From: Candidatus Wildermuthbacteria bacterium RIFOXYD1_FULL_50_12
GTDB taxonomy: Bacteria > Patescibacteriota > Minisyncoccia > Minisyncoccales > UBA10102
Assembly: GCA_001825035.1 (NCBI GenBank)
Contig: MHUO01000006.1
Coordinates: 19,444-75,467, forward strand
DNA length: 56,024 nucleotides
Direction: 5' to 3'
Positions 1 to 56,024 of the stretch are shown piece by piece. The notes under the pieces were generated by a model that made no database searches, was not told the DNA's origin, and saw only the letters and a list, made by a program, of their open reading frames with translations. A program made the position numbers and the translations under genes. Each line of letters begins with the position of its first letter. The first letter of the stretch is position 1.

Positions 1-539
1 ACAAGCTTCATTAAGTCCTGTTCGATTTTTATGGGGTCTTTATGGGCGGTCAAGCCGAGCTTTTGAGAAAGTCGCATCACATGGGTGTCCGCGGCTATCC
101 CCTCTTCTTTCTTGCCGTAAGCGTTTCCCAAAATGATAACGGCTGACTTGCGCCCGATGCCGGGCAGTAAAAGTAAGTCCTCCATCGTATCTGGCACTCT
201 GTCCCGGAACTTCTCTTTGATAATTTTCGCCGCTTCCAAAATACTCTTTGCCTTTGCCTTGTAAAATCCAGTTTGCCTCACATCCTGCTCAAACTCTTCT
301 CTGGTCCGCCGGCTGGCGGATGTTTTCATATAATCCTCCAATGTGCGGTACTTTCGAAAGAGCTTTTCGGTAACTTCGTTCACTTTTTTGTCGGTGCACT
401 GGGCGGACAAGCGCACCGCAACCAAAAGTTCCCAAGCATTGGAATACTTGAGAACGATTTTGGCGCGGGGGAACAGCTCCCAAAGCTTCCTCACTATTCG
501 CAGGGCTCTTCGCTTGCGAACTGCGAAGTTGTTTTCCAT
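1..539 (-). CDS. nth: Endonuclease III, 3' end outside window
   Basis: Own translation from ATG at 539: LVAVRLSAQCTDKKVN...LLLLPGIGRKSA (HhH)...GIAADTHVMRLS. Not in ORF track because it is truncated. Confidence 0.93.
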   Translation of the reverse strand, partial: MENNFAVRKRRALRIVRKLWELFPRAKIVLKYSNAWELLVAVRLSAQCTDKKVNEVTEKLFRKYRTLEDYMKTSASRRTREEFEQDVRQTGFYKAKAKSILEAAKIIKEKFRDRVPDTMEDLLLLPGIGRKSAVIILGNAYGKKEEGIAADTHVMRLSQKLGLTAHKDPIKIEQDLMKL

Positions 540-548
540 TGTGGAAAC

Positions 549-2174
549 CTACTGTTGCATTTGTTGTCGGACTTGTTCTTGAATCGGCTCACAGCCGCAT
601 CCATTCTCATCGTTAAATTCCTGATATCCCGGGATACAATCAAACCTTAACCGCGAACACTCCTCGCGATCTCTGCTCTGATATCTTCTGCCTTCCTCAC
701 ATCCGCAACCTACCGCGTCGGTAAAATGTTTAAACCCAGAATCGCAAGAAAAATCAGCGCGCGTACATTCCTCTCCAATAAACTTATATTCTCTGCACCT
801 GCCTTCATACGCAACCCGCACTTCCGCGCCTCGCTCTGCCATGCAGCGATTGGAATATGTTTTTCCGTCCTCCCCGCATACGGGCGCATATTCCATGGTG
901 CACGCAACCGCCCCTTCGCGCGGCCTCAAAGGAAGCGGCAAGGCCTCAATTCGAGTTCTGATTCGTTCAAGAACTTGCGGCACATCTCTTACGACATCAA
1001 TTCCATGCTCCAAAATGCGAAGAATATTCGTCGTAATAGCTTCCGCCGCCCTCGACAACCCGAAAGCGTTTCTCGGGTTTCCTTCTCCAAGGGCGATTTT
1101 TGCACCCTCAAGATGGCGCTTGGCATTTTCAAGCAGAGTCCGTACCGCTTGGGGAGTTGCGTCTCCGAGCTCTTCAATGCGTTCTTCAATTTTTTGGATG
1201 CGCTCTTCGGCCCTCGCAATCTGTTCCCTTGCCTCTGCTTCAAACTCTTTCCCCTCTTCCACGGTTTCTTCCAATTCCTCACGAGCTTCCTCCAAAACGT
1301 CTGCGGTTCGCTCGGAAACCCGCACCCGTATTTCTTCTAAAATTCTCGTGCGGCCGAGCGCGTTGCCCGGAATCTGCCGCAGAGCTTCTTTTAATCGCTC
1401 AACCCCCTCCTCTCCCTGCTCGGCAAACCGCTCAATGCTCTCTTGGGCGTGTTCCGAAAGATTTATGCGCAATTCTTCAAGCCGTTCCTTTGTCTGTTCC
1501 GGTATGTTCCCGCTCTGCTGGAGACGATCAAGTATCTCGAGTGATCGCACGTATTGTAACGTACTCCCCTTTCCCTGCTCAAAAGCGATTTTGAGCCGTT
1601 CCTGAAATCTCTCCGGCGCGTCTTTCTTGGCAACCTCTCCCAGCGTCTCCTGCACTTTTACCCTGATGTTTTGAATGATGCTTTTTTGCGCATCGTGCTT
1701 TGCCTCCAGCCCCTCAAGGAGCTTTTCATGAACAATCTGCCTCTGGGCGATAGCGTCAAGCAGACGGTCAATGTTGGGGTTCTCCGACGTCTCCCGCAAA
1801 CTTTCGAGGCGCGCGCGCAGTCGCTCCTGCGCGCGCTCATAATTGAGCATTGCCCGGGCAATGCCTCGTTCATTCGCAGGATCTTCTTGGGCAACTTTTT
1901 TTGCTTCCGCCGCTTTTTCGCTTGCGATTTTCAATTCCAGCTCTGTCTTCGCGACCGTATTAAAGGTAAACGCGCGCTGCAAGCCGCGGCCGATTTCTTT
2001 GAAGAAATAAAACGGGTTTGTCGGGAGCAATCCGGGATCCTCCACTCCCAAATCCGCGTTTGTCACCGTTTCTGCCTCCACAACGGCTTCTGTAGTGAGT
2101 TCGGCTTCTTGGGCAAGCGCAGTTCCGACCCCAAGGAAAGAAAGGATAAGAAATGAAGCGAGAAATGTTCTCAT
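549..2174 (-). CDS. Secreted DUF5667-like coiled-coil protein with C-terminal Kazal domain and two Cys-rich repeats
   Basis: Signal peptide; PGLLPTNPFYFFKE motif; CTMEYAPVCGEDGKTYSNRC...YEGRC Kazal signature; two C-x4-F-x-C-x2-G-x3-F-x-D-x2-GCGC repeats. Confidence 0.8.
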   Translation of the reverse strand: MRTFLASFLILSFLGVGTALAQEAELTTEAVVEAETVTNADLGVEDPGLLPTNPFYFFKEIGRGLQRAFTFNTVAKTELELKIASEKAAEAKKVAQEDPANERGIARAMLNYERAQERLRARLESLRETSENPNIDRLLDAIAQRQIVHEKLLEGLEAKHDAQKSIIQNIRVKVQETLGEVAKKDAPERFQERLKIAFEQGKGSTLQYVRSLEILDRLQQSGNIPEQTKERLEELRINLSEHAQESIERFAEQGEEGVERLKEALRQIPGNALGRTRILEEIRVRVSERTADVLEEAREELEETVEEGKEFEAEAREQIARAEERIQKIEERIEELGDATPQAVRTLLENAKRHLEGAKIALGEGNPRNAFGLSRAAEAITTNILRILEHGIDVVRDVPQVLERIRTRIEALPLPLRPREGAVACTMEYAPVCGEDGKTYSNRCMAERGAEVRVAYEGRCREYKFIGEECTRADFSCDSGFKHFTDAVGCGCEEGRRYQSRDREECSRLRFDCIPGYQEFNDENGCGCEPIQEQVRQQMQQ

Positions 2175-2226
2175 AGCGTTTTTATTTATTAATTTATTAT
2201 TTGCTTAACCTAAGTATTTGTTATTT

Positions 2227-3348
2227 TTATAATCGCGCGGGGATCGGTTCTGCTTGGGGTTTTCTGACTTCGAGAGTGAAGCAGGCGCGGCCGATGCCGT
2301 GGTTCCACAGTTCTTCAGAAAACGCACGCGGCTTTTCTTGATATTGCGACGAAGCGGTATCGGTTTCAAATATTGCGCAAAGCTGATACGTATCTTCTGT
2401 AAGAATGATATACTCATAGGGTTCTCCGGTTTTGGGATCGGTAATTGACTGCACATAGTATCTGGCGTCGCGCAAATCCTCCAGAACCTCGGGAAGCTCT
2501 TTGCTGCGCTCCCAATAGCTGTCTATGGCAAAGGTAATCTGCTGGAGGTCGGAAATTCTCCGCTCGTCAAACTGCAAAAGCCGCTGTTGAGCCGGCGTGC
2601 CAACCAACATCAGCCCGTAGAGCACCGTTAAGGCAACGGAAACAACCACAGCGCCGGTGAAAATTTTCGCGGCCATCGGTTTCTCTCCCGCCTGCGCGCG
2701 CGGGGCGCTTGCGGCAAGTTCCCCCTTTTCTTTTTCTTCCCTTTGCAAACTCCACAAATAATACCCGAAAATACTCCCGGTAATTGCCAAAATCGTAAAG
2801 GCCTTAAGCAAAAACCTCGTGGTGAGTTCACCCGACAATAAACTTGCAAGCACCGCAATCAAGTCGCCAATAATAATACCGGCCGCAATCACCAAGGTAA
2901 TGTAGGTGAGCCATTTTGCCACCTTTGACTGGCGCCGCTCCGGATCTTTTGCGGCAGCTTTCGCCAATCGCCACATCATAAACAGATACAGGGGGAAGGC
3001 AATAATCAAAGAGGCGAGCGCCGTGGTGAGGCCGCGCGGGAAGAATCCGCCGTATTGGAGAAGATCGGGCAGGAATTTGTCAATAAACGCGAATACCAAA
3101 ACGCCGAAACTGAACGCGGAAATATACAGGGTAATAAAAGAAATTAGGTAAAGGAAGGCCTCCCGCGCCTGCAGATAGGGTTTGGGCTTGGGCACCGGAA
3201 CCGGGAAAGAAACCTCGGCAAATGCGGCTAACGCTTTTTGCACTTCTTCTGCCTGCCATCCGGCATCCAAAAGCGCCCGCTCTATTAAAGCACGCTCCTG
3301 ACCCTTTCCCAACGCTTCTTTTACAAATGCATAAAGTTCGTTGCTCAT
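2227..3348 (-). CDS. DUF5671-like multi-pass membrane protein
   Basis: REAFLYLISFITL TM block; C-terminal DERRISDLQQI...DPKTGEPYEY...YQLCAIF pilin-like segment. Confidence 0.65.
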   Translation of the reverse strand: MSNELYAFVKEALGKGQERALIERALLDAGWQAEEVQKALAAFAEVSFPVPVPKPKPYLQAREAFLYLISFITLYISAFSFGVLVFAFIDKFLPDLLQYGGFFPRGLTTALASLIIAFPLYLFMMWRLAKAAAKDPERRQSKVAKWLTYITLVIAAGIIIGDLIAVLASLLSGELTTRFLLKAFTILAITGSIFGYYLWSLQREEKEKGELAASAPRAQAGEKPMAAKIFTGAVVVSVALTVLYGLMLVGTPAQQRLLQFDERRISDLQQITFAIDSYWERSKELPEVLEDLRDARYYVQSITDPKTGEPYEYIILTEDTYQLCAIFETDTASSQYQEKPRAFSEELWNHGIGRACFTLEVRKPQAEPIPARL

Positions 3349-3365
3349 ATATATTTTAAAAGAAG

Positions 3366-4337
3366 TTAGTAACCTCTTTGCTTATCGACTAAATTGGGAA
3401 GGCGCTCACCTGCAAGATACGCCCTCAAGTTTTCACAAAATACCTCAACTGCCCTGTCCATATATTTCTCCGAGATTCCGGATTGGTGGGGAGTAATCAC
3501 CACGTTCTCCATTCCCCATAGAGAGCTCTCCTGGGACAGGGGTTCCTCTTGGAAAACATCAAGCGCGGCTCCGGCTATCATTTTCTGTCTCAGAGCATCA
3601 ATAAGTTCCTGTTCATGCACCACTTTGCCACGGCCGACATTGAGCAATACCGCCGATTGCTTCATTATACGAAATTTTTCCATATCAAACAAATGATGGG
3701 TCTCCTCGGTATAGGGCAAGGTAAGCACCACAAAATCTGCCTGCGGGAGCGCTTTTTTAAGATCTCCTGAGGGGTAAAGCTCGGAAACAAAATCTGGCTT
3801 TTCTTTCCCGGCGCGATCCACCGCGATAACGCGAGCGCCAAAAGCGCTTGCCAGTCGCGCGGTTTCAGAGCCAATGTGCCCTAGTCCTACGATGAGCACC
3901 GTTTTATCCTTGAGCTCCGTGAGTTTGTTGTCCTTCTGCCAGATTTTTCTTTGCTGGCTGATAAAAGAGTCACGCAGTCGCCTCGTGAAAATGAGAAGAA
4001 AGGCAATAATGTGTTCGGCGATCGGCGTTGCGTGAATGCCGGCAACGTTTCCCACGATTACATCTGAATTTCTCACCTCAGGCGTTAAAACGTGCTCCAC
4101 TCCCGCAGAAAAAGAATGAATCCACTTAAGATTTTTCGTGTCCCGTATTTCAGGCAAAGACCAAAGTGTTCCCGCAAGCACATCCGCTCCTTCAAGATGA
4201 CGATTGACTTTCTCCTCGTCATCTGAAGAAACCAAAACAACCTCGCCTTGAGGAACTATGCTTTGTATCTGCTGTACATGTTTTTGGGTAATAACGTGGT
4301 GAAGCCGAGTAGGATCTTGCACCAAAAGAATCTTCAT
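3366..4337 (-). CDS. D-2-hydroxyacid dehydrogenase (NAD-dependent)
   Basis: GLGHIG Rossmann motif, NVGRG, ALDVFQEEPL, ITPH. Start moved to MKILLVQ (ATG 4337). Confidence 0.9.
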   Translation of the reverse strand: MKILLVQDPTRLHHVITQKHVQQIQSIVPQGEVVLVSSDDEEKVNRHLEGADVLAGTLWSLPEIRDTKNLKWIHSFSAGVEHVLTPEVRNSDVIVGNVAGIHATPIAEHIIAFLLIFTRRLRDSFISQQRKIWQKDNKLTELKDKTVLIVGLGHIGSETARLASAFGARVIAVDRAGKEKPDFVSELYPSGDLKKALPQADFVVLTLPYTEETHHLFDMEKFRIMKQSAVLLNVGRGKVVHEQELIDALRQKMIAGAALDVFQEEPLSQESSLWGMENVVITPHQSGISEKYMDRAVEVFCENLRAYLAGERLPNLVDKQRGY

Positions 4338-4365
4338 ATCGTTATTGGAACGTATGCATCCGCAT

Positions 4366-5181
4366 TTATCGATGCTTTTCTTCTTCCAAAAGATGTCTGT
4401 GTTTTTTCGCAAATCTTCTCTTGGAGGACTTAAATTCCTCGAGCTCTTGCGCTATCTCTTCCCCAAATATAAGCATCTGGAAAAAACGTCCGAGTGTTAA
4501 AATTGCAAAACTCAGAAAGCCAACTCCAACGATCATCACAAATCCCAAAAAGAGCTTCCCGACGAAAGAAGCAGGAAACGCATTGCCGAATCCAACGGAA
4601 GAAAGCGCGGACATCACCGACCACATTGCATCTTGAATCGTTCGAATCTGAGTTCCTGGAACTCCTTCTTCAATGTGGAATAGAATAATAGAAAAAACAA
4701 TGGTCAGCAGGATAAACGCAACGAAATAAATCTGAAGATTAATCTTGAGAAGTTCCCGAGCGGCTTTTTCTCTTCCGTAACGGTGTTTGATTACGCGCAA
4801 AATTTTCAGCAGTCGAAATAAACGAAACAATCTGAGCAACCGCACGATTCGCAAGGTTTTAAGAAACTGCAAATTGGCCAAAGCGAGAAAGGTAGGAAGG
4901 ATGGCAAGAAGATCGATAATCCCGTAAAAGCTAAAGATATAGGCGCGTTTGCTCGGCGCCAGATAGATGTAAATCAGGTACTCAATGGTGAATACGGCGC
5001 CGATCAAGTATTCAAGCAATGTAAAAATTCCTTGGTACCGCTCGTGAAGCGCTGGATTTGTCTCGAGCAAAACCAAAACAACCGAAGCAATAATAACAAT
5101 CGCAAGGAAATTATTGACAATCCAGAATTTTTTGGAATCGCTCTCCTCAATAAAAATTTTCTGGAGATGTTCCCTCAGCAC
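4366..5181 (-). CDS. Voltage-gated (6TM) cation/K+ channel-like protein
   Basis: IIDLLAILP, Arg-rich S4 (LRIVRLLRLFRLFRLLK), pore loop AMWSVMSALSSVGFGN. Confidence 0.85.
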   Translation of the reverse strand: MLREHLQKIFIEESDSKKFWIVNNFLAIVIIASVVLVLLETNPALHERYQGIFTLLEYLIGAVFTIEYLIYIYLAPSKRAYIFSFYGIIDLLAILPTFLALANLQFLKTLRIVRLLRLFRLFRLLKILRVIKHRYGREKAARELLKINLQIYFVAFILLTIVFSIILFHIEEGVPGTQIRTIQDAMWSVMSALSSVGFGNAFPASFVGKLFLGFVMIVGVGFLSFAILTLGRFFQMLIFGEEIAQELEEFKSSKRRFAKKHRHLLEEEKHR

Positions 5182-5190
5182 CTAAGCAAA

Positions 5191-6162
5191 TTAGCCAATT
5201 AATTTCTTAAACTCTTCAATCATCGGAACCTGTTCTGGGTCGCGATCGTACATCTTTGCGGTGTAAAACGCTGCCCAGTCGGCCGTGAGAATGGAACTAA
5301 AGATTTTATCCAGCATGGATCCCACTCCCAGCGAAACAATCTCTACCTCAAACCCTCTCTCTACAAGCTGCTGTTCCAAAATATCCATCCTCCTGCGAAT
5401 TCGCACGTGGTCCACGGTGTCTACAAGAAATATGAAGTGAAATTTGTCGCAGAGCTCTTTCGTGGGATCGGTCGCGTCGAAAGCACTCATCTCGTTATGG
5501 TTCAGCTCCGGGAATGTGTTAAAGAACGCAGGGATCTTTGCCGTCTCGTTGAACCTAATCTTCCAGTTATAAGCAATTGAGTAATTTTTGTTTGAGGCGT
5601 ATATGATGGGTACTTTCCCACGCAGCATTACAGCCAGTTCCCTTCCTCTCTGCTCAAACATCCCTGCTGTTTCTGCGAGCTGTTCGCCCACCACTGTCGC
5701 TTCCTCTGCAACATCATCCCTTCCTACCATCTTTGCCAATGCTTTAAACGTAAATCCAAGAGCGGAACGCGGCTGAATGTCAGTATCCGGAATTTCAATG
5801 TACGGCACCCCATGCTGATTCGCGCGTATAAGCAGATCGCCGCCCGTTGAAATGGCGGCTATGGGATAGCCGTTTTTTAGCGCCTCTTCAAAAGAGCTCA
5901 GCGCCTCCTCCGTGTTGCCCGAATACGAACTCACGATAATAAGCGTCCGTCTAAGGACGTCGTCGCGCCATCGCGGCAAGCCGTAATCCTGATGCACCGT
6001 AAGATCAAAACCGGGCACGACATTCTGAAAGATGTCTCCCGGCAAGTGAGAGCCGCCCATGCCGCACAAAATATATTTGCCCAAGGCCTTCCATTTCTCG
6101 AAATTTGCGATTTTGGGCTCCCACGCGAACTGCTTGGGAAAATTGCGAATCGCCTCCTCCAT
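5191..6162 (-). CDS. Bifunctional phosphoglucose/phosphomannose isomerase (SIS fold)
   Basis: GMGGS, SYSGNTEE, QPRSA, WKIRFNETAK, PELNHNE motifs; probable start MEEAIR. Confidence 0.92.
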   Translation of the reverse strand: MEEAIRNFPKQFAWEPKIANFEKWKALGKYILCGMGGSHLPGDIFQNVVPGFDLTVHQDYGLPRWRDDVLRRTLIIVSSYSGNTEEALSSFEEALKNGYPIAAISTGGDLLIRANQHGVPYIEIPDTDIQPRSALGFTFKALAKMVGRDDVAEEATVVGEQLAETAGMFEQRGRELAVMLRGKVPIIYASNKNYSIAYNWKIRFNETAKIPAFFNTFPELNHNEMSAFDATDPTKELCDKFHFIFLVDTVDHVRIRRRMDILEQQLVERGFEVEIVSLGVGSMLDKIFSSILTADWAAFYTAKMYDRDPEQVPMIEEFKKLIG

Positions 6163-6173
6163 TATATTTTTGG

Positions 6174-6275
6174 TTATAGGTAGAAAAGTATCCACCCCGC
6201 CGTAGCCAATCCTACCACGAGCACGATGCCCACGAACTTCCAGTTCGTTTCAGGGTCGTTAAGCGTTAAACGCAT
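6174..6275 (-). CDS. 33-aa single-TM microprotein resembling the N-terminal anchor of the surface-protein family
   Basis: MRLTLNDPETNWKFVGIVLVVGLATAGWILFYL*, compare KTNWKFLAIVIALVVIVGGG of 14967..16640; fills the gap upstream of pgi. Confidence 0.55.
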   Translation of the reverse strand: MRLTLNDPETNWKFVGIVLVVGLATAGWILFYL

Positions 6276-6340
6276 AGTGCGAAAATATGAGTTATATTAT
6301 TATACGTTCAACCTTTGTTTCCTATTATACTATACTCTTT

Positions 6341-7597
6341 TTAGAATCGAATTACACCTTTTTCCATGCCCTCCAGAATGTGCTGTTCAAGCTTTGGATA
6401 GCCGTCCACATACTCGGCGAACAGCCGATTCCACAAGGCCTCGTGCTGGTGGTAGGTAAGGCGCGCCTCCTTGCCTTCTGTCTTATGCGCCACTATCATC
6501 GCATTGTCTTCCAAGTCAAAGCTCACAAGTTGCCTGTTGCCGTTTGGCTTGCCCCTAGCTTGTCGAAGGGGAAAGAATCCAGCTACGGACCAAAAATTGT
6601 CCCAAAATTCAAGGCTGACTTCCTCGTGTTTTTTGCCAAAGGCCACAATATCTTCTTCTGCTTTTCTCCAGTGCATGGCTTCCGGGTTCACGTGCGGCAG
6701 GAACAGCCGCGGATCTTCGGGATTTTCTTTCCATAGATAACGCTGGATAATAAGCCATTTACCCTGAGCGGAGTCGAAGGGTTCGCCCGCTTCGGGCACG
6801 TCGCCGCGCAGGAGAGAGATAAACTTTTGATTAAAATCGGGCAGTTTTGCATATTTTTGGAATAATGTGCTGTAAAAAGCAATCTCGTGAAAATAATGAA
6901 GCAACAAAGCGAAATCCCTCACAAACTTGCCCTTGCCCGACTGCGCAATAGGGTTGAGAAATATAACGCCAAACTCCTTTAAGTGGCTCACGTTGTGGTG
7001 TTTCTTGGCAACGTATTTTTTCGCAACTTCCTCCCATTGCGGTCCCAGCACTTTCAGCTCAATGGGACGGCGCTCAAAATCGTTTGACGTAAACTTAGTA
7101 TAGGCAACCTCAAAGGTCTTATGCATCCACTCGTCGGTTTCCGTGAAGCGCAAAGCGGAAAAAATCTCGGTAATGTCTTCTCTCTTCAGCAATTCGTCTA
7201 TATCTTTATACCCGAGATACCTGAGGATTGCTTCTGGCTCGCGCTCGCGCAAAATCTGCTCGCCGTATTCTTTTTTCAGAAAAAAACCCTCGCTTTCCTT
7301 TGCAATAGTGCGCGCGGCATCCGCCACCTTCTCAAAATCAATGCTGCCGCGATCAATGCCGAGAAACTCGTAGAGTTCTCTGTCGCTTTCTTCCGCTTTT
7401 TTGCCGAGTGCCTCAACTACTTCCTCTGCCGTCGCGCCTCTGCCCAATCCGAGGTCGTCCAGCGCCCGCGCGATCAACTCTTCATTCTGCTGCTCCACCT
7501 TCTCCAAAGCCGGCTCAAACCCCGCTTTCTGCATCGCCCTCTCCAACTCTTCCAAATTCCCTTTCGATATTCCCAAAATCTCCGCAACTTTTTCCAT
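6341..7597 (-). CDS. Hypothetical cytoplasmic protein (418 aa) with His-rich motifs
   Basis: Long ORF co-oriented with the cluster; KHHNVSHLKEFG, LHYFHE, HVNPEAMHW. Confidence 0.75.
   Translation of the reverse strand: MEKVAEILGISKGNLEELERAMQKAGFEPALEKVEQQNEELIARALDDLGLGRGATAEEVVEALGKKAEESDRELYEFLGIDRGSIDFEKVADAARTIAKESEGFFLKKEYGEQILREREPEAILRYLGYKDIDELLKREDITEIFSALRFTETDEWMHKTFEVAYTKFTSNDFERRPIELKVLGPQWEEVAKKYVAKKHHNVSHLKEFGVIFLNPIAQSGKGKFVRDFALLLHYFHEIAFYSTLFQKYAKLPDFNQKFISLLRGDVPEAGEPFDSAQGKWLIIQRYLWKENPEDPRLFLPHVNPEAMHWRKAEEDIVAFGKKHEEVSLEFWDNFWSVAGFFPLRQARGKPNGNRQLVSFDLEDNAMIVAHKTEGKEARLTYHQHEALWNRLFAEYVDGYPKLEQHILEGMEKGVIRF
6552..6571. repeat. REP-like palindrome CCCCTAGCTTGTCGAAGGGG inside CDS
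   Basis: Encodes PLRQARG; similar to the copy at 6762. Confidence 0.55.
6762..6781. repeat. REP-like palindrome CCCTGAGCGGAGTCGAAGGG inside CDS
   Basis: Encodes PFDSAQG; CCCT...AGGG termini. Confidence 0.6.
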
Positions 7598-7610
7598 AGT
7601 CTATATCATC

Positions 7611-8687
7611 TTAATTTACCCTATCCCCCAAAGTACTTTCTAAATATCCCTTGAATACTGCATTTTCTTCTTTTAAATTATTCGAAAAACAAACGTACTC
7701 CAAATATCCATCCCCGCAACCCTCCCAAACCTCGTCCTCCTTGAGTATTGTACAAAATGCGTGAGTTCCGTTTAGGATTGGCCGAGGTGACGGCAAAAAT
7801 GATTTTGCTGCTATAAAGTATTCCTGACCTTCTGGGGAATACAAAATTTTATAACTAGTTCCACCGACACAAGTGCCGCCCGCTCCCCCAGCTGCAAGGA
7901 AAAACTCTTCATGCCCATCGTTATTTACATCCTCAATCTGCTCGAATTCCCCCATCCATTCGACACCGTATCCAAATTCATTAGTATTCGAGAGATGCAA
8001 CCGAAGCTGCGTCTCAATTCTCTCGATATCTACTGTTTGTTTCTCCACAAACCGAAACGTGGAGACGGCTTGGGCATGGGCATTAAAGAAGATGTCTAGC
8101 CGATGATCATCTGAAGTAATAAAATCGTAAAATAATTTCTGATCTTTGCCGTCCAATATCAAAGTTATAACATAGCAATTATTGTCTTTTTCTGTACGAT
8201 ACTCATAACCAAAAGACGGGGGCGTATACGACCATGTTCCTACCTGAAAAGAGATGCCGTCATTTTGTACATTTTCTTGAAACCGATATGTATCTTCCGG
8301 ACTCTCAAAACGTCTGCAAGATCCCTCTTTTGTTGAATATGCGAATAGAAAAATCTGTGCCGCAGTAAGTGGGGTATTGGATAAATATGCTTCTGGAAAT
8401 GTAAGAAAAGTTAGGGAACGACCCAAAGAATCTATACTAGTCTCAAGCAGCAAATCGTTCGGATACATCGCCTCAAACCCATACTCATCATTGTGATAAG
8501 TCTGCCACTCCGAAGTATCAAAATTAGGTTGCTGAATGTTAATACTTTCTGATTGGAGCGCTGGAACTGGCGGCGGCGTTTGCTGTTGTCTCGGCGCTAA
8601 AGCGGACTGCATCTGCCACAGGAAAAGCCCGCCGAAGGCGAAGATGGCCACAACCACTACTATACCAATAACTAACGTTTTGCTCAT
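7611..8687 (-). CDS. Membrane-anchored modular surface protein A (WQTY...STFRF, PsbP-like central domain)
   Basis: N-terminal TM; WQTYHNDEYGFEAMYP...AVSTFRFV; C-domain DVNNDGHEE...GGTCVG. Confidence 0.8.
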   Translation of the reverse strand: MSKTLVIGIVVVVAIFAFGGLFLWQMQSALAPRQQQTPPPVPALQSESINIQQPNFDTSEWQTYHNDEYGFEAMYPNDLLLETSIDSLGRSLTFLTFPEAYLSNTPLTAAQIFLFAYSTKEGSCRRFESPEDTYRFQENVQNDGISFQVGTWSYTPPSFGYEYRTEKDNNCYVITLILDGKDQKLFYDFITSDDHRLDIFFNAHAQAVSTFRFVEKQTVDIERIETQLRLHLSNTNEFGYGVEWMGEFEQIEDVNNDGHEEFFLAAGGAGGTCVGGTSYKILYSPEGQEYFIAAKSFLPSPRPILNGTHAFCTILKEDEVWEGCGDGYLEYVCFSNNLKEENAVFKGYLESTLGDRVN

Positions 8688-8690
8688 GCC

Positions 8691-8948
8691 TTATTTATAA
8701 ATCTTATGCGTGCCAATGTCTAAAAATAAAACTTCCCGGCTGGGAAGAAACATGAATTTTATACGGTAAGAATCGCTGACCCAAAACGCCCAAACGCCTG
8801 CGTCTTTTCCGGAAAGTTTGTGGGTCTTTAGACTCAAGTCGAAAGGGTTGGTTCGGAAAATCGCTTCCTTCTCCTTTGCCCGATCCTTTATTCTCTTGGG
8901 AAGCTTGCGATAGCTTCTCTTGAAGCGTTCCGAAACCTGAATTTCCAT
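8691..8948 (-). CDS. RelE/YafQ-superfamily mRNA interferase toxin
   Basis: 85 aa basic protein, LKTHKLSG...YRI...DIGTHKIY; downstream of a small partner gene. Confidence 0.85.
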   Translation of the reverse strand: MEIQVSERFKRSYRKLPKRIKDRAKEKEAIFRTNPFDLSLKTHKLSGKDAGVWAFWVSDSYRIKFMFLPSREVLFLDIGTHKIYK

Positions 8949-8951
8949 GCC

Positions 8952-9191
8952 TTAATCCAAATCGCTCAGCGACCTTATTCTTGTGGTCTTTCCTGCCTTA
9001 TATTCTCGCATTCCTTCTCGGAACAATTCGTCCACTTCTTCCGCCTCTTTACCGCTCAAATAGTAAGTAGGCACTGCCTGCTCACAGAGCTTTTTATATT
9101 CCTTTAAGCTCAAAACCACAACCCCTCCCCTTTTCTGGATCTCCTCTTTGGGGACCACAACCGCGTCTTTTACATCGAAATTCTTTGCCAT
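8952..9191 (-). CDS. Putative antitoxin
   Basis: 79 aa, ends 3 nt upstream of the toxin; C-terminus EGMREYKAGKTTRIRSLSDL typical of RelE partners. Confidence 0.7.
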   Translation of the reverse strand: MAKNFDVKDAVVVPKEEIQKRGGVVVLSLKEYKKLCEQAVPTYYLSGKEAEEVDELFREGMREYKAGKTTRIRSLSDLD

Positions 9192-9198
9192 AGCTCAA

Positions 9199-10191
9199 TT
9201 ATAGCATAGTTTTCTTTATCTGCAATGTGCCGTATTTTGTGGGAGAATCGGATTTTTTAAGCAAACCTTTGCTGGCGCCCCATTGCGTGAGAACTCCGGT
9301 CGCGTTTGCCGAAGCGAATTGAATGGCGTATTCAATGTCTCCCGGCTTTTTGATGAGCGCCGCGACAAGGCCGGAACCAAAAGCGTCGCCCGCTCCCGTG
9401 CGATCCACCACGCGCTTTAAGGGCAGCACACCCGAGGACCATCTCGTTTTCCCGTCGGAAACTTCCACTCCCTTCGCTCCCCGCGTCATAATCACCAAAC
9501 CCCTCACCCATTTGTCCAATTTTGAAAAAATCTTTTCCCGTTCCTCATACAGTTCTCCCGTTACGTAACTGGCCTCCTCCTGATTGACGATAAACACATC
9601 GATATCATACAAATAGGGCAAAATCCGCTTTTTGTCTTCAAGCTGGGTCTTGCCCGGATTCCACGCGACTTTTATGTTGTTGCGGTCGGCATATCCAATG
9701 ATTTCGGGAACAAGATCTGCCGATTCTCCTCCCAAATGATTAAGATATATCCACTTGGTCTCTGCCAATTTCTTCCATGGAATATCGGACTTGCGCAAAT
9801 GCCATTCGGCGCCCCCGTAAGATAGAATCGTTCTCCCCCTTTTTCCGGTCGTGAGAATAATTGAACAGGCGGTATTGCCTTTCTTGTCAACAATCAAAAA
9901 ATCGCGAGCAATACCCTTTTCTTGAAAATAATCGCGGAGAGAGTGACCTGCAGAATCATCACCCACCACCGTGAGCGCTCCCACTTTCAATCCTTGGTTT
10001 GCAAAAGTGATTGCCGTGTTCACCGCTCCCCCGCCGGTGAAAGATTTGAGATCCTCAATATACAGCTTGGATCCCAAGGACATCGCGAGCGCCTCGCCGG
10101 TCTTAAACACCTTGGTTTTCAGCACTTTGAAATCCCGACTCTGCACAAACACATCTCTCACCGCAGACCCTATTGTGATTACGTCAAACAT
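9199..10191 (-). CDS. PfkB-family carbohydrate kinase
   Basis: GGGAVNTA and DRTGAGDAFGSG signatures. Confidence 0.92.
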   Translation of the reverse strand: MFDVITIGSAVRDVFVQSRDFKVLKTKVFKTGEALAMSLGSKLYIEDLKSFTGGGAVNTAITFANQGLKVGALTVVGDDSAGHSLRDYFQEKGIARDFLIVDKKGNTACSIILTTGKRGRTILSYGGAEWHLRKSDIPWKKLAETKWIYLNHLGGESADLVPEIIGYADRNNIKVAWNPGKTQLEDKKRILPYLYDIDVFIVNQEEASYVTGELYEEREKIFSKLDKWVRGLVIMTRGAKGVEVSDGKTRWSSGVLPLKRVVDRTGAGDAFGSGLVAALIKKPGDIEYAIQFASANATGVLTQWGASKGLLKKSDSPTKYGTLQIKKTML

Positions 10192-10199
10192 ACGTTAAC

Positions 10200-11204
10200 T
10201 CATCTCTTACGGCGCAAGGCCCTTTTTACTGCTTGAATAATATACTTTGCAGTGAGACCAAACGCTTCTAAAAGCTCATCGGGTTTTCCCGACTCGCCGT
10301 AGCGATCTTGGACACCGATCATTTCTACTGGCACGGGGAAATTCTTTGCCAACATTTCAACCACCGCGCTTCCCATGCCACCGGCAACCTGATGTTCCTC
10401 CACGGTTACTACCACTCTGGTTTTGCGCACCGAGGCAAGAATCGTTTTTTGATCCAAGGGTTTTATGGTGTGATTGTTAATCACTTCCGCCGAAATCCCC
10501 TGTTTTTGGAGTTTACTTGCGGCGAGTAATGCCTCGTAGAGCAAGGGGCCGCTTGCAATAATTGTTACACCTGCCTGCGCAGGCAGGTCTTTCCCTTGCC
10601 AGAATATCTCTGCTTTTCCGAATTTGAACGGCGTTTTTTCTGTGGTGATTACTGGCGTGGCTTCTCTGGCAAGACGAATGTACACGGGCCATTCAATCTC
10701 TGCCGCGGCGGCGGTTGCTTTCTTTGCTTCAATCGCGTCGCAAGGATATATCACTCGCATATTCGGCATTACGCGCATTAAAGCAATGTCTTCCAACGCC
10801 TGATGAGTGGCGCCATCCGGGCCCACAGAAATTCCGGCGTGAGCTCCTCCGATTTTCACATTGACGTCGTTCAGGGCAATAGTCGTTCGAATCTGCTCAT
10901 TGTTGCGCCCCGGGGAAAATGTTGCGTAAGAAGAAATAAACGGGACTTTTCCAGCCAAAGCCATGCCGGCAGCCAAAGACGCCATATTCTGTTCTGCCAC
11001 GCCAACCTCAACGAATCTTTCCGGAAATTTCTTCTGGAAGTATTCTGACCTCGTTGACTCTGACAAATCCGCGCACAGCACCACCACATTAGGATTCTTT
11101 TCTCCCGCAATAACCAAACCTTCCCCATAACCGTTTCTTGTCGGGGTTTTTTTAACGTCTTTTGCAAAAACCTCTGGCGCCAAATATGCTTTGGGGTTGA
11201 CCAT
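10200..11204 (-). CDS. Transketolase, C-terminal (pyrimidine-binding) subunit
   Basis: GVAEQN, GPDGATHQALED, VTVEEH; start MVNPKAY immediately after the N-subunit stop. Confidence 0.92.
   Translation of the reverse strand: MVNPKAYLAPEVFAKDVKKTPTRNGYGEGLVIAGEKNPNVVVLCADLSESTRSEYFQKKFPERFVEVGVAEQNMASLAAGMALAGKVPFISSYATFSPGRNNEQIRTTIALNDVNVKIGGAHAGISVGPDGATHQALEDIALMRVMPNMRVIYPCDAIEAKKATAAAAEIEWPVYIRLAREATPVITTEKTPFKFGKAEIFWQGKDLPAQAGVTIIASGPLLYEALLAASKLQKQGISAEVINNHTIKPLDQKTILASVRKTRVVVTVEEHQVAGGMGSAVVEMLAKNFPVPVEMIGVQDRYGESGKPDELLEAFGLTAKYIIQAVKRALRRKR
10569..10588. repeat. Perfect 20-bp palindrome ACCTGCCTGCGCAGGCAGGT inserted in-frame in transketolase
   Basis: Gives GKD-LPAQAG-VTIIA where homologues usually read GKDVTIIA. 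Confidence 0.75.
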
Positions 11205-11206
11205 AT

Positions 11207-12067
11207 TTATTCTCGTATCCCTGTGATCTTTACGCCTATCGCCCTTAATTCGCGAAGGGCGGTTTTTGCTTCTTCGGGTTTTGGCGGCTTTCCATGCCAT
11301 TCAAATTTGTTCTCCATAAAACTCACTCCCTTGCCTGGAATGGTATGCGCGATAATGCAAGTCGGCTTTTCCTGGGTCGCCTTTGCCTGCGAGCAGGCGT
11401 CAATGATTTCTTCAATGTTATGCCCGTCAATTTCTATCACATTCCAGTTGAATGCTTCGTACTTTGCTCGCAAGGGTTCCAAAGGCATTATATCCTCCAC
11501 ATACCCATCAATCTGAATATTATTGCGGTCAATGATTCCCGTGAGATTGTTGAGCTTGTTTTTCCCCGCGAACATCGCGGCTTCCCACGTCTGCCCCGCT
11601 TCCTGCTCTCCGTCTGACATCGCGCAAAACACTCTCCAATTTTTCTTATCAATATACTTTGCCACATACGCCATGCCTGCGGCCTGCGACAAACCAGAGC
11701 CCAAGGGCCCGGATGTAGTTTCAACTCCGGGCAATTTTTTTCTTTCCGGGTGTCCTTGCAATCGAGACCCAAATTTTCTCAAGGTTTTTAACTCCTCAAG
11801 CGGAAAGTAACCAGCCCTTGCCATCGCAGCATATCGGACAGGACAAATGTGCCCATTCGACAAAATCAGGCGATCCCGCTCCTCCCAATCAGGGTTTTTC
11901 GGGTCGTGGTTCATTACCGCGAAATACAGCGCAGTAAATACATCTGCCATGCCCAAAGGCCCAGCTGAATGCCCAGACCCTGCCTCTAAGAGCATCCTTA
12001 TGATATCCTGCCGTATCTCATTTGCGATTTTGTCTAACTCCTGTAGCGAATACTGCTTTTTTGCCAT
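11207..12067 (-). CDS. Transketolase, N-terminal (TPP-binding) subunit
   Basis: SGHSAG, LQGHP, SDGE...N TPP motif, HTIPGKG; start MAKKQ. Confidence 0.93.
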   Translation of the reverse strand: MAKKQYSLQELDKIANEIRQDIIRMLLEAGSGHSAGPLGMADVFTALYFAVMNHDPKNPDWEERDRLILSNGHICPVRYAAMARAGYFPLEELKTLRKFGSRLQGHPERKKLPGVETTSGPLGSGLSQAAGMAYVAKYIDKKNWRVFCAMSDGEQEAGQTWEAAMFAGKNKLNNLTGIIDRNNIQIDGYVEDIMPLEPLRAKYEAFNWNVIEIDGHNIEEIIDACSQAKATQEKPTCIIAHTIPGKGVSFMENKFEWHGKPPKPEEAKTALRELRAIGVKITGIRE

Positions 12068-12155
12068 AAATGGAATAAGTTCTCCTATTATACCAAATCT
12101 CCCCATTTTGGGGGAGGTTAGATATTAACAGATATTCGTCTCTTAGATTGACTTT

Positions 12156-13304
12156 CTATCCTGGACCCCACACATTTTCACCCTCAAATTTCTTATCCCC
12201 TAAGTAATTTCTGAATATTTCATATCTTGGTTCTTCCAAGTTTGGAGAAAAGACAGGTGGTTGGTCAATCAGCATACCACATTCTTGGGGTGATTTTGGT
12301 ACAGACCAATTTGTTCTGAAAAATCTCTCATCGTATTTCTGGCTGTATATGTAAAATTCTATTCTGCATCCGGTGCACGTTCCCCCACACCCAGATGAAG
12401 CCCAGTATACTTCGTCTATTCCATCCTTATCGATATCTATAATTTTGGGTTTCTCGTAAATATGACCAGAAAATCCGTCATTCCACACCTGATGTTTCTC
12501 TTTATCCAAAATATAAACGGTATGGCTTTCTCCGGGGTATTTTTGATCACATACCACCAGCGTCCCCTTGCCCTGCGCATCAACAAGCTGTATTGGAGCG
12601 GTCCAAGCTAAGCTATACTGAGGGTTCTCTCGGCAGACGGAATCGAATGTACTCACAAACCGAAATGTGGAGAGGATCTGGCGGAATAGTTTCCTTGAGG
12701 ATTCTGTGCTTTCAGAAAGAGTCACAAACATTGCTACCGTACCGTCTTTAATGTCGGCTTCAGCTATCGCCTTTTGGCCTTTTCCCCAATCGATAATAAA
12801 ATTAATTTCGTCTCCTTCTAAAATCTCACATCTTTCATTCTCGCGATAGGCGCCGCAGAAAGACACGCCCAGGACTGCGCGGTTTGCAAACGTAAGCGTC
12901 ATAAACGGCTCTCCTTTCTCATCGTTAACTGTAGTACGATCCTCAAATTCAATCGTGTCCCACTTATCAGGATAATCAAATTCAAACCCAAACTCCTCAT
13001 TGCGGTAGGTTTGCCAGGTTGCTGTTTCGTTTGTTCGAGATTCTTTTGGCACGCATATACCTCTTGCGCCAGGAAGAGGATCAATTTTTACGCATTCAGA
13101 ATTATCTGAACATTGCATATCTTCGATGCCTCCGCATTCTATTGCATCAGTAGGTTCTATCTTTTTGTTCGCTTGTTGTAATTCTTCTCTGGGTGCATTC
13201 GCAATTTTCAACAGCAAAATCCCGCCAATCGTGACGGTACCGGCGACAAGCATCACGATAAGAAGCAGTTTGATTTCGGGTTTAAAGTCTTGGAATGGAT
13301 TCAT
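12156..13304 (-). CDS. Modular surface protein B
   Basis: TM anchor; CGGIEDMQC...GICV Cys module; WQTYRNEEFGFE...QILSTFRFV; C-domain DIDKDGIDE...GGTCTG. Confidence 0.8.
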   Translation of the reverse strand: MNPFQDFKPEIKLLLIVMLVAGTVTIGGILLLKIANAPREELQQANKKIEPTDAIECGGIEDMQCSDNSECVKIDPLPGARGICVPKESRTNETATWQTYRNEEFGFEFDYPDKWDTIEFEDRTTVNDEKGEPFMTLTFANRAVLGVSFCGAYRENERCEILEGDEINFIIDWGKGQKAIAEADIKDGTVAMFVTLSESTESSRKLFRQILSTFRFVSTFDSVCRENPQYSLAWTAPIQLVDAQGKGTLVVCDQKYPGESHTVYILDKEKHQVWNDGFSGHIYEKPKIIDIDKDGIDEVYWASSGCGGTCTGCRIEFYIYSQKYDERFFRTNWSVPKSPQECGMLIDQPPVFSPNLEEPRYEIFRNYLGDKKFEGENVWGPG

Positions 13305-14407
13305 ATTCTAGGGTTTTGCACTTCTTTCGCACAAACAAAATCCGTAGTCGTACGAGGATCGGTCGTCGAACTGGGAGTTTTTTCACCCCTGGTCACATTA
13401 TCGTACTTTCCAACGCAACTATAACAGATGATTGGATCAGGAGACGAACAAACCTTATACGAGCATGGCACATTACTACCACATCCTAGAACTTCCCAAT
13501 TCCATTGAGCTTGAGAAGTTAGTTCCACAAACCGAAACGTGGAGAGGATTTGGTTAAAGATTTCTCTTGAGACAGTAATTCTAGAAAAACGAAAGTATAC
13601 ATCCGACCGACAGAATTCAAGTTCATCTTTTTCGCTGTTTCGTTCAAAAAATAACTTTACATCATCGCCACTAAGATTCGTGTAGTTAGAGCAATCAAAA
13701 TATCCGTCAGGAGCAACGTACATGTTCATTTCGCCCTCCTCTCTAGTTAGGTCGACCCCTTCGGAGCCAAAAGCAAAAATCTGGGGATTAGCGCCAGCGC
13801 GAAATTCTGTTTGTCCCGGCCCTAATCTACCCGGGAAACTACTTTCAATCTTCCAATCTTCCGGATACCTCACCTCAAACCCAAACTCCTCGTTGCGGTA
13901 GGTTTGCCAGGTGGAAATATCAATTTCAAGGGCCTGTTGTTTGCAGGACTGGACAAATAGAGATCCGTATTCTGGATCGTTTCGACTAGGCATTGAATCG
14001 CAAAGATCAGGACGTTTGAGCTTTTTGGCAAGCTCTCGCAAGCATCCATCTTTAGGACTTACACCGCTCGGAAAATGTTCTTCCGATAGGGTAAGGCAGT
14101 AGTCGACATCGCTTTTCGCAACCGCATAATCTATTTTGCAGTATTCGCGGGCTTGGTTAGGTCTCACCCCAAAATCCTGAATGGTATGGTCTTTGTTGAT
14201 TTTATTACAGAGTTCTGGATTATTTGTTTCGATAGCTCTTGCAAATGCTTTTTCGTATGTCCATTCTTCTTGGAATGGGATAAGTGGCTCTCCTGGATGC
14301 ACTTCTTGTCTATATATAACCCATCCCAAAACAAGGATAAGAAGCGAGATTCCTCCGAGTACCGCAACTTTCCAATTTATCTTTACAAAAGGATTGAATA
14401 AAAGCAT
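13301..14407 (-). CDS. Modular surface protein C
   Basis: TM anchor; Cys-spaced helical repeats; WQTYRNEEFGFEVRYP...QILSTFRFV; Cys-rich tail. Confidence 0.8.
   Translation of the reverse strand: MLLFNPFVKINWKVAVLGGISLLILVLGWVIYRQEVHPGEPLIPFQEEWTYEKAFARAIETNNPELCNKINKDHTIQDFGVRPNQAREYCKIDYAVAKSDVDYCLTLSEEHFPSGVSPKDGCLRELAKKLKRPDLCDSMPSRNDPEYGSLFVQSCKQQALEIDISTWQTYRNEEFGFEVRYPEDWKIESSFPGRLGPGQTEFRAGANPQIFAFGSEGVDLTREEGEMNMYVAPDGYFDCSNYTNLSGDDVKLFFERNSEKDELEFCRSDVYFRFSRITVSREIFNQILSTFRFVELTSQAQWNWEVLGCGSNVPCSYKVCSSPDPIICYSCVGKYDNVTRGEKTPSSTTDPRTTTDFVCAKEVQNPRI
13524..13545. repeat. Right conserved box TCCACAAACCGAAACGTGGAGA; 22/22 identical to 8044..8065
   Basis: Further copies at about 12654-12684 and 15759-15792, orphan at 14921-14947, degenerate at about 17331-17360. 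Confidence 0.9.
13847..13921. repeat. Left conserved box of the surface-gene family; 69/75 nt identical to 17691..17765
   Basis: Manual alignment; further copies at about 8461-8507, 12970-13019 and 16120-16161. Confidence 0.9.
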
Positions 14408-14410
14408 GCC

Positions 14411-14662
14411 TTAGAACTTTTTATACGTTTTCTCTGAACGACGCTCGATTGCTAAAATAAAAATATCCGCATCGGTCTTGCGATAGATAATGCGGATGTC
14501 GCCTTTGCGGACACGAAAAATATCATCTCGTTCTTTTAGTCTCTTTATATCCAAACCCTCAAATTGCTCTTGTGTAATTTTCCTTAAAATCGCTCGCGTT
14601 GCCTTGCGTTCTTTTGGCGTGAGTTTCCGCAACGCCTTTTCAGTCTTGTCCATAAAAATCAA
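14411..14662 (-). CDS. RelE/ParE-family toxin
   Basis: IKRLK...IFRVRKGDIRIIY...ERRSEKTY; overlaps the antitoxin stop. Confidence 0.85.
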   Translation of the reverse strand: MIFMDKTEKALRKLTPKERKATRAILRKITQEQFEGLDIKRLKERDDIFRVRKGDIRIIYRKTDADIFILAIERRSEKTYKKF

Positions 14663-14871
14663 AGGCGAGAGAGCAGTTCCTTTATCGGCACCCCGCCCTT
14701 CCGGATCTTGGTGAAATCAACTACTTCTTCCCATTCTCCTCCCTCGACAGGAGAAATACGAAAAAGCGGTTTGGAGCGCCGCATCACAACCAAACTTTCC
14801 CCCCGTTTCACCCGGGCTGTATATTTCTCAATGTTCTGCCGCAATTCTTTTAAACCAATAATATGTTCCAT
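14659..14871 (-). CDS. Phd/YefM-family antitoxin
   Basis: IIGLKELRQN...VKRGESLVVMRRSKPLF; start moved to ATG 14871. Confidence 0.85.
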   Translation of the reverse strand: MEHIIGLKELRQNIEKYTARVKRGESLVVMRRSKPLFRISPVEGGEWEEVVDFTKIRKGGVPIKELLSRL

Positions 14872-14878
14872 ATACTTT

Positions 14879-14907
14879 AAGTTTACCTTAAGATAAACTT
14901 TAGTCAA
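14879..14907 (-). promoter_or_regulatory. TA promoter (TTGACT-N16-TAAACT) overlapping palindromic operator AAGTTTA-C-CTTAAG-A-TAAACTT
   Basis: Palindrome 14879-14900 directly upstream of the antitoxin ATG; type II TA operons typically autorepress. Confidence 0.65.
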
Positions 14908-14917
14908 TCCCCCCCCC

Positions 14918-14950
14918 TTATTCTGTAAACCGAAATGCGGAGAGAATGAC
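14918..14950 (-). pseudogene. Orphan right-box remnant encoding VILSAFRFTE*
   Basis: Intergenic copy of the ILSTFRF box ending in TAA, not part of any ORF. Confidence 0.6.
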
Positions 14951-14966
14951 GAGCAAGATGTATGTA

Positions 14967-16640
14967 CTACAGATTAAAGAATGGGGAATCGCGCAAAAAT
15001 TCTATCTCTTGCGGCAGCAATCCAACTCCCGGGTAATTCCCGTGCCATTGCATAATGCTTTGGTCAGCATATTGCTCTCCGGGATGGGGAAGCCCGAATG
15101 CATGGCCGAGTTCATGGGCAGGGGTTCCCTTCGGGACTCCTCCGCCGCACTGCCATCCTGAACTATACACACAGGGAATACCCCACTCATTAGGAACGCC
15201 GGAAATCGGTTCCAACACCCAATCGCTCACCACCGCCCATCCGCAACTGTTTCCGTCTGAATTCGCGCCCGCGTATCCTCCGCCTCCTGCGCCAAAAACC
15301 AGATACGCCGTATCTGCCGCCCAGCAAGGTCCCCCCGCGTAATACGCCGCCGCTCCACCATAAATAGCTTCATTCATGTACTGGGCCCAGTTGCCTTCAA
15401 ACAGAGAAAGATTGTTTATGCATTCCTGACGGGGATTCTCTCCGCAACGCATTTCAAGATAATTCCGAAATGGATGACGTATTACCTCAAGCGGAACCAT
15501 CTGAAAGGTAGCGCCTACCTGGTCAAAATACCACTGCCGAAGTTCCGCAAGGTATCCTTGCACCGCGGTTTCATACAAGGGAATCATTGCTTTGTCCGCC
15601 GGATACACCAAGTATGGCTTCACGATAAAAACCATCGGCTCCTCGATTTGAGTAACAACCGGCTCCCGTTCCTCTTCTTGGGAGTTCTGCTTTTTGACAT
15701 TATTTGTCTCCTGCGAAAGAGTTTGGACTTCTGTTTGCCTATCTTGCATCCCCTCTGATTCTATAAACCGAAAAGTGGAAAGGATTTGGCGGAAAAATGA
15801 TTTCACATCCCGGCTTGGCGAATGTAAAATATCAATTACAACCATCCCGCCTTCTGATTTCAGAATTTCGGCTCTCGATCTAGTGAGAGCGCCTTCCGTT
15901 TCAATATCCCAGTCAATGAGAAATTCTACATTATCAAAGGTGAATCTCTCGCAACGAGAATCGTTTGGATACGCTTCGCAATAACTTATTCCTCTTGCAT
16001 CGAGCGTACTTTGTGAAATATATCCAAACTGTAAAAAATAACTCTCCCCTGTCAGCTTGCCCAAAAAAGAAGTATACGCTTCTCCCGTATTCTTTTGCAA
16101 AACCAGAACAGATGGAAATTTCACCTCAAAGCCGAAGTCCTCGTTGCGGTAGGTCTGCCAGTTTATAGTTTCGGCTGTTTTTAATTCAACTTCTGAAATA
16201 GTCCAGATTTTTCCTTCACCAGGAATTGGCTGGATTAAAGTCACGACATACGTTTTATCCTCATGCTTTACGTCAGTAGAAAATTCATTTATGCTTTTGC
16301 CGAATTCTGCTTGGATGGAGGTATCGGGAGTATCTAAAGTTTCAAGGTCTTTTTCAGGATCAAATCCATACTGCGCGATTTCAGCTCTTAAAACCATAAT
16401 CGGATTTAATCTCCATGGCTGATGACCTTCGTCTACCGAAGATTGAATTCCGCTTATCAAGTTATAGTTTATTTCCACCTGGCCTATTTTAATCTCATTT
16501 TTTGCTTCGTTTTGAATATCTAATTTAGGTAGATTTGCACTTTCATCTTGCAAGGACAGTAAAACCCCTCCTCCGACGATAACAACTAGAGCAATTACAA
16601 TTGCAAGAAATTTCCAGTTTGTTTTGGCGGAGAGATCCAT
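14967..16640 (-). CDS. Modular surface protein D with C-terminal metzincin Zn-peptidase domain
   Basis: TM anchor; VDEGHQPWRLNP module; WQTYRNEDFGFE...QILSTFRFI; HELGHAFGLPH and SIM Met-turn. Confidence 0.85.
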   Translation of the reverse strand: MDLSAKTNWKFLAIVIALVVIVGGGVLLSLQDESANLPKLDIQNEAKNEIKIGQVEINYNLISGIQSSVDEGHQPWRLNPIMVLRAEIAQYGFDPEKDLETLDTPDTSIQAEFGKSINEFSTDVKHEDKTYVVTLIQPIPGEGKIWTISEVELKTAETINWQTYRNEDFGFEVKFPSVLVLQKNTGEAYTSFLGKLTGESYFLQFGYISQSTLDARGISYCEAYPNDSRCERFTFDNVEFLIDWDIETEGALTRSRAEILKSEGGMVVIDILHSPSRDVKSFFRQILSTFRFIESEGMQDRQTEVQTLSQETNNVKKQNSQEEEREPVVTQIEEPMVFIVKPYLVYPADKAMIPLYETAVQGYLAELRQWYFDQVGATFQMVPLEVIRHPFRNYLEMRCGENPRQECINNLSLFEGNWAQYMNEAIYGGAAAYYAGGPCWAADTAYLVFGAGGGGYAGANSDGNSCGWAVVSDWVLEPISGVPNEWGIPCVYSSGWQCGGGVPKGTPAHELGHAFGLPHPGEQYADQSIMQWHGNYPGVGLLPQEIEFLRDSPFFNL

Positions 16641-16652
16641 AGCGTCTTCTAG

Positions 16653-18365
16653 TTACTGAACATTTAATACGCCTGGCTCTTTCTGTAAAATTTCATCAAT
16701 ACTTTCTGAAAGATATTTATTTTGAGTAACTCCCGCCGGAATCTTTACGTATTCCTCTCCATTCCAATCATAGAGATAGAACTGTAACCTACGCGCACAG
16801 CCGCAACAATAATCTGAAGGATTTTCTGACCAGCGACTATCTACCGTGATAATTCTAGTGGCCGAGCCATTTTCTCCGGCAAATTTAAATGGCCAACCCT
16901 GACAGCCTGAAGCAATCATCAAGGGCCCTTCTATTATCGAAAATCTATCGACTTGCCAAACAAGAAGATATAGCTGTTCCGTATAACCTGAGCCCATGGC
17001 ATAAGATATGCCGGTTATAGCAATTGCGTTTCTTCCGTCGCCCCAAAAATCAGATACGAATCTAGCGGAATCAACTTCATTCCGACCAGCAAAAGTGTAG
17101 CCAAACTCTTCTTGGAGGCAATCTTCGGTACCAGAAAAAACTTTTAGCATAATTGGCTTGGATCTTTCTCCAACGCTACTAATTTCTCTGTAGATTCCAA
17201 CGATTTCACTTGTTTGGTCTTTATTCAGATCGATTTCGAATTCCAGATTGTAAGCTTGCTCATTCCCTCCCCAATCGTTTTTGGCAAGTTCGTAGCCAAA
17301 GAAATCTGTCGGTGAACAAACTCCGATCTTATCTATAAATTGGAATGAGGAAATGATCCGTTCAAAAATTTGGTCAAAAGAAGCAGCTTTTGGATCATTT
17401 TCCCAATATGCACCAAAAACTTTTACAAAGCCACCTGTGGGATAGCTAAATCTCTTTGTGGTGTAGACAATATTAATATTGTTCGCAAGCTGAATGGTTG
17501 TTTTCCCCTCAAAACTCTTAGGCTCTGATGCTCGAGCAAAAGTAACCCATGCATTACCTTTTGGAGGAATTCCGCCAACGCTGGTACCTGGAATCGAGCC
17601 AATAATTCCTGGAATATACTCAGATTTATCAACAGTGGCGATCTCTGTGACAGGAGTATCTTTCCCAAAAGCGAAATCATAATCACGAGTAATCTTCCAA
17701 TCTTTCGGATACCTCACCTCAAACCCGTACTCCTCATTGCGGTAGGTTTGCCAGGTGGAGGTATCGATAGAGATCTTCTCAGTGTTTTGATTCGCAATTG
17801 CAATACCGCCTTCCACGAAATTGATCTCAACTTTCAGTTTCTCTCCTTCCTTTATTGAAATGGGAACGCATCCAAAGAAACGAACCGGAGCTTCGCCAGC
17901 CTGCTGCTGCGTGGCATTTGTGAGACAGAGCATAAACTCTCCTTCTTCCGAAATGATCGAGAACCTTCCAGATGAATTTAAAGAAGAAGACGCAATAATA
18001 TATTGGGAGGCGACTTCTTCTGAAATACCTCCCTGGAGATACCCAACGCTCTCCTCCGGAGTCGGTAGCTCAAATTCCTGAAGAAAAGACGCGAGGCGAT
18101 TTGCTGGGAATGTCACAAGAGCGCCTTGTGTTTGCGGAAAGTCGGGAATCGTCGCAATGTCGTTTTTATAGGTTACGTTGCCTTCGACAATACCTTGGCC
18201 GGGCAAAACAGCGGACGTAGGAGCGGGTGTTAGAGCGACTGGAGGAGTTTGAGCGACTGGTTCTGGCTGCATGGTCTTCAACAACAAGACCCCGGCAACG
18301 AGGATAACGGCAACGAGTGCCACGATGAAGAATAATTTGATTTCGAATTTGAAGTCGTGAAACAT
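16653..18365 (-). CDS. Modular surface protein E
   Basis: Start MFHDFKFEIKL just after the rpe stop; WQTYRNEEYGFEVRYP...IISSFQFI; DLNKDQ Ca-loop-like C-domain with CCGC. Confidence 0.8.
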   Translation of the reverse strand: MFHDFKFEIKLFFIVALVAVILVAGVLLLKTMQPEPVAQTPPVALTPAPTSAVLPGQGIVEGNVTYKNDIATIPDFPQTQGALVTFPANRLASFLQEFELPTPEESVGYLQGGISEEVASQYIIASSSLNSSGRFSIISEEGEFMLCLTNATQQQAGEAPVRFFGCVPISIKEGEKLKVEINFVEGGIAIANQNTEKISIDTSTWQTYRNEEYGFEVRYPKDWKITRDYDFAFGKDTPVTEIATVDKSEYIPGIIGSIPGTSVGGIPPKGNAWVTFARASEPKSFEGKTTIQLANNINIVYTTKRFSYPTGGFVKVFGAYWENDPKAASFDQIFERIISSFQFIDKIGVCSPTDFFGYELAKNDWGGNEQAYNLEFEIDLNKDQTSEIVGIYREISSVGERSKPIMLKVFSGTEDCLQEEFGYTFAGRNEVDSARFVSDFWGDGRNAIAITGISYAMGSGYTEQLYLLVWQVDRFSIIEGPLMIASGCQGWPFKFAGENGSATRIITVDSRWSENPSDYCCGCARRLQFYLYDWNGEEYVKIPAGVTQNKYLSESIDEILQKEPGVLNVQ

Positions 18366-18367
18366 GA

Positions 18368-19000
18368 TTATGAAATCATCTCTTCTAGATGCTTGAGGGC
18401 GGCCACGGGATCTGAAGTTTTCATCACGGCGCTGCCGGCACACGCGTAATCAACGCCGGCACCAAACGCTTGTTTCACTGTCTGTTCATTGATCCCCCCA
18501 TCGATACCTATCAAAACATCTTGTTTGAGTCGCCGAATTTCAGAAACTTTTGAAAGGACGTCTGGAATAAATTCCTGCTGCTGAAATCCAGGATTCACGC
18601 CCATCACGAGCAACGCATCGAGCTTTTCAATGTAGGACGCAAGTTTTAAAGCCGGGGTTGGCGGATTCACGGCAATTTCTTTTTGAAAACCGTACTCTTC
18701 CATTTTTTGGAGAACGACTTCGGGGCTATCGACTGCCTCCGCATGAAAGATGACGCGCTTGGCTCCGATGCCGCTGCAATCCTCCAAATATTTTTCGGGA
18801 TGCTCCACCATCAGGTGGATTTCCAGATGAAAAAATTGGGCAGCTTCCCCCAATTCAAATAAGTTCGCTGAGGTATTGGGCACGAATTTCCCGTCCATAA
18901 TATCAATGTGCAGCCATTTTGTGTGCCCCTTGAGAATCTCCATGTTTTCGCGAAGCTCTTCGGGATTTGCGGTCAGGATGGCAGGAATAATCCTCTGCAT
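18368..19000 (-). CDS. rpe: Ribulose-phosphate 3-epimerase
   Basis: HIDIMDGKFVPN, EIHLMV, MGVNPGF, IDGGIN. Confidence 0.95.
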   Translation of the reverse strand: MQRIIPAILTANPEELRENMEILKGHTKWLHIDIMDGKFVPNTSANLFELGEAAQFFHLEIHLMVEHPEKYLEDCSGIGAKRVIFHAEAVDSPEVVLQKMEEYGFQKEIAVNPPTPALKLASYIEKLDALLVMGVNPGFQQQEFIPDVLSKVSEIRRLKQDVLIGIDGGINEQTVKQAFGAGVDYACAGSAVMKTSDPVAALKHLEEMIS

Positions 19001-19001
19001 A

Positions 19002-19457
19002 TCAAGCTTGTTCTTCCATATCTTTTATTTTCTTAAGCCGCCGCTCGTGACGGCCTCCGTCAAAGGACGTACGAAGCCATAGATCAACGGCCCTCAGAGC
19101 TAACTCCTTGCTGAGAAAACGCGCGCCGAGAGAAAGCAGATTGGAATCGTTATGCCGTCGCGAAAGCTCTATGATCTCAAGAGATCCTCCGTAATAGTGG
19201 GCGGCGTACACCCCTTTCACCTTGTTTGCGACAATTGCCTCTCCTTGCCCAGAACCCCCCAATACGATGCCGCGATTGCGTTCCGGGTCTTCCGCTACTT
19301 TTCGGGCTGCGGGAATCACGAAATCCGGATAGTCGTCGTCTGGCTCATACGCAAAAGATCCTATATCTTCTATCTCAAAATCTCGCTCTTTCAAATATGC
19401 CTTAATCTGTTCTTTTAGCTCAAATCCGGCATGATCAGATGCAAGATAAATTTTCAT
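19002..19457 (-). CDS. rpiB: Ribose-5-phosphate isomerase B (RpiB/LacA/LacB)
   Basis: ASDHAGF, DDYPD, GGSGQGE, HNDSN, GGRHERR. Confidence 0.95.
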   Translation of the reverse strand: MKIYLASDHAGFELKEQIKAYLKERDFEIEDIGSFAYEPDDDYPDFVIPAARKVAEDPERNRGIVLGGSGQGEAIVANKVKGVYAAHYYGGSLEIIELSRRHNDSNLLSLGARFLSKELALRAVDLWLRTSFDGGRHERRLKKIKDMEEQA

Positions 19458-19535
19458 TCCCCCATTATATCCGAAATTCTTGCAAAAGCATAGCTAAAAT
19501 GCTTAAGTTAAACAAGCAGAAAGGGGGCGAGTGAT

Positions 19536-19706
19536 ATGGTGAGGATTTTTTGGACCATTTTCCTAACGGTGCTCATCCTCTTCCTCATTTTAAGCATTCT
19601 TGATATCCTCATTTTTACGCTCTACGTGGCAAGCGCGGTCTCCCTTATGGTGATCCCTGCATATCTACTCTACCGTACCATTCGGTGGTTTATCCGCCGA
19701 CGATAA
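19536..19706 (+). CDS. 56-aa hydrophobic membrane microprotein
   Basis: MVRIFWTIFLTVLILFLILS...RWFIRRR*; upstream AAGGGGG SD-like sequence; followed by a hairpin. Confidence 0.6.
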   Translation: MVRIFWTIFLTVLILFLILSILDILIFTLYVASAVSLMVIPAYLLYRTIRWFIRRR

Positions 19707-19734
19707 AGGCGCCGGCACTGCGTGCTGGCGCCTT
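19706..19734. terminator. GC-rich hairpin between convergent genes (probable terminator)
   Basis: AAGGCGCCGGCAC-TGC-GTGCTGGCGCCTT followed by CCCTTTT. Confidence 0.65.
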
Positions 19735-19762
19735 CCCTTTTATGCATTCTTCCCGAAGACCT

Positions 19763-21634
19763 CTATCGAGAAAAGCGCAAAAACCTGTATATCCCAAATC
19801 CAAAAATAAGCGCAGCGGCAAAGAGGAGAAGCATATTGCTTCGGATAAAACCGAGGGTATTAGCTCCTGCCTGCGCAGGCAGGCCTGCCGCGACTTCCGC
19901 CCGAAGCGCTTGCGACCTGGTCTCTTCAACACCGACAACAAGCGAAGCAGCGAACTCGGTTTGCCCGCCTGCGCGGGCAGGCTCATTTTCGCCCTGCTCT
20001 TCCGTTTCTTGCGCAAGCGCTTCCTGAATTTGTCCGCCTGCGCGGGCGAGCTCGTCTTGCGCTTGCTGTGCGGCAAGCGAAGCAAGCTGGCGCTCAATTT
20101 CTCTCGCTTCTTCCTCAACGCGCAAAAGTTCCGCTTGAATCTCCCGCAGAAGCTCTTGGCGAGACGCCCCCTCTCTCTGCCCTTCCGTGAAAATCTCTTC
20201 TTCCCCAACCATCTGCGGAGACGAACTCACGTTGCTCATGTTACTTCCGACTGTGCTCTCCGTCTGCTCCTGCGCCGACTCTTGGTCCTGAAAAACTGAA
20301 ATTGAATAAACCGGAAAACTCTTACCGCTCAAGGCAATCACCGCGTCTGGGGTGGCGCCTTTGTTGTTCCACTCGGAAGTCCCGGGCGCTACCCACCAGA
20401 ACCCGCCGTCCTCGTCCTGCAGTGAAAGAAGGTGCTCAATCGGATTTTCTGGGCTCTTTGTCCAAGCTGTCGGATCCTCCCCAAGCTTATGAATCGCCAT
20501 GATAACCCATGCATCGCTATTGCCATCCGAGTCCGTACCGAATGGGCTTTGAGGGTCGTAGGGAAACCCGCCGTCCAGATTCTGCGCTTCTTTCAAATAC
20601 TGCCTTGCCAGCTGTATAGCGTTGTCGGTTTCCGTCATACCGGTCTCCAGCAAAGCCATAATGGCGGCTGCCGTGTCGTTTGTGTCGCTCGTGCCTCCCG
20701 CGTCCCATGCCCAGCCGCCATCCGCATTCTGATCCTGCAAAAGGAACGCTTTTGAATTTTGGATAACAGGATCGCTTGCGGGCACTCCAGCGGACCGCAA
20801 CGCGAGAATCCCCCAGATATCGTCGTTCAAAAGCGAGGGGTCGCCGAGCTGCGTATCGTCAGTAAAACTCTTCAGTTTCTCCACAAAATCCTCTTCAGGA
20901 AAGGTTCGCGGATCCTGGCCAGTTGCCGTTATCGCGAGTATCGGCTTTGCGTAGGAAATGGCGCTGTCGCCAAAAAACGTCTTGAGAAAAGAGATGTCTG
21001 CGCTTTGTCCCACAGCTATGAACGCCATTACAATATCTGGCGAGAGTTCCTGATTCTGAAGAAACGCTACTGCTTTTACGAGAACCACATTTATATCAAC
21101 AACCGGCGCAGGATCACTCCCTCCCGAGCCGCCGCTGCCGTTTCCCCCACTCCCACCGGCTTCCTCGCTGTCTTCATCCTCGTTTGCATCGTCGCTCTCA
21201 TCATCCTGAATGCCCTCTCCCTCCTCTTCGGACTCTCCCACTCCCTCTTCCTCTTGATTCTCCTGCTCTTCCTCCTCCAACTCCTCCTGTCCTTCTTCTA
21301 CTACCTCTTCCTCATCCTCTTCCAAAAGCTCAACATTGACCCACGCGCATCCCTGTTCTTTAATGTCTTGCAATCGCTTCTGGCCGATGCCAGATACGCT
21401 AATCAAGTCATCGACCGACCCAAAGGGTCTTCCTTCAATAATCCTCTCAGCGATAGTCGGACCCACTCCCGGCAATAGTTTGAGATCTTCCTTGCTCGCT
21501 GTGTTGATTTCAATAGAGTTCGGCTCGCAGACCGACTCTTCCGCGTATGCCCCGCCGCTGGAAAGTAAAAGCACAAAGATTGCGGTACAGGTACATACGA
21601 AAAAGCGTTTGCGCAAATTAGTTTGCTTTTTCAT
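19763..21634 (-). CDS. Surface protein: ComEA-type HhH domain, acidic linker, prenyltransferase/squalene-oxidase-repeat (alpha/alpha) domain, C-terminal TM
   Basis: EINTAS..L..LPGVGP..A.RII..RPF.SVDDL..V.GIG; QNADGGW, QNLDGGF and QDEDGGF repeats; DTNDTAAAIMAL; GGAG SD before MKKQTN. Confidence 0.8.
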   Translation of the reverse strand: MKKQTNLRKRFFVCTCTAIFVLLLSSGGAYAEESVCEPNSIEINTASKEDLKLLPGVGPTIAERIIEGRPFGSVDDLISVSGIGQKRLQDIKEQGCAWVNVELLEEDEEEVVEEGQEELEEEEQENQEEEGVGESEEEGEGIQDDESDDANEDEDSEEAGGSGGNGSGGSGGSDPAPVVDINVVLVKAVAFLQNQELSPDIVMAFIAVGQSADISFLKTFFGDSAISYAKPILAITATGQDPRTFPEEDFVEKLKSFTDDTQLGDPSLLNDDIWGILALRSAGVPASDPVIQNSKAFLLQDQNADGGWAWDAGGTSDTNDTAAAIMALLETGMTETDNAIQLARQYLKEAQNLDGGFPYDPQSPFGTDSDGNSDAWVIMAIHKLGEDPTAWTKSPENPIEHLLSLQDEDGGFWWVAPGTSEWNNKGATPDAVIALSGKSFPVYSISVFQDQESAQEQTESTVGSNMSNVSSSPQMVGEEEIFTEGQREGASRQELLREIQAELLRVEEEAREIERQLASLAAQQAQDELARAGGQIQEALAQETEEQGENEPARAGGQTEFAASLVVGVEETRSQALRAEVAAGLPAQAGANTLGFIRSNMLLLFAAALIFGFGIYRFLRFSR

Positions 21635-22172
21635 ATCTCCATTCAATAATATCGTTAGGTTGTACTATGTATTGCGAAGCGCCGACCGAAGCTGTCTCGC
21701 CGTTTATATAATAAATCCAATACGTCCTCTCTTTGGGATTTTGGACAAGACCGTTTATCTCTTCCACGAAAAATCCCAGCCCAGGAAACTGTTTCCCCTT
21801 AAAAGAAAAACCGCGGCTATCCTGCAGGAACTTCATAAGCTCCAGGGCCGTGGTGCCCTCCGAAACCCACGCTTCATACTCGTGTCCAGCCACAACAAGC
21901 ATTGTGTAGACCGGGCCGAGCTTCTCTTGCGCAAGTTCTTCAGTCCTGCTTCCATCCTCCGCAAAAACGGCTTGCTCAGGCGCCTCTGTCTTATCTACGA
22001 ATTCTGCAGTTTTCTCTTCTCTATCATCGCCGGCAACCAAGCGAAACGTCTCACTTTCTTCATGGACAACGGGGGGTATAGTATTTCCGCTTAAAAACGA
22101 CGCTGCACCCAGCGCAAAGCCAAAAGATCCTCCTGTCGCAAGCAAAATAATAAGAAACTTTCGCGTTTTCAT
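21618..22172 (-). CDS. DUF4430 (transcobalamin-like C-terminal) domain membrane-anchored protein
   Basis: GFFVEEING...YWIYYINGETASVGASQY...D.IEWRY; start MKTRKF. Confidence 0.85.
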   Translation of the reverse strand: MKTRKFLIILLATGGSFGFALGAASFLSGNTIPPVVHEESETFRLVAGDDREEKTAEFVDKTEAPEQAVFAEDGSRTEELAQEKLGPVYTMLVVAGHEYEAWVSEGTTALELMKFLQDSRGFSFKGKQFPGLGFFVEEINGLVQNPKERTYWIYYINGETASVGASQYIVQPNDIIEWRYEKAN

Positions 22173-22176
22173 AGAG

Positions 22177-22204
22177 AAACAAAAATCTCCTGGGGGCAGG
22201 AGAT
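22177..22204 (-). terminator. Leader intrinsic terminator / SD-sequestering hairpin
   Basis: ATCTCCTG-CCCC-CAGGAGAT followed by TTTTGTTT, ending 4 nt before the ATG; the stem contains AGGAG. Confidence 0.7.
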
Positions 22205-22250
22205 GCACGCTTCGCAAAATTCGGCATGCGGTTAAAGCTAGCGTGAACCC

Positions 22251-22365
22251 CGCTCCCCCTCTCGAGAAGCGATAATTCAATGGCTATAAGGTAATGGTGA
22301 GTCGACCGGGCTTTAACCGTTCCGGGGGAGCACAGGATTTACGCCTGTTTCCTCTCACGATTATC
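22251..22365 (-). ncRNA. Cobalamin riboswitch (compact, class II-like)
   Basis: GTGAG-AGGAA-ACAGG-CGTAAAT-CCTGT-GCTCCCCCGGAACGGT-TAAAGCCCG...CTCAC core; downstream hairpin with GGGGGAG complementary to CTCCCCC; lies upstream of a DUF4430 gene. Confidence 0.75.
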
Positions 22366-22422
22366 GTTTTGGAAGAACGTTATAATTCTTTGTATCTTCC
22401 CTCTGCCCCTCAGTCAAGCATA

Positions 22423-22923
22423 CTATATCTGGCCTCTTGTGGATTTCTTTTGCTCGCCATCCTGCTCTTGTCTTTTCCGTATCCATTGCTCTTCTGCTTT
22501 GCGTAAACTCGCCAAGACAAAGAGAGCAAGGAAAGAAGCGATTACGGCAATCCAGTAAAGCTGGAAGCCGACTGCGGCTCCAATGCCAGCTGCCACCCAC
22601 ACGCCGGCTGCCGTGGTCGCTCCTGCTACGTATGGATCACGAAAAATAATAATGCCCGTGCCCAAAAAGCCAATACCCATTGCCACCGCTTGCAAAATGC
22701 GGGTGGGGTCGAAAGTAGTATAACCCATTGCCGAAAACTGTTCCATTACCTGTGCTGCTACCACCACGAAAAGCGCAGCTCCCAGCGAGACGAGCGCGTA
22801 CGTTCTCATGCCGGCTTCCTTACGCCGCAGCTCTCTTTCCAATCCCACGAACGCTCCAAGCAAAACGGCCAAAAGAAGCTGAAGAAATGTCTGAGAAGGA
22901 AAGGTGCCGAAAAAATTCTCCAT
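22423..22923 (-). CDS. MgtC/SapB family membrane protein
   Basis: GLERE...AGMRT...DPTRI...GIGFLGTG...TTAA.VW. Confidence 0.9.
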   Translation of the reverse strand: MENFFGTFPSQTFLQLLLAVLLGAFVGLERELRRKEAGMRTYALVSLGAALFVVVAAQVMEQFSAMGYTTFDPTRILQAVAMGIGFLGTGIIIFRDPYVAGATTAAGVWVAAGIGAAVGFQLYWIAVIASFLALFVLASLRKAEEQWIRKRQEQDGEQKKSTRGQI

Positions 22924-23013
22924 GTCTTTTCTCTATAGTACAGGAAAACAAACGTTTACCCAATAGTTCTTTTATCCACAAGGTTCCAAGAAGGCACTAC
23001 GTTTCCTGGCACG

Positions 23014-24678
23014 TTAATTTTCGGAAATAATGTGCTCAAGTGCGTATCGCATACTTGCCCCGACTTTCTTGCCCGGATTGAATATGCCTTCGGGATCAAA
23101 CACCTTCTTCGTTTCCTCAAAGAGTTTATACACTTTGGCTCCATACATATCTTTAAGGTACGGGCTGCGAATAAGGCCGTCGTTATGCTCGCCGGTGAAA
23201 GAGCCCTTGTACTTGAAAATCAGCGGGTGCACCTTCTCCATCAATTCGGGGATAATTTCTTTGATTTTGGGCTCGCGCATATCCATCAAAGGGATGATGT
23301 GGAAGTTTCCGTCTCCCACGTGGCCCGCTACGGTGTACGTCATATATTTTGCGTAGGGTTTGAGAATCTCCTGGAGCCGAGGGAAAAACTCAGGCAAATA
23401 TTCTGGCGCAACGGCAAAGTCATCGATAAAAGGCACGGTGCGCCTGTTCTTCGCATGCTCATGGAGGAGCTTAAAGCTCTCGCGCCTCACCGTAAAGTAT
23501 TTCTGCACTTCTTTCTGGCTCCTTGTGATGCGAGTGTCCAACCCAAGGTCCTGTAAAGTTGCCTCGGCCTCGACGGCCTGCTTTCTCGTTTCCTTCTCAT
23601 CGTCTCCGGCAAACTCGGCAAAAAGGACAAGCTTGGGCATTCCCCCCGTAATAAACATCTTGAACTCGGGCAAAAACTGCCACGCGAGAGAAAGTATATT
23701 ACCCTTAAGCAAGCGGATAAATCCCGGTAAAAAGCGTAGGGCGAGTTTGAGCGTTTCGTCGTCGTACGATTCAAAACTTTCCGGCCCACATTCCAGTATC
23801 CGCTCCACGATAGTCGGTAAAGGTTTCAGATCCTTGAGGAATATCACGAGAAGTGTCGAATAAGGATGCGGGCGTACGAGGCGGAACGTAATTTCGGTAA
23901 TAATGCCGAGCGTGCCTTGAGAGCCGACAAGCACTTTCGTGAGATCAAATATTTCCTTCTCTCTATCCCACACATCCCATAAGGCATACCCCGCAGAATT
24001 TTTGGAGACGCGCGGCCTTGCCCTCTGCAAGAGAGCAAAATTCTTATCTATAATCGCGAACATCTTCCGGTATATCTCGCCCTCCAGTCCTTTGAGCGTC
24101 ATTTTCTTTTTGAACTCAGCTTTCTGAAGGGGTTTTAGCGTGTACTCGTTGCCGTCCCGAAGCATTACTTTCAGCTCCTGCACGAATTTTTCCGTTTTTC
24201 CGTACCGCAAACTGTTTTCTCCCCCTCCACTGTTTGCCACCATGCCGCCGAGCGCGCATATCTCGCGGGAGGCGGGATAAGACGGCAAAATCAATCCTTT
24301 CTGAAGGGTCTTTTTCTCAAAATCGCGGTAATACATTCCTGGCTGCGCCACAGCGTACCCCTCCTCGCTGTTCAGTTTTTTGAGTTCTTTGAGTTTATTG
24401 AAATGCTTAGTGAACACCACCACGATTGACTCTGACAGAGGCCCGCCCGACATACAGGTGCCGGCCGAACGAGCAGTCAGGGAAACGTCGCGGCCACGGG
24501 CGCGTTCTCTTGCCGCAAACGCAACGAGCTTTTTTACATCCTGTGCGTCCTTGGGGAATACCACTGCCCGCGGCCGCAATTCAAAAATACTGTAATCCCT
24601 ACTGTAATCCTTGAGCGTTTTGTCGTCGTCCCGAACTTCACCTTTTACCAATTTTTGCAGTTCTTCCCGCAATATCAT
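23014..24678 (-). CDS. FAD-linked oxidase (GlcD / D-lactate dehydrogenase-like)
   Basis: RSAGTCMSG, GSQGTLGII, GHVGDGNFH, GEHNDG, FNPGK. Confidence 0.9.
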   Translation of the reverse strand: MILREELQKLVKGEVRDDDKTLKDYSRDYSIFELRPRAVVFPKDAQDVKKLVAFAARERARGRDVSLTARSAGTCMSGGPLSESIVVVFTKHFNKLKELKKLNSEEGYAVAQPGMYYRDFEKKTLQKGLILPSYPASREICALGGMVANSGGGENSLRYGKTEKFVQELKVMLRDGNEYTLKPLQKAEFKKKMTLKGLEGEIYRKMFAIIDKNFALLQRARPRVSKNSAGYALWDVWDREKEIFDLTKVLVGSQGTLGIITEITFRLVRPHPYSTLLVIFLKDLKPLPTIVERILECGPESFESYDDETLKLALRFLPGFIRLLKGNILSLAWQFLPEFKMFITGGMPKLVLFAEFAGDDEKETRKQAVEAEATLQDLGLDTRITRSQKEVQKYFTVRRESFKLLHEHAKNRRTVPFIDDFAVAPEYLPEFFPRLQEILKPYAKYMTYTVAGHVGDGNFHIIPLMDMREPKIKEIIPELMEKVHPLIFKYKGSFTGEHNDGLIRSPYLKDMYGAKVYKLFEETKKVFDPEGIFNPGKKVGASMRYALEHIISEN

Positions 24679-24708
24679 TGCTTCATTGTACTTTATTGGT
24701 CAAACAAT

Positions 24709-25518
24709 TCAATTCTGCACTACGAAATACCGCCATCTGGCGTACTGGTCTTTTTCAAAACGCCATTTTCTATATCTATATTGCTTCAGTAGTTTTTCTA
24801 CCGCGGTTTTTTGCGGAGAGTCAAACTCCATCCAGAGTTCTCCTCCTTCCTTAAGATAGTTTTTTGCTTGCTGGAGAAACGGGCGAATATAGAGTAAGCC
24901 GTCTTTTCCGCCGAACACAGCGCTTGCGGGTTCGTGTTCCAATACCGACTTTTGCACGCACGCCCTTCTCTCCTCTGCCACATACGGCGGGTTCGCAAGA
25001 ATGTAGTCGTATTTATCTCGCACCTTTGAAAAAATATTGGACTGAATCACCCGGTATCGCTGATTAGAAATTTCATTCAATTTCGCATTTATTTGAATTT
25101 GTTTGAGAAACTTTTTTTCTTTTTCCGCAAAATCAACCGTCGCCCACGGCATATGTTTTAAAACTGCAATTCCGACGCAACCAGAACCAGCAAATAGATC
25201 AAGGCATCTCGTGTGAGTGCCGCGACTTTTCCGCAGACGCGAGGGTCCACTCCGGAGGAGGGGTAAAGCGCCAGGAAAAGTCGCGGCACGAGCATCTTGA
25301 AGAAATTTTTCGGTCCAGTACTCGGTTTCGGGACGCGGAATCAAGGGCTTTTGCGACAAATCAATTTTGCAACCCAAAAATTCCACCCACCCAATCACGT
25401 AGTCAATATGCTCACCCTTCTCAAGGCGAGCTATATCTTTCTCCGCCGCTTCCGTCCTCTTCCCTCCATGTTTCTCCTCCAAAAGCCACCGAATTTCGTT
25501 TTGTAAATTCCTTCTCAT
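24709..25518 (-). CDS. prmC: Release factor glutamine methyltransferase
   Basis: LIPRPETE, LDLFAGSGC, NPPY. Confidence 0.9.
   Translation of the reverse strand: MRRNLQNEIRWLLEEKHGGKRTEAAEKDIARLEKGEHIDYVIGWVEFLGCKIDLSQKPLIPRPETEYWTEKFLQDARAATFPGALPLLRSGPSRLRKSRGTHTRCLDLFAGSGCVGIAVLKHMPWATVDFAEKEKKFLKQIQINAKLNEISNQRYRVIQSNIFSKVRDKYDYILANPPYVAEERRACVQKSVLEHEPASAVFGGKDGLLYIRPFLQQAKNYLKEGGELWMEFDSPQKTAVEKLLKQYRYRKWRFEKDQYARWRYFVVQN
25217..25289. repeat. In-frame element with perfect 16-bp terminal inverted repeats inside prmC
   Basis: GTGCCGCGACTTTTCC (25217-25232) / GGAAAAGTCGCGGCAC (25274-25289). Confidence 0.8.
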
Positions 25519-25596
25519 CGTCCCACTCCAACTTTGAATCAGAGAAACTCGGCCATTTCCCCATTATATCCAACTTCTTTCTAGGCGCCAATTCAC

Positions 25597-26841
25597 CTAC
25601 TCATATCGCAGAGCTTCAATAGGGCTTTTCTTTGAAGCTTGGCGCGCTGGGTAGATACCAAACACAAATCCCACAGCAGTTGACACTCCCACGCCAAGCA
25701 CCACCGCGGAAATCGGGAACACAAATGTCCAGTCGGACGAAAAGGTAGCTTGCACAATAAGAGAGGCTCCGAAGGCAAGCACTCCCCCGATGGTAATGCC
25801 GATAACGCCACCGATGCCGGTGAGAATTATAGCTTCTAAAAGAAATTGCAACAAAATATCTTTTTGCGTGGCGCCCAACGCTTTACGCAATCCAATTTCT
25901 CTGGTGCGTTCCGTTACGGAAACCAGCATAATATTCATAACCCCTATCCCTCCCACTACTAACGCAATAGCAACAACCGAAGACAGAAACAACGTAAGCG
26001 CCCCGATGATAACTTGCACTTGCTCCACCAGTGCCTGCTGGGTAACCACAAAAAAGTCGTCGTCTTTTGGATCTGCGATATTGTGCGTCTCGCGTAGCGT
26101 CGCTTCAATATCGTTCACCGTGCGCGGAACTACTCCTGGACTTTCCGCCTTTACAATAATCTCGTGGTAATAGTCAATTCCCAACAGGTACAATTGTGCT
26201 GTGGTATAAGGAACAATAACGAGCTCGTCAAAATTAAAAAACCCGACTTGCCCCTTTTTGGGGAATACTCCAACCACACGAAACTTTCTATTCTTGATAG
26301 CGATGTTCTGGCCGAGCGCGTCTGAAAGCCCGAACAATTCCTCTTTTACCTTCGCCCCTATCACAGCCACATTCGCATTCTGCCGGATATCCGCATCATC
26401 AAACGTAACTCCATCCTGCACATACACCTGAAACGCCTCGCTGAAAAAATCCACCGATCCCCCGATAATGCTGGGCTGATATGTTTCTCCCTCATAAGAA
26501 ACGCTCCCAGGCACAACCAAGGTTGGCATCACTTCCACGATATGGGGTGCGTTTTCTTTTCGGCTTAACGCTTCCACATCGCGATTTTTCAGAGAATTGG
26601 CGAACAACGTGCTCCCAAAATCGCTGGGGCCGGAAGGTTCTTTTCCCGGTCGAATAACAATGGTTTCGGCACCTAACCCGCCTATTTGGTTCAAAATAAG
26701 AGATTCTGCGCCACTCCCCAGCGCCATCATTAAGATGATGGCAGAAATCCCAATAACAATTCCTAACACGGTGAGTGCTGAACGCGATTTCGTCGCCTGC
26801 AATCCCTTAAGGGCGGTTGTAATGCTGTCTTGAAGTGTCAT
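25597..26841 (-). CDS. MacB/FtsX-like ABC permease
   Basis: RSALTVLGIVIG, GIGVMNIMLVSVTERTREIG, PIEALRYE. Confidence 0.93.
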   Translation of the reverse strand: MTLQDSITTALKGLQATKSRSALTVLGIVIGISAIILMMALGSGAESLILNQIGGLGAETIVIRPGKEPSGPSDFGSTLFANSLKNRDVEALSRKENAPHIVEVMPTLVVPGSVSYEGETYQPSIIGGSVDFFSEAFQVYVQDGVTFDDADIRQNANVAVIGAKVKEELFGLSDALGQNIAIKNRKFRVVGVFPKKGQVGFFNFDELVIVPYTTAQLYLLGIDYYHEIIVKAESPGVVPRTVNDIEATLRETHNIADPKDDDFFVVTQQALVEQVQVIIGALTLFLSSVVAIALVVGGIGVMNIMLVSVTERTREIGLRKALGATQKDILLQFLLEAIILTGIGGVIGITIGGVLAFGASLIVQATFSSDWTFVFPISAVVLGVGVSTAVGFVFGIYPARQASKKSPIEALRYE

Positions 26842-26867
26842 AGTTCAACATTGTTCACCATGTGGTA

Positions 26868-27578
26868 CTATTTTACGAAGGAATCATGCGCTCGCCTTCT
26901 CTGATTCACGCCGTTGTCGCCCTCAACTTTCCCATCGAGAATATGCACAATGCGCTTTGCGGTTTCTGCCGTGTAGGTTTCGTGCGTAATAAGCAAAATG
27001 GTATGACCGTGTTTTTCGTTTAAATCTTCCAAAATTTCCATAATGATTTTCCCCGACGCGGAGTCGAGGTTTCCTGTTGGTTCGTCTGCGAAAATAACCT
27101 CGGGCTTGTTCACCAGAGCCCGGGCAATGGCAACACGTTGCTTCTCGCCTCCCGACAGTTCGGAAGAAAGGTGGCCAAGCCGGTGGGATAACCCTACGGC
27201 TTCAATTGCCTCTTTTGCCATTTGTTCGCGTAGGGATGGTCTCGTGCTCGAATACAGCAAAGGGAGCATAACATTTTCCAGCACGGTCGCGCGCGGCAGT
27301 AAATTAAAGGCCTGAAAAACAAAGCCCATCTTTTGGTTTCTGATATGGGCTAATTCTTCGTCTGAATAATCGTCGATGGTTTTCCCTTCGAATCGGTAGG
27401 TTCCTTTGGTGTGCCGGTCGAGGAATCCCAATATATGAAGGACGGTGGATTTCCCCGAACCCGACGGCCCCATAATGGCTACGAAATCTCCTTTTTCAAT
27501 ACGAAATGATATACCACGAAGCGCCTGCGTGCCGTCGTCGTACGTTTTTTCCACGTTTTCCAGTTCAATAAGCGCCAT
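26868..27578 (-). CDS. ABC ATPase (LolD/MacB-like)
   Basis: [25 protein letters not shown]. Confidence 0.95.
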
Positions 27579-27581
27579 ATA

Positions 27582-29126
27582 CTAACTGCCTTCCTGCAAG
27601 AAAACGATAACTTTATCGCCCTCTTCTATTCCGCTAAGAATTTCGATGTTCCCGTCCGAACCCTGCAAACCAGTTTCCACTTCAACGCGCTCTATGGCCT
27701 CTCCGCGTAAAACTCTCACGTATTTTTTTCCGTCTTCTCGTATAAGCGCTCGCTGCGGTAAGGCAATCACATTATCTTTTTTGGCGCTCTGAATATTGAT
27801 GTTTGCGGTCATGCCAGAGTGAATACGTGGATCTGCTTTCGTGAATTGCAGGGTTATTTTATAGGTAGGAACACCTTCAATAACAATTTCCGCAGGATCA
27901 ACCTTTGTAACCGTGGTTTGGAATACTTCGTCGTGCCCGTAGGCGTCGAGAGTCAACAGAGCCGAATTCCCTCTTTGCAATTTCGCAATGTCGGCCTCAG
28001 GCACGTTTGCCTCAACCTCATATTCAGCTTCCGAGATTATCGTAAGAACAGAACTGTTTGCCAACACGGTTTCCCCTACCCTGATATCACGTTTTGCCAA
28101 CACAGCGTCCATGGGGGCCACAATAGAATACCTGGCAAGATTATCTTGCGCCTCTTGCAAGTCAATTTCTCGCTGTCGCACCGTCAATTCTTGGGAAGCA
28201 ATGGAGAGCGGATAATTCTCCTGTGAATCTTGCTGGCTGTTTATTGCAGTGGTAACGGCAAGTAAATCAGTAACGTAACCACTGATGGTGGCGCTGTGAG
28301 TGGTGAGGCTGGCGATATGTTCATCAATAGCTGCTTGTTTGCTGTGGACGGTGCTGTCTACAAGAATCTCATTCTGAAAAGAACGGATCACATCTCTCCC
28401 CACTTTCACCATATCTGCGGTGTGGACGGCGAGAGCATAGCCAGACTGGATTGCTTTCTGGCGTGCCTCTCCTGTTCCCCGTTGAGCTGCCTGATACTCG
28501 GAGAACCCTTGTTGATACAGCGTTTCTGCCGTTTCGTACATACGTTCGAGGCGCGACGCAACGGCAGATTTATCGGTATAGTCAGCATAGTATCGGATGT
28601 TGTTCTCACTCTCACCCGCAAGGCTAGTACCAAAATAAATACTGTCCAGATCATCCAGTAGAGTTTGATATTCATCGTAGAAATTCGCCAAAATAGCGAG
28701 GCCGTCTTCAAGGCTTTCGTTGAGCGTATCTCCACGCAGAAACTGCGCGTACTCGAGCTGTGTTTTTTCTAAATTCACCCTCGCAATTTCCAGCTGCACC
28801 TCCGCGTTACGAACTTCTGTTTGTGCGTCTTTCGTGTCCAACTGCGCCAGAAGCTCCCCGGCCCTTACCCGCTCACCAACATCTGTCAGAATTCTGCTGA
28901 CCGTTCCAGTCCTCTCAAACGCGAGTTCCACGCGCTCAGCGGGCTTCACGCTTCCCGTAACTATCACCTCCTGCGCAAGGTTTTTACGTTCAGCCACGGT
29001 AAAATCATAATCGGGCGCGCTCCCGCCTCGCTGCAATATAAAAAATCCAGCAGCTAATCCGACCAAAACCAGCAACAAAACAACGCCCTTTCGCTTTTTA
29101 ATTTTCTGCCATGTTTTTCGAAACAT
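27582..29126 (-). CDS. MacA-like periplasmic adaptor (membrane fusion protein)
   Basis: N-terminal TM, VGERVRAGELLA lipoyl half, APMD, GMTA, ILSGIEEGD; start MFRKTW. Confidence 0.88.
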   Translation of the reverse strand: MFRKTWQKIKKRKGVVLLLVLVGLAAGFFILQRGGSAPDYDFTVAERKNLAQEVIVTGSVKPAERVELAFERTGTVSRILTDVGERVRAGELLAQLDTKDAQTEVRNAEVQLEIARVNLEKTQLEYAQFLRGDTLNESLEDGLAILANFYDEYQTLLDDLDSIYFGTSLAGESENNIRYYADYTDKSAVASRLERMYETAETLYQQGFSEYQAAQRGTGEARQKAIQSGYALAVHTADMVKVGRDVIRSFQNEILVDSTVHSKQAAIDEHIASLTTHSATISGYVTDLLAVTTAINSQQDSQENYPLSIASQELTVRQREIDLQEAQDNLARYSIVAPMDAVLAKRDIRVGETVLANSSVLTIISEAEYEVEANVPEADIAKLQRGNSALLTLDAYGHDEVFQTTVTKVDPAEIVIEGVPTYKITLQFTKADPRIHSGMTANINIQSAKKDNVIALPQRALIREDGKKYVRVLRGEAIERVEVETGLQGSDGNIEILSGIEEGDKVIVFLQEGS

Positions 29127-29257
29127 ACGCGGTTTAATTCTACCACAAACTCCCATTTTTTCCATGGCGTCTATTCTAGCTACTCGTTCTTCATTATATC
29201 CGAATTCCGAATATCAAAATGTCAGCTTCAAAGCAATCCTTTCGGGCCATTTTCCCG

Positions 29258-31027
29258 TTAATGAAGCTCGTACTCGCTGAGAAGTTTTCTGTTCCCTTCA
29301 ATCTGATATCGCAGCAATTCGGCATACAAACCTGGCCGGCGCGCCAATTCTTTCGGGTTTCCTTGGTCGACAATCTTTCCGTCGTCCAACACCACGATAC
29401 GATCAACATTCTGAATAGTTGAAAAACGGTGGGCGATGATAATAACCAACCGATCCTCAAAAAGCTTCTCTAAGGCATCCTGAACTAAACGCTCGGATTT
29501 GGAATCCAAACTGCTCGTCGCTTCGTCTAAAATCAAAATTGGCTTATCGTGCAAAATTGCCCGCGCGATCTGAATACGCTGTTTTTGCCCGCCCGACAGT
29601 TTTACTCCGCGCTCGCCTACTCGTGCATCCAATCCGCCCTTAAACATTGACACAAACTCGTACGCATTCGCCTGTTTGAGCGCCTCAATAATATGTTCTT
29701 CGGGAGCATCTTTCGCCCCATAGGCAACGTTCTCTCGAATCGTTGAGGAAAACAGTTCCGTATCTTGGAACACCAACGCCATATGCGCTCGTACCCAAGA
29801 GTGATCGGCCTCTGTATAGCTTTTGTCCGACAGTAGCAATTGCCCGCTCGTCGGCTCATAGAGCTTAAGAATAAGGTTCACCAGAGTTGTTTTGCCGGCT
29901 CCCGAGTGCCCTACCAAAGCAACAACCTCTTGTTTGTCTAAGATAAGGTTCACGTCTGTCAGTACAGACGGGCCGTCCTCATAGGCGAACGTAATGTGAT
30001 CAAGCTGGATTTTCGGTTCTCTTAGTAATGGCAGGCCCTCCTGCGTTTGAAAAACCTCAGAGCCCGAAAGCTCCAGCACCTCAAAGAATGCTTTGGAATC
30101 TGCCTCAGCACGCTGTATCTGCTCCAAAATATAGCTCATCCCAAAGAGCGGCCACCGCAGCTGATTCAACAGCTGAATAACCAACACCATCTCTCCCAGT
30201 GACAACTCTCCCAAAAACGTTTTCCGAAAAACAATGAAGAGAATCGTCACGACGGCAATCTCCAACCCAAACTCTCGGATAAAATTAAGAATGTGGTATT
30301 GGGTTGATTGCCGGTCGTACAGCGTATTAATAGTTTTATATTCATCAGAAACATAACCCCACTCTCGCTTTTGCGTATTATAGGTTTTTACCAGTTTGAT
30401 ATTGCTGATCACTTCCTGAGTGCGACCGCGGCTGGCATCTTCATGAACATTTTTCTCTGCTTGAATCTTGCCCCACTTGTGTGAGGAATAACTTGAGATG
30501 CCAATGTACACGGGGAACACTGCCAGAGCCAGCAAGGCAATCCCCCAGTCAAAATACGCGAGCACCGCAATTGCAAACACCGCCTGCAACAGGGAAGGCA
30601 TAATAAAGTTTGTCGCTCCCCCGACAAACTCACGAATGGAGATAATGCCCCGATTGAGCTGGTTTACGATTTTCCCTGAAATTTCAGAATCAAAGTACCG
30701 TTGAGGTAGCGTAAAAATTTTCCGGTAGTAAATCTCAGTCAGGTATCGGCCAAGACGTGAAGCGATATGATCCCCCAAACGCTGGCTGACGGTATTGATG
30801 GCTACCAAACCAATGTTAATCGCGAGAATCAACGCAAACAAAAACAGTAGCCGCTCGTAATTTCCCGTGCCCCCACTTATCTGCTGGGCCAACTCATCAA
30901 CCACAAACTTCAGCGTTACGGGCGTGGCTTGCTGCAGAATCGCCTGAATCGTAATCAATACACAAGCTATCGCAATCCACTTGTGCTGCGGCTTTGAAAG
31001 CTTAATTATCTTGAAAATACTACTCAT
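29258..31027 (-). CDS. MsbA/MDR-type ABC exporter (TMD plus NBD)
   Basis: Six-TM N-half; GHSGAGKT, LSGGQKQR, LDEATSSLD. Confidence 0.93.
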   Translation of the reverse strand: MSSIFKIIKLSKPQHKWIAIACVLITIQAILQQATPVTLKFVVDELAQQISGGTGNYERLLFLFALILAINIGLVAINTVSQRLGDHIASRLGRYLTEIYYRKIFTLPQRYFDSEISGKIVNQLNRGIISIREFVGGATNFIMPSLLQAVFAIAVLAYFDWGIALLALAVFPVYIGISSYSSHKWGKIQAEKNVHEDASRGRTQEVISNIKLVKTYNTQKREWGYVSDEYKTINTLYDRQSTQYHILNFIREFGLEIAVVTILFIVFRKTFLGELSLGEMVLVIQLLNQLRWPLFGMSYILEQIQRAEADSKAFFEVLELSGSEVFQTQEGLPLLREPKIQLDHITFAYEDGPSVLTDVNLILDKQEVVALVGHSGAGKTTLVNLILKLYEPTSGQLLLSDKSYTEADHSWVRAHMALVFQDTELFSSTIRENVAYGAKDAPEEHIIEALKQANAYEFVSMFKGGLDARVGERGVKLSGGQKQRIQIARAILHDKPILILDEATSSLDSKSERLVQDALEKLFEDRLVIIIAHRFSTIQNVDRIVVLDDGKIVDQGNPKELARRPGLYAELLRYQIEGNRKLLSEYELH

Positions 31028-31115
31028 AAATATTGGTAGATTCTACCAACTTTCAACTCGAAAAACCACTCGTGGTGAGTTTATTTAAACTATGTGTGGT
31101 GAATTCAGAAGACGA

Positions 31116-33293
31116 TTAGAGTTTCTTGCGGCGGAGGAGAGTGGCGTTGACGGCGACAATTACGGTGGAGGCAGACATAAAAATGGCGGCAAGCGCCGGC
31201 TCCAAAACAATTCCTTTAAAGTAAAGGACTCCTGCGGCCAGGGGCAGAGCCACCAGATTGTATCCCGTTGCCCAAAACAGATTCTGCAGCATTTTACTAA
31301 ACGTGAGTTTCGACAAGTGAATGATTTTAGGAATGTCGCGCGGGTCGTTTTTTACCAGAATAATCCCAGCTGATTCAATTGCCACGTTGGTGCCGGCTCC
31401 AATAGCAATGCCCAAGTCCGCCTGCGTTAAAGCTGGGGCGTCGTTTACGCCATCGCCCACGAAAGCAACGCGCACTCCCCGCGCTTGCAGCGCTTTTACT
31501 TTTTCAGCTTTTTGGTCCGGCAAAACTCTCGCAAAATACTCATCAATCCCGAGTTCTCCGGCGACCCATTTGGCAACATCTTCCGAATCGCCGGTAACCA
31601 TAGCAACTCTCATGCCCTGCGCGTGGAGCATGTCTGCTGCCTCCCTTGATTCCTCTCGAATAACATCGGCTAAAGCGATGGCTCCTGCCAGCCGATTCCC
31701 TGCGAGAACATATACGACTGTTTTGCCCTGAGCTTCCAACTCGGCAATTTTGGAAGCGAGAATTTCTTCAAGGCGCGCGCCCCGTTCCCTGAGCAATACA
31801 TCGCTTCCCACCAGCACTTCTTGCCCGTCAACAGAACCCTTTGCGCCTTTCCCGGGTATGCGCTGAAAGTCCTGCGCGTTCACCAATTGAATTTTCTTGT
31901 CCTGCGCATGGCTCACGATTGCTTTTGCTATAGCATGTTCTGAATGCCGATTCACCGAAGCTCCCAGCCGCAAAATCTCATCCTCCTTGAAGCCCTGTGA
32001 CTGGAGAACCGCGTCTACTCCAAACTCACCCTTGGTAAGCGTGCCTGTCTTATCAAATAGCACAACGTCAACGTTGCGCGCGGCCTCCAAGGCTAGCCGC
32101 TGCTTTACGAGAAATCCATTCTGAGCCGCAAGATTGGTAGAAATGGAAGCTACAAGAGGCACTGCTAAACCCAACGCATGCGGACAGGCAATCACGAGCA
32201 CCGCGACAAGACGCGCTACTGCAAATGCCGCCTCTTGATCGCTAAACAGCAGCCAAGCAAGAAGAGTACTGACTCCACCGGTCACGGCGACAACCGTAAG
32301 ATAGAACGCGGCGCGGTCAGAAAGCATCTGAAGGCGTGACTTGGACGCTGCAGCTTCTTGCACCAAGCGCATCACTCCAGCCAGAAAGGTGTTTTCCCCT
32401 ATTTTGAGCACTTCTACCTCCAAACTTCCGTCTCCGTTACTGGTTCCCGCAATCACTTCGGCGCCCGGATTCTTGGCCACGAGCTTTGACTCTCCGGTAA
32501 CGATGGATTCATTGAGTTCTGACTTACCCTTAAGAACCTTCCCGTCCGCAGGAACTTTTGCTCCCGGCTTTACCAACATCACATCCCCTACCTTGAGCTC
32601 GGATATTTGGACCGTCTTCGTTCCGTTTTCAACCACAAGTTCTGCAGTATCAGGCAGGAGCTTTGCCAGCTCCCGCAGCGCTCCCCGCGCCCCTTGCACT
32701 GCTTTCATTTCAAGCCAATGGCCCAAAAGCATAATCGTCACCAATGTCGCAAGTTCCCAAAAAAGCGGTTTTGCGTTCGCGAAGACGGCGTAGACGCTCC
32801 AGAGATAGGCAGCGGTAACAGCAAGCGCAATGAGCGTCATCATACCAGGCAGGCGCGCCTTGAGTTCTCTGGCAGCTCCCATCAAAAACACCCATCCCCC
32901 GTAGAAAAACACGGCAGATCCCAGAAGTAATTGAAGGTACCCGGATCCGAAAAAACGCGGGGCTTCCCATCCCAAAAAGAGTTTGGGCAATTCAGAATAC
33001 GCGAGAATAGGAACGGTCAAAGCCAAACTCACCCAGAATTTGCGGAAAAACATCTGAGTGGAATGCCCCTCGTGTTTACCTGCCCCGTGGTCGGCGTGAG
33101 CCGACTTTACGGGGTCGTGCGTCTCGTGATTTTTCTCTTTACTCTTTTCACCCGGCACTAAATTCATCCCGCACTCCGGGCACATCCCGGGGCTTTCCCT
33201 ACGCACTTCAGGATGCATCGGACACGTATAGACGACCCCAACTTGACCCCCACGATTATCGCCGTGATTTTTATGGCCCTTACAACAGTTCAT
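31116..33293 (-). CDS. copB: Copper-translocating P1B ATPase (CopB-like, P1B-3)
   Basis: YTCPMHP...CPECGM domain, His-rich N-terminus, TGES, CPHAL, DKTGT, GDGVNDAP. Confidence 0.85.
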   Translation of the reverse strand: MNCCKGHKNHGDNRGGQVGVVYTCPMHPEVRRESPGMCPECGMNLVPGEKSKEKNHETHDPVKSAHADHGAGKHEGHSTQMFFRKFWVSLALTVPILAYSELPKLFLGWEAPRFFGSGYLQLLLGSAVFFYGGWVFLMGAARELKARLPGMMTLIALAVTAAYLWSVYAVFANAKPLFWELATLVTIMLLGHWLEMKAVQGARGALRELAKLLPDTAELVVENGTKTVQISELKVGDVMLVKPGAKVPADGKVLKGKSELNESIVTGESKLVAKNPGAEVIAGTSNGDGSLEVEVLKIGENTFLAGVMRLVQEAAASKSRLQMLSDRAAFYLTVVAVTGGVSTLLAWLLFSDQEAAFAVARLVAVLVIACPHALGLAVPLVASISTNLAAQNGFLVKQRLALEAARNVDVVLFDKTGTLTKGEFGVDAVLQSQGFKEDEILRLGASVNRHSEHAIAKAIVSHAQDKKIQLVNAQDFQRIPGKGAKGSVDGQEVLVGSDVLLRERGARLEEILASKIAELEAQGKTVVYVLAGNRLAGAIALADVIREESREAADMLHAQGMRVAMVTGDSEDVAKWVAGELGIDEYFARVLPDQKAEKVKALQARGVRVAFVGDGVNDAPALTQADLGIAIGAGTNVAIESAGIILVKNDPRDIPKIIHLSKLTFSKMLQNLFWATGYNLVALPLAAGVLYFKGIVLEPALAAIFMSASTVIVAVNATLLRRKKL
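33083..33114. repeat. Palindromic in-frame insert CCCCGTGGTCGGC-GTGA-GCCGACTTTACGGGG in the ATPase N-terminus
   Basis: Imperfect hairpin; encodes PVKSAHADHGA between HD and GKHEGH. Confidence 0.6.
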
Positions 33294-33317
33294 ACTTTTT
33301 TCATTATTTCATGCCAT

Positions 33318-33971
33318 TTACAGTGTATCGTTGTTTTGTACGGTTAGCTTTGCAATTTCTGTCCATAATTGGTCGTTGTGGATTCCCATATAGGAATCAT
33401 CAGAAACATATCTCACAGTCCCTTCTTTGTCGATCACGACATAGGTATGCCCGGGATAGACGCCGGGGTGCATGGAAGAGGGAACTGAAAGAGCGCCGAA
33501 TTTCTTTGAGACGGAAGCTCCGCTGTCAAAAACCACCAACGCTTCTGCCAGCTCTGGCATTTTACTGACTGCTTGCTGCCAATCTCGCGGCGAGTCAATA
33601 ACCACGGAAAGAACCACGATGTCATCGCTTTTGAACCGATTGTCTTGGCTAAAGGCAACAATTTGATTCCAGCACGCCGGGTAGCACATCAATCCTTCAT
33701 TAAAAAAGAGGATGACGTTTTTGCCGCGCAGACCGTCCGGTGAATAGGCATTGCCATCGCGATCAACGAGAGAAAAATCGGGCGTCTGTTCATTCACCAA
33801 GCTCTCAAGATATTCAAGCGAAACATTTTGTCCCGCATTCGGATGATGGGGGTCGGCCGCGATATTGTCTGGAGCGTCCTCTCTGTTCTTGCCGCCGAAG
33901 TAAAGCAGCGCAGCCACAAGCGCGATGACTCCTACGATTGATAGAATTGTCTTTGCATTATTTTTCTTCAT
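33318..33971 (-). CDS. Membrane-anchored AhpC/TSA (redoxin) family protein
   Basis: PDFSL, GKNVILFF, MCYPAC, VIDKEG.VR. Confidence 0.8.
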   Translation of the reverse strand: MKKNNAKTILSIVGVIALVAALLYFGGKNREDAPDNIAADPHHPNAGQNVSLEYLESLVNEQTPDFSLVDRDGNAYSPDGLRGKNVILFFNEGLMCYPACWNQIVAFSQDNRFKSDDIVVLSVVIDSPRDWQQAVSKMPELAEALVVFDSGASVSKKFGALSVPSSMHPGVYPGHTYVVIDKEGTVRYVSDDSYMGIHNDQLWTEIAKLTVQNNDTL

Positions 33972-34830
33972 GTTTTTCTTTTTTTAATTGATTAATGAAT
34001 GACCTACCAATGAGGACAATCGCTACGATAAGTAACGCTGCCCACACATATTCAGGCACAACCTTTATAAAAGCGCTTGCCGAATTTAAAACTTTTGTCA
34101 GAAAGATATTGATGTTTACCTGGTATTCGGAATGAACGAAAAGGCGGTTGGTGATCGCCAAGTACCCAATCAGCGTTCCCATTGCGAGAAAAGTGATACC
34201 AGAGATGGCCTCGGAAATCGTGATGCTGATTTTTTTGCTTCCCAGCGAGTATCCAATCGGCCTCTGAAACGTCTTATTGAATTTCTGCGTAAAATTGATC
34301 TTATCCAAAAAGAAGGAAATGAGGAACAACGGCGCGACCATACCAAATACATAGCTTAAAGTGTAAAGCCCTCCCCACGCCATTGACCCTGGCAGCGCCG
34401 CCAGGGTCAGGACGCCGGCCAATACCGGTGCGCAGCAAGTCGTCGCTATTCCCGAAAAAAATCCAAGGACAAACACAGAAAGAGCATTATGCCTTTTCAA
34501 TGACGGATTAACTCTGTAGGGCAGAGAAAAATGCTTGCCGGTGAGAAGAATGAACCCCAACAAAACCAGAAAGGCGGCGCCGACAAGGAAGATGGCATTA
34601 TGATACTGGCTGAATATCCTGCCGAGCGCCGCGGCCCCTAATCCTATCGGAAGAAACACCGCAAGAATCCCCAAGAAAAATATAAATGTCATCAAGAACA
34701 CTTTATACCTTTCCCGAAAGATGGAAGCGAAATACGTCGGCAGAAGAACGGTGATACAACAGGGGGCAAAAAGAGCCGCAACTCCGGCTACGAACGCCGC
34801 GATTAATGATGCACTTAATAGCAATTCCAT
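33958..34830 (-). CDS. CcdA/DsbD-like disulfide transporter
   Basis: FAPCC and TCCAPVL motifs in TM helices. Confidence 0.8.
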   Translation of the reverse strand: MELLLSASLIAAFVAGVAALFAPCCITVLLPTYFASIFRERYKVFLMTFIFFLGILAVFLPIGLGAAALGRIFSQYHNAIFLVGAAFLVLLGFILLTGKHFSLPYRVNPSLKRHNALSVFVLGFFSGIATTCCAPVLAGVLTLAALPGSMAWGGLYTLSYVFGMVAPLFLISFFLDKINFTQKFNKTFQRPIGYSLGSKKISITISEAISGITFLAMGTLIGYLAITNRLFVHSEYQVNINIFLTKVLNSASAFIKVVPEYVWAALLIVAIVLIGRSFINQLKKEKHEEK

Positions 34831-34831
34831 G

Positions 34832-35311
34832 TTATTGAATCAGCCAAGTAAAATTTCGTTCTTGAATGCCGCCCACCCCAAAAATCTTGAGCGTTATTGA
34901 TTCTGACAAGGGCGATACGGGATTGAATCTCAGTATTCCGCTCCGATGATGCCCCCCGGGCGCCTGCCTGCCGGCAGGCAGGAATCCCTCCTCCCAGGCA
35001 ATCGGCATATATTCATTTCCTTTATCGTCGAGGAGGACTGCAGTTTTTGTGAGGTCGGCAGTCAGTTCTTCAGAGTGAGTATCCAGAACGATAGTAAAAT
35101 TCCATTCCCTATTAGAAAAATCCTGGGGCGTTACCGTAATGTTTACAACGCCCTCACTATTTGTTTGCGGTTCCAAGTTAGAAATTTGAGTTGCAGATTC
35201 GGCTGGTGCCGGCGATTGCGTTTCTTGTTCTTTATTCGGTTTATTATTTAGGAACCACAGTCCGATGACTAAAACCCCTCCAAGGATAATTATCGACAGG
35301 TAGAATCTCAT
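34832..35311 (-). CDS. Exported hypothetical protein (DTHS / GGHH metal-like motifs)
   Basis: N-terminal TM; LDTHS, PGGHHRSG; contains palindrome 34963-34982. Confidence 0.7.
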   Translation of the reverse strand: MRFYLSIIILGGVLVIGLWFLNNKPNKEQETQSPAPAESATQISNLEPQTNSEGVVNITVTPQDFSNREWNFTIVLDTHSEELTADLTKTAVLLDDKGNEYMPIAWEEGFLPAGRQAPGGHHRSGILRFNPVSPLSESITLKIFGVGGIQERNFTWLIQ

Positions 35312-35736
35312 AGGCGTTGGAATATAATGACCTTCCGGCCGATGTAAATTATGCCCGCGATGTTAAAAATCAACCCAATCCAAAACAACTGAATTTGATA
35401 CTGACCCACCAAACTGACAATTCCGGTGATCCCAATAATGGGCAGGATATTCACGAGATAATGCCCGCAGCAAGAAAGCATAGCCGCGGTGGAAGTAGTC
35501 CCAGAAACAGCCAGAACGCTACCAGAACTATTTTTCTGATGAACAGCGTTTCTAAGGTAAGTATAAAGTCCGATTTGAACTCCAAAACCAGCCGCCAGAG
35601 GAACGATAAAGTACCAGAATCTGCTAAACTGGCTCAGGGCAAAGGGTCGACCGGAAATGAAACTAACCACGGAGAAATACACGACCAGCAAAGCAGCCGC
35701 GCCAATCACCCCATTGATTGTGGCTCTAAAAACCAT
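35308..35736 (-). CDS. Membrane protein with SCCGH motif
   Basis: Four hydrophobic segments; lies in the copper operon. Confidence 0.7.
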   Translation of the reverse strand: MVFRATINGVIGAAALLVVYFSVVSFISGRPFALSQFSRFWYFIVPLAAGFGVQIGLYTYLRNAVHQKNSSGSVLAVSGTTSTAAMLSCCGHYLVNILPIIGITGIVSLVGQYQIQLFWIGLIFNIAGIIYIGRKVIIFQRL

Positions 35737-35739
35737 GAT

Positions 35740-35910
35740 CTAATGACAACTTCCTCCCCGCGGTTTTGACTGCTCTTTTGCCAAGCTCTTGCGATATTCT
35801 TCTTTACAGTTTTCGGAGCAAAATTCTTTGCCGTATCCTTCAAGATATTCTTTCTCTCTGTCGAGTTCCATCTTACAAATAGGACATTTTTTCTTGAAAA
35901 TATTGAACAT
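35740..35910 (-). CDS. YHS/TRASH-type metal-binding microprotein (56 aa)
   Basis: MFNIFKKKCPICKM...FCSENC...GGSCH*; below the ORF-track length cut-off. Confidence 0.8.
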   Translation of the reverse strand: MFNIFKKKCPICKMELDREKEYLEGYGKEFCSENCKEEYRKSLAKEQSKPRGGSCH

Positions 35911-35924
35911 GATCTATATGAGGG

Positions 35925-36134
35925 CTACTTTCTCTCCTGCTTTAGATACACAAGAGTGCATACAAGAGCGGAGATACCAATGAGCGTAAGCACTACTGCG
36001 TCAAAGTAGAGGTGTTGCTGGGAAAATCCCAAAACAGCCCCGTTTTCACCGGCAACCCACGCTCCAACGAGCGCAAGCCCGCCCAAAATACCGAATGCTC
36101 CACCCAGGAAATGCATGGCTGATGATTTTTTCAT
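35925..36134 (-). CDS. Small two-TM membrane protein
   Basis: 69 aa ORF in the operon. Confidence 0.65.
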   Translation of the reverse strand: MKKSSAMHFLGGAFGILGGLALVGAWVAGENGAVLGFSQQHLYFDAVVLTLIGISALVCTLVYLKQERK

Positions 36135-36155
36135 ATTATATCGTATGGAAATACC

Positions 36156-36431
36156 TTATATTTTTGACCTTTTCGACAACTTATAAATTTCCAGGATCTC
36201 TTTTGTTGATTTTGATTCCTTGCCGGATTTTATCTGCTCGACAACATGGGTGGAGAGATGGTTTTCTAAAATGAGGTCTTCCACGCTCGAAAGCGCCTGT
36301 TTCACCGCAAGCGACTGTCGCAATATGTCTATGCAATATTCGTCCTCTTCTATCATTCTCTGGAGACCACGAATCTGGCCCTCCAGAATTTTTAATCGCC
36401 GGATAGCTTTTTGCTTCAAGTTTTGCTTCAT
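36156..36431 (-). CDS. csoR: CsoR/RcnR-family metal-sensing repressor
   Basis: RRLKILEGQIRGL...YCIDIL...ENHLSTH; start MKQNLK with GGAG SD. Confidence 0.88.
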   Translation of the reverse strand: MKQNLKQKAIRRLKILEGQIRGLQRMIEEDEYCIDILRQSLAVKQALSSVEDLILENHLSTHVVEQIKSGKESKSTKEILEIYKLSKRSKI

Positions 36432-36440
36432 ACTATCTCC

Positions 36441-36469
36441 AGTATACCCCCAGGGGGTATTCCTGTCAA
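36441..36469 (-). promoter_or_regulatory. Sigma70 promoter TTGACA-N17-TATACT with CsoR operator ATACCCCCAGGGGGTAT (36444-36460)
   Basis: Perfect 8-1-8 palindrome with C/G tracts, spanning the spacer and overlapping the -10, upstream of csoR. Confidence 0.88.
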
Positions 36470-36472
36470 CCC

Positions 36473-37375
36473 CTACACTCCGCAGCTGCCGCCTCCCTGA
36501 AATTGGATCGGCTGTACTTCGGCAAGAATCCGTTGATAACCCTGCGCGCTTGAGTACGCAGCTCCCAACACTTCTCTTGCGCTTACCTTGTCCCACGCGA
36601 TGCCACGGTTTGCAAAGTATTGCGCGATCGTAAGGTAGGTATCGGGAAACCAGTACGAATTTACCTGAAGCGCAGCCCGATACATTTCTTCTTCTGAAAC
36701 TCCCTGCGAAGCCATCAATTCAAGAAGCCCAAGCATTGCCATGCCATGGTTGCAGTCGGGGAAATAGGTTGAGTTCCCGCAGCAGGGGCGATAGATGTTG
36801 TTTGCCACGCGCTCCACAAGCGCCTGCTGTTCTCTCGACAAAACAACAAACGCATGCTTGCTATAGTGATCCATCGCATCCCCCCGAGACAACGTCCATC
36901 CGCCCGTAGAGGCGAATCTGCCAGCGTCCCCGCCGTATTGCGGACTTACCATCGGCCCTTCTTTAAGAATTGGGTTGTCGTTTGCCAATCCAAGCGCCCA
37001 GAGAAGATTCAAAAGCGCGCCCGCATTTTGGCTGTTGATAGTCAAGTACCCGTTGTCCTTGCCCTCCAGGAGAGCCCGCTCTTCGTCTGTCAACCCCCCT
37101 CTCTGCCCATAGAGCGCGAGGAACTTTTCTTTTTCTATTACTCCGGCTTCTGTCATCTGCGAACCCAAACGACCCCACACAACCGGAAGCACGACTCCGT
37201 CTGAAGGAAGCACAGCTTCCTCCAAAACAACTTCTCCCGGCTCCAAACTGTCATTTTTGGAATCAGGCGAACTGACCAGCGCCCCCGTTATGAGGAATCC
37301 CGCTAGAAACAAGGCAACAACCTGCCACGTCCGGCCGGCGCTGTGTTTCTTGGATTCTTCTTTATTTTCTTCCAT
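36473..37375 (-). CDS. Membrane-anchored Cys/His-rich hypothetical protein
   Basis: RPCCGNS...PDCNHGM; C-terminal GGGSCGV. Confidence 0.75.
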   Translation of the reverse strand: MEENKEESKKHSAGRTWQVVALFLAGFLITGALVSSPDSKNDSLEPGEVVLEEAVLPSDGVVLPVVWGRLGSQMTEAGVIEKEKFLALYGQRGGLTDEERALLEGKDNGYLTINSQNAGALLNLLWALGLANDNPILKEGPMVSPQYGGDAGRFASTGGWTLSRGDAMDHYSKHAFVVLSREQQALVERVANNIYRPCCGNSTYFPDCNHGMAMLGLLELMASQGVSEEEMYRAALQVNSYWFPDTYLTIAQYFANRGIAWDKVSAREVLGAAYSSAQGYQRILAEVQPIQFQGGGSCGV

Positions 37376-37396
37376 ACCCAATGCGTTACTTTGATA

Positions 37397-37837
37397 TTAC
37401 CACTTTTTGCAGCAGGCAAGGAGGCGACCAAATATCTCTCCTGCTTTTTTGTTTGCGCGGGAGAGAAACAGCGCGCCGAATGCCAGCCAGAGCGCGAGAA
37501 GAAACAGAAAGGGATAGAGAAACTCGGACGCGCCGGCAACAAGGAGATATGCCCCGAAGGTAGCTGAAAGAAGAAACGGAAGCCGGAACGCAAGAAAACG
37601 TTCCGGAACCCTCTTTTCCAGCAGGTAGTACCCGCCCACAACGCTCTGCCCCATAAGCAAGGCGATGAGCAAGGACTCCTTAAACGCCCCCAGCCAATAC
37701 AGCACCAGCAAGCCCAACCATGTTACGCTCACGCTCGCGCAGATAACGCAGAAATCCTTCCTAATCAACCCCTTTAGGACCAGCAGGGATGCGAACAAAC
37801 TTACGATTGCAGCGAACGCGATAAAGAGAGAATTCAT
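37397..37837 (-). CDS. Membrane protein with CxxC and C-terminal CC
   Basis: FCVICAS...ACCKKW. Confidence 0.7.
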   Translation of the reverse strand: MNSLFIAFAAIVSLFASLLVLKGLIRKDFCVICASVSVTWLGLLVLYWLGAFKESLLIALLMGQSVVGGYYLLEKRVPERFLAFRLPFLLSATFGAYLLVAGASEFLYPFLFLLALWLAFGALFLSRANKKAGEIFGRLLACCKKW

Positions 37838-38361
37838 AAGGCAAGTTCCGCGACAAGGGAAGCCACGAGAAGCAGAAAAAACGTAATCGCGAGGCCTTGA
37901 TAAGGCATTGCCTTCCCTCTGCGGAGAGCAGTAACTCTTTTGCTTACCTCAGGGGAAACAAGCACGATGAAAGCTCCCGCAATGCTTCCCAGCAGGAAAA
38001 GATTGAGCAAATAGACGTTGTGCAGCAGCGTTCCGTACTCACCCGCAAAGGCAACGTACCAAGAGGTATACTCCTGGAACAACGGAAGAAGCGGAATGAT
38101 CGTGGAGGCGAATATTCCTCCTGCGATAATCTGCGTTTGCAGAGGAATAAAGCTCCTCCGGATATTCCTCGCAAGCCACCAGCCCATAGAAAGAGCGGCG
38201 GCTCCCAAGAAAATGCCGATGACGATTGAGCTCACTCCCAGCCATGCGGCAATCCCTCCTGCCGCCGCGGCTCCCGCGGTGCACAAAGGGCAGTGCGCCG
38301 CTGCCCCCGCGGGAGCTACCATAAAACCCAACGCAAGCATCGCAACAATAACATTTTTCAT
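37834..38361 (-). CDS. Membrane protein with AHCPLC motif
   Basis: Signal-like N-terminus then HCPLC; ATGA overlap with the next gene. Confidence 0.7.
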   Translation of the reverse strand: MKNVIVAMLALGFMVAPAGAAAHCPLCTAGAAAAGGIAAWLGVSSIVIGIFLGAAALSMGWWLARNIRRSFIPLQTQIIAGGIFASTIIPLLPLFQEYTSWYVAFAGEYGTLLHNVYLLNLFLLGSIAGAFIVLVSPEVSKRVTALRRGKAMPYQGLAITFFLLLVASLVAELAL

Positions 38362-38365
38362 GGTG

Positions 38366-38833
38366 CTACATCTCCATAAAGACGCTGTACGATCCGTCTT
38401 TCTCTAGGGCGTACACGGTCCAAGTTTCAATTTTGTTCCCCCCCATGCCCGGGCTTCCCTGCGGCATGCCAGGGAGCGCAATTCCCTTAATATTGGGACG
38501 TTACTTGAGCAGTTTTGCAATCGCTTCAACTGGCATATGGCCTTCCACGACGTAGCCCTCAACAAGTGTTGTGTGACAACTTCTCAAGTCCTGCGGAATT
38601 CCATATTCCGCTTTCACGGCAGATATATCGAGGACCCTCTCGCGCTCTACCTGAAATCCTGAGCGCTCAAGATACGCAGCATGGTTCCCGCAGCAGCCGC
38701 ACGTGGGATCGTACAGAACAGTCGCCTGCGCATCTTGAACGAGAGCGGGCTTTGAGCTACCGGTAGTAAAAACATACACTCCCGCAACCACGACCAAGAG
38801 AACAATGCCCCCAGTAATAATGTTTCGTTTCAT
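38366..38833 (-). pseudogene. DUF411 (CopG-like) metal-binding protein interrupted by in-frame TAA at 38501-38503
   Basis: PTCGCC, SCHT, VEGHMP, then LLK*RPNIKGIALPGMPQGSPGMGG...MEM* continuing in the same frame. Confidence 0.8.
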
Positions 38834-38934
38834 ATAATTATGTTATGGATATACCAAGAACGCCTCCAAAGAGAAGCGCGAGAAGAGCGCAAGAACAAAG
38901 CCGCTGACCGAGCGGTAATCTCCCTGCACTCTTT

Positions 38935-39351
38935 TCACAAAGGAGGACTGTGCCGCTTCAGAGAGAACCAATGCAAAAGCCATCTTGCGCCAGAACATTG
39001 CTGGCTCCGACATCGCTGAACGGCAACCAGGGAGGGAGCAAATGCGAAACCTGCAGACGAGGCAATTACGAACACCGCAAGCACCAAAAACGCAGAAGCA
39101 ACCTTTATCGTTATGGTTGCTGCCAAGAGGAATTTTAAGCTTCCCATGTGAAAAGCGATAAAGGCGGCGAGATCTTGGAGAGCCGGACAGGGAACTCCAA
39201 ACGAAAGAAAGGCAACACAAACATTCTCACCCGTGGATTCTGCGTGGGAGGGTTCTGCTCCGGTTACTTTCGTAAATCCAAAAAGTGCCAAAAATACGAA
39301 CCCAATGACGATAAATGTTACGAATACCCGTTTGACCATTGCAGTTTTCAT
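38935..39351 (-). CDS. Hypothetical membrane protein ending in HSPPL
   Basis: N-terminal TM, Cys pair, overlaps the doxX stop (ATGA). Confidence 0.6.
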   Translation of the reverse strand: MKTAMVKRVFVTFIVIGFVFLALFGFTKVTGAEPSHAESTGENVCVAFLSFGVPCPALQDLAAFIAFHMGSLKFLLAATITIKVASAFLVLAVFVIASSAGFAFAPSLVAVQRCRSQQCSGARWLLHWFSLKRHSPPL

Positions 39352-39791
39352 GCGAGCCGGGGGAATTTTTTGCCAAGGCCGAATATCTTCCCTGCGTCGC
39401 TGGCGGCCAGCAGCAGCAACGCGAGAGCGTAGATGATGTGCTCGTCTACGATGTAGCTGTGTTCTCCAACGTTGGGGAATTCAAGTATAGGAAGATAGTA
39501 TAAAACCATCATCAGGGCTCCCAAAATTCCCGCCCATCTCACAAACACCCCAAGCAGCAATGCGGCTCCCAGAAGCGTAAGCCCCCACTCGTTTAAGAAA
39601 TTGGTAATGGGAAGCATCTCTGGCGTCGCCAGCCATTGGTAGAAACCGGAAAATGTCTTTGCGTTCTGCAGATAGCCGCCAGCCGACCATGCAGGATTAA
39701 GCACTTTTGTGATGCCCGCGTAAAACAGCAGCCACCCTATCGAGATACGCAGGAGAAACAACAGAAAATCTTTTTTAAGCACTTTTATCAT
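39348..39791 (-). CDS. DoxX-family membrane protein
   Basis: LLRISIGW...AGITK...WSAGGYL...LLLG...GLG. Confidence 0.85.
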   Translation of the reverse strand: MIKVLKKDFLLFLLRISIGWLLFYAGITKVLNPAWSAGGYLQNAKTFSGFYQWLATPEMLPITNFLNEWGLTLLGAALLLGVFVRWAGILGALMMVLYYLPILEFPNVGEHSYIVDEHIIYALALLLLAASDAGKIFGLGKKFPRLA

Positions 39792-39831
39792 ATAAGCGTT
39801 ATCTGATGAATTTATTATTATACCCCCTTAA

Positions 39832-40302
39832 TCAATACAACACAAGCATAAGAAAAACAATGCCCCACCAGCCAAAGAAAGAAATGGCAGCCGCAATTCC
39901 AGCTATTTTCGTGAACTTCCGCATTCGTTCCGTGCGTTGGTACCATTCTGAAGCTAACGCTTTAAACTTTGGGGTAACCCACATATTAAGAAATATTCCG
40001 TTGAGAAACACCACAAACACCAATCCCATTTTGAGCTGAAAGACAAAGACGCTCTCCAACCTCCACCTGGGAAGAAAAAGAAGGAGGCCGCTTCCGGAGA
40101 GCATCATAAACCCTATCCATACTTGCAGAGAAAGCAGCGGAGCCACGCGCGCAACGAGAGGAGCGGCTTTTGGATGAAACTTAAGCCACGCGAGAAGAAT
40201 ATCGATTGCCGTTACAGCACCCACTGCCACAATTGCACCTGCTATATGAAAAAACCGAATCCACCGGTCGTAAGCAAAGAGGAAAGAGAAATCGGATTCC
40301 AT
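39832..40302 (-). CDS. Four-TM membrane protein
   Basis: FHIAG, SGSGL, FQLKM..V...LNG pattern. Confidence 0.7.
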   Translation of the reverse strand: MESDFSFLFAYDRWIRFFHIAGAIVAVGAVTAIDILLAWLKFHPKAAPLVARVAPLLSLQVWIGFMMLSGSGLLLFLPRWRLESVFVFQLKMGLVFVVFLNGIFLNMWVTPKFKALASEWYQRTERMRKFTKIAGIAAAISFFGWWGIVFLMLVLY

Positions 40303-40305
40303 ACA

Positions 40306-40416
40306 TCAGGCATCGTTATCTTTCCGGGACAGGAATTCCTGCGAAATGGTATGGGCTGCAAAGGCGGCAGCTCCCAAAAATATGAGAATCGCGAATATAA
40401 TAATAAGCCCGTACAT
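40306..40416 (-). CDS. 36-aa single-TM microprotein
   Basis: MYGLIIIFAILIFLGAAAFAAHTISQEFLSRKDNDA* fills the gap between co-oriented genes. Confidence 0.5.
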   Translation of the reverse strand: MYGLIIIFAILIFLGAAAFAAHTISQEFLSRKDNDA

Positions 40417-40425
40417 CGCTTGCGT

Positions 40426-40740
40426 CTACAATGCTTCTGTTTGCGGCTTTACGGCCCGTCGTCGAGATTTTCGCTTGGGAAGAAACGCGCCAATAACTCC
40501 GCTAATGAGATCTTTGAAGTCAATCACCCGCCTGCCCTCTTTTTTCACGAAACGGCGCAGGTCTTCTGCGTCCGCAAGAATGCGATCTGCCTCTTCCCGG
40601 AGGCATCTGCTCACGTGGCGCACATCCCGGAGAATCAGAATAAATTGAAAAAGCGCCGCCACAAGCGCCACGGTAATAATCACCACCGCGACAGAAGTAA
40701 TGAAAAAGAAAATATCTTCCCGGACAAGCGTATCTATCAT
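40426..40740 (-). CDS. Hypothetical single-TM coiled-coil protein
   Basis: DIFFFITSVAVV TM followed by a charged helix. Confidence 0.7.
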   Translation of the reverse strand: MIDTLVREDIFFFITSVAVVIITVALVAALFQFILILRDVRHVSRCLREEADRILADAEDLRRFVKKEGRRVIDFKDLISGVIGAFLPKRKSRRRAVKPQTEAL

Positions 40741-40776
40741 ACTATAATATGCTCAGTATACATCAGGAAGAACGCG

Positions 40777-41664
40777 TTAATCAAATATATACAAAAGATA
40801 CTGGTTGATTGCTTCTTGCCCCAGATCGTAAAAATGCTTGCCTTGCTCATGGAGAAACGCGGCAAGCCGCACCCCCACGAACCGCCAGTGCCACGGCTCA
40901 AAGATATAGTAGGGATTGCCTTCGGGATACGAAAGCACGAATCCGTACTGGTAGGCGTTTTGCGAGAGCCACTCGTAAGCCCTCGTATCTTCAAACCCCA
41001 AAAACACGGCTCCTATTTCCGGCGTCGTAAAATCAGCTGTTGTGCCGAGCTGGTGTTCTGAGTACCCCTGCTCAGCGGAAAATTGGTTCGCTCCCCTGCC
41101 GAATACGACATTATATTGCGAGTTTACTCGTGACTGCTCGTATGCGGAGCGATACGCGCTCACGATCTTTAAATCCACGTTGGCGGAAGCCGCCGTGTTT
41201 ATCATATTCTCCAAATGCGGCTGCACGTCCGCGTGAATAAGCTGCTGGTCGTTTGAGTTATAGAGATATCTCTCCTGAATGGGCGCAAGGTTAGAAGGCA
41301 CGTAGTTCTCGCTCAAAAAATACGTGCGCGAATACTTTTGCAAAAGTTCCCGATCCGTACCTTGCAACTGCTGGAGTATACCAACAACGCCGGTGATTTC
41401 TTCAATCTGCCGGCTGAACGCGTCCATTTTCGCTTGCTCTGAATAGAATGCATCCAAGAGCACGCTATTCTCCTGCTTTGCTGAGGCCAGCTGCTGCTCC
41501 AGCTCTTCAACGCGGCTTTCCGACTCTGCTAATTTCAGGCGGGTTTGCTCAAATTCCGTGCGCACCACCACATAATAATACGCGCCAAACGCAAGTAAGA
41601 GGAGCACTGAAATTGCCGCGATGCCGTTTGAAAGATTTTTCACTTCTTCTCGCGTAAACGCCAT
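40777..41664 (-). CDS. M15B D-Ala-D-Ala carboxypeptidase (VanY-like)
   Basis: SAYRS, SEHQLGTTAD, EPWHWRF. Confidence 0.92.
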   Translation of the reverse strand: MAFTREEVKNLSNGIAAISVLLLLAFGAYYYVVVRTEFEQTRLKLAESESRVEELEQQLASAKQENSVLLDAFYSEQAKMDAFSRQIEEITGVVGILQQLQGTDRELLQKYSRTYFLSENYVPSNLAPIQERYLYNSNDQQLIHADVQPHLENMINTAASANVDLKIVSAYRSAYEQSRVNSQYNVVFGRGANQFSAEQGYSEHQLGTTADFTTPEIGAVFLGFEDTRAYEWLSQNAYQYGFVLSYPEGNPYYIFEPWHWRFVGVRLAAFLHEQGKHFYDLGQEAINQYLLYIFD

Positions 41665-41714
41665 AGGCATAGTGTATCACACCTGCCGACTTCCTGCCAA
41701 AAGGGACGAGAAGG

Positions 41715-42188
41715 CTAAGAATTCAACTGCCAGATTGCGAGATTAAGATACGCGGCAAATCCCGCCCAAAGGATATACGGCACCAGCAAGTACGCGGCCG
41801 CCCTGCTCACGTTCCAAAATTGCCACACGGTCGCCAAAATCGCAAGAAACAGTGCGGCAATTCCCACAAGCCCAAGCAACGGTTCTCTCAGGCCAAAAAA
41901 TAGGTACGACCACAAAACGTTCAGTGTCAACTGAAAGAAAAACACACCGAGCGTCGCGCATTGGCATTCTTCTTTCGTCCGCTTTCTCCACACAAGATAC
42001 AGAGAAATGCCCATCAAGGTATAGAGCACAAACCACACCGGACCAAACACCCAACCGGGCGGAGTCAAAGCGGACTTGGCAAGCTGTTCATACCATCCGG
42101 GGATAGCGGGCGCCGTAAAAACGGAGCCGATAAGCCCCGCGCTCTGGCACACTCCAATCGCAAAAACAAGTTTCAGAATTTCCTTCAT
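41715..42188 (-). CDS. tspO: TspO/MBR tryptophan-rich sensory protein
   Basis: WYEQL.K...PP.WVFGPVW..LY, LNVLWS, PY..W..FA.YLN. Confidence 0.92.
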   Translation of the reverse strand: MKEILKLVFAIGVCQSAGLIGSVFTAPAIPGWYEQLAKSALTPPGWVFGPVWFVLYTLMGISLYLVWRKRTKEECQCATLGVFFFQLTLNVLWSYLFFGLREPLLGLVGIAALFLAILATVWQFWNVSRAAAYLLVPYILWAGFAAYLNLAIWQLNS

Positions 42189-42296
42189 TGCCGTATTGTA
42201 CCACTTTTCGATTCTGGCCAGCACAAAGCCCCGCGGACCTCGCAGAACCAAGCCATGCTTGATCGCGAGGTAACGCGGGGCGGGCTAACAAAGTCG

Positions 42297-43451
42297 CTAT
42301 GGTATCGAAGCGGTGGAAAGGATTTTTTGTATCGTGGCCGAGGACACTGCAAAGCCAAGTCCTTCGGCCGTCTTCCAAGATGCAATGCCAGCAACCTTCC
42401 CATCGAGAGTGAGGACCGGTCCCCCTGAGTTCCCGCTGTTAATTGGGGCGTCGAGTTGCAGCAAGTTTGTGCAACGGCGACAGAAAGCCCAAGGATCCAA
42501 GCTTAAATTGTTGCGGCTTAACCCGCTGATAATTCCTTTGGATATGCTTCGCTCATAACCAAGCGGGTGGCCGATGACCAAAATATCTTGACCCCTGCGG
42601 AGATCTGACGGCTCCGCAAGGAGTAACGGTTCTGCCTCGAGTGGCCGCTCAAGCCATACGAGAGCGAAATCCTGGTCTTGATTTTCCAGAACAACCTTCC
42701 CTCTGACGACTTGACCCTCTAACGTTCTAACCGAGACGTCGCCCGCGGCGGCGTGGTAAACAGTAATGATATACCGACGCTCCGCGCCGTAGAGGAAGCC
42801 AGCTCCCATAGTTCCTGCGCCAAAGACCGTAACGACACTCGGCACAGTTTTAGCATAGAGATCACTCGCCCCCTCAAGGATCTGCTGGGTTAGCGCGCCG
42901 AGCCGTCGATTGGTCTCGCCGAGATTCTCCTGCGTCCGCTGCATCTCGCCGCGAACCTCCCGAAGATTCTCGGCATTCTCCTCCCCGAACCCATCCATGC
43001 GCTTGGCGAGCACGGACATTCTACGCTCCAAGTTATCATCGCGCTGATTACTATTCCGTGCCATCTGCTCCAGTCCCGCATCTTGCGAAGCAACCGCTCT
43101 CTGCAAGTCCAGAGCTAAGAGAGCCAAATCTGCCTTGGGCTTTTGGTTCTCCTGCTCGAGATGCAGGTTTTCTTTGCGGAGTTCCAGAATCTCTCCGCGG
43201 AGAACGTTCTCCGCGTTCGTGAGTCGCGTCTCGGTTTGGCGCCACAGCGCCGCCGTCGCGCGGTCTTGTCCCTCGTCTCTCGAAACCACGGTGTCCGAGA
43301 GTGAGGAAAGCTCCTGACGAAGCTCCAAGTTCTGCTGACGGAGTTCCTGGAACTTGTCGCGGAGCGTCAGTCCCGCTCTGCTCACCACTCCGAGAATGAG
43401 AACTACCACCACAACCAGAGCCACCAAGACCGCCTTCCTTTGAAAGAACAT
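42297..43451 (-). CDS. Membrane-anchored coiled-coil trypsin-like (S1C/HtrA-type, no PDZ) serine protease
   Basis: ITVYH, DFAL, DAPINSGNSGGP; AGGAGG SD before MFFQRK. Confidence 0.88.
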   Translation of the reverse strand: MFFQRKAVLVALVVVVVLILGVVSRAGLTLRDKFQELRQQNLELRQELSSLSDTVVSRDEGQDRATAALWRQTETRLTNAENVLRGEILELRKENLHLEQENQKPKADLALLALDLQRAVASQDAGLEQMARNSNQRDDNLERRMSVLAKRMDGFGEENAENLREVRGEMQRTQENLGETNRRLGALTQQILEGASDLYAKTVPSVVTVFGAGTMGAGFLYGAERRYIITVYHAAAGDVSVRTLEGQVVRGKVVLENQDQDFALVWLERPLEAEPLLLAEPSDLRRGQDILVIGHPLGYERSISKGIISGLSRNNLSLDPWAFCRRCTNLLQLDAPINSGNSGGPVLTLDGKVAGIASWKTAEGLGFAVSSATIQKILSTASIP

Positions 43452-43551
43452 CTGACCCCTCCTCTTAAGAGATCGCACCTGCCTTGTACAACAAAAAAGC
43501 CCCTCTGTCAACGAGAAAAGAGTATACGCGCAAACTGGCGCGCTTCTCCCC

Positions 43552-44280
43552 TCACGGACGCACGACCATGCGCGAGATGAGTTCAAACGCTTCTTGCGCG
43601 TTGTCCACCAAGTGGTAAATCTCCAAATCCTGCTTGCCCACCGCTCCCCGTCTGGTATAGAGTTCGTGTTCAATCCACAAGAGCAAAGGAGTCCAGTATT
43701 CTCTGTCCACGAGAATAATGGGAATGGGCTTTATCTTTTTTGTCTGCACAAGCGTGACAAGTTCAAACATTTCGTCCAGCGTGCCAAATCCCCCCGGGAA
43801 AAAAATATACACGTCCGAGGCAAAGGCGAGCATCACTTTGCGAATAAAAAAGTAGTACAGAGCGACCGATTCTTTCACGTACGGATTCGTCTGCTGTTCG
43901 CGGGGCAATTGAATATTTATGGCCGCCGACCTCCCACCCGCCTCCACGGCTCCCTTGTTTGCCGCCTCCATAATGCCCGGCCCCCCGCCCGTAATAACGG
44001 CAAATCCGTCTTTGGCGAGCAGAGAGGCAAGCAGAACCGCTTCTTTATACATCCGGTCGCTCGGCTTTGCGCGGGAACTCCCGAACACGCTGACGGCCAA
44101 ACCAAAATCGCGCAGAAAATGAAACCCGCGCTGGAACTCTTCTACGATCTTTTGCATGCGTTCATGCTCAATGCCTTCCGGCACTGCCTCCAGCGCCTCT
44201 TCAATGCGCGGACCCGTAAAGCAAATCTGATTTGATTTACGCTTGAGCTGCGGTTTCTTTTTTTGGTTTTGGCTTGACAT
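43552..44280 (-). CDS. LOG family protein (TIGR00730-like)
   Basis: VSVFGS, TGGGPGIMEA, RK, PGGFGTLDE. Confidence 0.92.
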   Translation of the reverse strand: MSSQNQKKKPQLKRKSNQICFTGPRIEEALEAVPEGIEHERMQKIVEEFQRGFHFLRDFGLAVSVFGSSRAKPSDRMYKEAVLLASLLAKDGFAVITGGGPGIMEAANKGAVEAGGRSAAINIQLPREQQTNPYVKESVALYYFFIRKVMLAFASDVYIFFPGGFGTLDEMFELVTLVQTKKIKPIPIILVDREYWTPLLLWIEHELYTRRGAVGKQDLEIYHLVDNAQEAFELISRMVVRP

Positions 44281-45426
44281 AGATTTCTTTTACCGTTTCT
44301 GCCGCGGCCCCCAATCCAAAAAGCATGGCTCCAAACGACACAAGCCATCCTACCACAGGAATAAGAATGAGCAAAGAATAGACAGCGAGGCCGAGCACGA
44401 ATGCCAGCCCCTGCCTCTCTTCTCTATTCTTACGGACAGAGAACCGGTCCAACAAAAATTGCCCGAGAAAGAGCATCACAAAGATCCTCGAAGTGTACAG
44501 CAGAAGCGAAGACACGAACAACAGCAAAAAGCCGAGCGGAATGCCCACAATGGTAATAATCAAAATGCCAAACAGCAGAGGAATAAACAGTAAAGCAGTG
44601 ATCCCCGTGGTAAGCGAGCGCCATTTGGCAGCTTGAAGTGTGTGAACCGTGGCCCGCGAAAAGCCGGGGAAAAACCGAATGAGCAGAAAGCCGAGCAAAA
44701 GCGTGGTGAAAAAGCTTGAAAGGCCGAGAACCGGTTTCACCCAGCGCGTTGCGGGCTCTATGATTTTGCCAACTCTGCCCGTAAGTTGCTGGGGCGATTT
44801 TCGCTCCTGCACACCGAGCACCACAGCTCCTTCATCAATCTGCGCCTCTTTGTTGCTCCAATAGGTAAAATCGCCTTCAATGCGCGCTCTCCCAGTGAGG
44901 CCGATATTCTCTACCGCGGCCTCCACGTCGCCCGCTACGACGTTTGCGAGCGTGAAGTTTCTTCCAGCGACGCGCACCTCTTTGCCAACGGGCGAGGAAA
45001 GAAACACATTCGCTCCTCCAATAACCACCCCGCCCTGCACCCGCGCCTCATCCGTGAACGTTACATTCACACCAGCTATCGTGGCGTTCCGCCCAATGGT
45101 GCCAGACACTACCACTTCTCCTCCGGCCGCGCGCACGTTTTGCGTAACTTCTCCTGCAATATGCACAACGCCGCCGAGCGCGAGCAGATCGCCCTCCACG
45201 CGGCCGTCAATGAAAACCTGTCCACCAACCGCGTACACATCGCCCAGCACAGTGCCGGAAATTCTTACCACTTCGGCTACGGCGCCGTAATCCTGATCCA
45301 CCACCTCGCCTTCCGCCACTATCTTCCAGCCCCGCTCTCTCCTTGCGCCCCAATCCAGTCCGGCGCGAAAAACACAAAAAATCCCGCCGCCGCGCTCACC
45401 AGCACAAAAACAGCGACAAACTTCAT
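44237..45426 (-). pseudogene. Bactofilin-like beta-helix membrane protein, apparently frameshifted after its signal peptide
   Basis: G-x-V-x-G-D repeats plus C-terminal TMs (ORF 44237..45319); the upstream ATG 45426 encodes a signal peptide in another frame that stops at 45319-45321. Confidence 0.6.
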
Positions 45427-45576
45427 AGAATAGGACTATGTATTTAAGATTTTGGGGTGAGGTGCTCTGCGCGCTTTGCCAAATGCTGGTTGCGCACCAC
45501 TTTGCGAGCGATAAAAGAAGAGGGCGTGCGATACGCCGGCCTTCCCTTTTTATTCCCCACCTTCGCGTAATTTTTC

Positions 45577-45695
45577 ATCCCGTACGAAGCAGATCGCGAT
45601 CAGCGCGATTCTGCGAGTTATTGTTGTTTATCATCGCCTGATTATCTATTGGATACTACTATCCCCCAAGAAGCGATCGCGGCTTCGTACGGGAT
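45577..45695. repeat. 119-bp intergenic element with perfect 14-bp terminal inverted repeats (MITE/REP-like)
   Basis: ATCCCGTACGAAGC (45577-45590) / GCTTCGTACGGGAT (45682-45695); inner GATCGC/GCGATC pair. Confidence 0.7.
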
Positions 45696-45704
45696 TCATA
45701 CCGC

Positions 45705-46493
45705 CTACCTAATTTCGTAAGTGAGCGTTACGGAGATCTTCACGTCTTGGGAGCCGGGTTCTATAGTTGGAACGGGCGCCGGGGCAGGAGTGGTTCCACC
45801 CAAACCCAAATCGGCCCGTTCGTATACCGGATAATAGGGATAAGACTCGCCTTCCTGCAGAGAAATAAGACGGCCGAGTCGGAAACCACCCGCCCTTGCC
45901 ATCGCCCTCGCCTTTTCCTGCGCCTTCTGAATGGCTTGGCTGCGGGCTTCCTGCTGCACCGCTTCAGGATCGTCAACGGTAAAGAAGAGCTGAGACACCG
46001 AATTTGCTCCCTGTTCCACGACACCCGACAAGAGCGCGCCGACTTTGGAAAAGTCGCGCGCTTTCACCTGCACGGTTTGCCGAATCGCGTACCCAACGAT
46101 TTCGGAGGGCGGACACGCGACCGCCTCTCCTCCGAGGGACCGAGGGCAGGAAAACGACTGATAGCGCGGCTCAAGCGAAAATTGTTGGGTCTTTATATCC
46201 TTGTCTTCCACGCCCTGCTTCTTGAGGAAAGCGATGGCGCTGTTTACTTTTTCCACGTTTTGCGTTTGCAAGGTCGCGATATTCATGCCGCCCTGCGTAA
46301 TCACGCTAAAACTAAACTGGGCGATATCCGGAATCGCCACTGCCTCTCCTTCCGCAGAAACCGAAAATGTTCGGTAAGCTCCCGGCCCCACCGATTTTGA
46401 ATATGCAGATACATATACCAATGTGGCGTAGGCGAAGAACGCAACGCCCACAATCACGGCCACTCCGATGAGATCTTTGAAACGACTGTTCAT
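45705..46493 (-). CDS. SIMPL (DUF541) domain protein
   Basis: VSAEGE...PDIA, DIKT, AR..AI..A..KA, IEPG. Confidence 0.9.
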   Translation of the reverse strand: MNSRFKDLIGVAVIVGVAFFAYATLVYVSAYSKSVGPGAYRTFSVSAEGEAVAIPDIAQFSFSVITQGGMNIATLQTQNVEKVNSAIAFLKKQGVEDKDIKTQQFSLEPRYQSFSCPRSLGGEAVACPPSEIVGYAIRQTVQVKARDFSKVGALLSGVVEQGANSVSQLFFTVDDPEAVQQEARSQAIQKAQEKARAMARAGGFRLGRLISLQEGESYPYYPVYERADLGLGGTTPAPAPVPTIEPGSQDVKISVTLTYEIR

Positions 46494-46560
46494 AGAATGA
46501 ATACATTATGTTTATTATGCACTTTCATTATAACTGAAGAGCGGCCGTTGAGCAAAATTC

Positions 46561-47304
46561 CTATTCAAGAAAGGCAAACAGCCACATGACGACCAAACCG
46601 CCAAAGAACACGAGGAAGAGAGCAACGGTTTTTGCGGGGTCGCGCTCTTTTCTGAATTCCGGAACAAAATCAGAAGCCCCGATGTAGAGAAAAATTCCGA
46701 CGGCAAAAAGCAGGACGAACGGAATCCACTGGATGAACAGATCTTGAACCAAGAACCCCGCAATCACTCCCAAAAGTATGGAGGTTGCGGAAAGAAAGTT
46801 CAAAATAAGCGCCCGCGTCCTGGAAAATCCGGCGTACAGCAAAACGCCAAACTCAGCTATTTCCTCCGGGATTTCGTGCAGAGCTATTGCCGCTGCCGTG
46901 ATAAATCCTAACTTTGCGTCCACCAGAAAAGCGGCCACGAGAATAATGCCGTCAATGAAATTGTGCACGAAATCTCCCGCCAAACTCAAAATACCCAGTT
47001 CTTGCGGATTGTGTCCGGTATCGCGCTCGGTGGCGTGATGAAGGTGAAGGAGTTTTTCGCCCGCGTAAAGCAACGCAAAGCCGATTATTGGGAACAAAAA
47101 CGCGCTCTCAGGAAGTTCTTCTTCCAGTGCTTCCGGAAGAAAGTGCAAAAACGCGGTTCCCAAGAGAGTTGCCGCTGCCAAGGCGACCAAAAAAATGGTG
47201 AGGTTGCGCAGAAAGCGATCCCTCGTAAGCAAAAGCAGGGCGCCGGAAAACGAAAGCGCGCTTATAAACGCGGCGCTCGCTATGGTATAGAGAAATACAT
47301 TCAT
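46561..47304 (-). CDS. ZIP-family metal transporter
   Basis: HNFIDG and HEIPEE motifs. Confidence 0.92.
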   Translation of the reverse strand: MNVFLYTIASAAFISALSFSGALLLLTRDRFLRNLTIFLVALAAATLLGTAFLHFLPEALEEELPESAFLFPIIGFALLYAGEKLLHLHHATERDTGHNPQELGILSLAGDFVHNFIDGIILVAAFLVDAKLGFITAAAIALHEIPEEIAEFGVLLYAGFSRTRALILNFLSATSILLGVIAGFLVQDLFIQWIPFVLLFAVGIFLYIGASDFVPEFRKERDPAKTVALFLVFFGGLVVMWLFAFLE

Positions 47305-47341
47305 ACGTTGAATATCCTACGCTTGTTATTTGCCACAATTG

Positions 47342-48175
47342 TCAAACACGAAAAGCGATCTGGGAGATTTTACGGAAACGAGAAGGGACGGTCTCGTTTA
47401 AAAACTTCTCTTGCTCCTCGCCTCGAAACTCCATAACTTCCTGCCACACAGCGCGGCCGGCCAAAAAGCCGCGAGCTCCGTTTTCGACAGACGTTTGCAG
47501 TTCTTTTGCGAATTGCTCAAATGAGACGCCGCGCGTCAGGAGAATCCACGGAGTATCTGCCGCAAGCTCGGTTATCTCTTTCGCGAGCTCCGCGCTTCCC
47601 GGAAATTCCAACTTCCATACGTCGGGCTTCACGCCCCTCGCCAACAACATGCGCATTGCCTGAAGCGTTGCCTCTCCCGCGCTCGCGGAATCTCTCGTTT
47701 TCCCATAAGTGACAACTTCCAAAAATAAGGGGATATTTTGGCCGCGGCTGGCCTCCAGCGCCGTTTTCGCCACATCTATTTGATGTTCTGCCGATTTGCC
47801 TTGAGGATCAAAATACAAAAGCAGTTTCGTCCCCGAAGCTCCCCACTCTTTGAGCTGTTTTGCTTCATACTGCAGTTTTGAATAGCGATCTCCCTCCCGC
47901 TCCTCGTACCCTGATTCTTCAAGAGACAAGATATACGGAGTGCCATCCTGCTCTCCAAGCGCTTTTTTATATGCGGGCAGGCCGAAAATGGGATCCAATA
48001 AAACTCCGCTGAACTGGTCTTTGAGCGATCTTAAAATGCGCTCCTTCAGCCCGATTACTTGAACGTCCTGCACCGCGCCGGGATCTCCGGGATTGAGCAG
48101 TTTCTTTAAACTCCCCCGATGATCCAAGGCAAGCATCAAATATTTCCCTTGCCGCGCAAAAATTGAGGTATCCAT
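47342..48175 (-). CDS. Class I aldolase, tagatose-bisphosphate aldolase (LacD) family
   Basis: MLALDHRGS, KLLLY, DVWKLE, GFLAGRAVW. Confidence 0.88.
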   Translation of the reverse strand: MDTSIFARQGKYLMLALDHRGSLKKLLNPGDPGAVQDVQVIGLKERILRSLKDQFSGVLLDPIFGLPAYKKALGEQDGTPYILSLEESGYEEREGDRYSKLQYEAKQLKEWGASGTKLLLYFDPQGKSAEHQIDVAKTALEASRGQNIPLFLEVVTYGKTRDSASAGEATLQAMRMLLARGVKPDVWKLEFPGSAELAKEITELAADTPWILLTRGVSFEQFAKELQTSVENGARGFLAGRAVWQEVMEFRGEEQEKFLNETVPSRFRKISQIAFRV

Positions 48176-48213
48176 ACTTTCCTTTATAACTCATTATGCT
48201 ACAATACGACAAT

Positions 48214-49254
48214 ATGGTTCAGGTGCAAAAACTCGGCGTTGTGCTGGAGCCGACCGAACATCTCTTTGAACGTCTTGCCGTGCTCAATCCGGGCACGTGG
48301 CAGGAGGGGAACACCACTCACATGTTTTACCGCGCGCTGGATGAAGACCACTGTTCCACCGTCGGATACGCCAAACTCGAAGGGCCCATGAATGTGGTGG
48401 AACGCTGGGAGAAACCCATCCTACTGGGCACGCATCCTTATGAACATAAAGGGATGGAAGATCCGCGCATCGTGAAAATAGAAAATACCTTCTACCTGTT
48501 TTATGTCGCGCACGACGGAAAAAATGCTGTGACCGCGTACGCGACGAGCAAGGACCTACGCTCCTTTGAGAAAAAGGGAATCATCAGCCCCAAGATCGCT
48601 TACCGCGAGTTTGACGCGCTCAACGACGAGCTTCAGCTCAAAGACGCCTACTCTTTTTTCGCTTCCTACTACCAAGAAGAAGCGGGCATAGACGTTCTCC
48701 TGTGGCATAAAGACGTGTTCCCCTTTCCGCGCAAAATCCGGGGGAAATACGTCTTGATGCACCGAATCCTGCCCGACATTCAAATTGCGTTCTGTGACAA
48801 CTTTGAACAGCTCCAGCAAGAGGAATATTGGCGGGAAGAACTCAGGAAACTTCCGGAGCACGTTATTTTGGAGAATAAGCACTGGTTTGAATCGCGAAGC
48901 ATCGGAGGGGGATGCACCCCCATAGAAACGGATGAGGGCTGGGTTATTATCTTCCATACGGTAGAAGCGAGAAACGAAGGAAGAGTGTATCATGCGTGCG
49001 CCGCGCTTTTAGACAAGGAAAATCCTTTAAAGGTAATTGGCCGACTCCACGAACCCTTATTCTCGCCCACGGAAGAATGGGAGAAAGAAGGATTTGTTTC
49101 AAATGTTGTCTTCCCCACCGGTACCGCCCTTTTTGAAGACACGCTTTACGTATATTACGGGGCGGCGGACGCGAGAATTGCCGTTGCTTCTCTTAGCCTT
49201 TCTGAGCTTCTGACCGAAATGAAAGATCCCACGAAAAGACACCACGGCTCATGA
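48214..49254 (+). CDS. GH130-like beta-propeller glycosidase/phosphorylase
   Basis: VLNPG, YRA, EDPR, KD, NVVFP, YYGAAD. Confidence 0.85.
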   Translation: MVQVQKLGVVLEPTEHLFERLAVLNPGTWQEGNTTHMFYRALDEDHCSTVGYAKLEGPMNVVERWEKPILLGTHPYEHKGMEDPRIVKIENTFYLFYVAHDGKNAVTAYATSKDLRSFEKKGIISPKIAYREFDALNDELQLKDAYSFFASYYQEEAGIDVLLWHKDVFPFPRKIRGKYVLMHRILPDIQIAFCDNFEQLQQEEYWREELRKLPEHVILENKHWFESRSIGGGCTPIETDEGWVIIFHTVEARNEGRVYHACAALLDKENPLKVIGRLHEPLFSPTEEWEKEGFVSNVVFPTGTALFEDTLYVYYGAADARIAVASLSLSELLTEMKDPTKRHHGS

Positions 49255-51449
49255 TCCCCAATAGATCGCGCTTCATTCTCTATCTCTCCACCTACCCTCC
49301 CCGCGAATGCGGCATTGCCACGTTTACCAAAGATTTGGCTGAAGCGGTTCAGCGAAAGTACAATCCGGCGTTAAAACCCAGAATTCTTGCCATAAACAAC
49401 GATATTACCGACATCTTCGCCTACGACCGGCATGTCGCACGGCAGATGTACGCGGGAAACATTGAGGACTACACCGCCTTGGCGCAAGAGCTCAACGAGA
49501 CGTCCGAGGTAAAGCTTGTCCATATTCAGCACGAATTCGGCATTTTCGGCGGTAACTGGAGCGACTACCTCATTCCTTTTTTCCAGACGATTCAAAAACC
49601 CGTCATCATTACCCTCCATACCGTCCTTCCCAAACCCGACAAAACTCTCCTGCGGGTGGTCAGATTCATGCTCCAGCACTGTCAAGCGGTTATCGTGATG
49701 AACGAATTTGCCCGTCAGATACTCATAAAAGAATACGGAGCTTCAGAAGAACGCATCGCGGTGATTCCGCACGGCATCCCTTACGTTTCATCTCCCAACG
49801 GCCGGCAGGAAAAGCAGCGCATAGGCCTGGAAAATCATCTGGTGCTTTCCACCTTTGGCCTTTTGAGCCCGGGAAAGGGCATTGAATACGCTTTGCGCGC
49901 ACTCCCTCCGGTTGCAAAACGCCACCCAAACTTACTCTATCTCATTATCGGAGTTACCCACCCCATCGTCCGGAAAGCGGCGGGCGAAACATATCGCAAT
50001 TTTCTCCAGCACGAAGTCAAACGGCTGGGTCTTTCTTCCCATGTGCGATTTTACAATAAGTATCTTACGGAAGAAGAAATTACCGGTCTCTTGAGGAGCA
50101 CGGACATTTATCTTTCCCCCTCCATTGACCGCAATCAATCCTCAAGCGGCACCCTTTCTTACGCTTTGGGCTGCGGCACACCCGTAATCAGCACCGACTC
50201 CCTCTACGCCCGCAGTTTGGTCACGCCCGAGATGGGCGTGCTCGTGAAGCCCAAAAAACCAAAGGCCATTACCGAGGCACTCATGGAGCTGTGCCGCGAC
50301 CCCCAACGCATAGCCGAAATGGGCAAAACCGCGTTCGCGCAAACGCGGCATATGACGTGGCCGAACGTGGCCCTCGGCCATTTCAACCTCTATCAAAAAT
50401 TTGTCCGCCTGGAGGACGAGCAAAAGGTTCCCGAACTCTCCCTGCGACACCTCAAAAAGCTCACCGACGACTTTGGCATTATCCAATTTGCGAAGCACAC
50501 GAAGCCCGACCTGCACTATGGATACGCAACGGACGACAACGCGAGAGCGCTTATCGTAACAACCCAGGCGCTCGCGCATCTTGGAGAGAATTCAGAAATC
50601 CTTGCGCTCGCCAAGCGCTACCTCAAATTCATCTCGCGCATGCAACGTCCGAGCGGAACCTTCGCCAATCTCGTGAACGGCAAACGCAAAATTATGCGCC
50701 AGCAGCCGAGCGAAGACGCGCAGGGGCGAGCACTGTGGGCGCTCGGCTATCTTATAAGTCAAGACACCCTTCCCCGCGAGATGCGAAAAGAGGCCGAACG
50801 GATGTTCCGCAAGGCGACCCCAGCCATTCGCGAACTCGCTTCCCCGCGTGCAATTGCCTTTGCGATCCTCGGTTTCTTCTGGTACACGAAATCAAAGGCG
50901 AGCGTGCGCCACACTCGTCTGCTGCGCGAACTTGCGGACAAACAAATTGCCAGCTACCTGCAAGCCGCGGGAGAGGATTGGCTTTGGTTTGAACAAGCTC
51001 TTACATATTCTAACAGCAAGCTTCCCGAATCCCTCTTTTACGCGTATCTCGCGACCAAGAAAAAGTCATACCTCCAAGTTGCGGAAAAAACTTTGGATTT
51101 CCTCATTGATATTACGTTTGAGAAAGGGTACTTTGCTCCCATCGGACAAAACGGCTGGTATCTCCGGAGCGGAAAGCGCGCGTACTTTGACCAGCAGCCG
51201 GAAGACGCCTCTTCCATGGTGCAAACGCTGGCTGTCGCTTGGCGCATTACGGGCAAAACGAAATATCGCAAACTCGCACTGGACACTTTTCAATGGTTTT
51301 TGGGGAAAAACCATTTAAATCAAATGGTGTACGATGAAGTAACGGGCGGCTGCTACGACGGCCTCGGCCAGCACACGCTCAACCTCAATCAAGGAGCCGA
51401 GTCCACCATTTCGTATCTTTTGGCCCGCCTCGCAATAGAAGAACTATGA
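49251..51449 (+). CDS. GT4 glycosyltransferase fused to an (alpha/alpha)6 glycosidase-like domain
   Basis: STYPPRECGIATF, QHEFG; C-half YATDDNARAL, FDQQP, NQGAEST. Confidence 0.85.
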   Translation: MIPNRSRFILYLSTYPPRECGIATFTKDLAEAVQRKYNPALKPRILAINNDITDIFAYDRHVARQMYAGNIEDYTALAQELNETSEVKLVHIQHEFGIFGGNWSDYLIPFFQTIQKPVIITLHTVLPKPDKTLLRVVRFMLQHCQAVIVMNEFARQILIKEYGASEERIAVIPHGIPYVSSPNGRQEKQRIGLENHLVLSTFGLLSPGKGIEYALRALPPVAKRHPNLLYLIIGVTHPIVRKAAGETYRNFLQHEVKRLGLSSHVRFYNKYLTEEEITGLLRSTDIYLSPSIDRNQSSSGTLSYALGCGTPVISTDSLYARSLVTPEMGVLVKPKKPKAITEALMELCRDPQRIAEMGKTAFAQTRHMTWPNVALGHFNLYQKFVRLEDEQKVPELSLRHLKKLTDDFGIIQFAKHTKPDLHYGYATDDNARALIVTTQALAHLGENSEILALAKRYLKFISRMQRPSGTFANLVNGKRKIMRQQPSEDAQGRALWALGYLISQDTLPREMRKEAERMFRKATPAIRELASPRAIAFAILGFFWYTKSKASVRHTRLLRELADKQIASYLQAAGEDWLWFEQALTYSNSKLPESLFYAYLATKKKSYLQVAEKTLDFLIDITFEKGYFAPIGQNGWYLRSGKRAYFDQQPEDASSMVQTLAVAWRITGKTKYRKLALDTFQWFLGKNHLNQMVYDEVTGGCYDGLGQHTLNLNQGAESTISYLLARLAIEEL

Positions 51450-52585
51450 TTGAACAGGCAAAAGAAAAGGCAATTGAAGTACTGAAGCGCTGCGCCAAGC
51501 CCAAAGGTTTCTACGCTTCTGGATTGCCCAGAGGGTACCAAGCCCTGTGGGCGCGCGACAGCATGGTAACCTCGCTCGGCGCTTCACTGATGGGGACGAT
51601 ATTTCAGGCGCCTTTCCAAAAAAGCTTAAAACTTTTGAGCGAACACCAATCCGAGCTCGGCCAAATCCCCAATGCCGTAGGCAGCTATAATAGAGAACGC
51701 AAATCAGATGTTACCTTTAACTCCATTGACTCTTCGCTTTGGTACCTGATCGGGCATCAGGTATATGCAAAAGCGTACAAGGGCCAATCGCTTCTTCAAA
51801 AACAAAAAAAGAATATTGAAAAAGCACTCCTTTGGCTGCAATATCAAGACCCGAACGAAGACAAGCTTTTGGTGCAGCAACCCACGATGGACTGGCAGGA
51901 CGCGTTTCCCCACAAATATGGAAGAGTTCTCAATGCCCAAGCGCTTTATTATGCGGTGCTACAACTGTATGGCAAAACGGAACTGGCTGGTCGCATACGA
52001 GGCGTGGTCAACGGGGAAATTGAGCAATATCTTTCCCTATACGACAAAAAACTCGGATATTATCTGCCGTGGATTTGGAAAAATCACAACGGGGACCGCG
52101 AACAGGGAGAATGGTTTGACACGCTCGGCAATCTTTTGGCAATCGTAACCGGCCTTGCCACGAGCGAAATCGCCCAATCTATCCTGCGGCATGTGGAAGA
52201 AAAACAAATCAACAAGCCCTATCCCTGCCGCGCCATTGATCCTCCGCTGGAACCCGGCGGTAAAGAATGGCATTCCTATTTTGAAAAGTGCGACGCAAAA
52301 ACTCCTTACCACTATTCAAATGCCGGAGTTTGGCCGTTCATCGGCGGCTTTTATGCCGCGGCCCTCGTAAGGGCAGGGCAACACAAAAAAGCTTCGCAGG
52401 AGCTGGAACTGCTGGCAGAAGCAAATCGAAAACGGAAAGACAAGGGAGAATGGGGTTTTCAGGAGTGGCTGCACGGCAAAACCGGTGAAGCCATAGGCAA
52501 TTCAGAGCCCTACCAAGCGTGGTCCGCAGGCATGTACTTGTTTGCCGCAGAATGCGTCTCTCACCAATCCGTCCCCTACTTTTGA
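51446..52585 (+). CDS. (alpha/alpha)6 glycoside hydrolase (GH100 / glycogen-debranching-like)
   Basis: WARDS, YSNAGVWPF, FQEWLHG, QAWSAG. Confidence 0.82.
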   Translation: MIEQAKEKAIEVLKRCAKPKGFYASGLPRGYQALWARDSMVTSLGASLMGTIFQAPFQKSLKLLSEHQSELGQIPNAVGSYNRERKSDVTFNSIDSSLWYLIGHQVYAKAYKGQSLLQKQKKNIEKALLWLQYQDPNEDKLLVQQPTMDWQDAFPHKYGRVLNAQALYYAVLQLYGKTELAGRIRGVVNGEIEQYLSLYDKKLGYYLPWIWKNHNGDREQGEWFDTLGNLLAIVTGLATSEIAQSILRHVEEKQINKPYPCRAIDPPLEPGGKEWHSYFEKCDAKTPYHYSNAGVWPFIGGFYAAALVRAGQHKKASQELELLAEANRKRKDKGEWGFQEWLHGKTGEAIGNSEPYQAWSAGMYLFAAECVSHQSVPYF

Positions 52586-52607
52586 GAGGCATGTACTCGC
52601 CTCTCTT

Positions 52608-53753
52608 CTACGAAAGCTGTAGGCGATCTTTGATCGTAGCAGTCATTTGGGCGGCGAGCTTGCGGTAATCAAAGTTCTGCACGGCGCGCTCGCGGGCGAG
52701 GCGGCCCATTTCAGCTCTCCTTTCCGTATTCGTCAGCAGCAAAAACAGATATTCTGCCAGCTCGTCTACGTCCGCCCGGTAGGCGAAGGTCTTGGGTTCA
52801 TCAAACACAATGCGTCCCTGCTTTTTGAACCCCATATCGGGATAAATGATCTCGCTTTCCAAATCAACCGTCTCTGCGACGCGCGCTAAAAACCCGGTTT
52901 TTCCGTGCACGATTGTTTCTTTCGGCCCCATAGCGTCAATGGACACCACCGGAATACCGCACGCCTGAGCTTCCACCTGAATCATGCCGTATCCCTCAAG
53001 CCGACTGGGCGCCGCGTAAATATCTGCCGCGTTCAGCAAAAACGGCATAAACTCGCGCGAATAAGAGCCCGCCGCAAACACAATTTTCTTTCTGTCCAAG
53101 CCGAGCTCTTCAATGAGCTCCACCTCCTCGTCTGAGTGGTCGCGCTCATTTTCTTCTTCCCAGGACTTGCAAACATATTTCCATTTGGCAAACTCCCGGT
53201 CTATTTTTGCCAAAGCCCGAAATACTTCCTGCGCGCCTTTTGAAGTTACGTCTCCCCCAACGGTCAGAATCATTTTCTCGTCTTCTGCCACCCCGAGCAT
53301 CTTCCGTATATGGGAAACGCGCGGATCACTCTTGGAAATGGGTCTGAAAAAATCCGGCTCTACTCCTATGTGGGCCACCGCAAAATTTTTCGTGTCCACG
53401 CCGTCTCTCGCGTAGGTCTGGCGCACCCAGTCGGACGTTACAAACGCAAGAGGCAGGCCCCCGATTAAATCGTGGTAGTTGGCAACCCACCCGTCCGCCA
53501 CCAGCCAAGGCACAGGGGTTATTCCGAATTTTTGCGGATGTAAAATGAGCTCTGGCGCATATCCCCAAAAGCCGACGCCTATAGCCACATCCGGCCGAAA
53601 TGTTTTATAAAGCCATTCCTTCTGTACGTCAGACCGCCAGTGGCAAGGCATCACCTCTTCGCCGTTCTTCTTCAGGGCGCGATATAGCATATCGCCCTGC
53701 AAGCTTAAGCCGTCGGTCTCAACAGGATGCGCATACAACACCGCCGATTTCAT
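52608..53753 (-). CDS. GT4 glycosyltransferase
   Basis: PSRLEGYGMIQVEAQACG, ETIVHGKTG. Confidence 0.9.
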   Translation of the reverse strand: MKSAVLYAHPVETDGLSLQGDMLYRALKKNGEEVMPCHWRSDVQKEWLYKTFRPDVAIGVGFWGYAPELILHPQKFGITPVPWLVADGWVANYHDLIGGLPLAFVTSDWVRQTYARDGVDTKNFAVAHIGVEPDFFRPISKSDPRVSHIRKMLGVAEDEKMILTVGGDVTSKGAQEVFRALAKIDREFAKWKYVCKSWEEENERDHSDEEVELIEELGLDRKKIVFAAGSYSREFMPFLLNAADIYAAPSRLEGYGMIQVEAQACGIPVVSIDAMGPKETIVHGKTGFLARVAETVDLESEIIYPDMGFKKQGRIVFDEPKTFAYRADVDELAEYLFLLLTNTERRAEMGRLARERAVQNFDYRKLAAQMTATIKDRLQLS

Positions 53754-54355
53754 ACGTATTTGGAAAACGTCTCTATTGGAGCACAGCTGCGGTTTTCAAA
53801 GCTCTGCGCTTCAAATCCATAAAGCTCCTTCATGATACCTCTCTTTGCCCGCCATTCTTTTGCCGATAGCTCCACTGCGCGCGGAACATTTTCTTGCGGT
53901 ATGGCAACCTTTTTCTTTTCATCAAGGCGGTAAGCGAAAAAGAATGCTGTTCTGGCTTTCAGCTCCCCTGTCTTGAGCATTTCTTTAACCGCGTGGTGTG
54001 TTCCCTTGTGCCGAGGATGGCCGTATTCGCCATTCGCCCCGTGTGTAAAAACAACGTCCCACTTTTTTTCAGGAAGTTCTTTTCGGAGAATGTTTTGTAT
54101 CGCGGAGATGCTCTCTTGAATACTCATAACCCCCTCGTCCTCCAGATCGCAAATCAAACCGCTTGCGCCATAGTGCTTTGCCACGCGCTTAAATTTTGGC
54201 ATACGGTCCGGATCCGATTTCAGGCAAAGCGCAACTAAGGTCCATTGTACTTTTTTGTGCCGCGCTATAGTGCCGCCCATCCAAATCGTTTCGTCGTCAG
54301 GATGCGCCACGATTACAAGCACCCGCGCCCCCTCATCTAACTTGAGCCGCTCCAT
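53750..54355 (-). CDS. PIG-L/LmbE-family deacetylase
   Basis: AHPDDE, GEYGHPRH. Confidence 0.88.
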   Translation of the reverse strand: MERLKLDEGARVLVIVAHPDDETIWMGGTIARHKKVQWTLVALCLKSDPDRMPKFKRVAKHYGASGLICDLEDEGVMSIQESISAIQNILRKELPEKKWDVVFTHGANGEYGHPRHKGTHHAVKEMLKTGELKARTAFFFAYRLDEKKKVAIPQENVPRAVELSAKEWRAKRGIMKELYGFEAQSFENRSCAPIETFSKYV

Positions 54356-54842
54356 GACAATCCCTATACTTTTTGCCCGAACCGCAGTGGCAGGGCACGC
54401 CTCCTATAAAATTTTCCGAAAGCCACGAGCTCGACTGCACCTTCCCCCCGCGTCCCACGTTAAACACCATTTTGCATCCGATTTCGTTGCATAAGGCAAC
54501 TTCGGGAATATTGTCTTCCTTCCGGTCGCCGCCGTTGGCAAAAATGTGCGGACGGAGCTCCGAAAGCTCCTGATACACGCTCATATCCGCGGGGTCTTGC
54601 GGATGTTTGGTGATCACGACGCGATCCACCACGGTCAGGGACTGCAAAATCTCCGCCCGTTCTTCTTGGGGCATAAACACATAACCCTTTTTCTTCAAGA
54701 GCCAGTTGTCGTTGTTCAAAATAACGATAAGCTCGTCGCCCAATGCCTTGGCTTCCTGGAAAAGCCGCACGTGACCAATGTGCAAAGGGTCAAACCCCCC
54801 ACTCACCGCAACGACAATGCGTTCTACCGATGTCTCGTCCAT
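54333..54842 (-). CDS. Cytidylyl/adenylyltransferase (TagD/RfaE-like) with C-terminal SEC-C motif
   Basis: GGFDPLHIGH, K.QSSS; PCHCGSGKKYRDCHG. Confidence 0.85.
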   Translation of the reverse strand: MDETSVERIVVAVSGGFDPLHIGHVRLFQEAKALGDELIVILNNDNWLLKKKGYVFMPQEERAEILQSLTVVDRVVITKHPQDPADMSVYQELSELRPHIFANGGDRKEDNIPEVALCNEIGCKMVFNVGRGGKVQSSSWLSENFIGGVPCHCGSGKKYRDCHGAAQVR

Positions 54843-54948
54843 AGATACGTCATTCTAACAGAGCTTTCCAAAAATGGAAGAGCCCCTGCCGTTTCAACGG
54901 TTCGCCTCAAGAATGCTTTCGTCAATCATAACGCAATGAAAAGGAGTT

Positions 54949-55374
54949 TCAGGAGAGAAAAAGATACTGAAACGTCACCAGCAAAAGAGCGAAAAGCGTG
55001 AGAACCGTTGCCCCTCTCTGGGGCATGCCCCAGCCGGCTTTTTCAAAGAATTTTTTGATTATCATGTGCCGATACTTTCTTGCTTCACTCAGCTTCTCTC
55101 CTTTCGCAATCTGCTCAAGAGTGGTGAGAATGCAGACCAATTCGTACCGCTTGGTAAACAGCATTAAAATCGCTCCCCAAATCATCTGGTGGATTACGAC
55201 TCCCCACGTAAAGAAAAAATGGAAGGAAATCTTGCTCGTCCAAAGAGTGGGGGGCACGAAAAAGAGGCCAACCCAAAGAGCGCCTATCAAAAAATGAATT
55301 CCGAAAATGATGCGGGCAAGCCGAGCTCGCAGCTTTGTATGGTAATACCTGCTAACTTTCTTGACCGGGTTCAT
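54949..55374 (-). CDS. DUF2784-like membrane protein
   Basis: HFL...CILTTLE motif, three TMs. Confidence 0.6.
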   Translation of the reverse strand: MNPVKKVSRYYHTKLRARLARIIFGIHFLIGALWVGLFFVPPTLWTSKISFHFFFTWGVVIHQMIWGAILMLFTKRYELVCILTTLEQIAKGEKLSEARKYRHMIIKKFFEKAGWGMPQRGATVLTLFALLLVTFQYLFLS

Positions 55375-55452
55375 GGTGCGACTATTTTATTTTAGCACAT
55401 CTCGAGAATAAAAAACAAGTCGCCCGAAGTTCTCCAGGGCAACACCCCTCTC

Positions 55453-55481
55453 TTGAATTCCTCTTCTCAGCTTGCTATACT
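55453..55481 (+). promoter_or_regulatory. Sigma70 promoter for the tRNA (TTGAAT-N17-TATACT, TG-extended)
   Basis: Ends 10 nt upstream of the tRNA 5' end. Confidence 0.6.
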
Positions 55482-55491
55482 GTTCGTGTAT

Positions 55492-55525
55492 TCCGGTGTA
55501 GCGCAGCGGTAGCGCAGGGGACTGT
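55492..55525 (+). tRNA. 5' exon of an intron-split tRNA, probably tRNA-Asn(GUU)
   Basis: TCCGGTG-TA-GCGC-AGCGGTA-GCGC-A-GGGGA-CTGT gives acceptor, D arm and anticodon 5' side; the U1-C-C start is typical of Asn; 3' exon lies outside the window. Confidence 0.8.
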
Positions 55526-56024
55526 ACATTAAAAGCCGTTCGTATGGTATACTTATATGTGTATGCCAGACAAACGCAAATATGCCGACCGCGCTGAGTA
55601 TTTGAAGAGAGCTGTTGCAAAAAGAAGGAGAAAGCTTCGGGAAATGGCCATCAAATACAAGGGCGGGGAATGTATTCTCTGTGGATATAGTAAATGTAAT
55701 TGGGCATTTGATCTTCATCATATACATGGTGAAGACAAAGGGTTTGGGTTGTCTGCCGATGGTCTTACTCGTTCGTGGGAAAAGACTAGAGAGGAAGCAG
55801 ATAAGTGCATACTTGTATGCGCCAACTGTCACAGGGAAATACATGCTGGCATAGTGCAGCTTCCAAGAGAAATCTTGGATGAAAAACGAGGTGAATTGCG
55901 GGAAACCTAAGTTACTCCGCTGGAGAATAAGGTAATCCGCAGCCAAGCCCTTTCCTAGTTTTATGCGAGAAAGGGAAGGTTCAGAGACTATCCTATAAAG
56001 GAGTACTGTCCACCAACAGGTGGA
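55526..56024 (+). mobile_element. Group I intron (incomplete at 3' end) with homing endonuclease in L1
   Basis: P2 TCCAAGA-GAAA-TCTTGGA; P element GAATTGCGGGAAAC; Q AATCCGCAGC; R TTCAGAGACTA; two hairpins after P7. Confidence 0.88.
55563..55910 (+). CDS. HNH (homing) endonuclease
   Basis: CILCGY...FDLHH...KCILVCANCHREIH; start at 55557 or 55563. Confidence 0.85.
   Translation: MPDKRKYADRAEYLKRAVAKRRRKLREMAIKYKGGECILCGYSKCNWAFDLHHIHGEDKGFGLSADGLTRSWEKTREEADKCILVCANCHREIHAGIVQLPREILDEKRGELRET

Follow-up and report, generated by a model that had tools for sequence, protein, structure and literature searches.

The five genes A to E, which lie among pentose-phosphate genes of this tiny groundwater bacterium, are best explained as a lineage-specific cluster of one very large family of Patescibacteria (CPR), whose members probably became mosaic through gene conversion or homologous recombination at domain edges on an evolutionary scale, not through programmed shuffling. 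We give this reading as a whole a probability of about 65%. CPR bacteria are generally regarded as living on the surface of other cells, and their surface proteins probably decide on whom. Each family protein has an N-terminal membrane anchor and an external domain of the PsbP/Mog1 fold. In the mechanism that we infer, family members would exchange parts over evolutionary time by ordinary RecA-type recombination or gene conversion, without a dedicated enzyme. Two conserved DNA boxes and a conserved anchor motif, the only stretches alike enough, would serve as homology arms. Such exchange would give the anchor/linker, the core and the C-terminal extension separate histories, with tracts of identity ending at the boxes. 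A family gene beside rpe/tkt is an old arrangement in this bacterial family, and in this genome the rpe/tkt-linked gene would have expanded to a group of four plus a toxin-antitoxin pair, gene A being a fifth member farther downstream.

In the window, the whole stretch of 56,024 nucleotides that was analysed, A to E are five complete, co-directional ORFs on the minus strand, each with a start codon and an anchor. Each has one strongly hydrophobic N-terminal window of 19 residues (Kyte-Doolittle 2.5-3.3; next best at most 1.22), which bears out the five TM-anchored genes of the initial annotation. Gene A (7611..8687; hydrophobic window at residue 5; profile match E 5.8e-40) is composed of an anchor, a PsbP-like core and a cysteine-rich C-domain. 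Gene B (12156..13304), supported by both ORF and profile, has the anchor FQDFKPEIKL, a PsbP-like core of the B/D type and a C-domain, while gene C (13301..14407) has an anchor, a cysteine-rich N-region, a PsbP-like core and a cysteine-rich tail of 74 amino acids. Gene D (14967..16640) includes an anchor, an N-region, a PsbP-like core and a C-extension of 260 amino acids; the latter bears a zincin-like HExxHxxGxxH motif, HELGHAFGLPH (15084-15116, minus strand; Peptidase_M66 E 0.0029, below cut-off). Gene E (16653..18365) has the anchor FHDFKFEIKL, an N-region of 200 amino acids, a PsbP-like core and a C-region of 220 amino acids. Its probable ATG start is at 18365, with the ORF open up to 18443. 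We also infer a cell-surface role for A to E, with the adhesin or receptor function suggested earlier as a putative one, and probable co-transcription with the pentose-phosphate genes.

The cluster is flanked by RpiB-Rpe, a split transketolase, PfkB and PGI. RpiB (19002-19457, E 1.2e-43) and Rpe (18368-19000, E 6.8e-50) form its upstream end; the N half (11207-12106, E 1.6e-62) and C half (10200-11300, E 2.7e-43) of the transketolase and the PfkB kinase (9199-10191, E 3e-38) were likewise identified by Pfam matches on the minus strand. Two toxin-antitoxin modules are interspersed on the same strand, as had been noted, along with an orphan box described below. One (8691..9191) is made up of a YafQ/RelE-like ORF (8691-8948; YafQ_toxin E 0.0012, below cut-off) and a small upstream ORF (8952-9191), both with counterparts (58-68% identical) at the corresponding position in L138, the nearest relative found. 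The other is composed of a ParE-like toxin (14411-14662, ParE_toxin E 5e-5) and a Phd/YefM-like antitoxin (14659-14907, PhdYeFM E 4.7e-5). Gene B sits directly upstream of tktN, a position taken by a family gene in six related genera (G019, G021, G009, G001, G014 and G007) out of 27 relatives in which tktN was matched, and family genes also occur within the rpe/tkt clusters of L062, L089, L088 and L066. The pentose-phosphate setting proposed earlier is thus conserved in relatives, but as an old neighborhood and not as an intrusion. L138 lacks the whole A-E block, which implies that gain or loss of whole genes happens. Promoter-like sites (24, against 19.6 +/- 4.6 in shuffled sequences) are uninformative, and the terminator-like sites (29, against 15.2 +/- 2.9) include none that clearly separates genes.

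All five genes have a left box, WQTYRNEEFGFE, and a repeat search recovered it as a family of five 78-nt copies, C and E being 91% identical. By repeat and pattern search the left boxes, all on the minus strand, lie at 8460..8507 in A (where it reads WQTYHNDEYGFEAMYP), 12969..13016 in B, 13862..13909 in C, which equals the family DNA consensus, 16113..16160 in D and 17706..17753 in E. Many foreign metagenome contigs match that stretch of E alone, with loose ends at 17706 and 17753. The right box, ILSTFRF in consensus, forms a second repeat family of four 30-nt copies plus an orphan. It lies on the minus strand at 12657..12677 in B, 13529..13549 in C and 15765..15785 in D (repeat and pattern search for each), and at 8049..8069 in A (AVSTFRF, three mismatches in the pattern search). 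The claim that all five genes share it stands for A to D, while the copy in E (17337..17357, minus strand) has diverged to IISSFQF; the reported 22 of 22 match between A and C is indeed a run of 22 consecutive identical bases. The 36-nt orphan (14912..14947, minus strand) lies 16 codons past the stop of D, reads ILSAFRFTE-stop out of frame and is 81% identical to D's own right box. We searched the whole genome (677 kb, 98.8% complete). The left-box pattern and the five copies of the domain profile are confined to A-E, and the right-box pattern occurs without mismatch in B, C, D and the orphan and, at three mismatches, in A and two places elsewhere.

The five genes had been described as largely unalike apart from the boxes, but the cores of A to D align end to end at 23-33% identity and thus represent one diverged domain, of which the roughly 100 residues between the boxes are hypervariable. 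An AlphaFold2 model of the gene C core (106 sequences) adopts a PsbP/Mog1-type fold with moderate confidence (pLDDT 73, pTM 0.70). Its top Foldseek matches in the PDB, all at probability 1.0, are CyanoP 2lnj (E 8e-4, TM 0.51) and PsbP 1v2b (TM 0.44-0.51 for these matches), together with 2vu4 and 2xb3. In this model the first beta-hairpin of the predicted domain (strands 9-13 and 18-22) is formed by the left box, while the right box covers the end of the last helix (122-131) and the terminal strand. The Pfam model PsbP_2 (PF18933) matches 57 of 106 family cores at E<=0.01 (best E 3e-10). Within the window it reaches B, C and E over the left box only (19.5, 16.8 and 20.7 bits), with no match to A or D and none of the five above the curated cut-off of 27 bits; the family is thus related to PsbP_2, with these five copies too diverged for the Pfam model. 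Our family profile retrieved 37,023 cluster representatives at E<=1e-3, many with two to six tandem domains, and the family is present in 20 of 41 related genomes (this one, G000, included) and at 79 loci across named Patescibacteria lineages. No function has been assigned to the family, and we found no paper on its mosaic structure. Hypervariation of a tripeptide-repeat gene in CPR, a different thing from the box family, is described in one report (PMC6851277).

Evidence for exchange comes from the family at large. We compared 133 family ORFs by blastn, and 4000 of the 5137 HSPs were confined to the left box. Requiring a length of 100 nt or more and an identity of 70% or more left 68 HSPs; 30 of these end at +30 to +59 counted from the start of the left box, and 15 begin at -30 to +29 relative to the start of the right box. 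In other genomes there are paralogues whose DNA agrees at 96-100% between the start codon and the left box, after which they are unrelated (cores 18-21% identical in amino acids). The clearest pair, in G008, shares a 289-nt repeat (96% identity) from the start codon to the left-box end; windowed identity is 100% from -210 to -1 and about 50% thereafter, and the N-terminus is 99% identical in amino acids, the core 18% and the right box 90%. The same pattern was found in L103, L064, L125, L059, L077 and G030. In the syntenic loci L067 and L088, whose flanks are 71-81% identical in nucleotides, only the box-to-box stretch is unalignable; extreme diversifying selection on the core could also produce that pattern. 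The cores are too diverged to align for module phylogenies, and as a stand-in we correlated module similarities. Over 4560 pairs, N-terminal and core similarity were uncorrelated (Spearman -0.006). N-terminal similarity exceeded 0.5 in 12 pairs, with core similarity above 0.5 in none of them and below 0.2 in 11, and core similarity exceeded 0.5 in a single pair, between genomes. Simple unequal crossing-over predicts common cores as often as common N-termini; common cores within one genome were not seen among these pairs, which speaks against our reading in that form. Family-wide, the sequence comparisons show independent histories for N-terminal, core and C-terminal modules and support the earlier suggestion that the boxes are junctions of mosaic genes. 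Chimeric paralogues joined at a conserved sequence, the mark of gene conversion, thus occur in relatives, but were not seen among A-E.

Within the window, the resemblances of gene B that suggested module sharing are real but mostly weak: the cores of B and D are 33% identical over 163 amino acids (E 4e-20), and B and E have the anchor motif in common, while the C-domains of A and B (35% over 43 amino acids, E 2e-4) and of B and E (E 0.014) are only distantly alike. The anchor of B and E, like the boxes, is a family-wide feature and not a local one. Neither the repeat search nor blastn found a DNA tract longer than the boxes common to any two of A-E, so that exchange at this locus is either old or never happened there, which speaks against our reading. 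The nearest relatives of different modules differ. The tail of C matches that of an L111 gene at 71% identity (in DNA, 78.7% over 235 nt), although the core of the L111 gene is only 25% identical to C's, D's core is closest to a transketolase-linked gene of L088 (54% in amino acids, 67% in nucleotides), and the anchor region of E has 77% DNA identity over 147 nt to a G021 gene.

Conservation of the boxes at synonymous sites, as originally claimed, was confirmed. In the left box in this genome, 74 of 112 codon pairs for identical residues agree (0.66), where genomic codon usage would give 0.41, and across both boxes codon identity is 0.63-0.70, against 0.36-0.43 expected. A general codon preference at conserved sites can be rejected as the cause, since transketolase orthologues reach only 0.42 overall, 0.417 at 87 invariant columns and 0.51 in their best 16-codon window, and at invariant Gly, Leu, Ser and Ile positions they show no preference for the box codons; GGG, CTC and TCC have frequencies of 0.66, 0.66 and 0.78 in the boxes (expected 0.15-0.19) and of 0.34, 0.13 and 0.30 at invariant transketolase sites. 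Box codon identity is about as high between genera (0.63-0.64) as within genomes (0.68-0.70), and synonymous conservation is therefore no mark of local exchange. We reject local gene conversion as a sufficient cause, and our reading leaves the between-genus likeness unaccounted for. Compared box by box, the window's copies resemble genes of other genera at least as closely as they resemble one another, with the exception of the C-E left patch (68/78). The position specificity of the codon conservation makes it a signal open to direct testing.

A working shuffling system at this locus, in which a trans-acting site-specific recombinase or similar enzyme joins genes at the boxes and so produces combinatorial surface variants within the population, appears very improbable. 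It would fit with box DNA conserved beyond protein need, with the imperfect complementarity of left and right box in consensus, and with the presence of one tyrosine-recombinase match and of serine-recombinase matches in the genome. All of these matches, however, are on contigs other than the window's, where no recombinase was found, and no recombinase, integrase, transposase or reverse transcriptase lies beside family arrays among 150 ORFs at 19 loci (of 166 ORFs at 22 loci; the other 16 belong to three loci). The earlier remark that the window has no such gene therefore extends to its contig. RecA is present (427.5 bits, contig C1), so that the homologous exchange offered as the alternative is feasible. 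Inversion between boxes can be rejected, because the box-to-box antisense frame is open in none of 99 genes and inversion cannot yield a protein. A to E are full-length genes, not silent cassettes, and in four metagenome runs the contigs are identical and colinear with the window, except for one contig variant of run X17 that lacks exactly gene A. These contigs, which drop rare variants, contain no supported alternative junction at a box. We attribute the single weak joints (7822 to 14387, 11033 to 13890 and 15788 to 12981), whose sides measure 22-37 letters, to other organisms or to repeats, and the only box-to-box joint among them, 15788 to 12981, is probably another organism's gene (one contig, shorter side 31 letters at 85% likeness). 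Such stability also fits plain old paralogy. In that case A to E would have arisen by ancient duplication, insertion and domain accretion, never by box exchange in this genome, with the boxes kept by protein constraint and some unknown selection on DNA or RNA. The absence of common tracts beyond the boxes, the end-to-end alignment of the cores, the distant likeness of the C-domains of A, B and E, and the loss or gain of whole genes seen in L138 and run X17 all agree with it. We nevertheless consider it unlikely, given the orphan right box past D, which marks a rearrangement at a box, the different nearest relatives of C's tail, D's core and E's anchor, and a family that clearly recombines at boxes elsewhere.

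Two further explanations address the boxes or the core alone. The boxes might pair with each other in the mRNA, so that the variable core forms a loop between them, or the left box might form a local CAAACC/GGTTTG hairpin; either might affect translation, folding or stability. The consensus sequences are complementary (ACCG.AACG.GGAG...GGGTTTG against CAAATCC.CTCC.CGTT.CGGT), gene C gives a duplex of -31.4 kcal/mol, real codons exceed synonymous recodings in duplex strength (mean z -1.76; 19 of 34 below -1.64), and the complementary bases include several of the strongly biased wobble positions. The copies follow one consensus, however, and amount to little more than one observation; eight wobble-containing pairs show no covariation above that expected from independence, in the ILSTFKF form (20 of 62) the outer helix is broken with no compensating change, gene D forms no left-right pairs, and box-to-box folds of 55 genes contain 9.8 left-right pairs against 6.8 when recoded (Wilcoxon p 0.13). 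We reject left-right pairing as the cause of box conservation and regard an RNA-level role in general as improbable. Diversity-generating retroelements are said to be common in CPR, and a hypervariable stretch so sharply bounded invites the idea that one, or another form of targeted hypermutation, acts on the core. With no RVT_1 match in the 98.8%-complete genome, no template-like repeat of any core in 7000-19000, and cores behind identical N-termini diverged far beyond what adenine-specific mutagenesis would give, this is close to refuted and extremely improbable. More speculatively, and as a minority possibility only, the boxes could be portable homology arms at the DNA level in a pan-lineage gene pool. 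Uptake of foreign DNA and RecA would then swap anchors, cores and tails between paralogues and between distant lineages, and overwriting, or selection for staying exchangeable, might keep box codons the same across genera. If true, this would be a recombination-based route to CPR surface diversity that needs no retroelement. If the boxes are recombination junctions, they would offer an easy way to catalogue cassette repertoires in metagenomes and to test how ultra-small symbionts diversify their surfaces.

Evolutionary-scale exchange of this kind resembles that of the outer-membrane adhesin paralogues of Helicobacter pylori (babA/babB/sabA type), whose middle regions are exchanged by RecA-dependent gene conversion: in both, full-length paralogues, here presumably expressed, have conserved ends and a variable middle, and chimeras arise (here, probably) by homologous recombination without a dedicated enzyme. 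Here, however, each homology arm is short (about 45 and 25 nt) and falls at the edge of a domain, family members occur across many phylum-level lineages with box codons as alike between genera as within genomes, and the A-E locus shows no on-going exchange. Cassette-type antigenic variation (Neisseria pilE/pilS, Borrelia vlsE, Anaplasma msp2) similarly involves variable segments framed by conserved DNA that guides gene conversion. In contrast to pilE/pilS and vlsE, the A-E locus is not organized as one expression site fed by silent promoterless cassettes. No population heterogeneity was seen in the contigs of the four runs, in which rare variants would be lost. Polymorphic toxin loci (Rhs, CdiA) have a conserved demarcating motif and orphan C-terminal modules, much as the present genes have a short motif at the border of a variable module and an orphan fragment downstream (14912-14947). 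A Pfam search, however, revealed no toxin domain in A-E, a cognate immunity gene is absent, the toxin-antitoxin pairs lying between the genes belong to the ordinary type II class, and the variable part is internal and framed on both sides. Rci-type shufflons and other invertible-DNA systems also place short repeated DNA sites inside surface-protein coding sequence, but the present boxes lie in direct order between genes, with no adjacent recombinase and no open antisense frame. By model comparison the fold is that of extracytoplasmic PsbP/PsbP_2/Mog1-type domains (CyanoP, PsbP, Tsi3, mycobacterial MTC28/Apa), which likewise lie outside the membrane behind an N-terminal anchor. Compared with these, the present family has no photosystem context, a hypervariable interior and DNA-conserved termini, and it is often found in tandem or in gene arrays.

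All genes between 500 and 24,000 of the window lie on the minus strand, in a host genome of 677 kb (9 contigs, 98.8% complete). In the order of transcription, RpiB (19002-19457) and Rpe (18368-19000) are followed by gene E (16653-18365), gene D (14967-16640), a Phd/ParE pair (14411-14907), gene C (13301-14407), gene B (12156-13304), the N and C halves of transketolase (10200-12106), a PfkB kinase (9199-10191), a small ORF paired with a YafQ/RelE-like ORF (8691-9191), gene A (7611-8687), an ORF of 418 aa that matches no Pfam family (6341-7597) and PGI (5191-6195). L138, which among metagenome contigs was the nearest relative found, has a 74% identical counterpart of the 418-aa ORF in the corresponding place. 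Adjacent genes are separated by 0-60 nt, so that co-transcription of A-E with the pentose-phosphate genes is plausible.

Each of the five genes encodes a single strongly hydrophobic segment at the N-terminus and none elsewhere. A repeat search of the window recovered the left box five times, the right box four times, and an orphan right box at 14912-14947. The initial annotation had described five anchored genes sharing two boxes, and hydrophobicity, repeat search and codon alignments all bear this out. The box identities that it reported agree with the codon alignments as well: genes C and E are alike at 68/78 to 71/78 positions around the left box (7 differ by codon alignment), and the right boxes of A and C have 22 consecutive bases in common. 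The right box of gene E has diverged to IISSFQF. Genome-wide, the left-box DNA pattern is confined to A-E; that of the right box is present in B, C, D and the orphan, and with three mismatches also in A and at 2 further places. A profile search of the genome found no sixth family copy. The description of the genes as largely unalike between the boxes needs correction, as the A-D cores can be aligned over the whole stretch from left to right box (23-33% identity).

In B, C and E, the Pfam model PsbP_2 reaches the left box with scores under its cut-off, and it matches 57 of 106 family cores from relatives (best E-value 3e-10); the PsbP model matches 10. An AlphaFold2 model of the core of C, built with these 106 sequences as input (pLDDT 73, pTM 0.70), places the left box in strands 9-13 and 18-22 and the right box at the end of helix 122-131 and in a short last strand. 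Foldseek searches with this model returned CyanoP and plant PsbP on top (probability 1.0, TM 0.44-0.51). Together, the predicted fold and the core alignments indicate that the boxes are the two ends of a single PsbP-fold domain. By its modelled fold the family belongs with the PsbP/Mog1 domains, although the window copies fail the Pfam cut-off. Some proteins carry the domain in head-to-tail repeats, in which a left box begins two residues after a right box. The family is large, comprising 37,023 cluster representatives at E<=1e-3 and 14,285 at 1e-10. It is present in 20 of 41 related genomes, the host included, often as arrays (23 matches in G007, 13 in G023), and in 79 loci of many named Patescibacteria groups. 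The left-box peptide is nearly invariant among 41 distinct copies from 12 genomes of different genera, and the anchor motif F.DFK.EIKL of B and E proved common to the whole family rather than local to these two genes.

An all-against-all blastn comparison of 133 family ORFs gave 5137 HSPs, 4000 of which lie wholly in the left box. Among the 68 HSPs of at least 100 nt and 70% identity, 30 stop 30-59 nt past the left-box start and 15 begin no more than 30 nt from the right box. The clearest case comes from a related genome, G008, where two of the four array genes have in common a 289-nt repeat (96%) that begins 2 bases ahead of the start codon and ends with the left box. The windowed DNA identity of this pair is 100% from -210 to -1, 87% in the box, about 50% in the core and 83-89% in the right box; protein identity is 99% at the N-terminus, 18% in the core and 90% in the right box. 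Comparable steps in identity are seen in G030 and in the loci L103 (90% over 310 nt), L064, L125, L059 and L077, and in L064 an additional tract starts at the right box. A DNA-identical N-terminus beside a core without detectable similarity requires recombination, since point mutation cannot yield it. N-terminal similarity does not correlate with core similarity across 4560 gene pairs (Spearman -0.006), and none of the 12 pairs with N-terminal similarity above 0.5 has a similar core. In the syntenic loci L067 and L088, whose flanks are 71-81% alike, the alignment is interrupted only between one box and the other, a pattern to which extreme selection on the core could contribute. For the family, the identity steps and the missing correlation thus support the proposal that modules assort independently; they do not extend it to an active system at the locus studied here.

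Neither the repeat search nor blastn found a recent shared tract among A-E. Four signs of modularity are present at the locus, involving the tail of C, the core of D, the anchor of E and the orphan right box. The 74-residue tail of C is 71% identical to that of a gene in L111 (78.7% in DNA over 235 nt, from the right box), whose core is 25% identical to that of C. The core of D is 54% identical to a transketolase-linked gene of L088 that has a different anchor and no C-extension, and the anchor of E finds its closest match in a gene of genome G021. The orphan right box (14912-14947, minus strand) reads ILSAFRFTE-stop, out of frame, 16 codons past the stop of D, and is 81% alike to D's own right box. 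The 260-aa C-extension of D is therefore bracketed by two right boxes, which looks like the scar of a rearrangement at the box. The C-domain similarities of A, B and E (E-values 2e-4 and 0.014) are old. The stretch was found in 20 metagenome runs of 11 studies, none listed as RNA, with 16 rows marked as possible sources. Contigs from four runs are identical to and colinear with the window, assembled contigs being blind to rare variants, and they lend no real support to alternative junctions at the boxes; many foreign contigs match the window in nothing but the left box of E. The suggestion that recombination at the boxes makes variants here is therefore not upheld. The observation behind the shuffling proposal is confirmed and its interpretation gains from the mosaic tracts across the family, but it is not supported as an active system at this locus. 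In run X17, one low-depth contig (depth 3) has 16 other bases replacing exactly gene A (7601-8691), and in L138 the same antitoxin/YafQ-like pair directly adjoins the 418-aa ORF. The presence or absence of A is therefore a polymorphism that affects a whole gene.

In L138, whose Rpe is 76% identical, the transketolase N half directly follows Rpe and no family gene occurs in 20 kb. The rpe/tkt junction of other relatives holds one to three family genes, as in L062 (three between Rpe and TktN) and G007 (two, plus a MazE/PIN pair). Of the 27 relatives that have a tktN match, 6 carry a family gene immediately upstream of tktN; in L089 (4004-4447) and in L088 (3089-3510) one lies between the two transketolase halves. 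The presence of family genes at this site in several relatives and their absence from L138 show that the neighborhood is old and holds a variable number of genes. The link between the family membrane protein and the pentose-phosphate genes is old, and whole genes are gained and lost at the site, which makes their number vary. Families of the toxin-antitoxin type were found in 9 of 19 array loci scanned (L014, L017, L023, L024, L025, L076, L083, L100 and L111), the modules among family arrays including AbiEii, Fic, HepT/HEPN+MNT, ParE, YafQ, PIN/MazE, HicAB and DUF433/DUF5615. Those of the window, at 8691-9191 and 14411-14907, are interleaved with the family genes. Sites that mix such modules with family arrays look like hot spots of gain and loss.

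Codon identity at identical residues is 0.63 between genomes and 0.68 within genomes for the left box, and 0.64 and 0.70 for the right box; the corresponding values are 0.42 and 0.38 in the middle of the core and 0.41 and 0.51 in the N-terminal part, with 0.36-0.43 expected from codon usage. Transketolase orthologues from 24 of the same genomes, used as a control, gave 0.42 overall, 0.417 at 87 invariant columns and 0.51 in the best 16-codon window. Single box positions favor single codons well above local usage (GGG 0.66 vs 0.19, CTC 0.66 vs 0.15, TCC 0.78 vs 0.15, ATC 0.71 vs 0.24), preferences that are absent at invariant transketolase sites. The conservation of the boxes at synonymous sites, noted originally for the window, thus extends far beyond it. 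The left box of this genome has a codon identity of 74/112 (0.66) internally and 1271/1994 (0.64) against other genera, and, apart from the left patch of C and E, the window boxes resemble foreign genes as closely as each other, or more so. Because box codons are as alike between genera as within the genome, the DNA conservation is real and lineage-wide, and it does not count as evidence of exchange within this locus.

Selection on DNA or RNA, or homogenization by gene flow across lineages, remain as explanations for this conservation; we consider the gene flow unlikely. Pairing of the two boxes in RNA was also considered. Left and right box are imperfect reverse complements of each other (duplex of -31.4 kcal/mol in gene C), and the real box codons out-pair synonymous recodings (mean z -1.76). 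However, the box copies share one consensus, so that the pairing evidence amounts to roughly a single observation. Moreover, wobble pairs show no covariation beyond independence, the ILSTFKF form disrupts one helix without compensation, and folds of whole segments do not differ significantly between real and recoded boxes (9.8 vs 6.8 pairs, p 0.13). The complementarity is strong in B and C, weak in E and missing in D. That pairing accounts for the box DNA conservation therefore seems very improbable. The left box (e.g., 13862-13909; right box e.g., 13529-13549) also holds its own CAAACC/GGTTTG complement. None of 99 antisense frames is open, which excludes inversion between the boxes.

The genome encodes RecA. 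A genome search detected no RT and placed one tyrosine and two to three serine recombinases on contigs other than that of the window, in keeping with the earlier remark that the window has no recombinase, RT or integrase. Beside the family arrays, no integrase, transposase, recombinase or RT was found among 150 of the 166 neighboring ORFs at 19 loci. General homologous recombination or gene conversion is the most likely process of exchange; its only usable homology would lie in the boxes and the anchor motif, and it would act over evolutionary time and not as a switch. Such recombination leaves two facts unaccounted for: shared N-termini are common and shared cores within a genome were not seen, and box codons are as alike between genera as within genomes. 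Adhesin paralogue families trade middle regions by RecA-dependent gene conversion and are the closest to this family in how it works; cassette variation and polymorphic-toxin loci with a demarcating motif bear a looser likeness. Unlike these systems, the family has very short arms that coincide with domain edges and show lineage-wide codon conservation, its variable core is flanked by an exchangeable module on either side (anchor/linker and tail), and it is spread over many CPR lineages. A full-text literature search found no description of the mosaic family. A paper on CPR hypervariation (PMC6851277) treats a repeat gene.

Several further features of the locus were recorded. The C-extension of gene D (14967-15750, minus strand) contains HELGHAFGLPH at 15084-15116, which fits the zincin/metzincin pattern HExxHxxGxxH, and gives a weak Peptidase_M66 match (E-value 0.0029). 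Gene D would then join a PsbP-like domain to a possible metallopeptidase. The two transketolase ORFs, listed as 10200-11300 and 11207-12106, overlap by 94 nt, and the true start of the C half is probably a start codon further downstream than that of the longest ORF. A second transketolase-N-like match (44-46% identity) is found in the host genome (G000:C4:172155-172964) and in G021 (G021:C2:54706-55515), in both cases with one TGA and one TAA inside. Upstream of RpiB, 19763-21646 (minus strand) encodes a 627-aa protein with a ComEA-like helix-hairpin-helix, a long acidic low-complexity stretch and a squalene-cyclase/prenyltransferase-like alpha-toroid domain. This protein has a hydrophobic segment at both ends of the sequence, is followed by a DUF4430 protein, and has counterparts 60-63% identical in L138 and L139.
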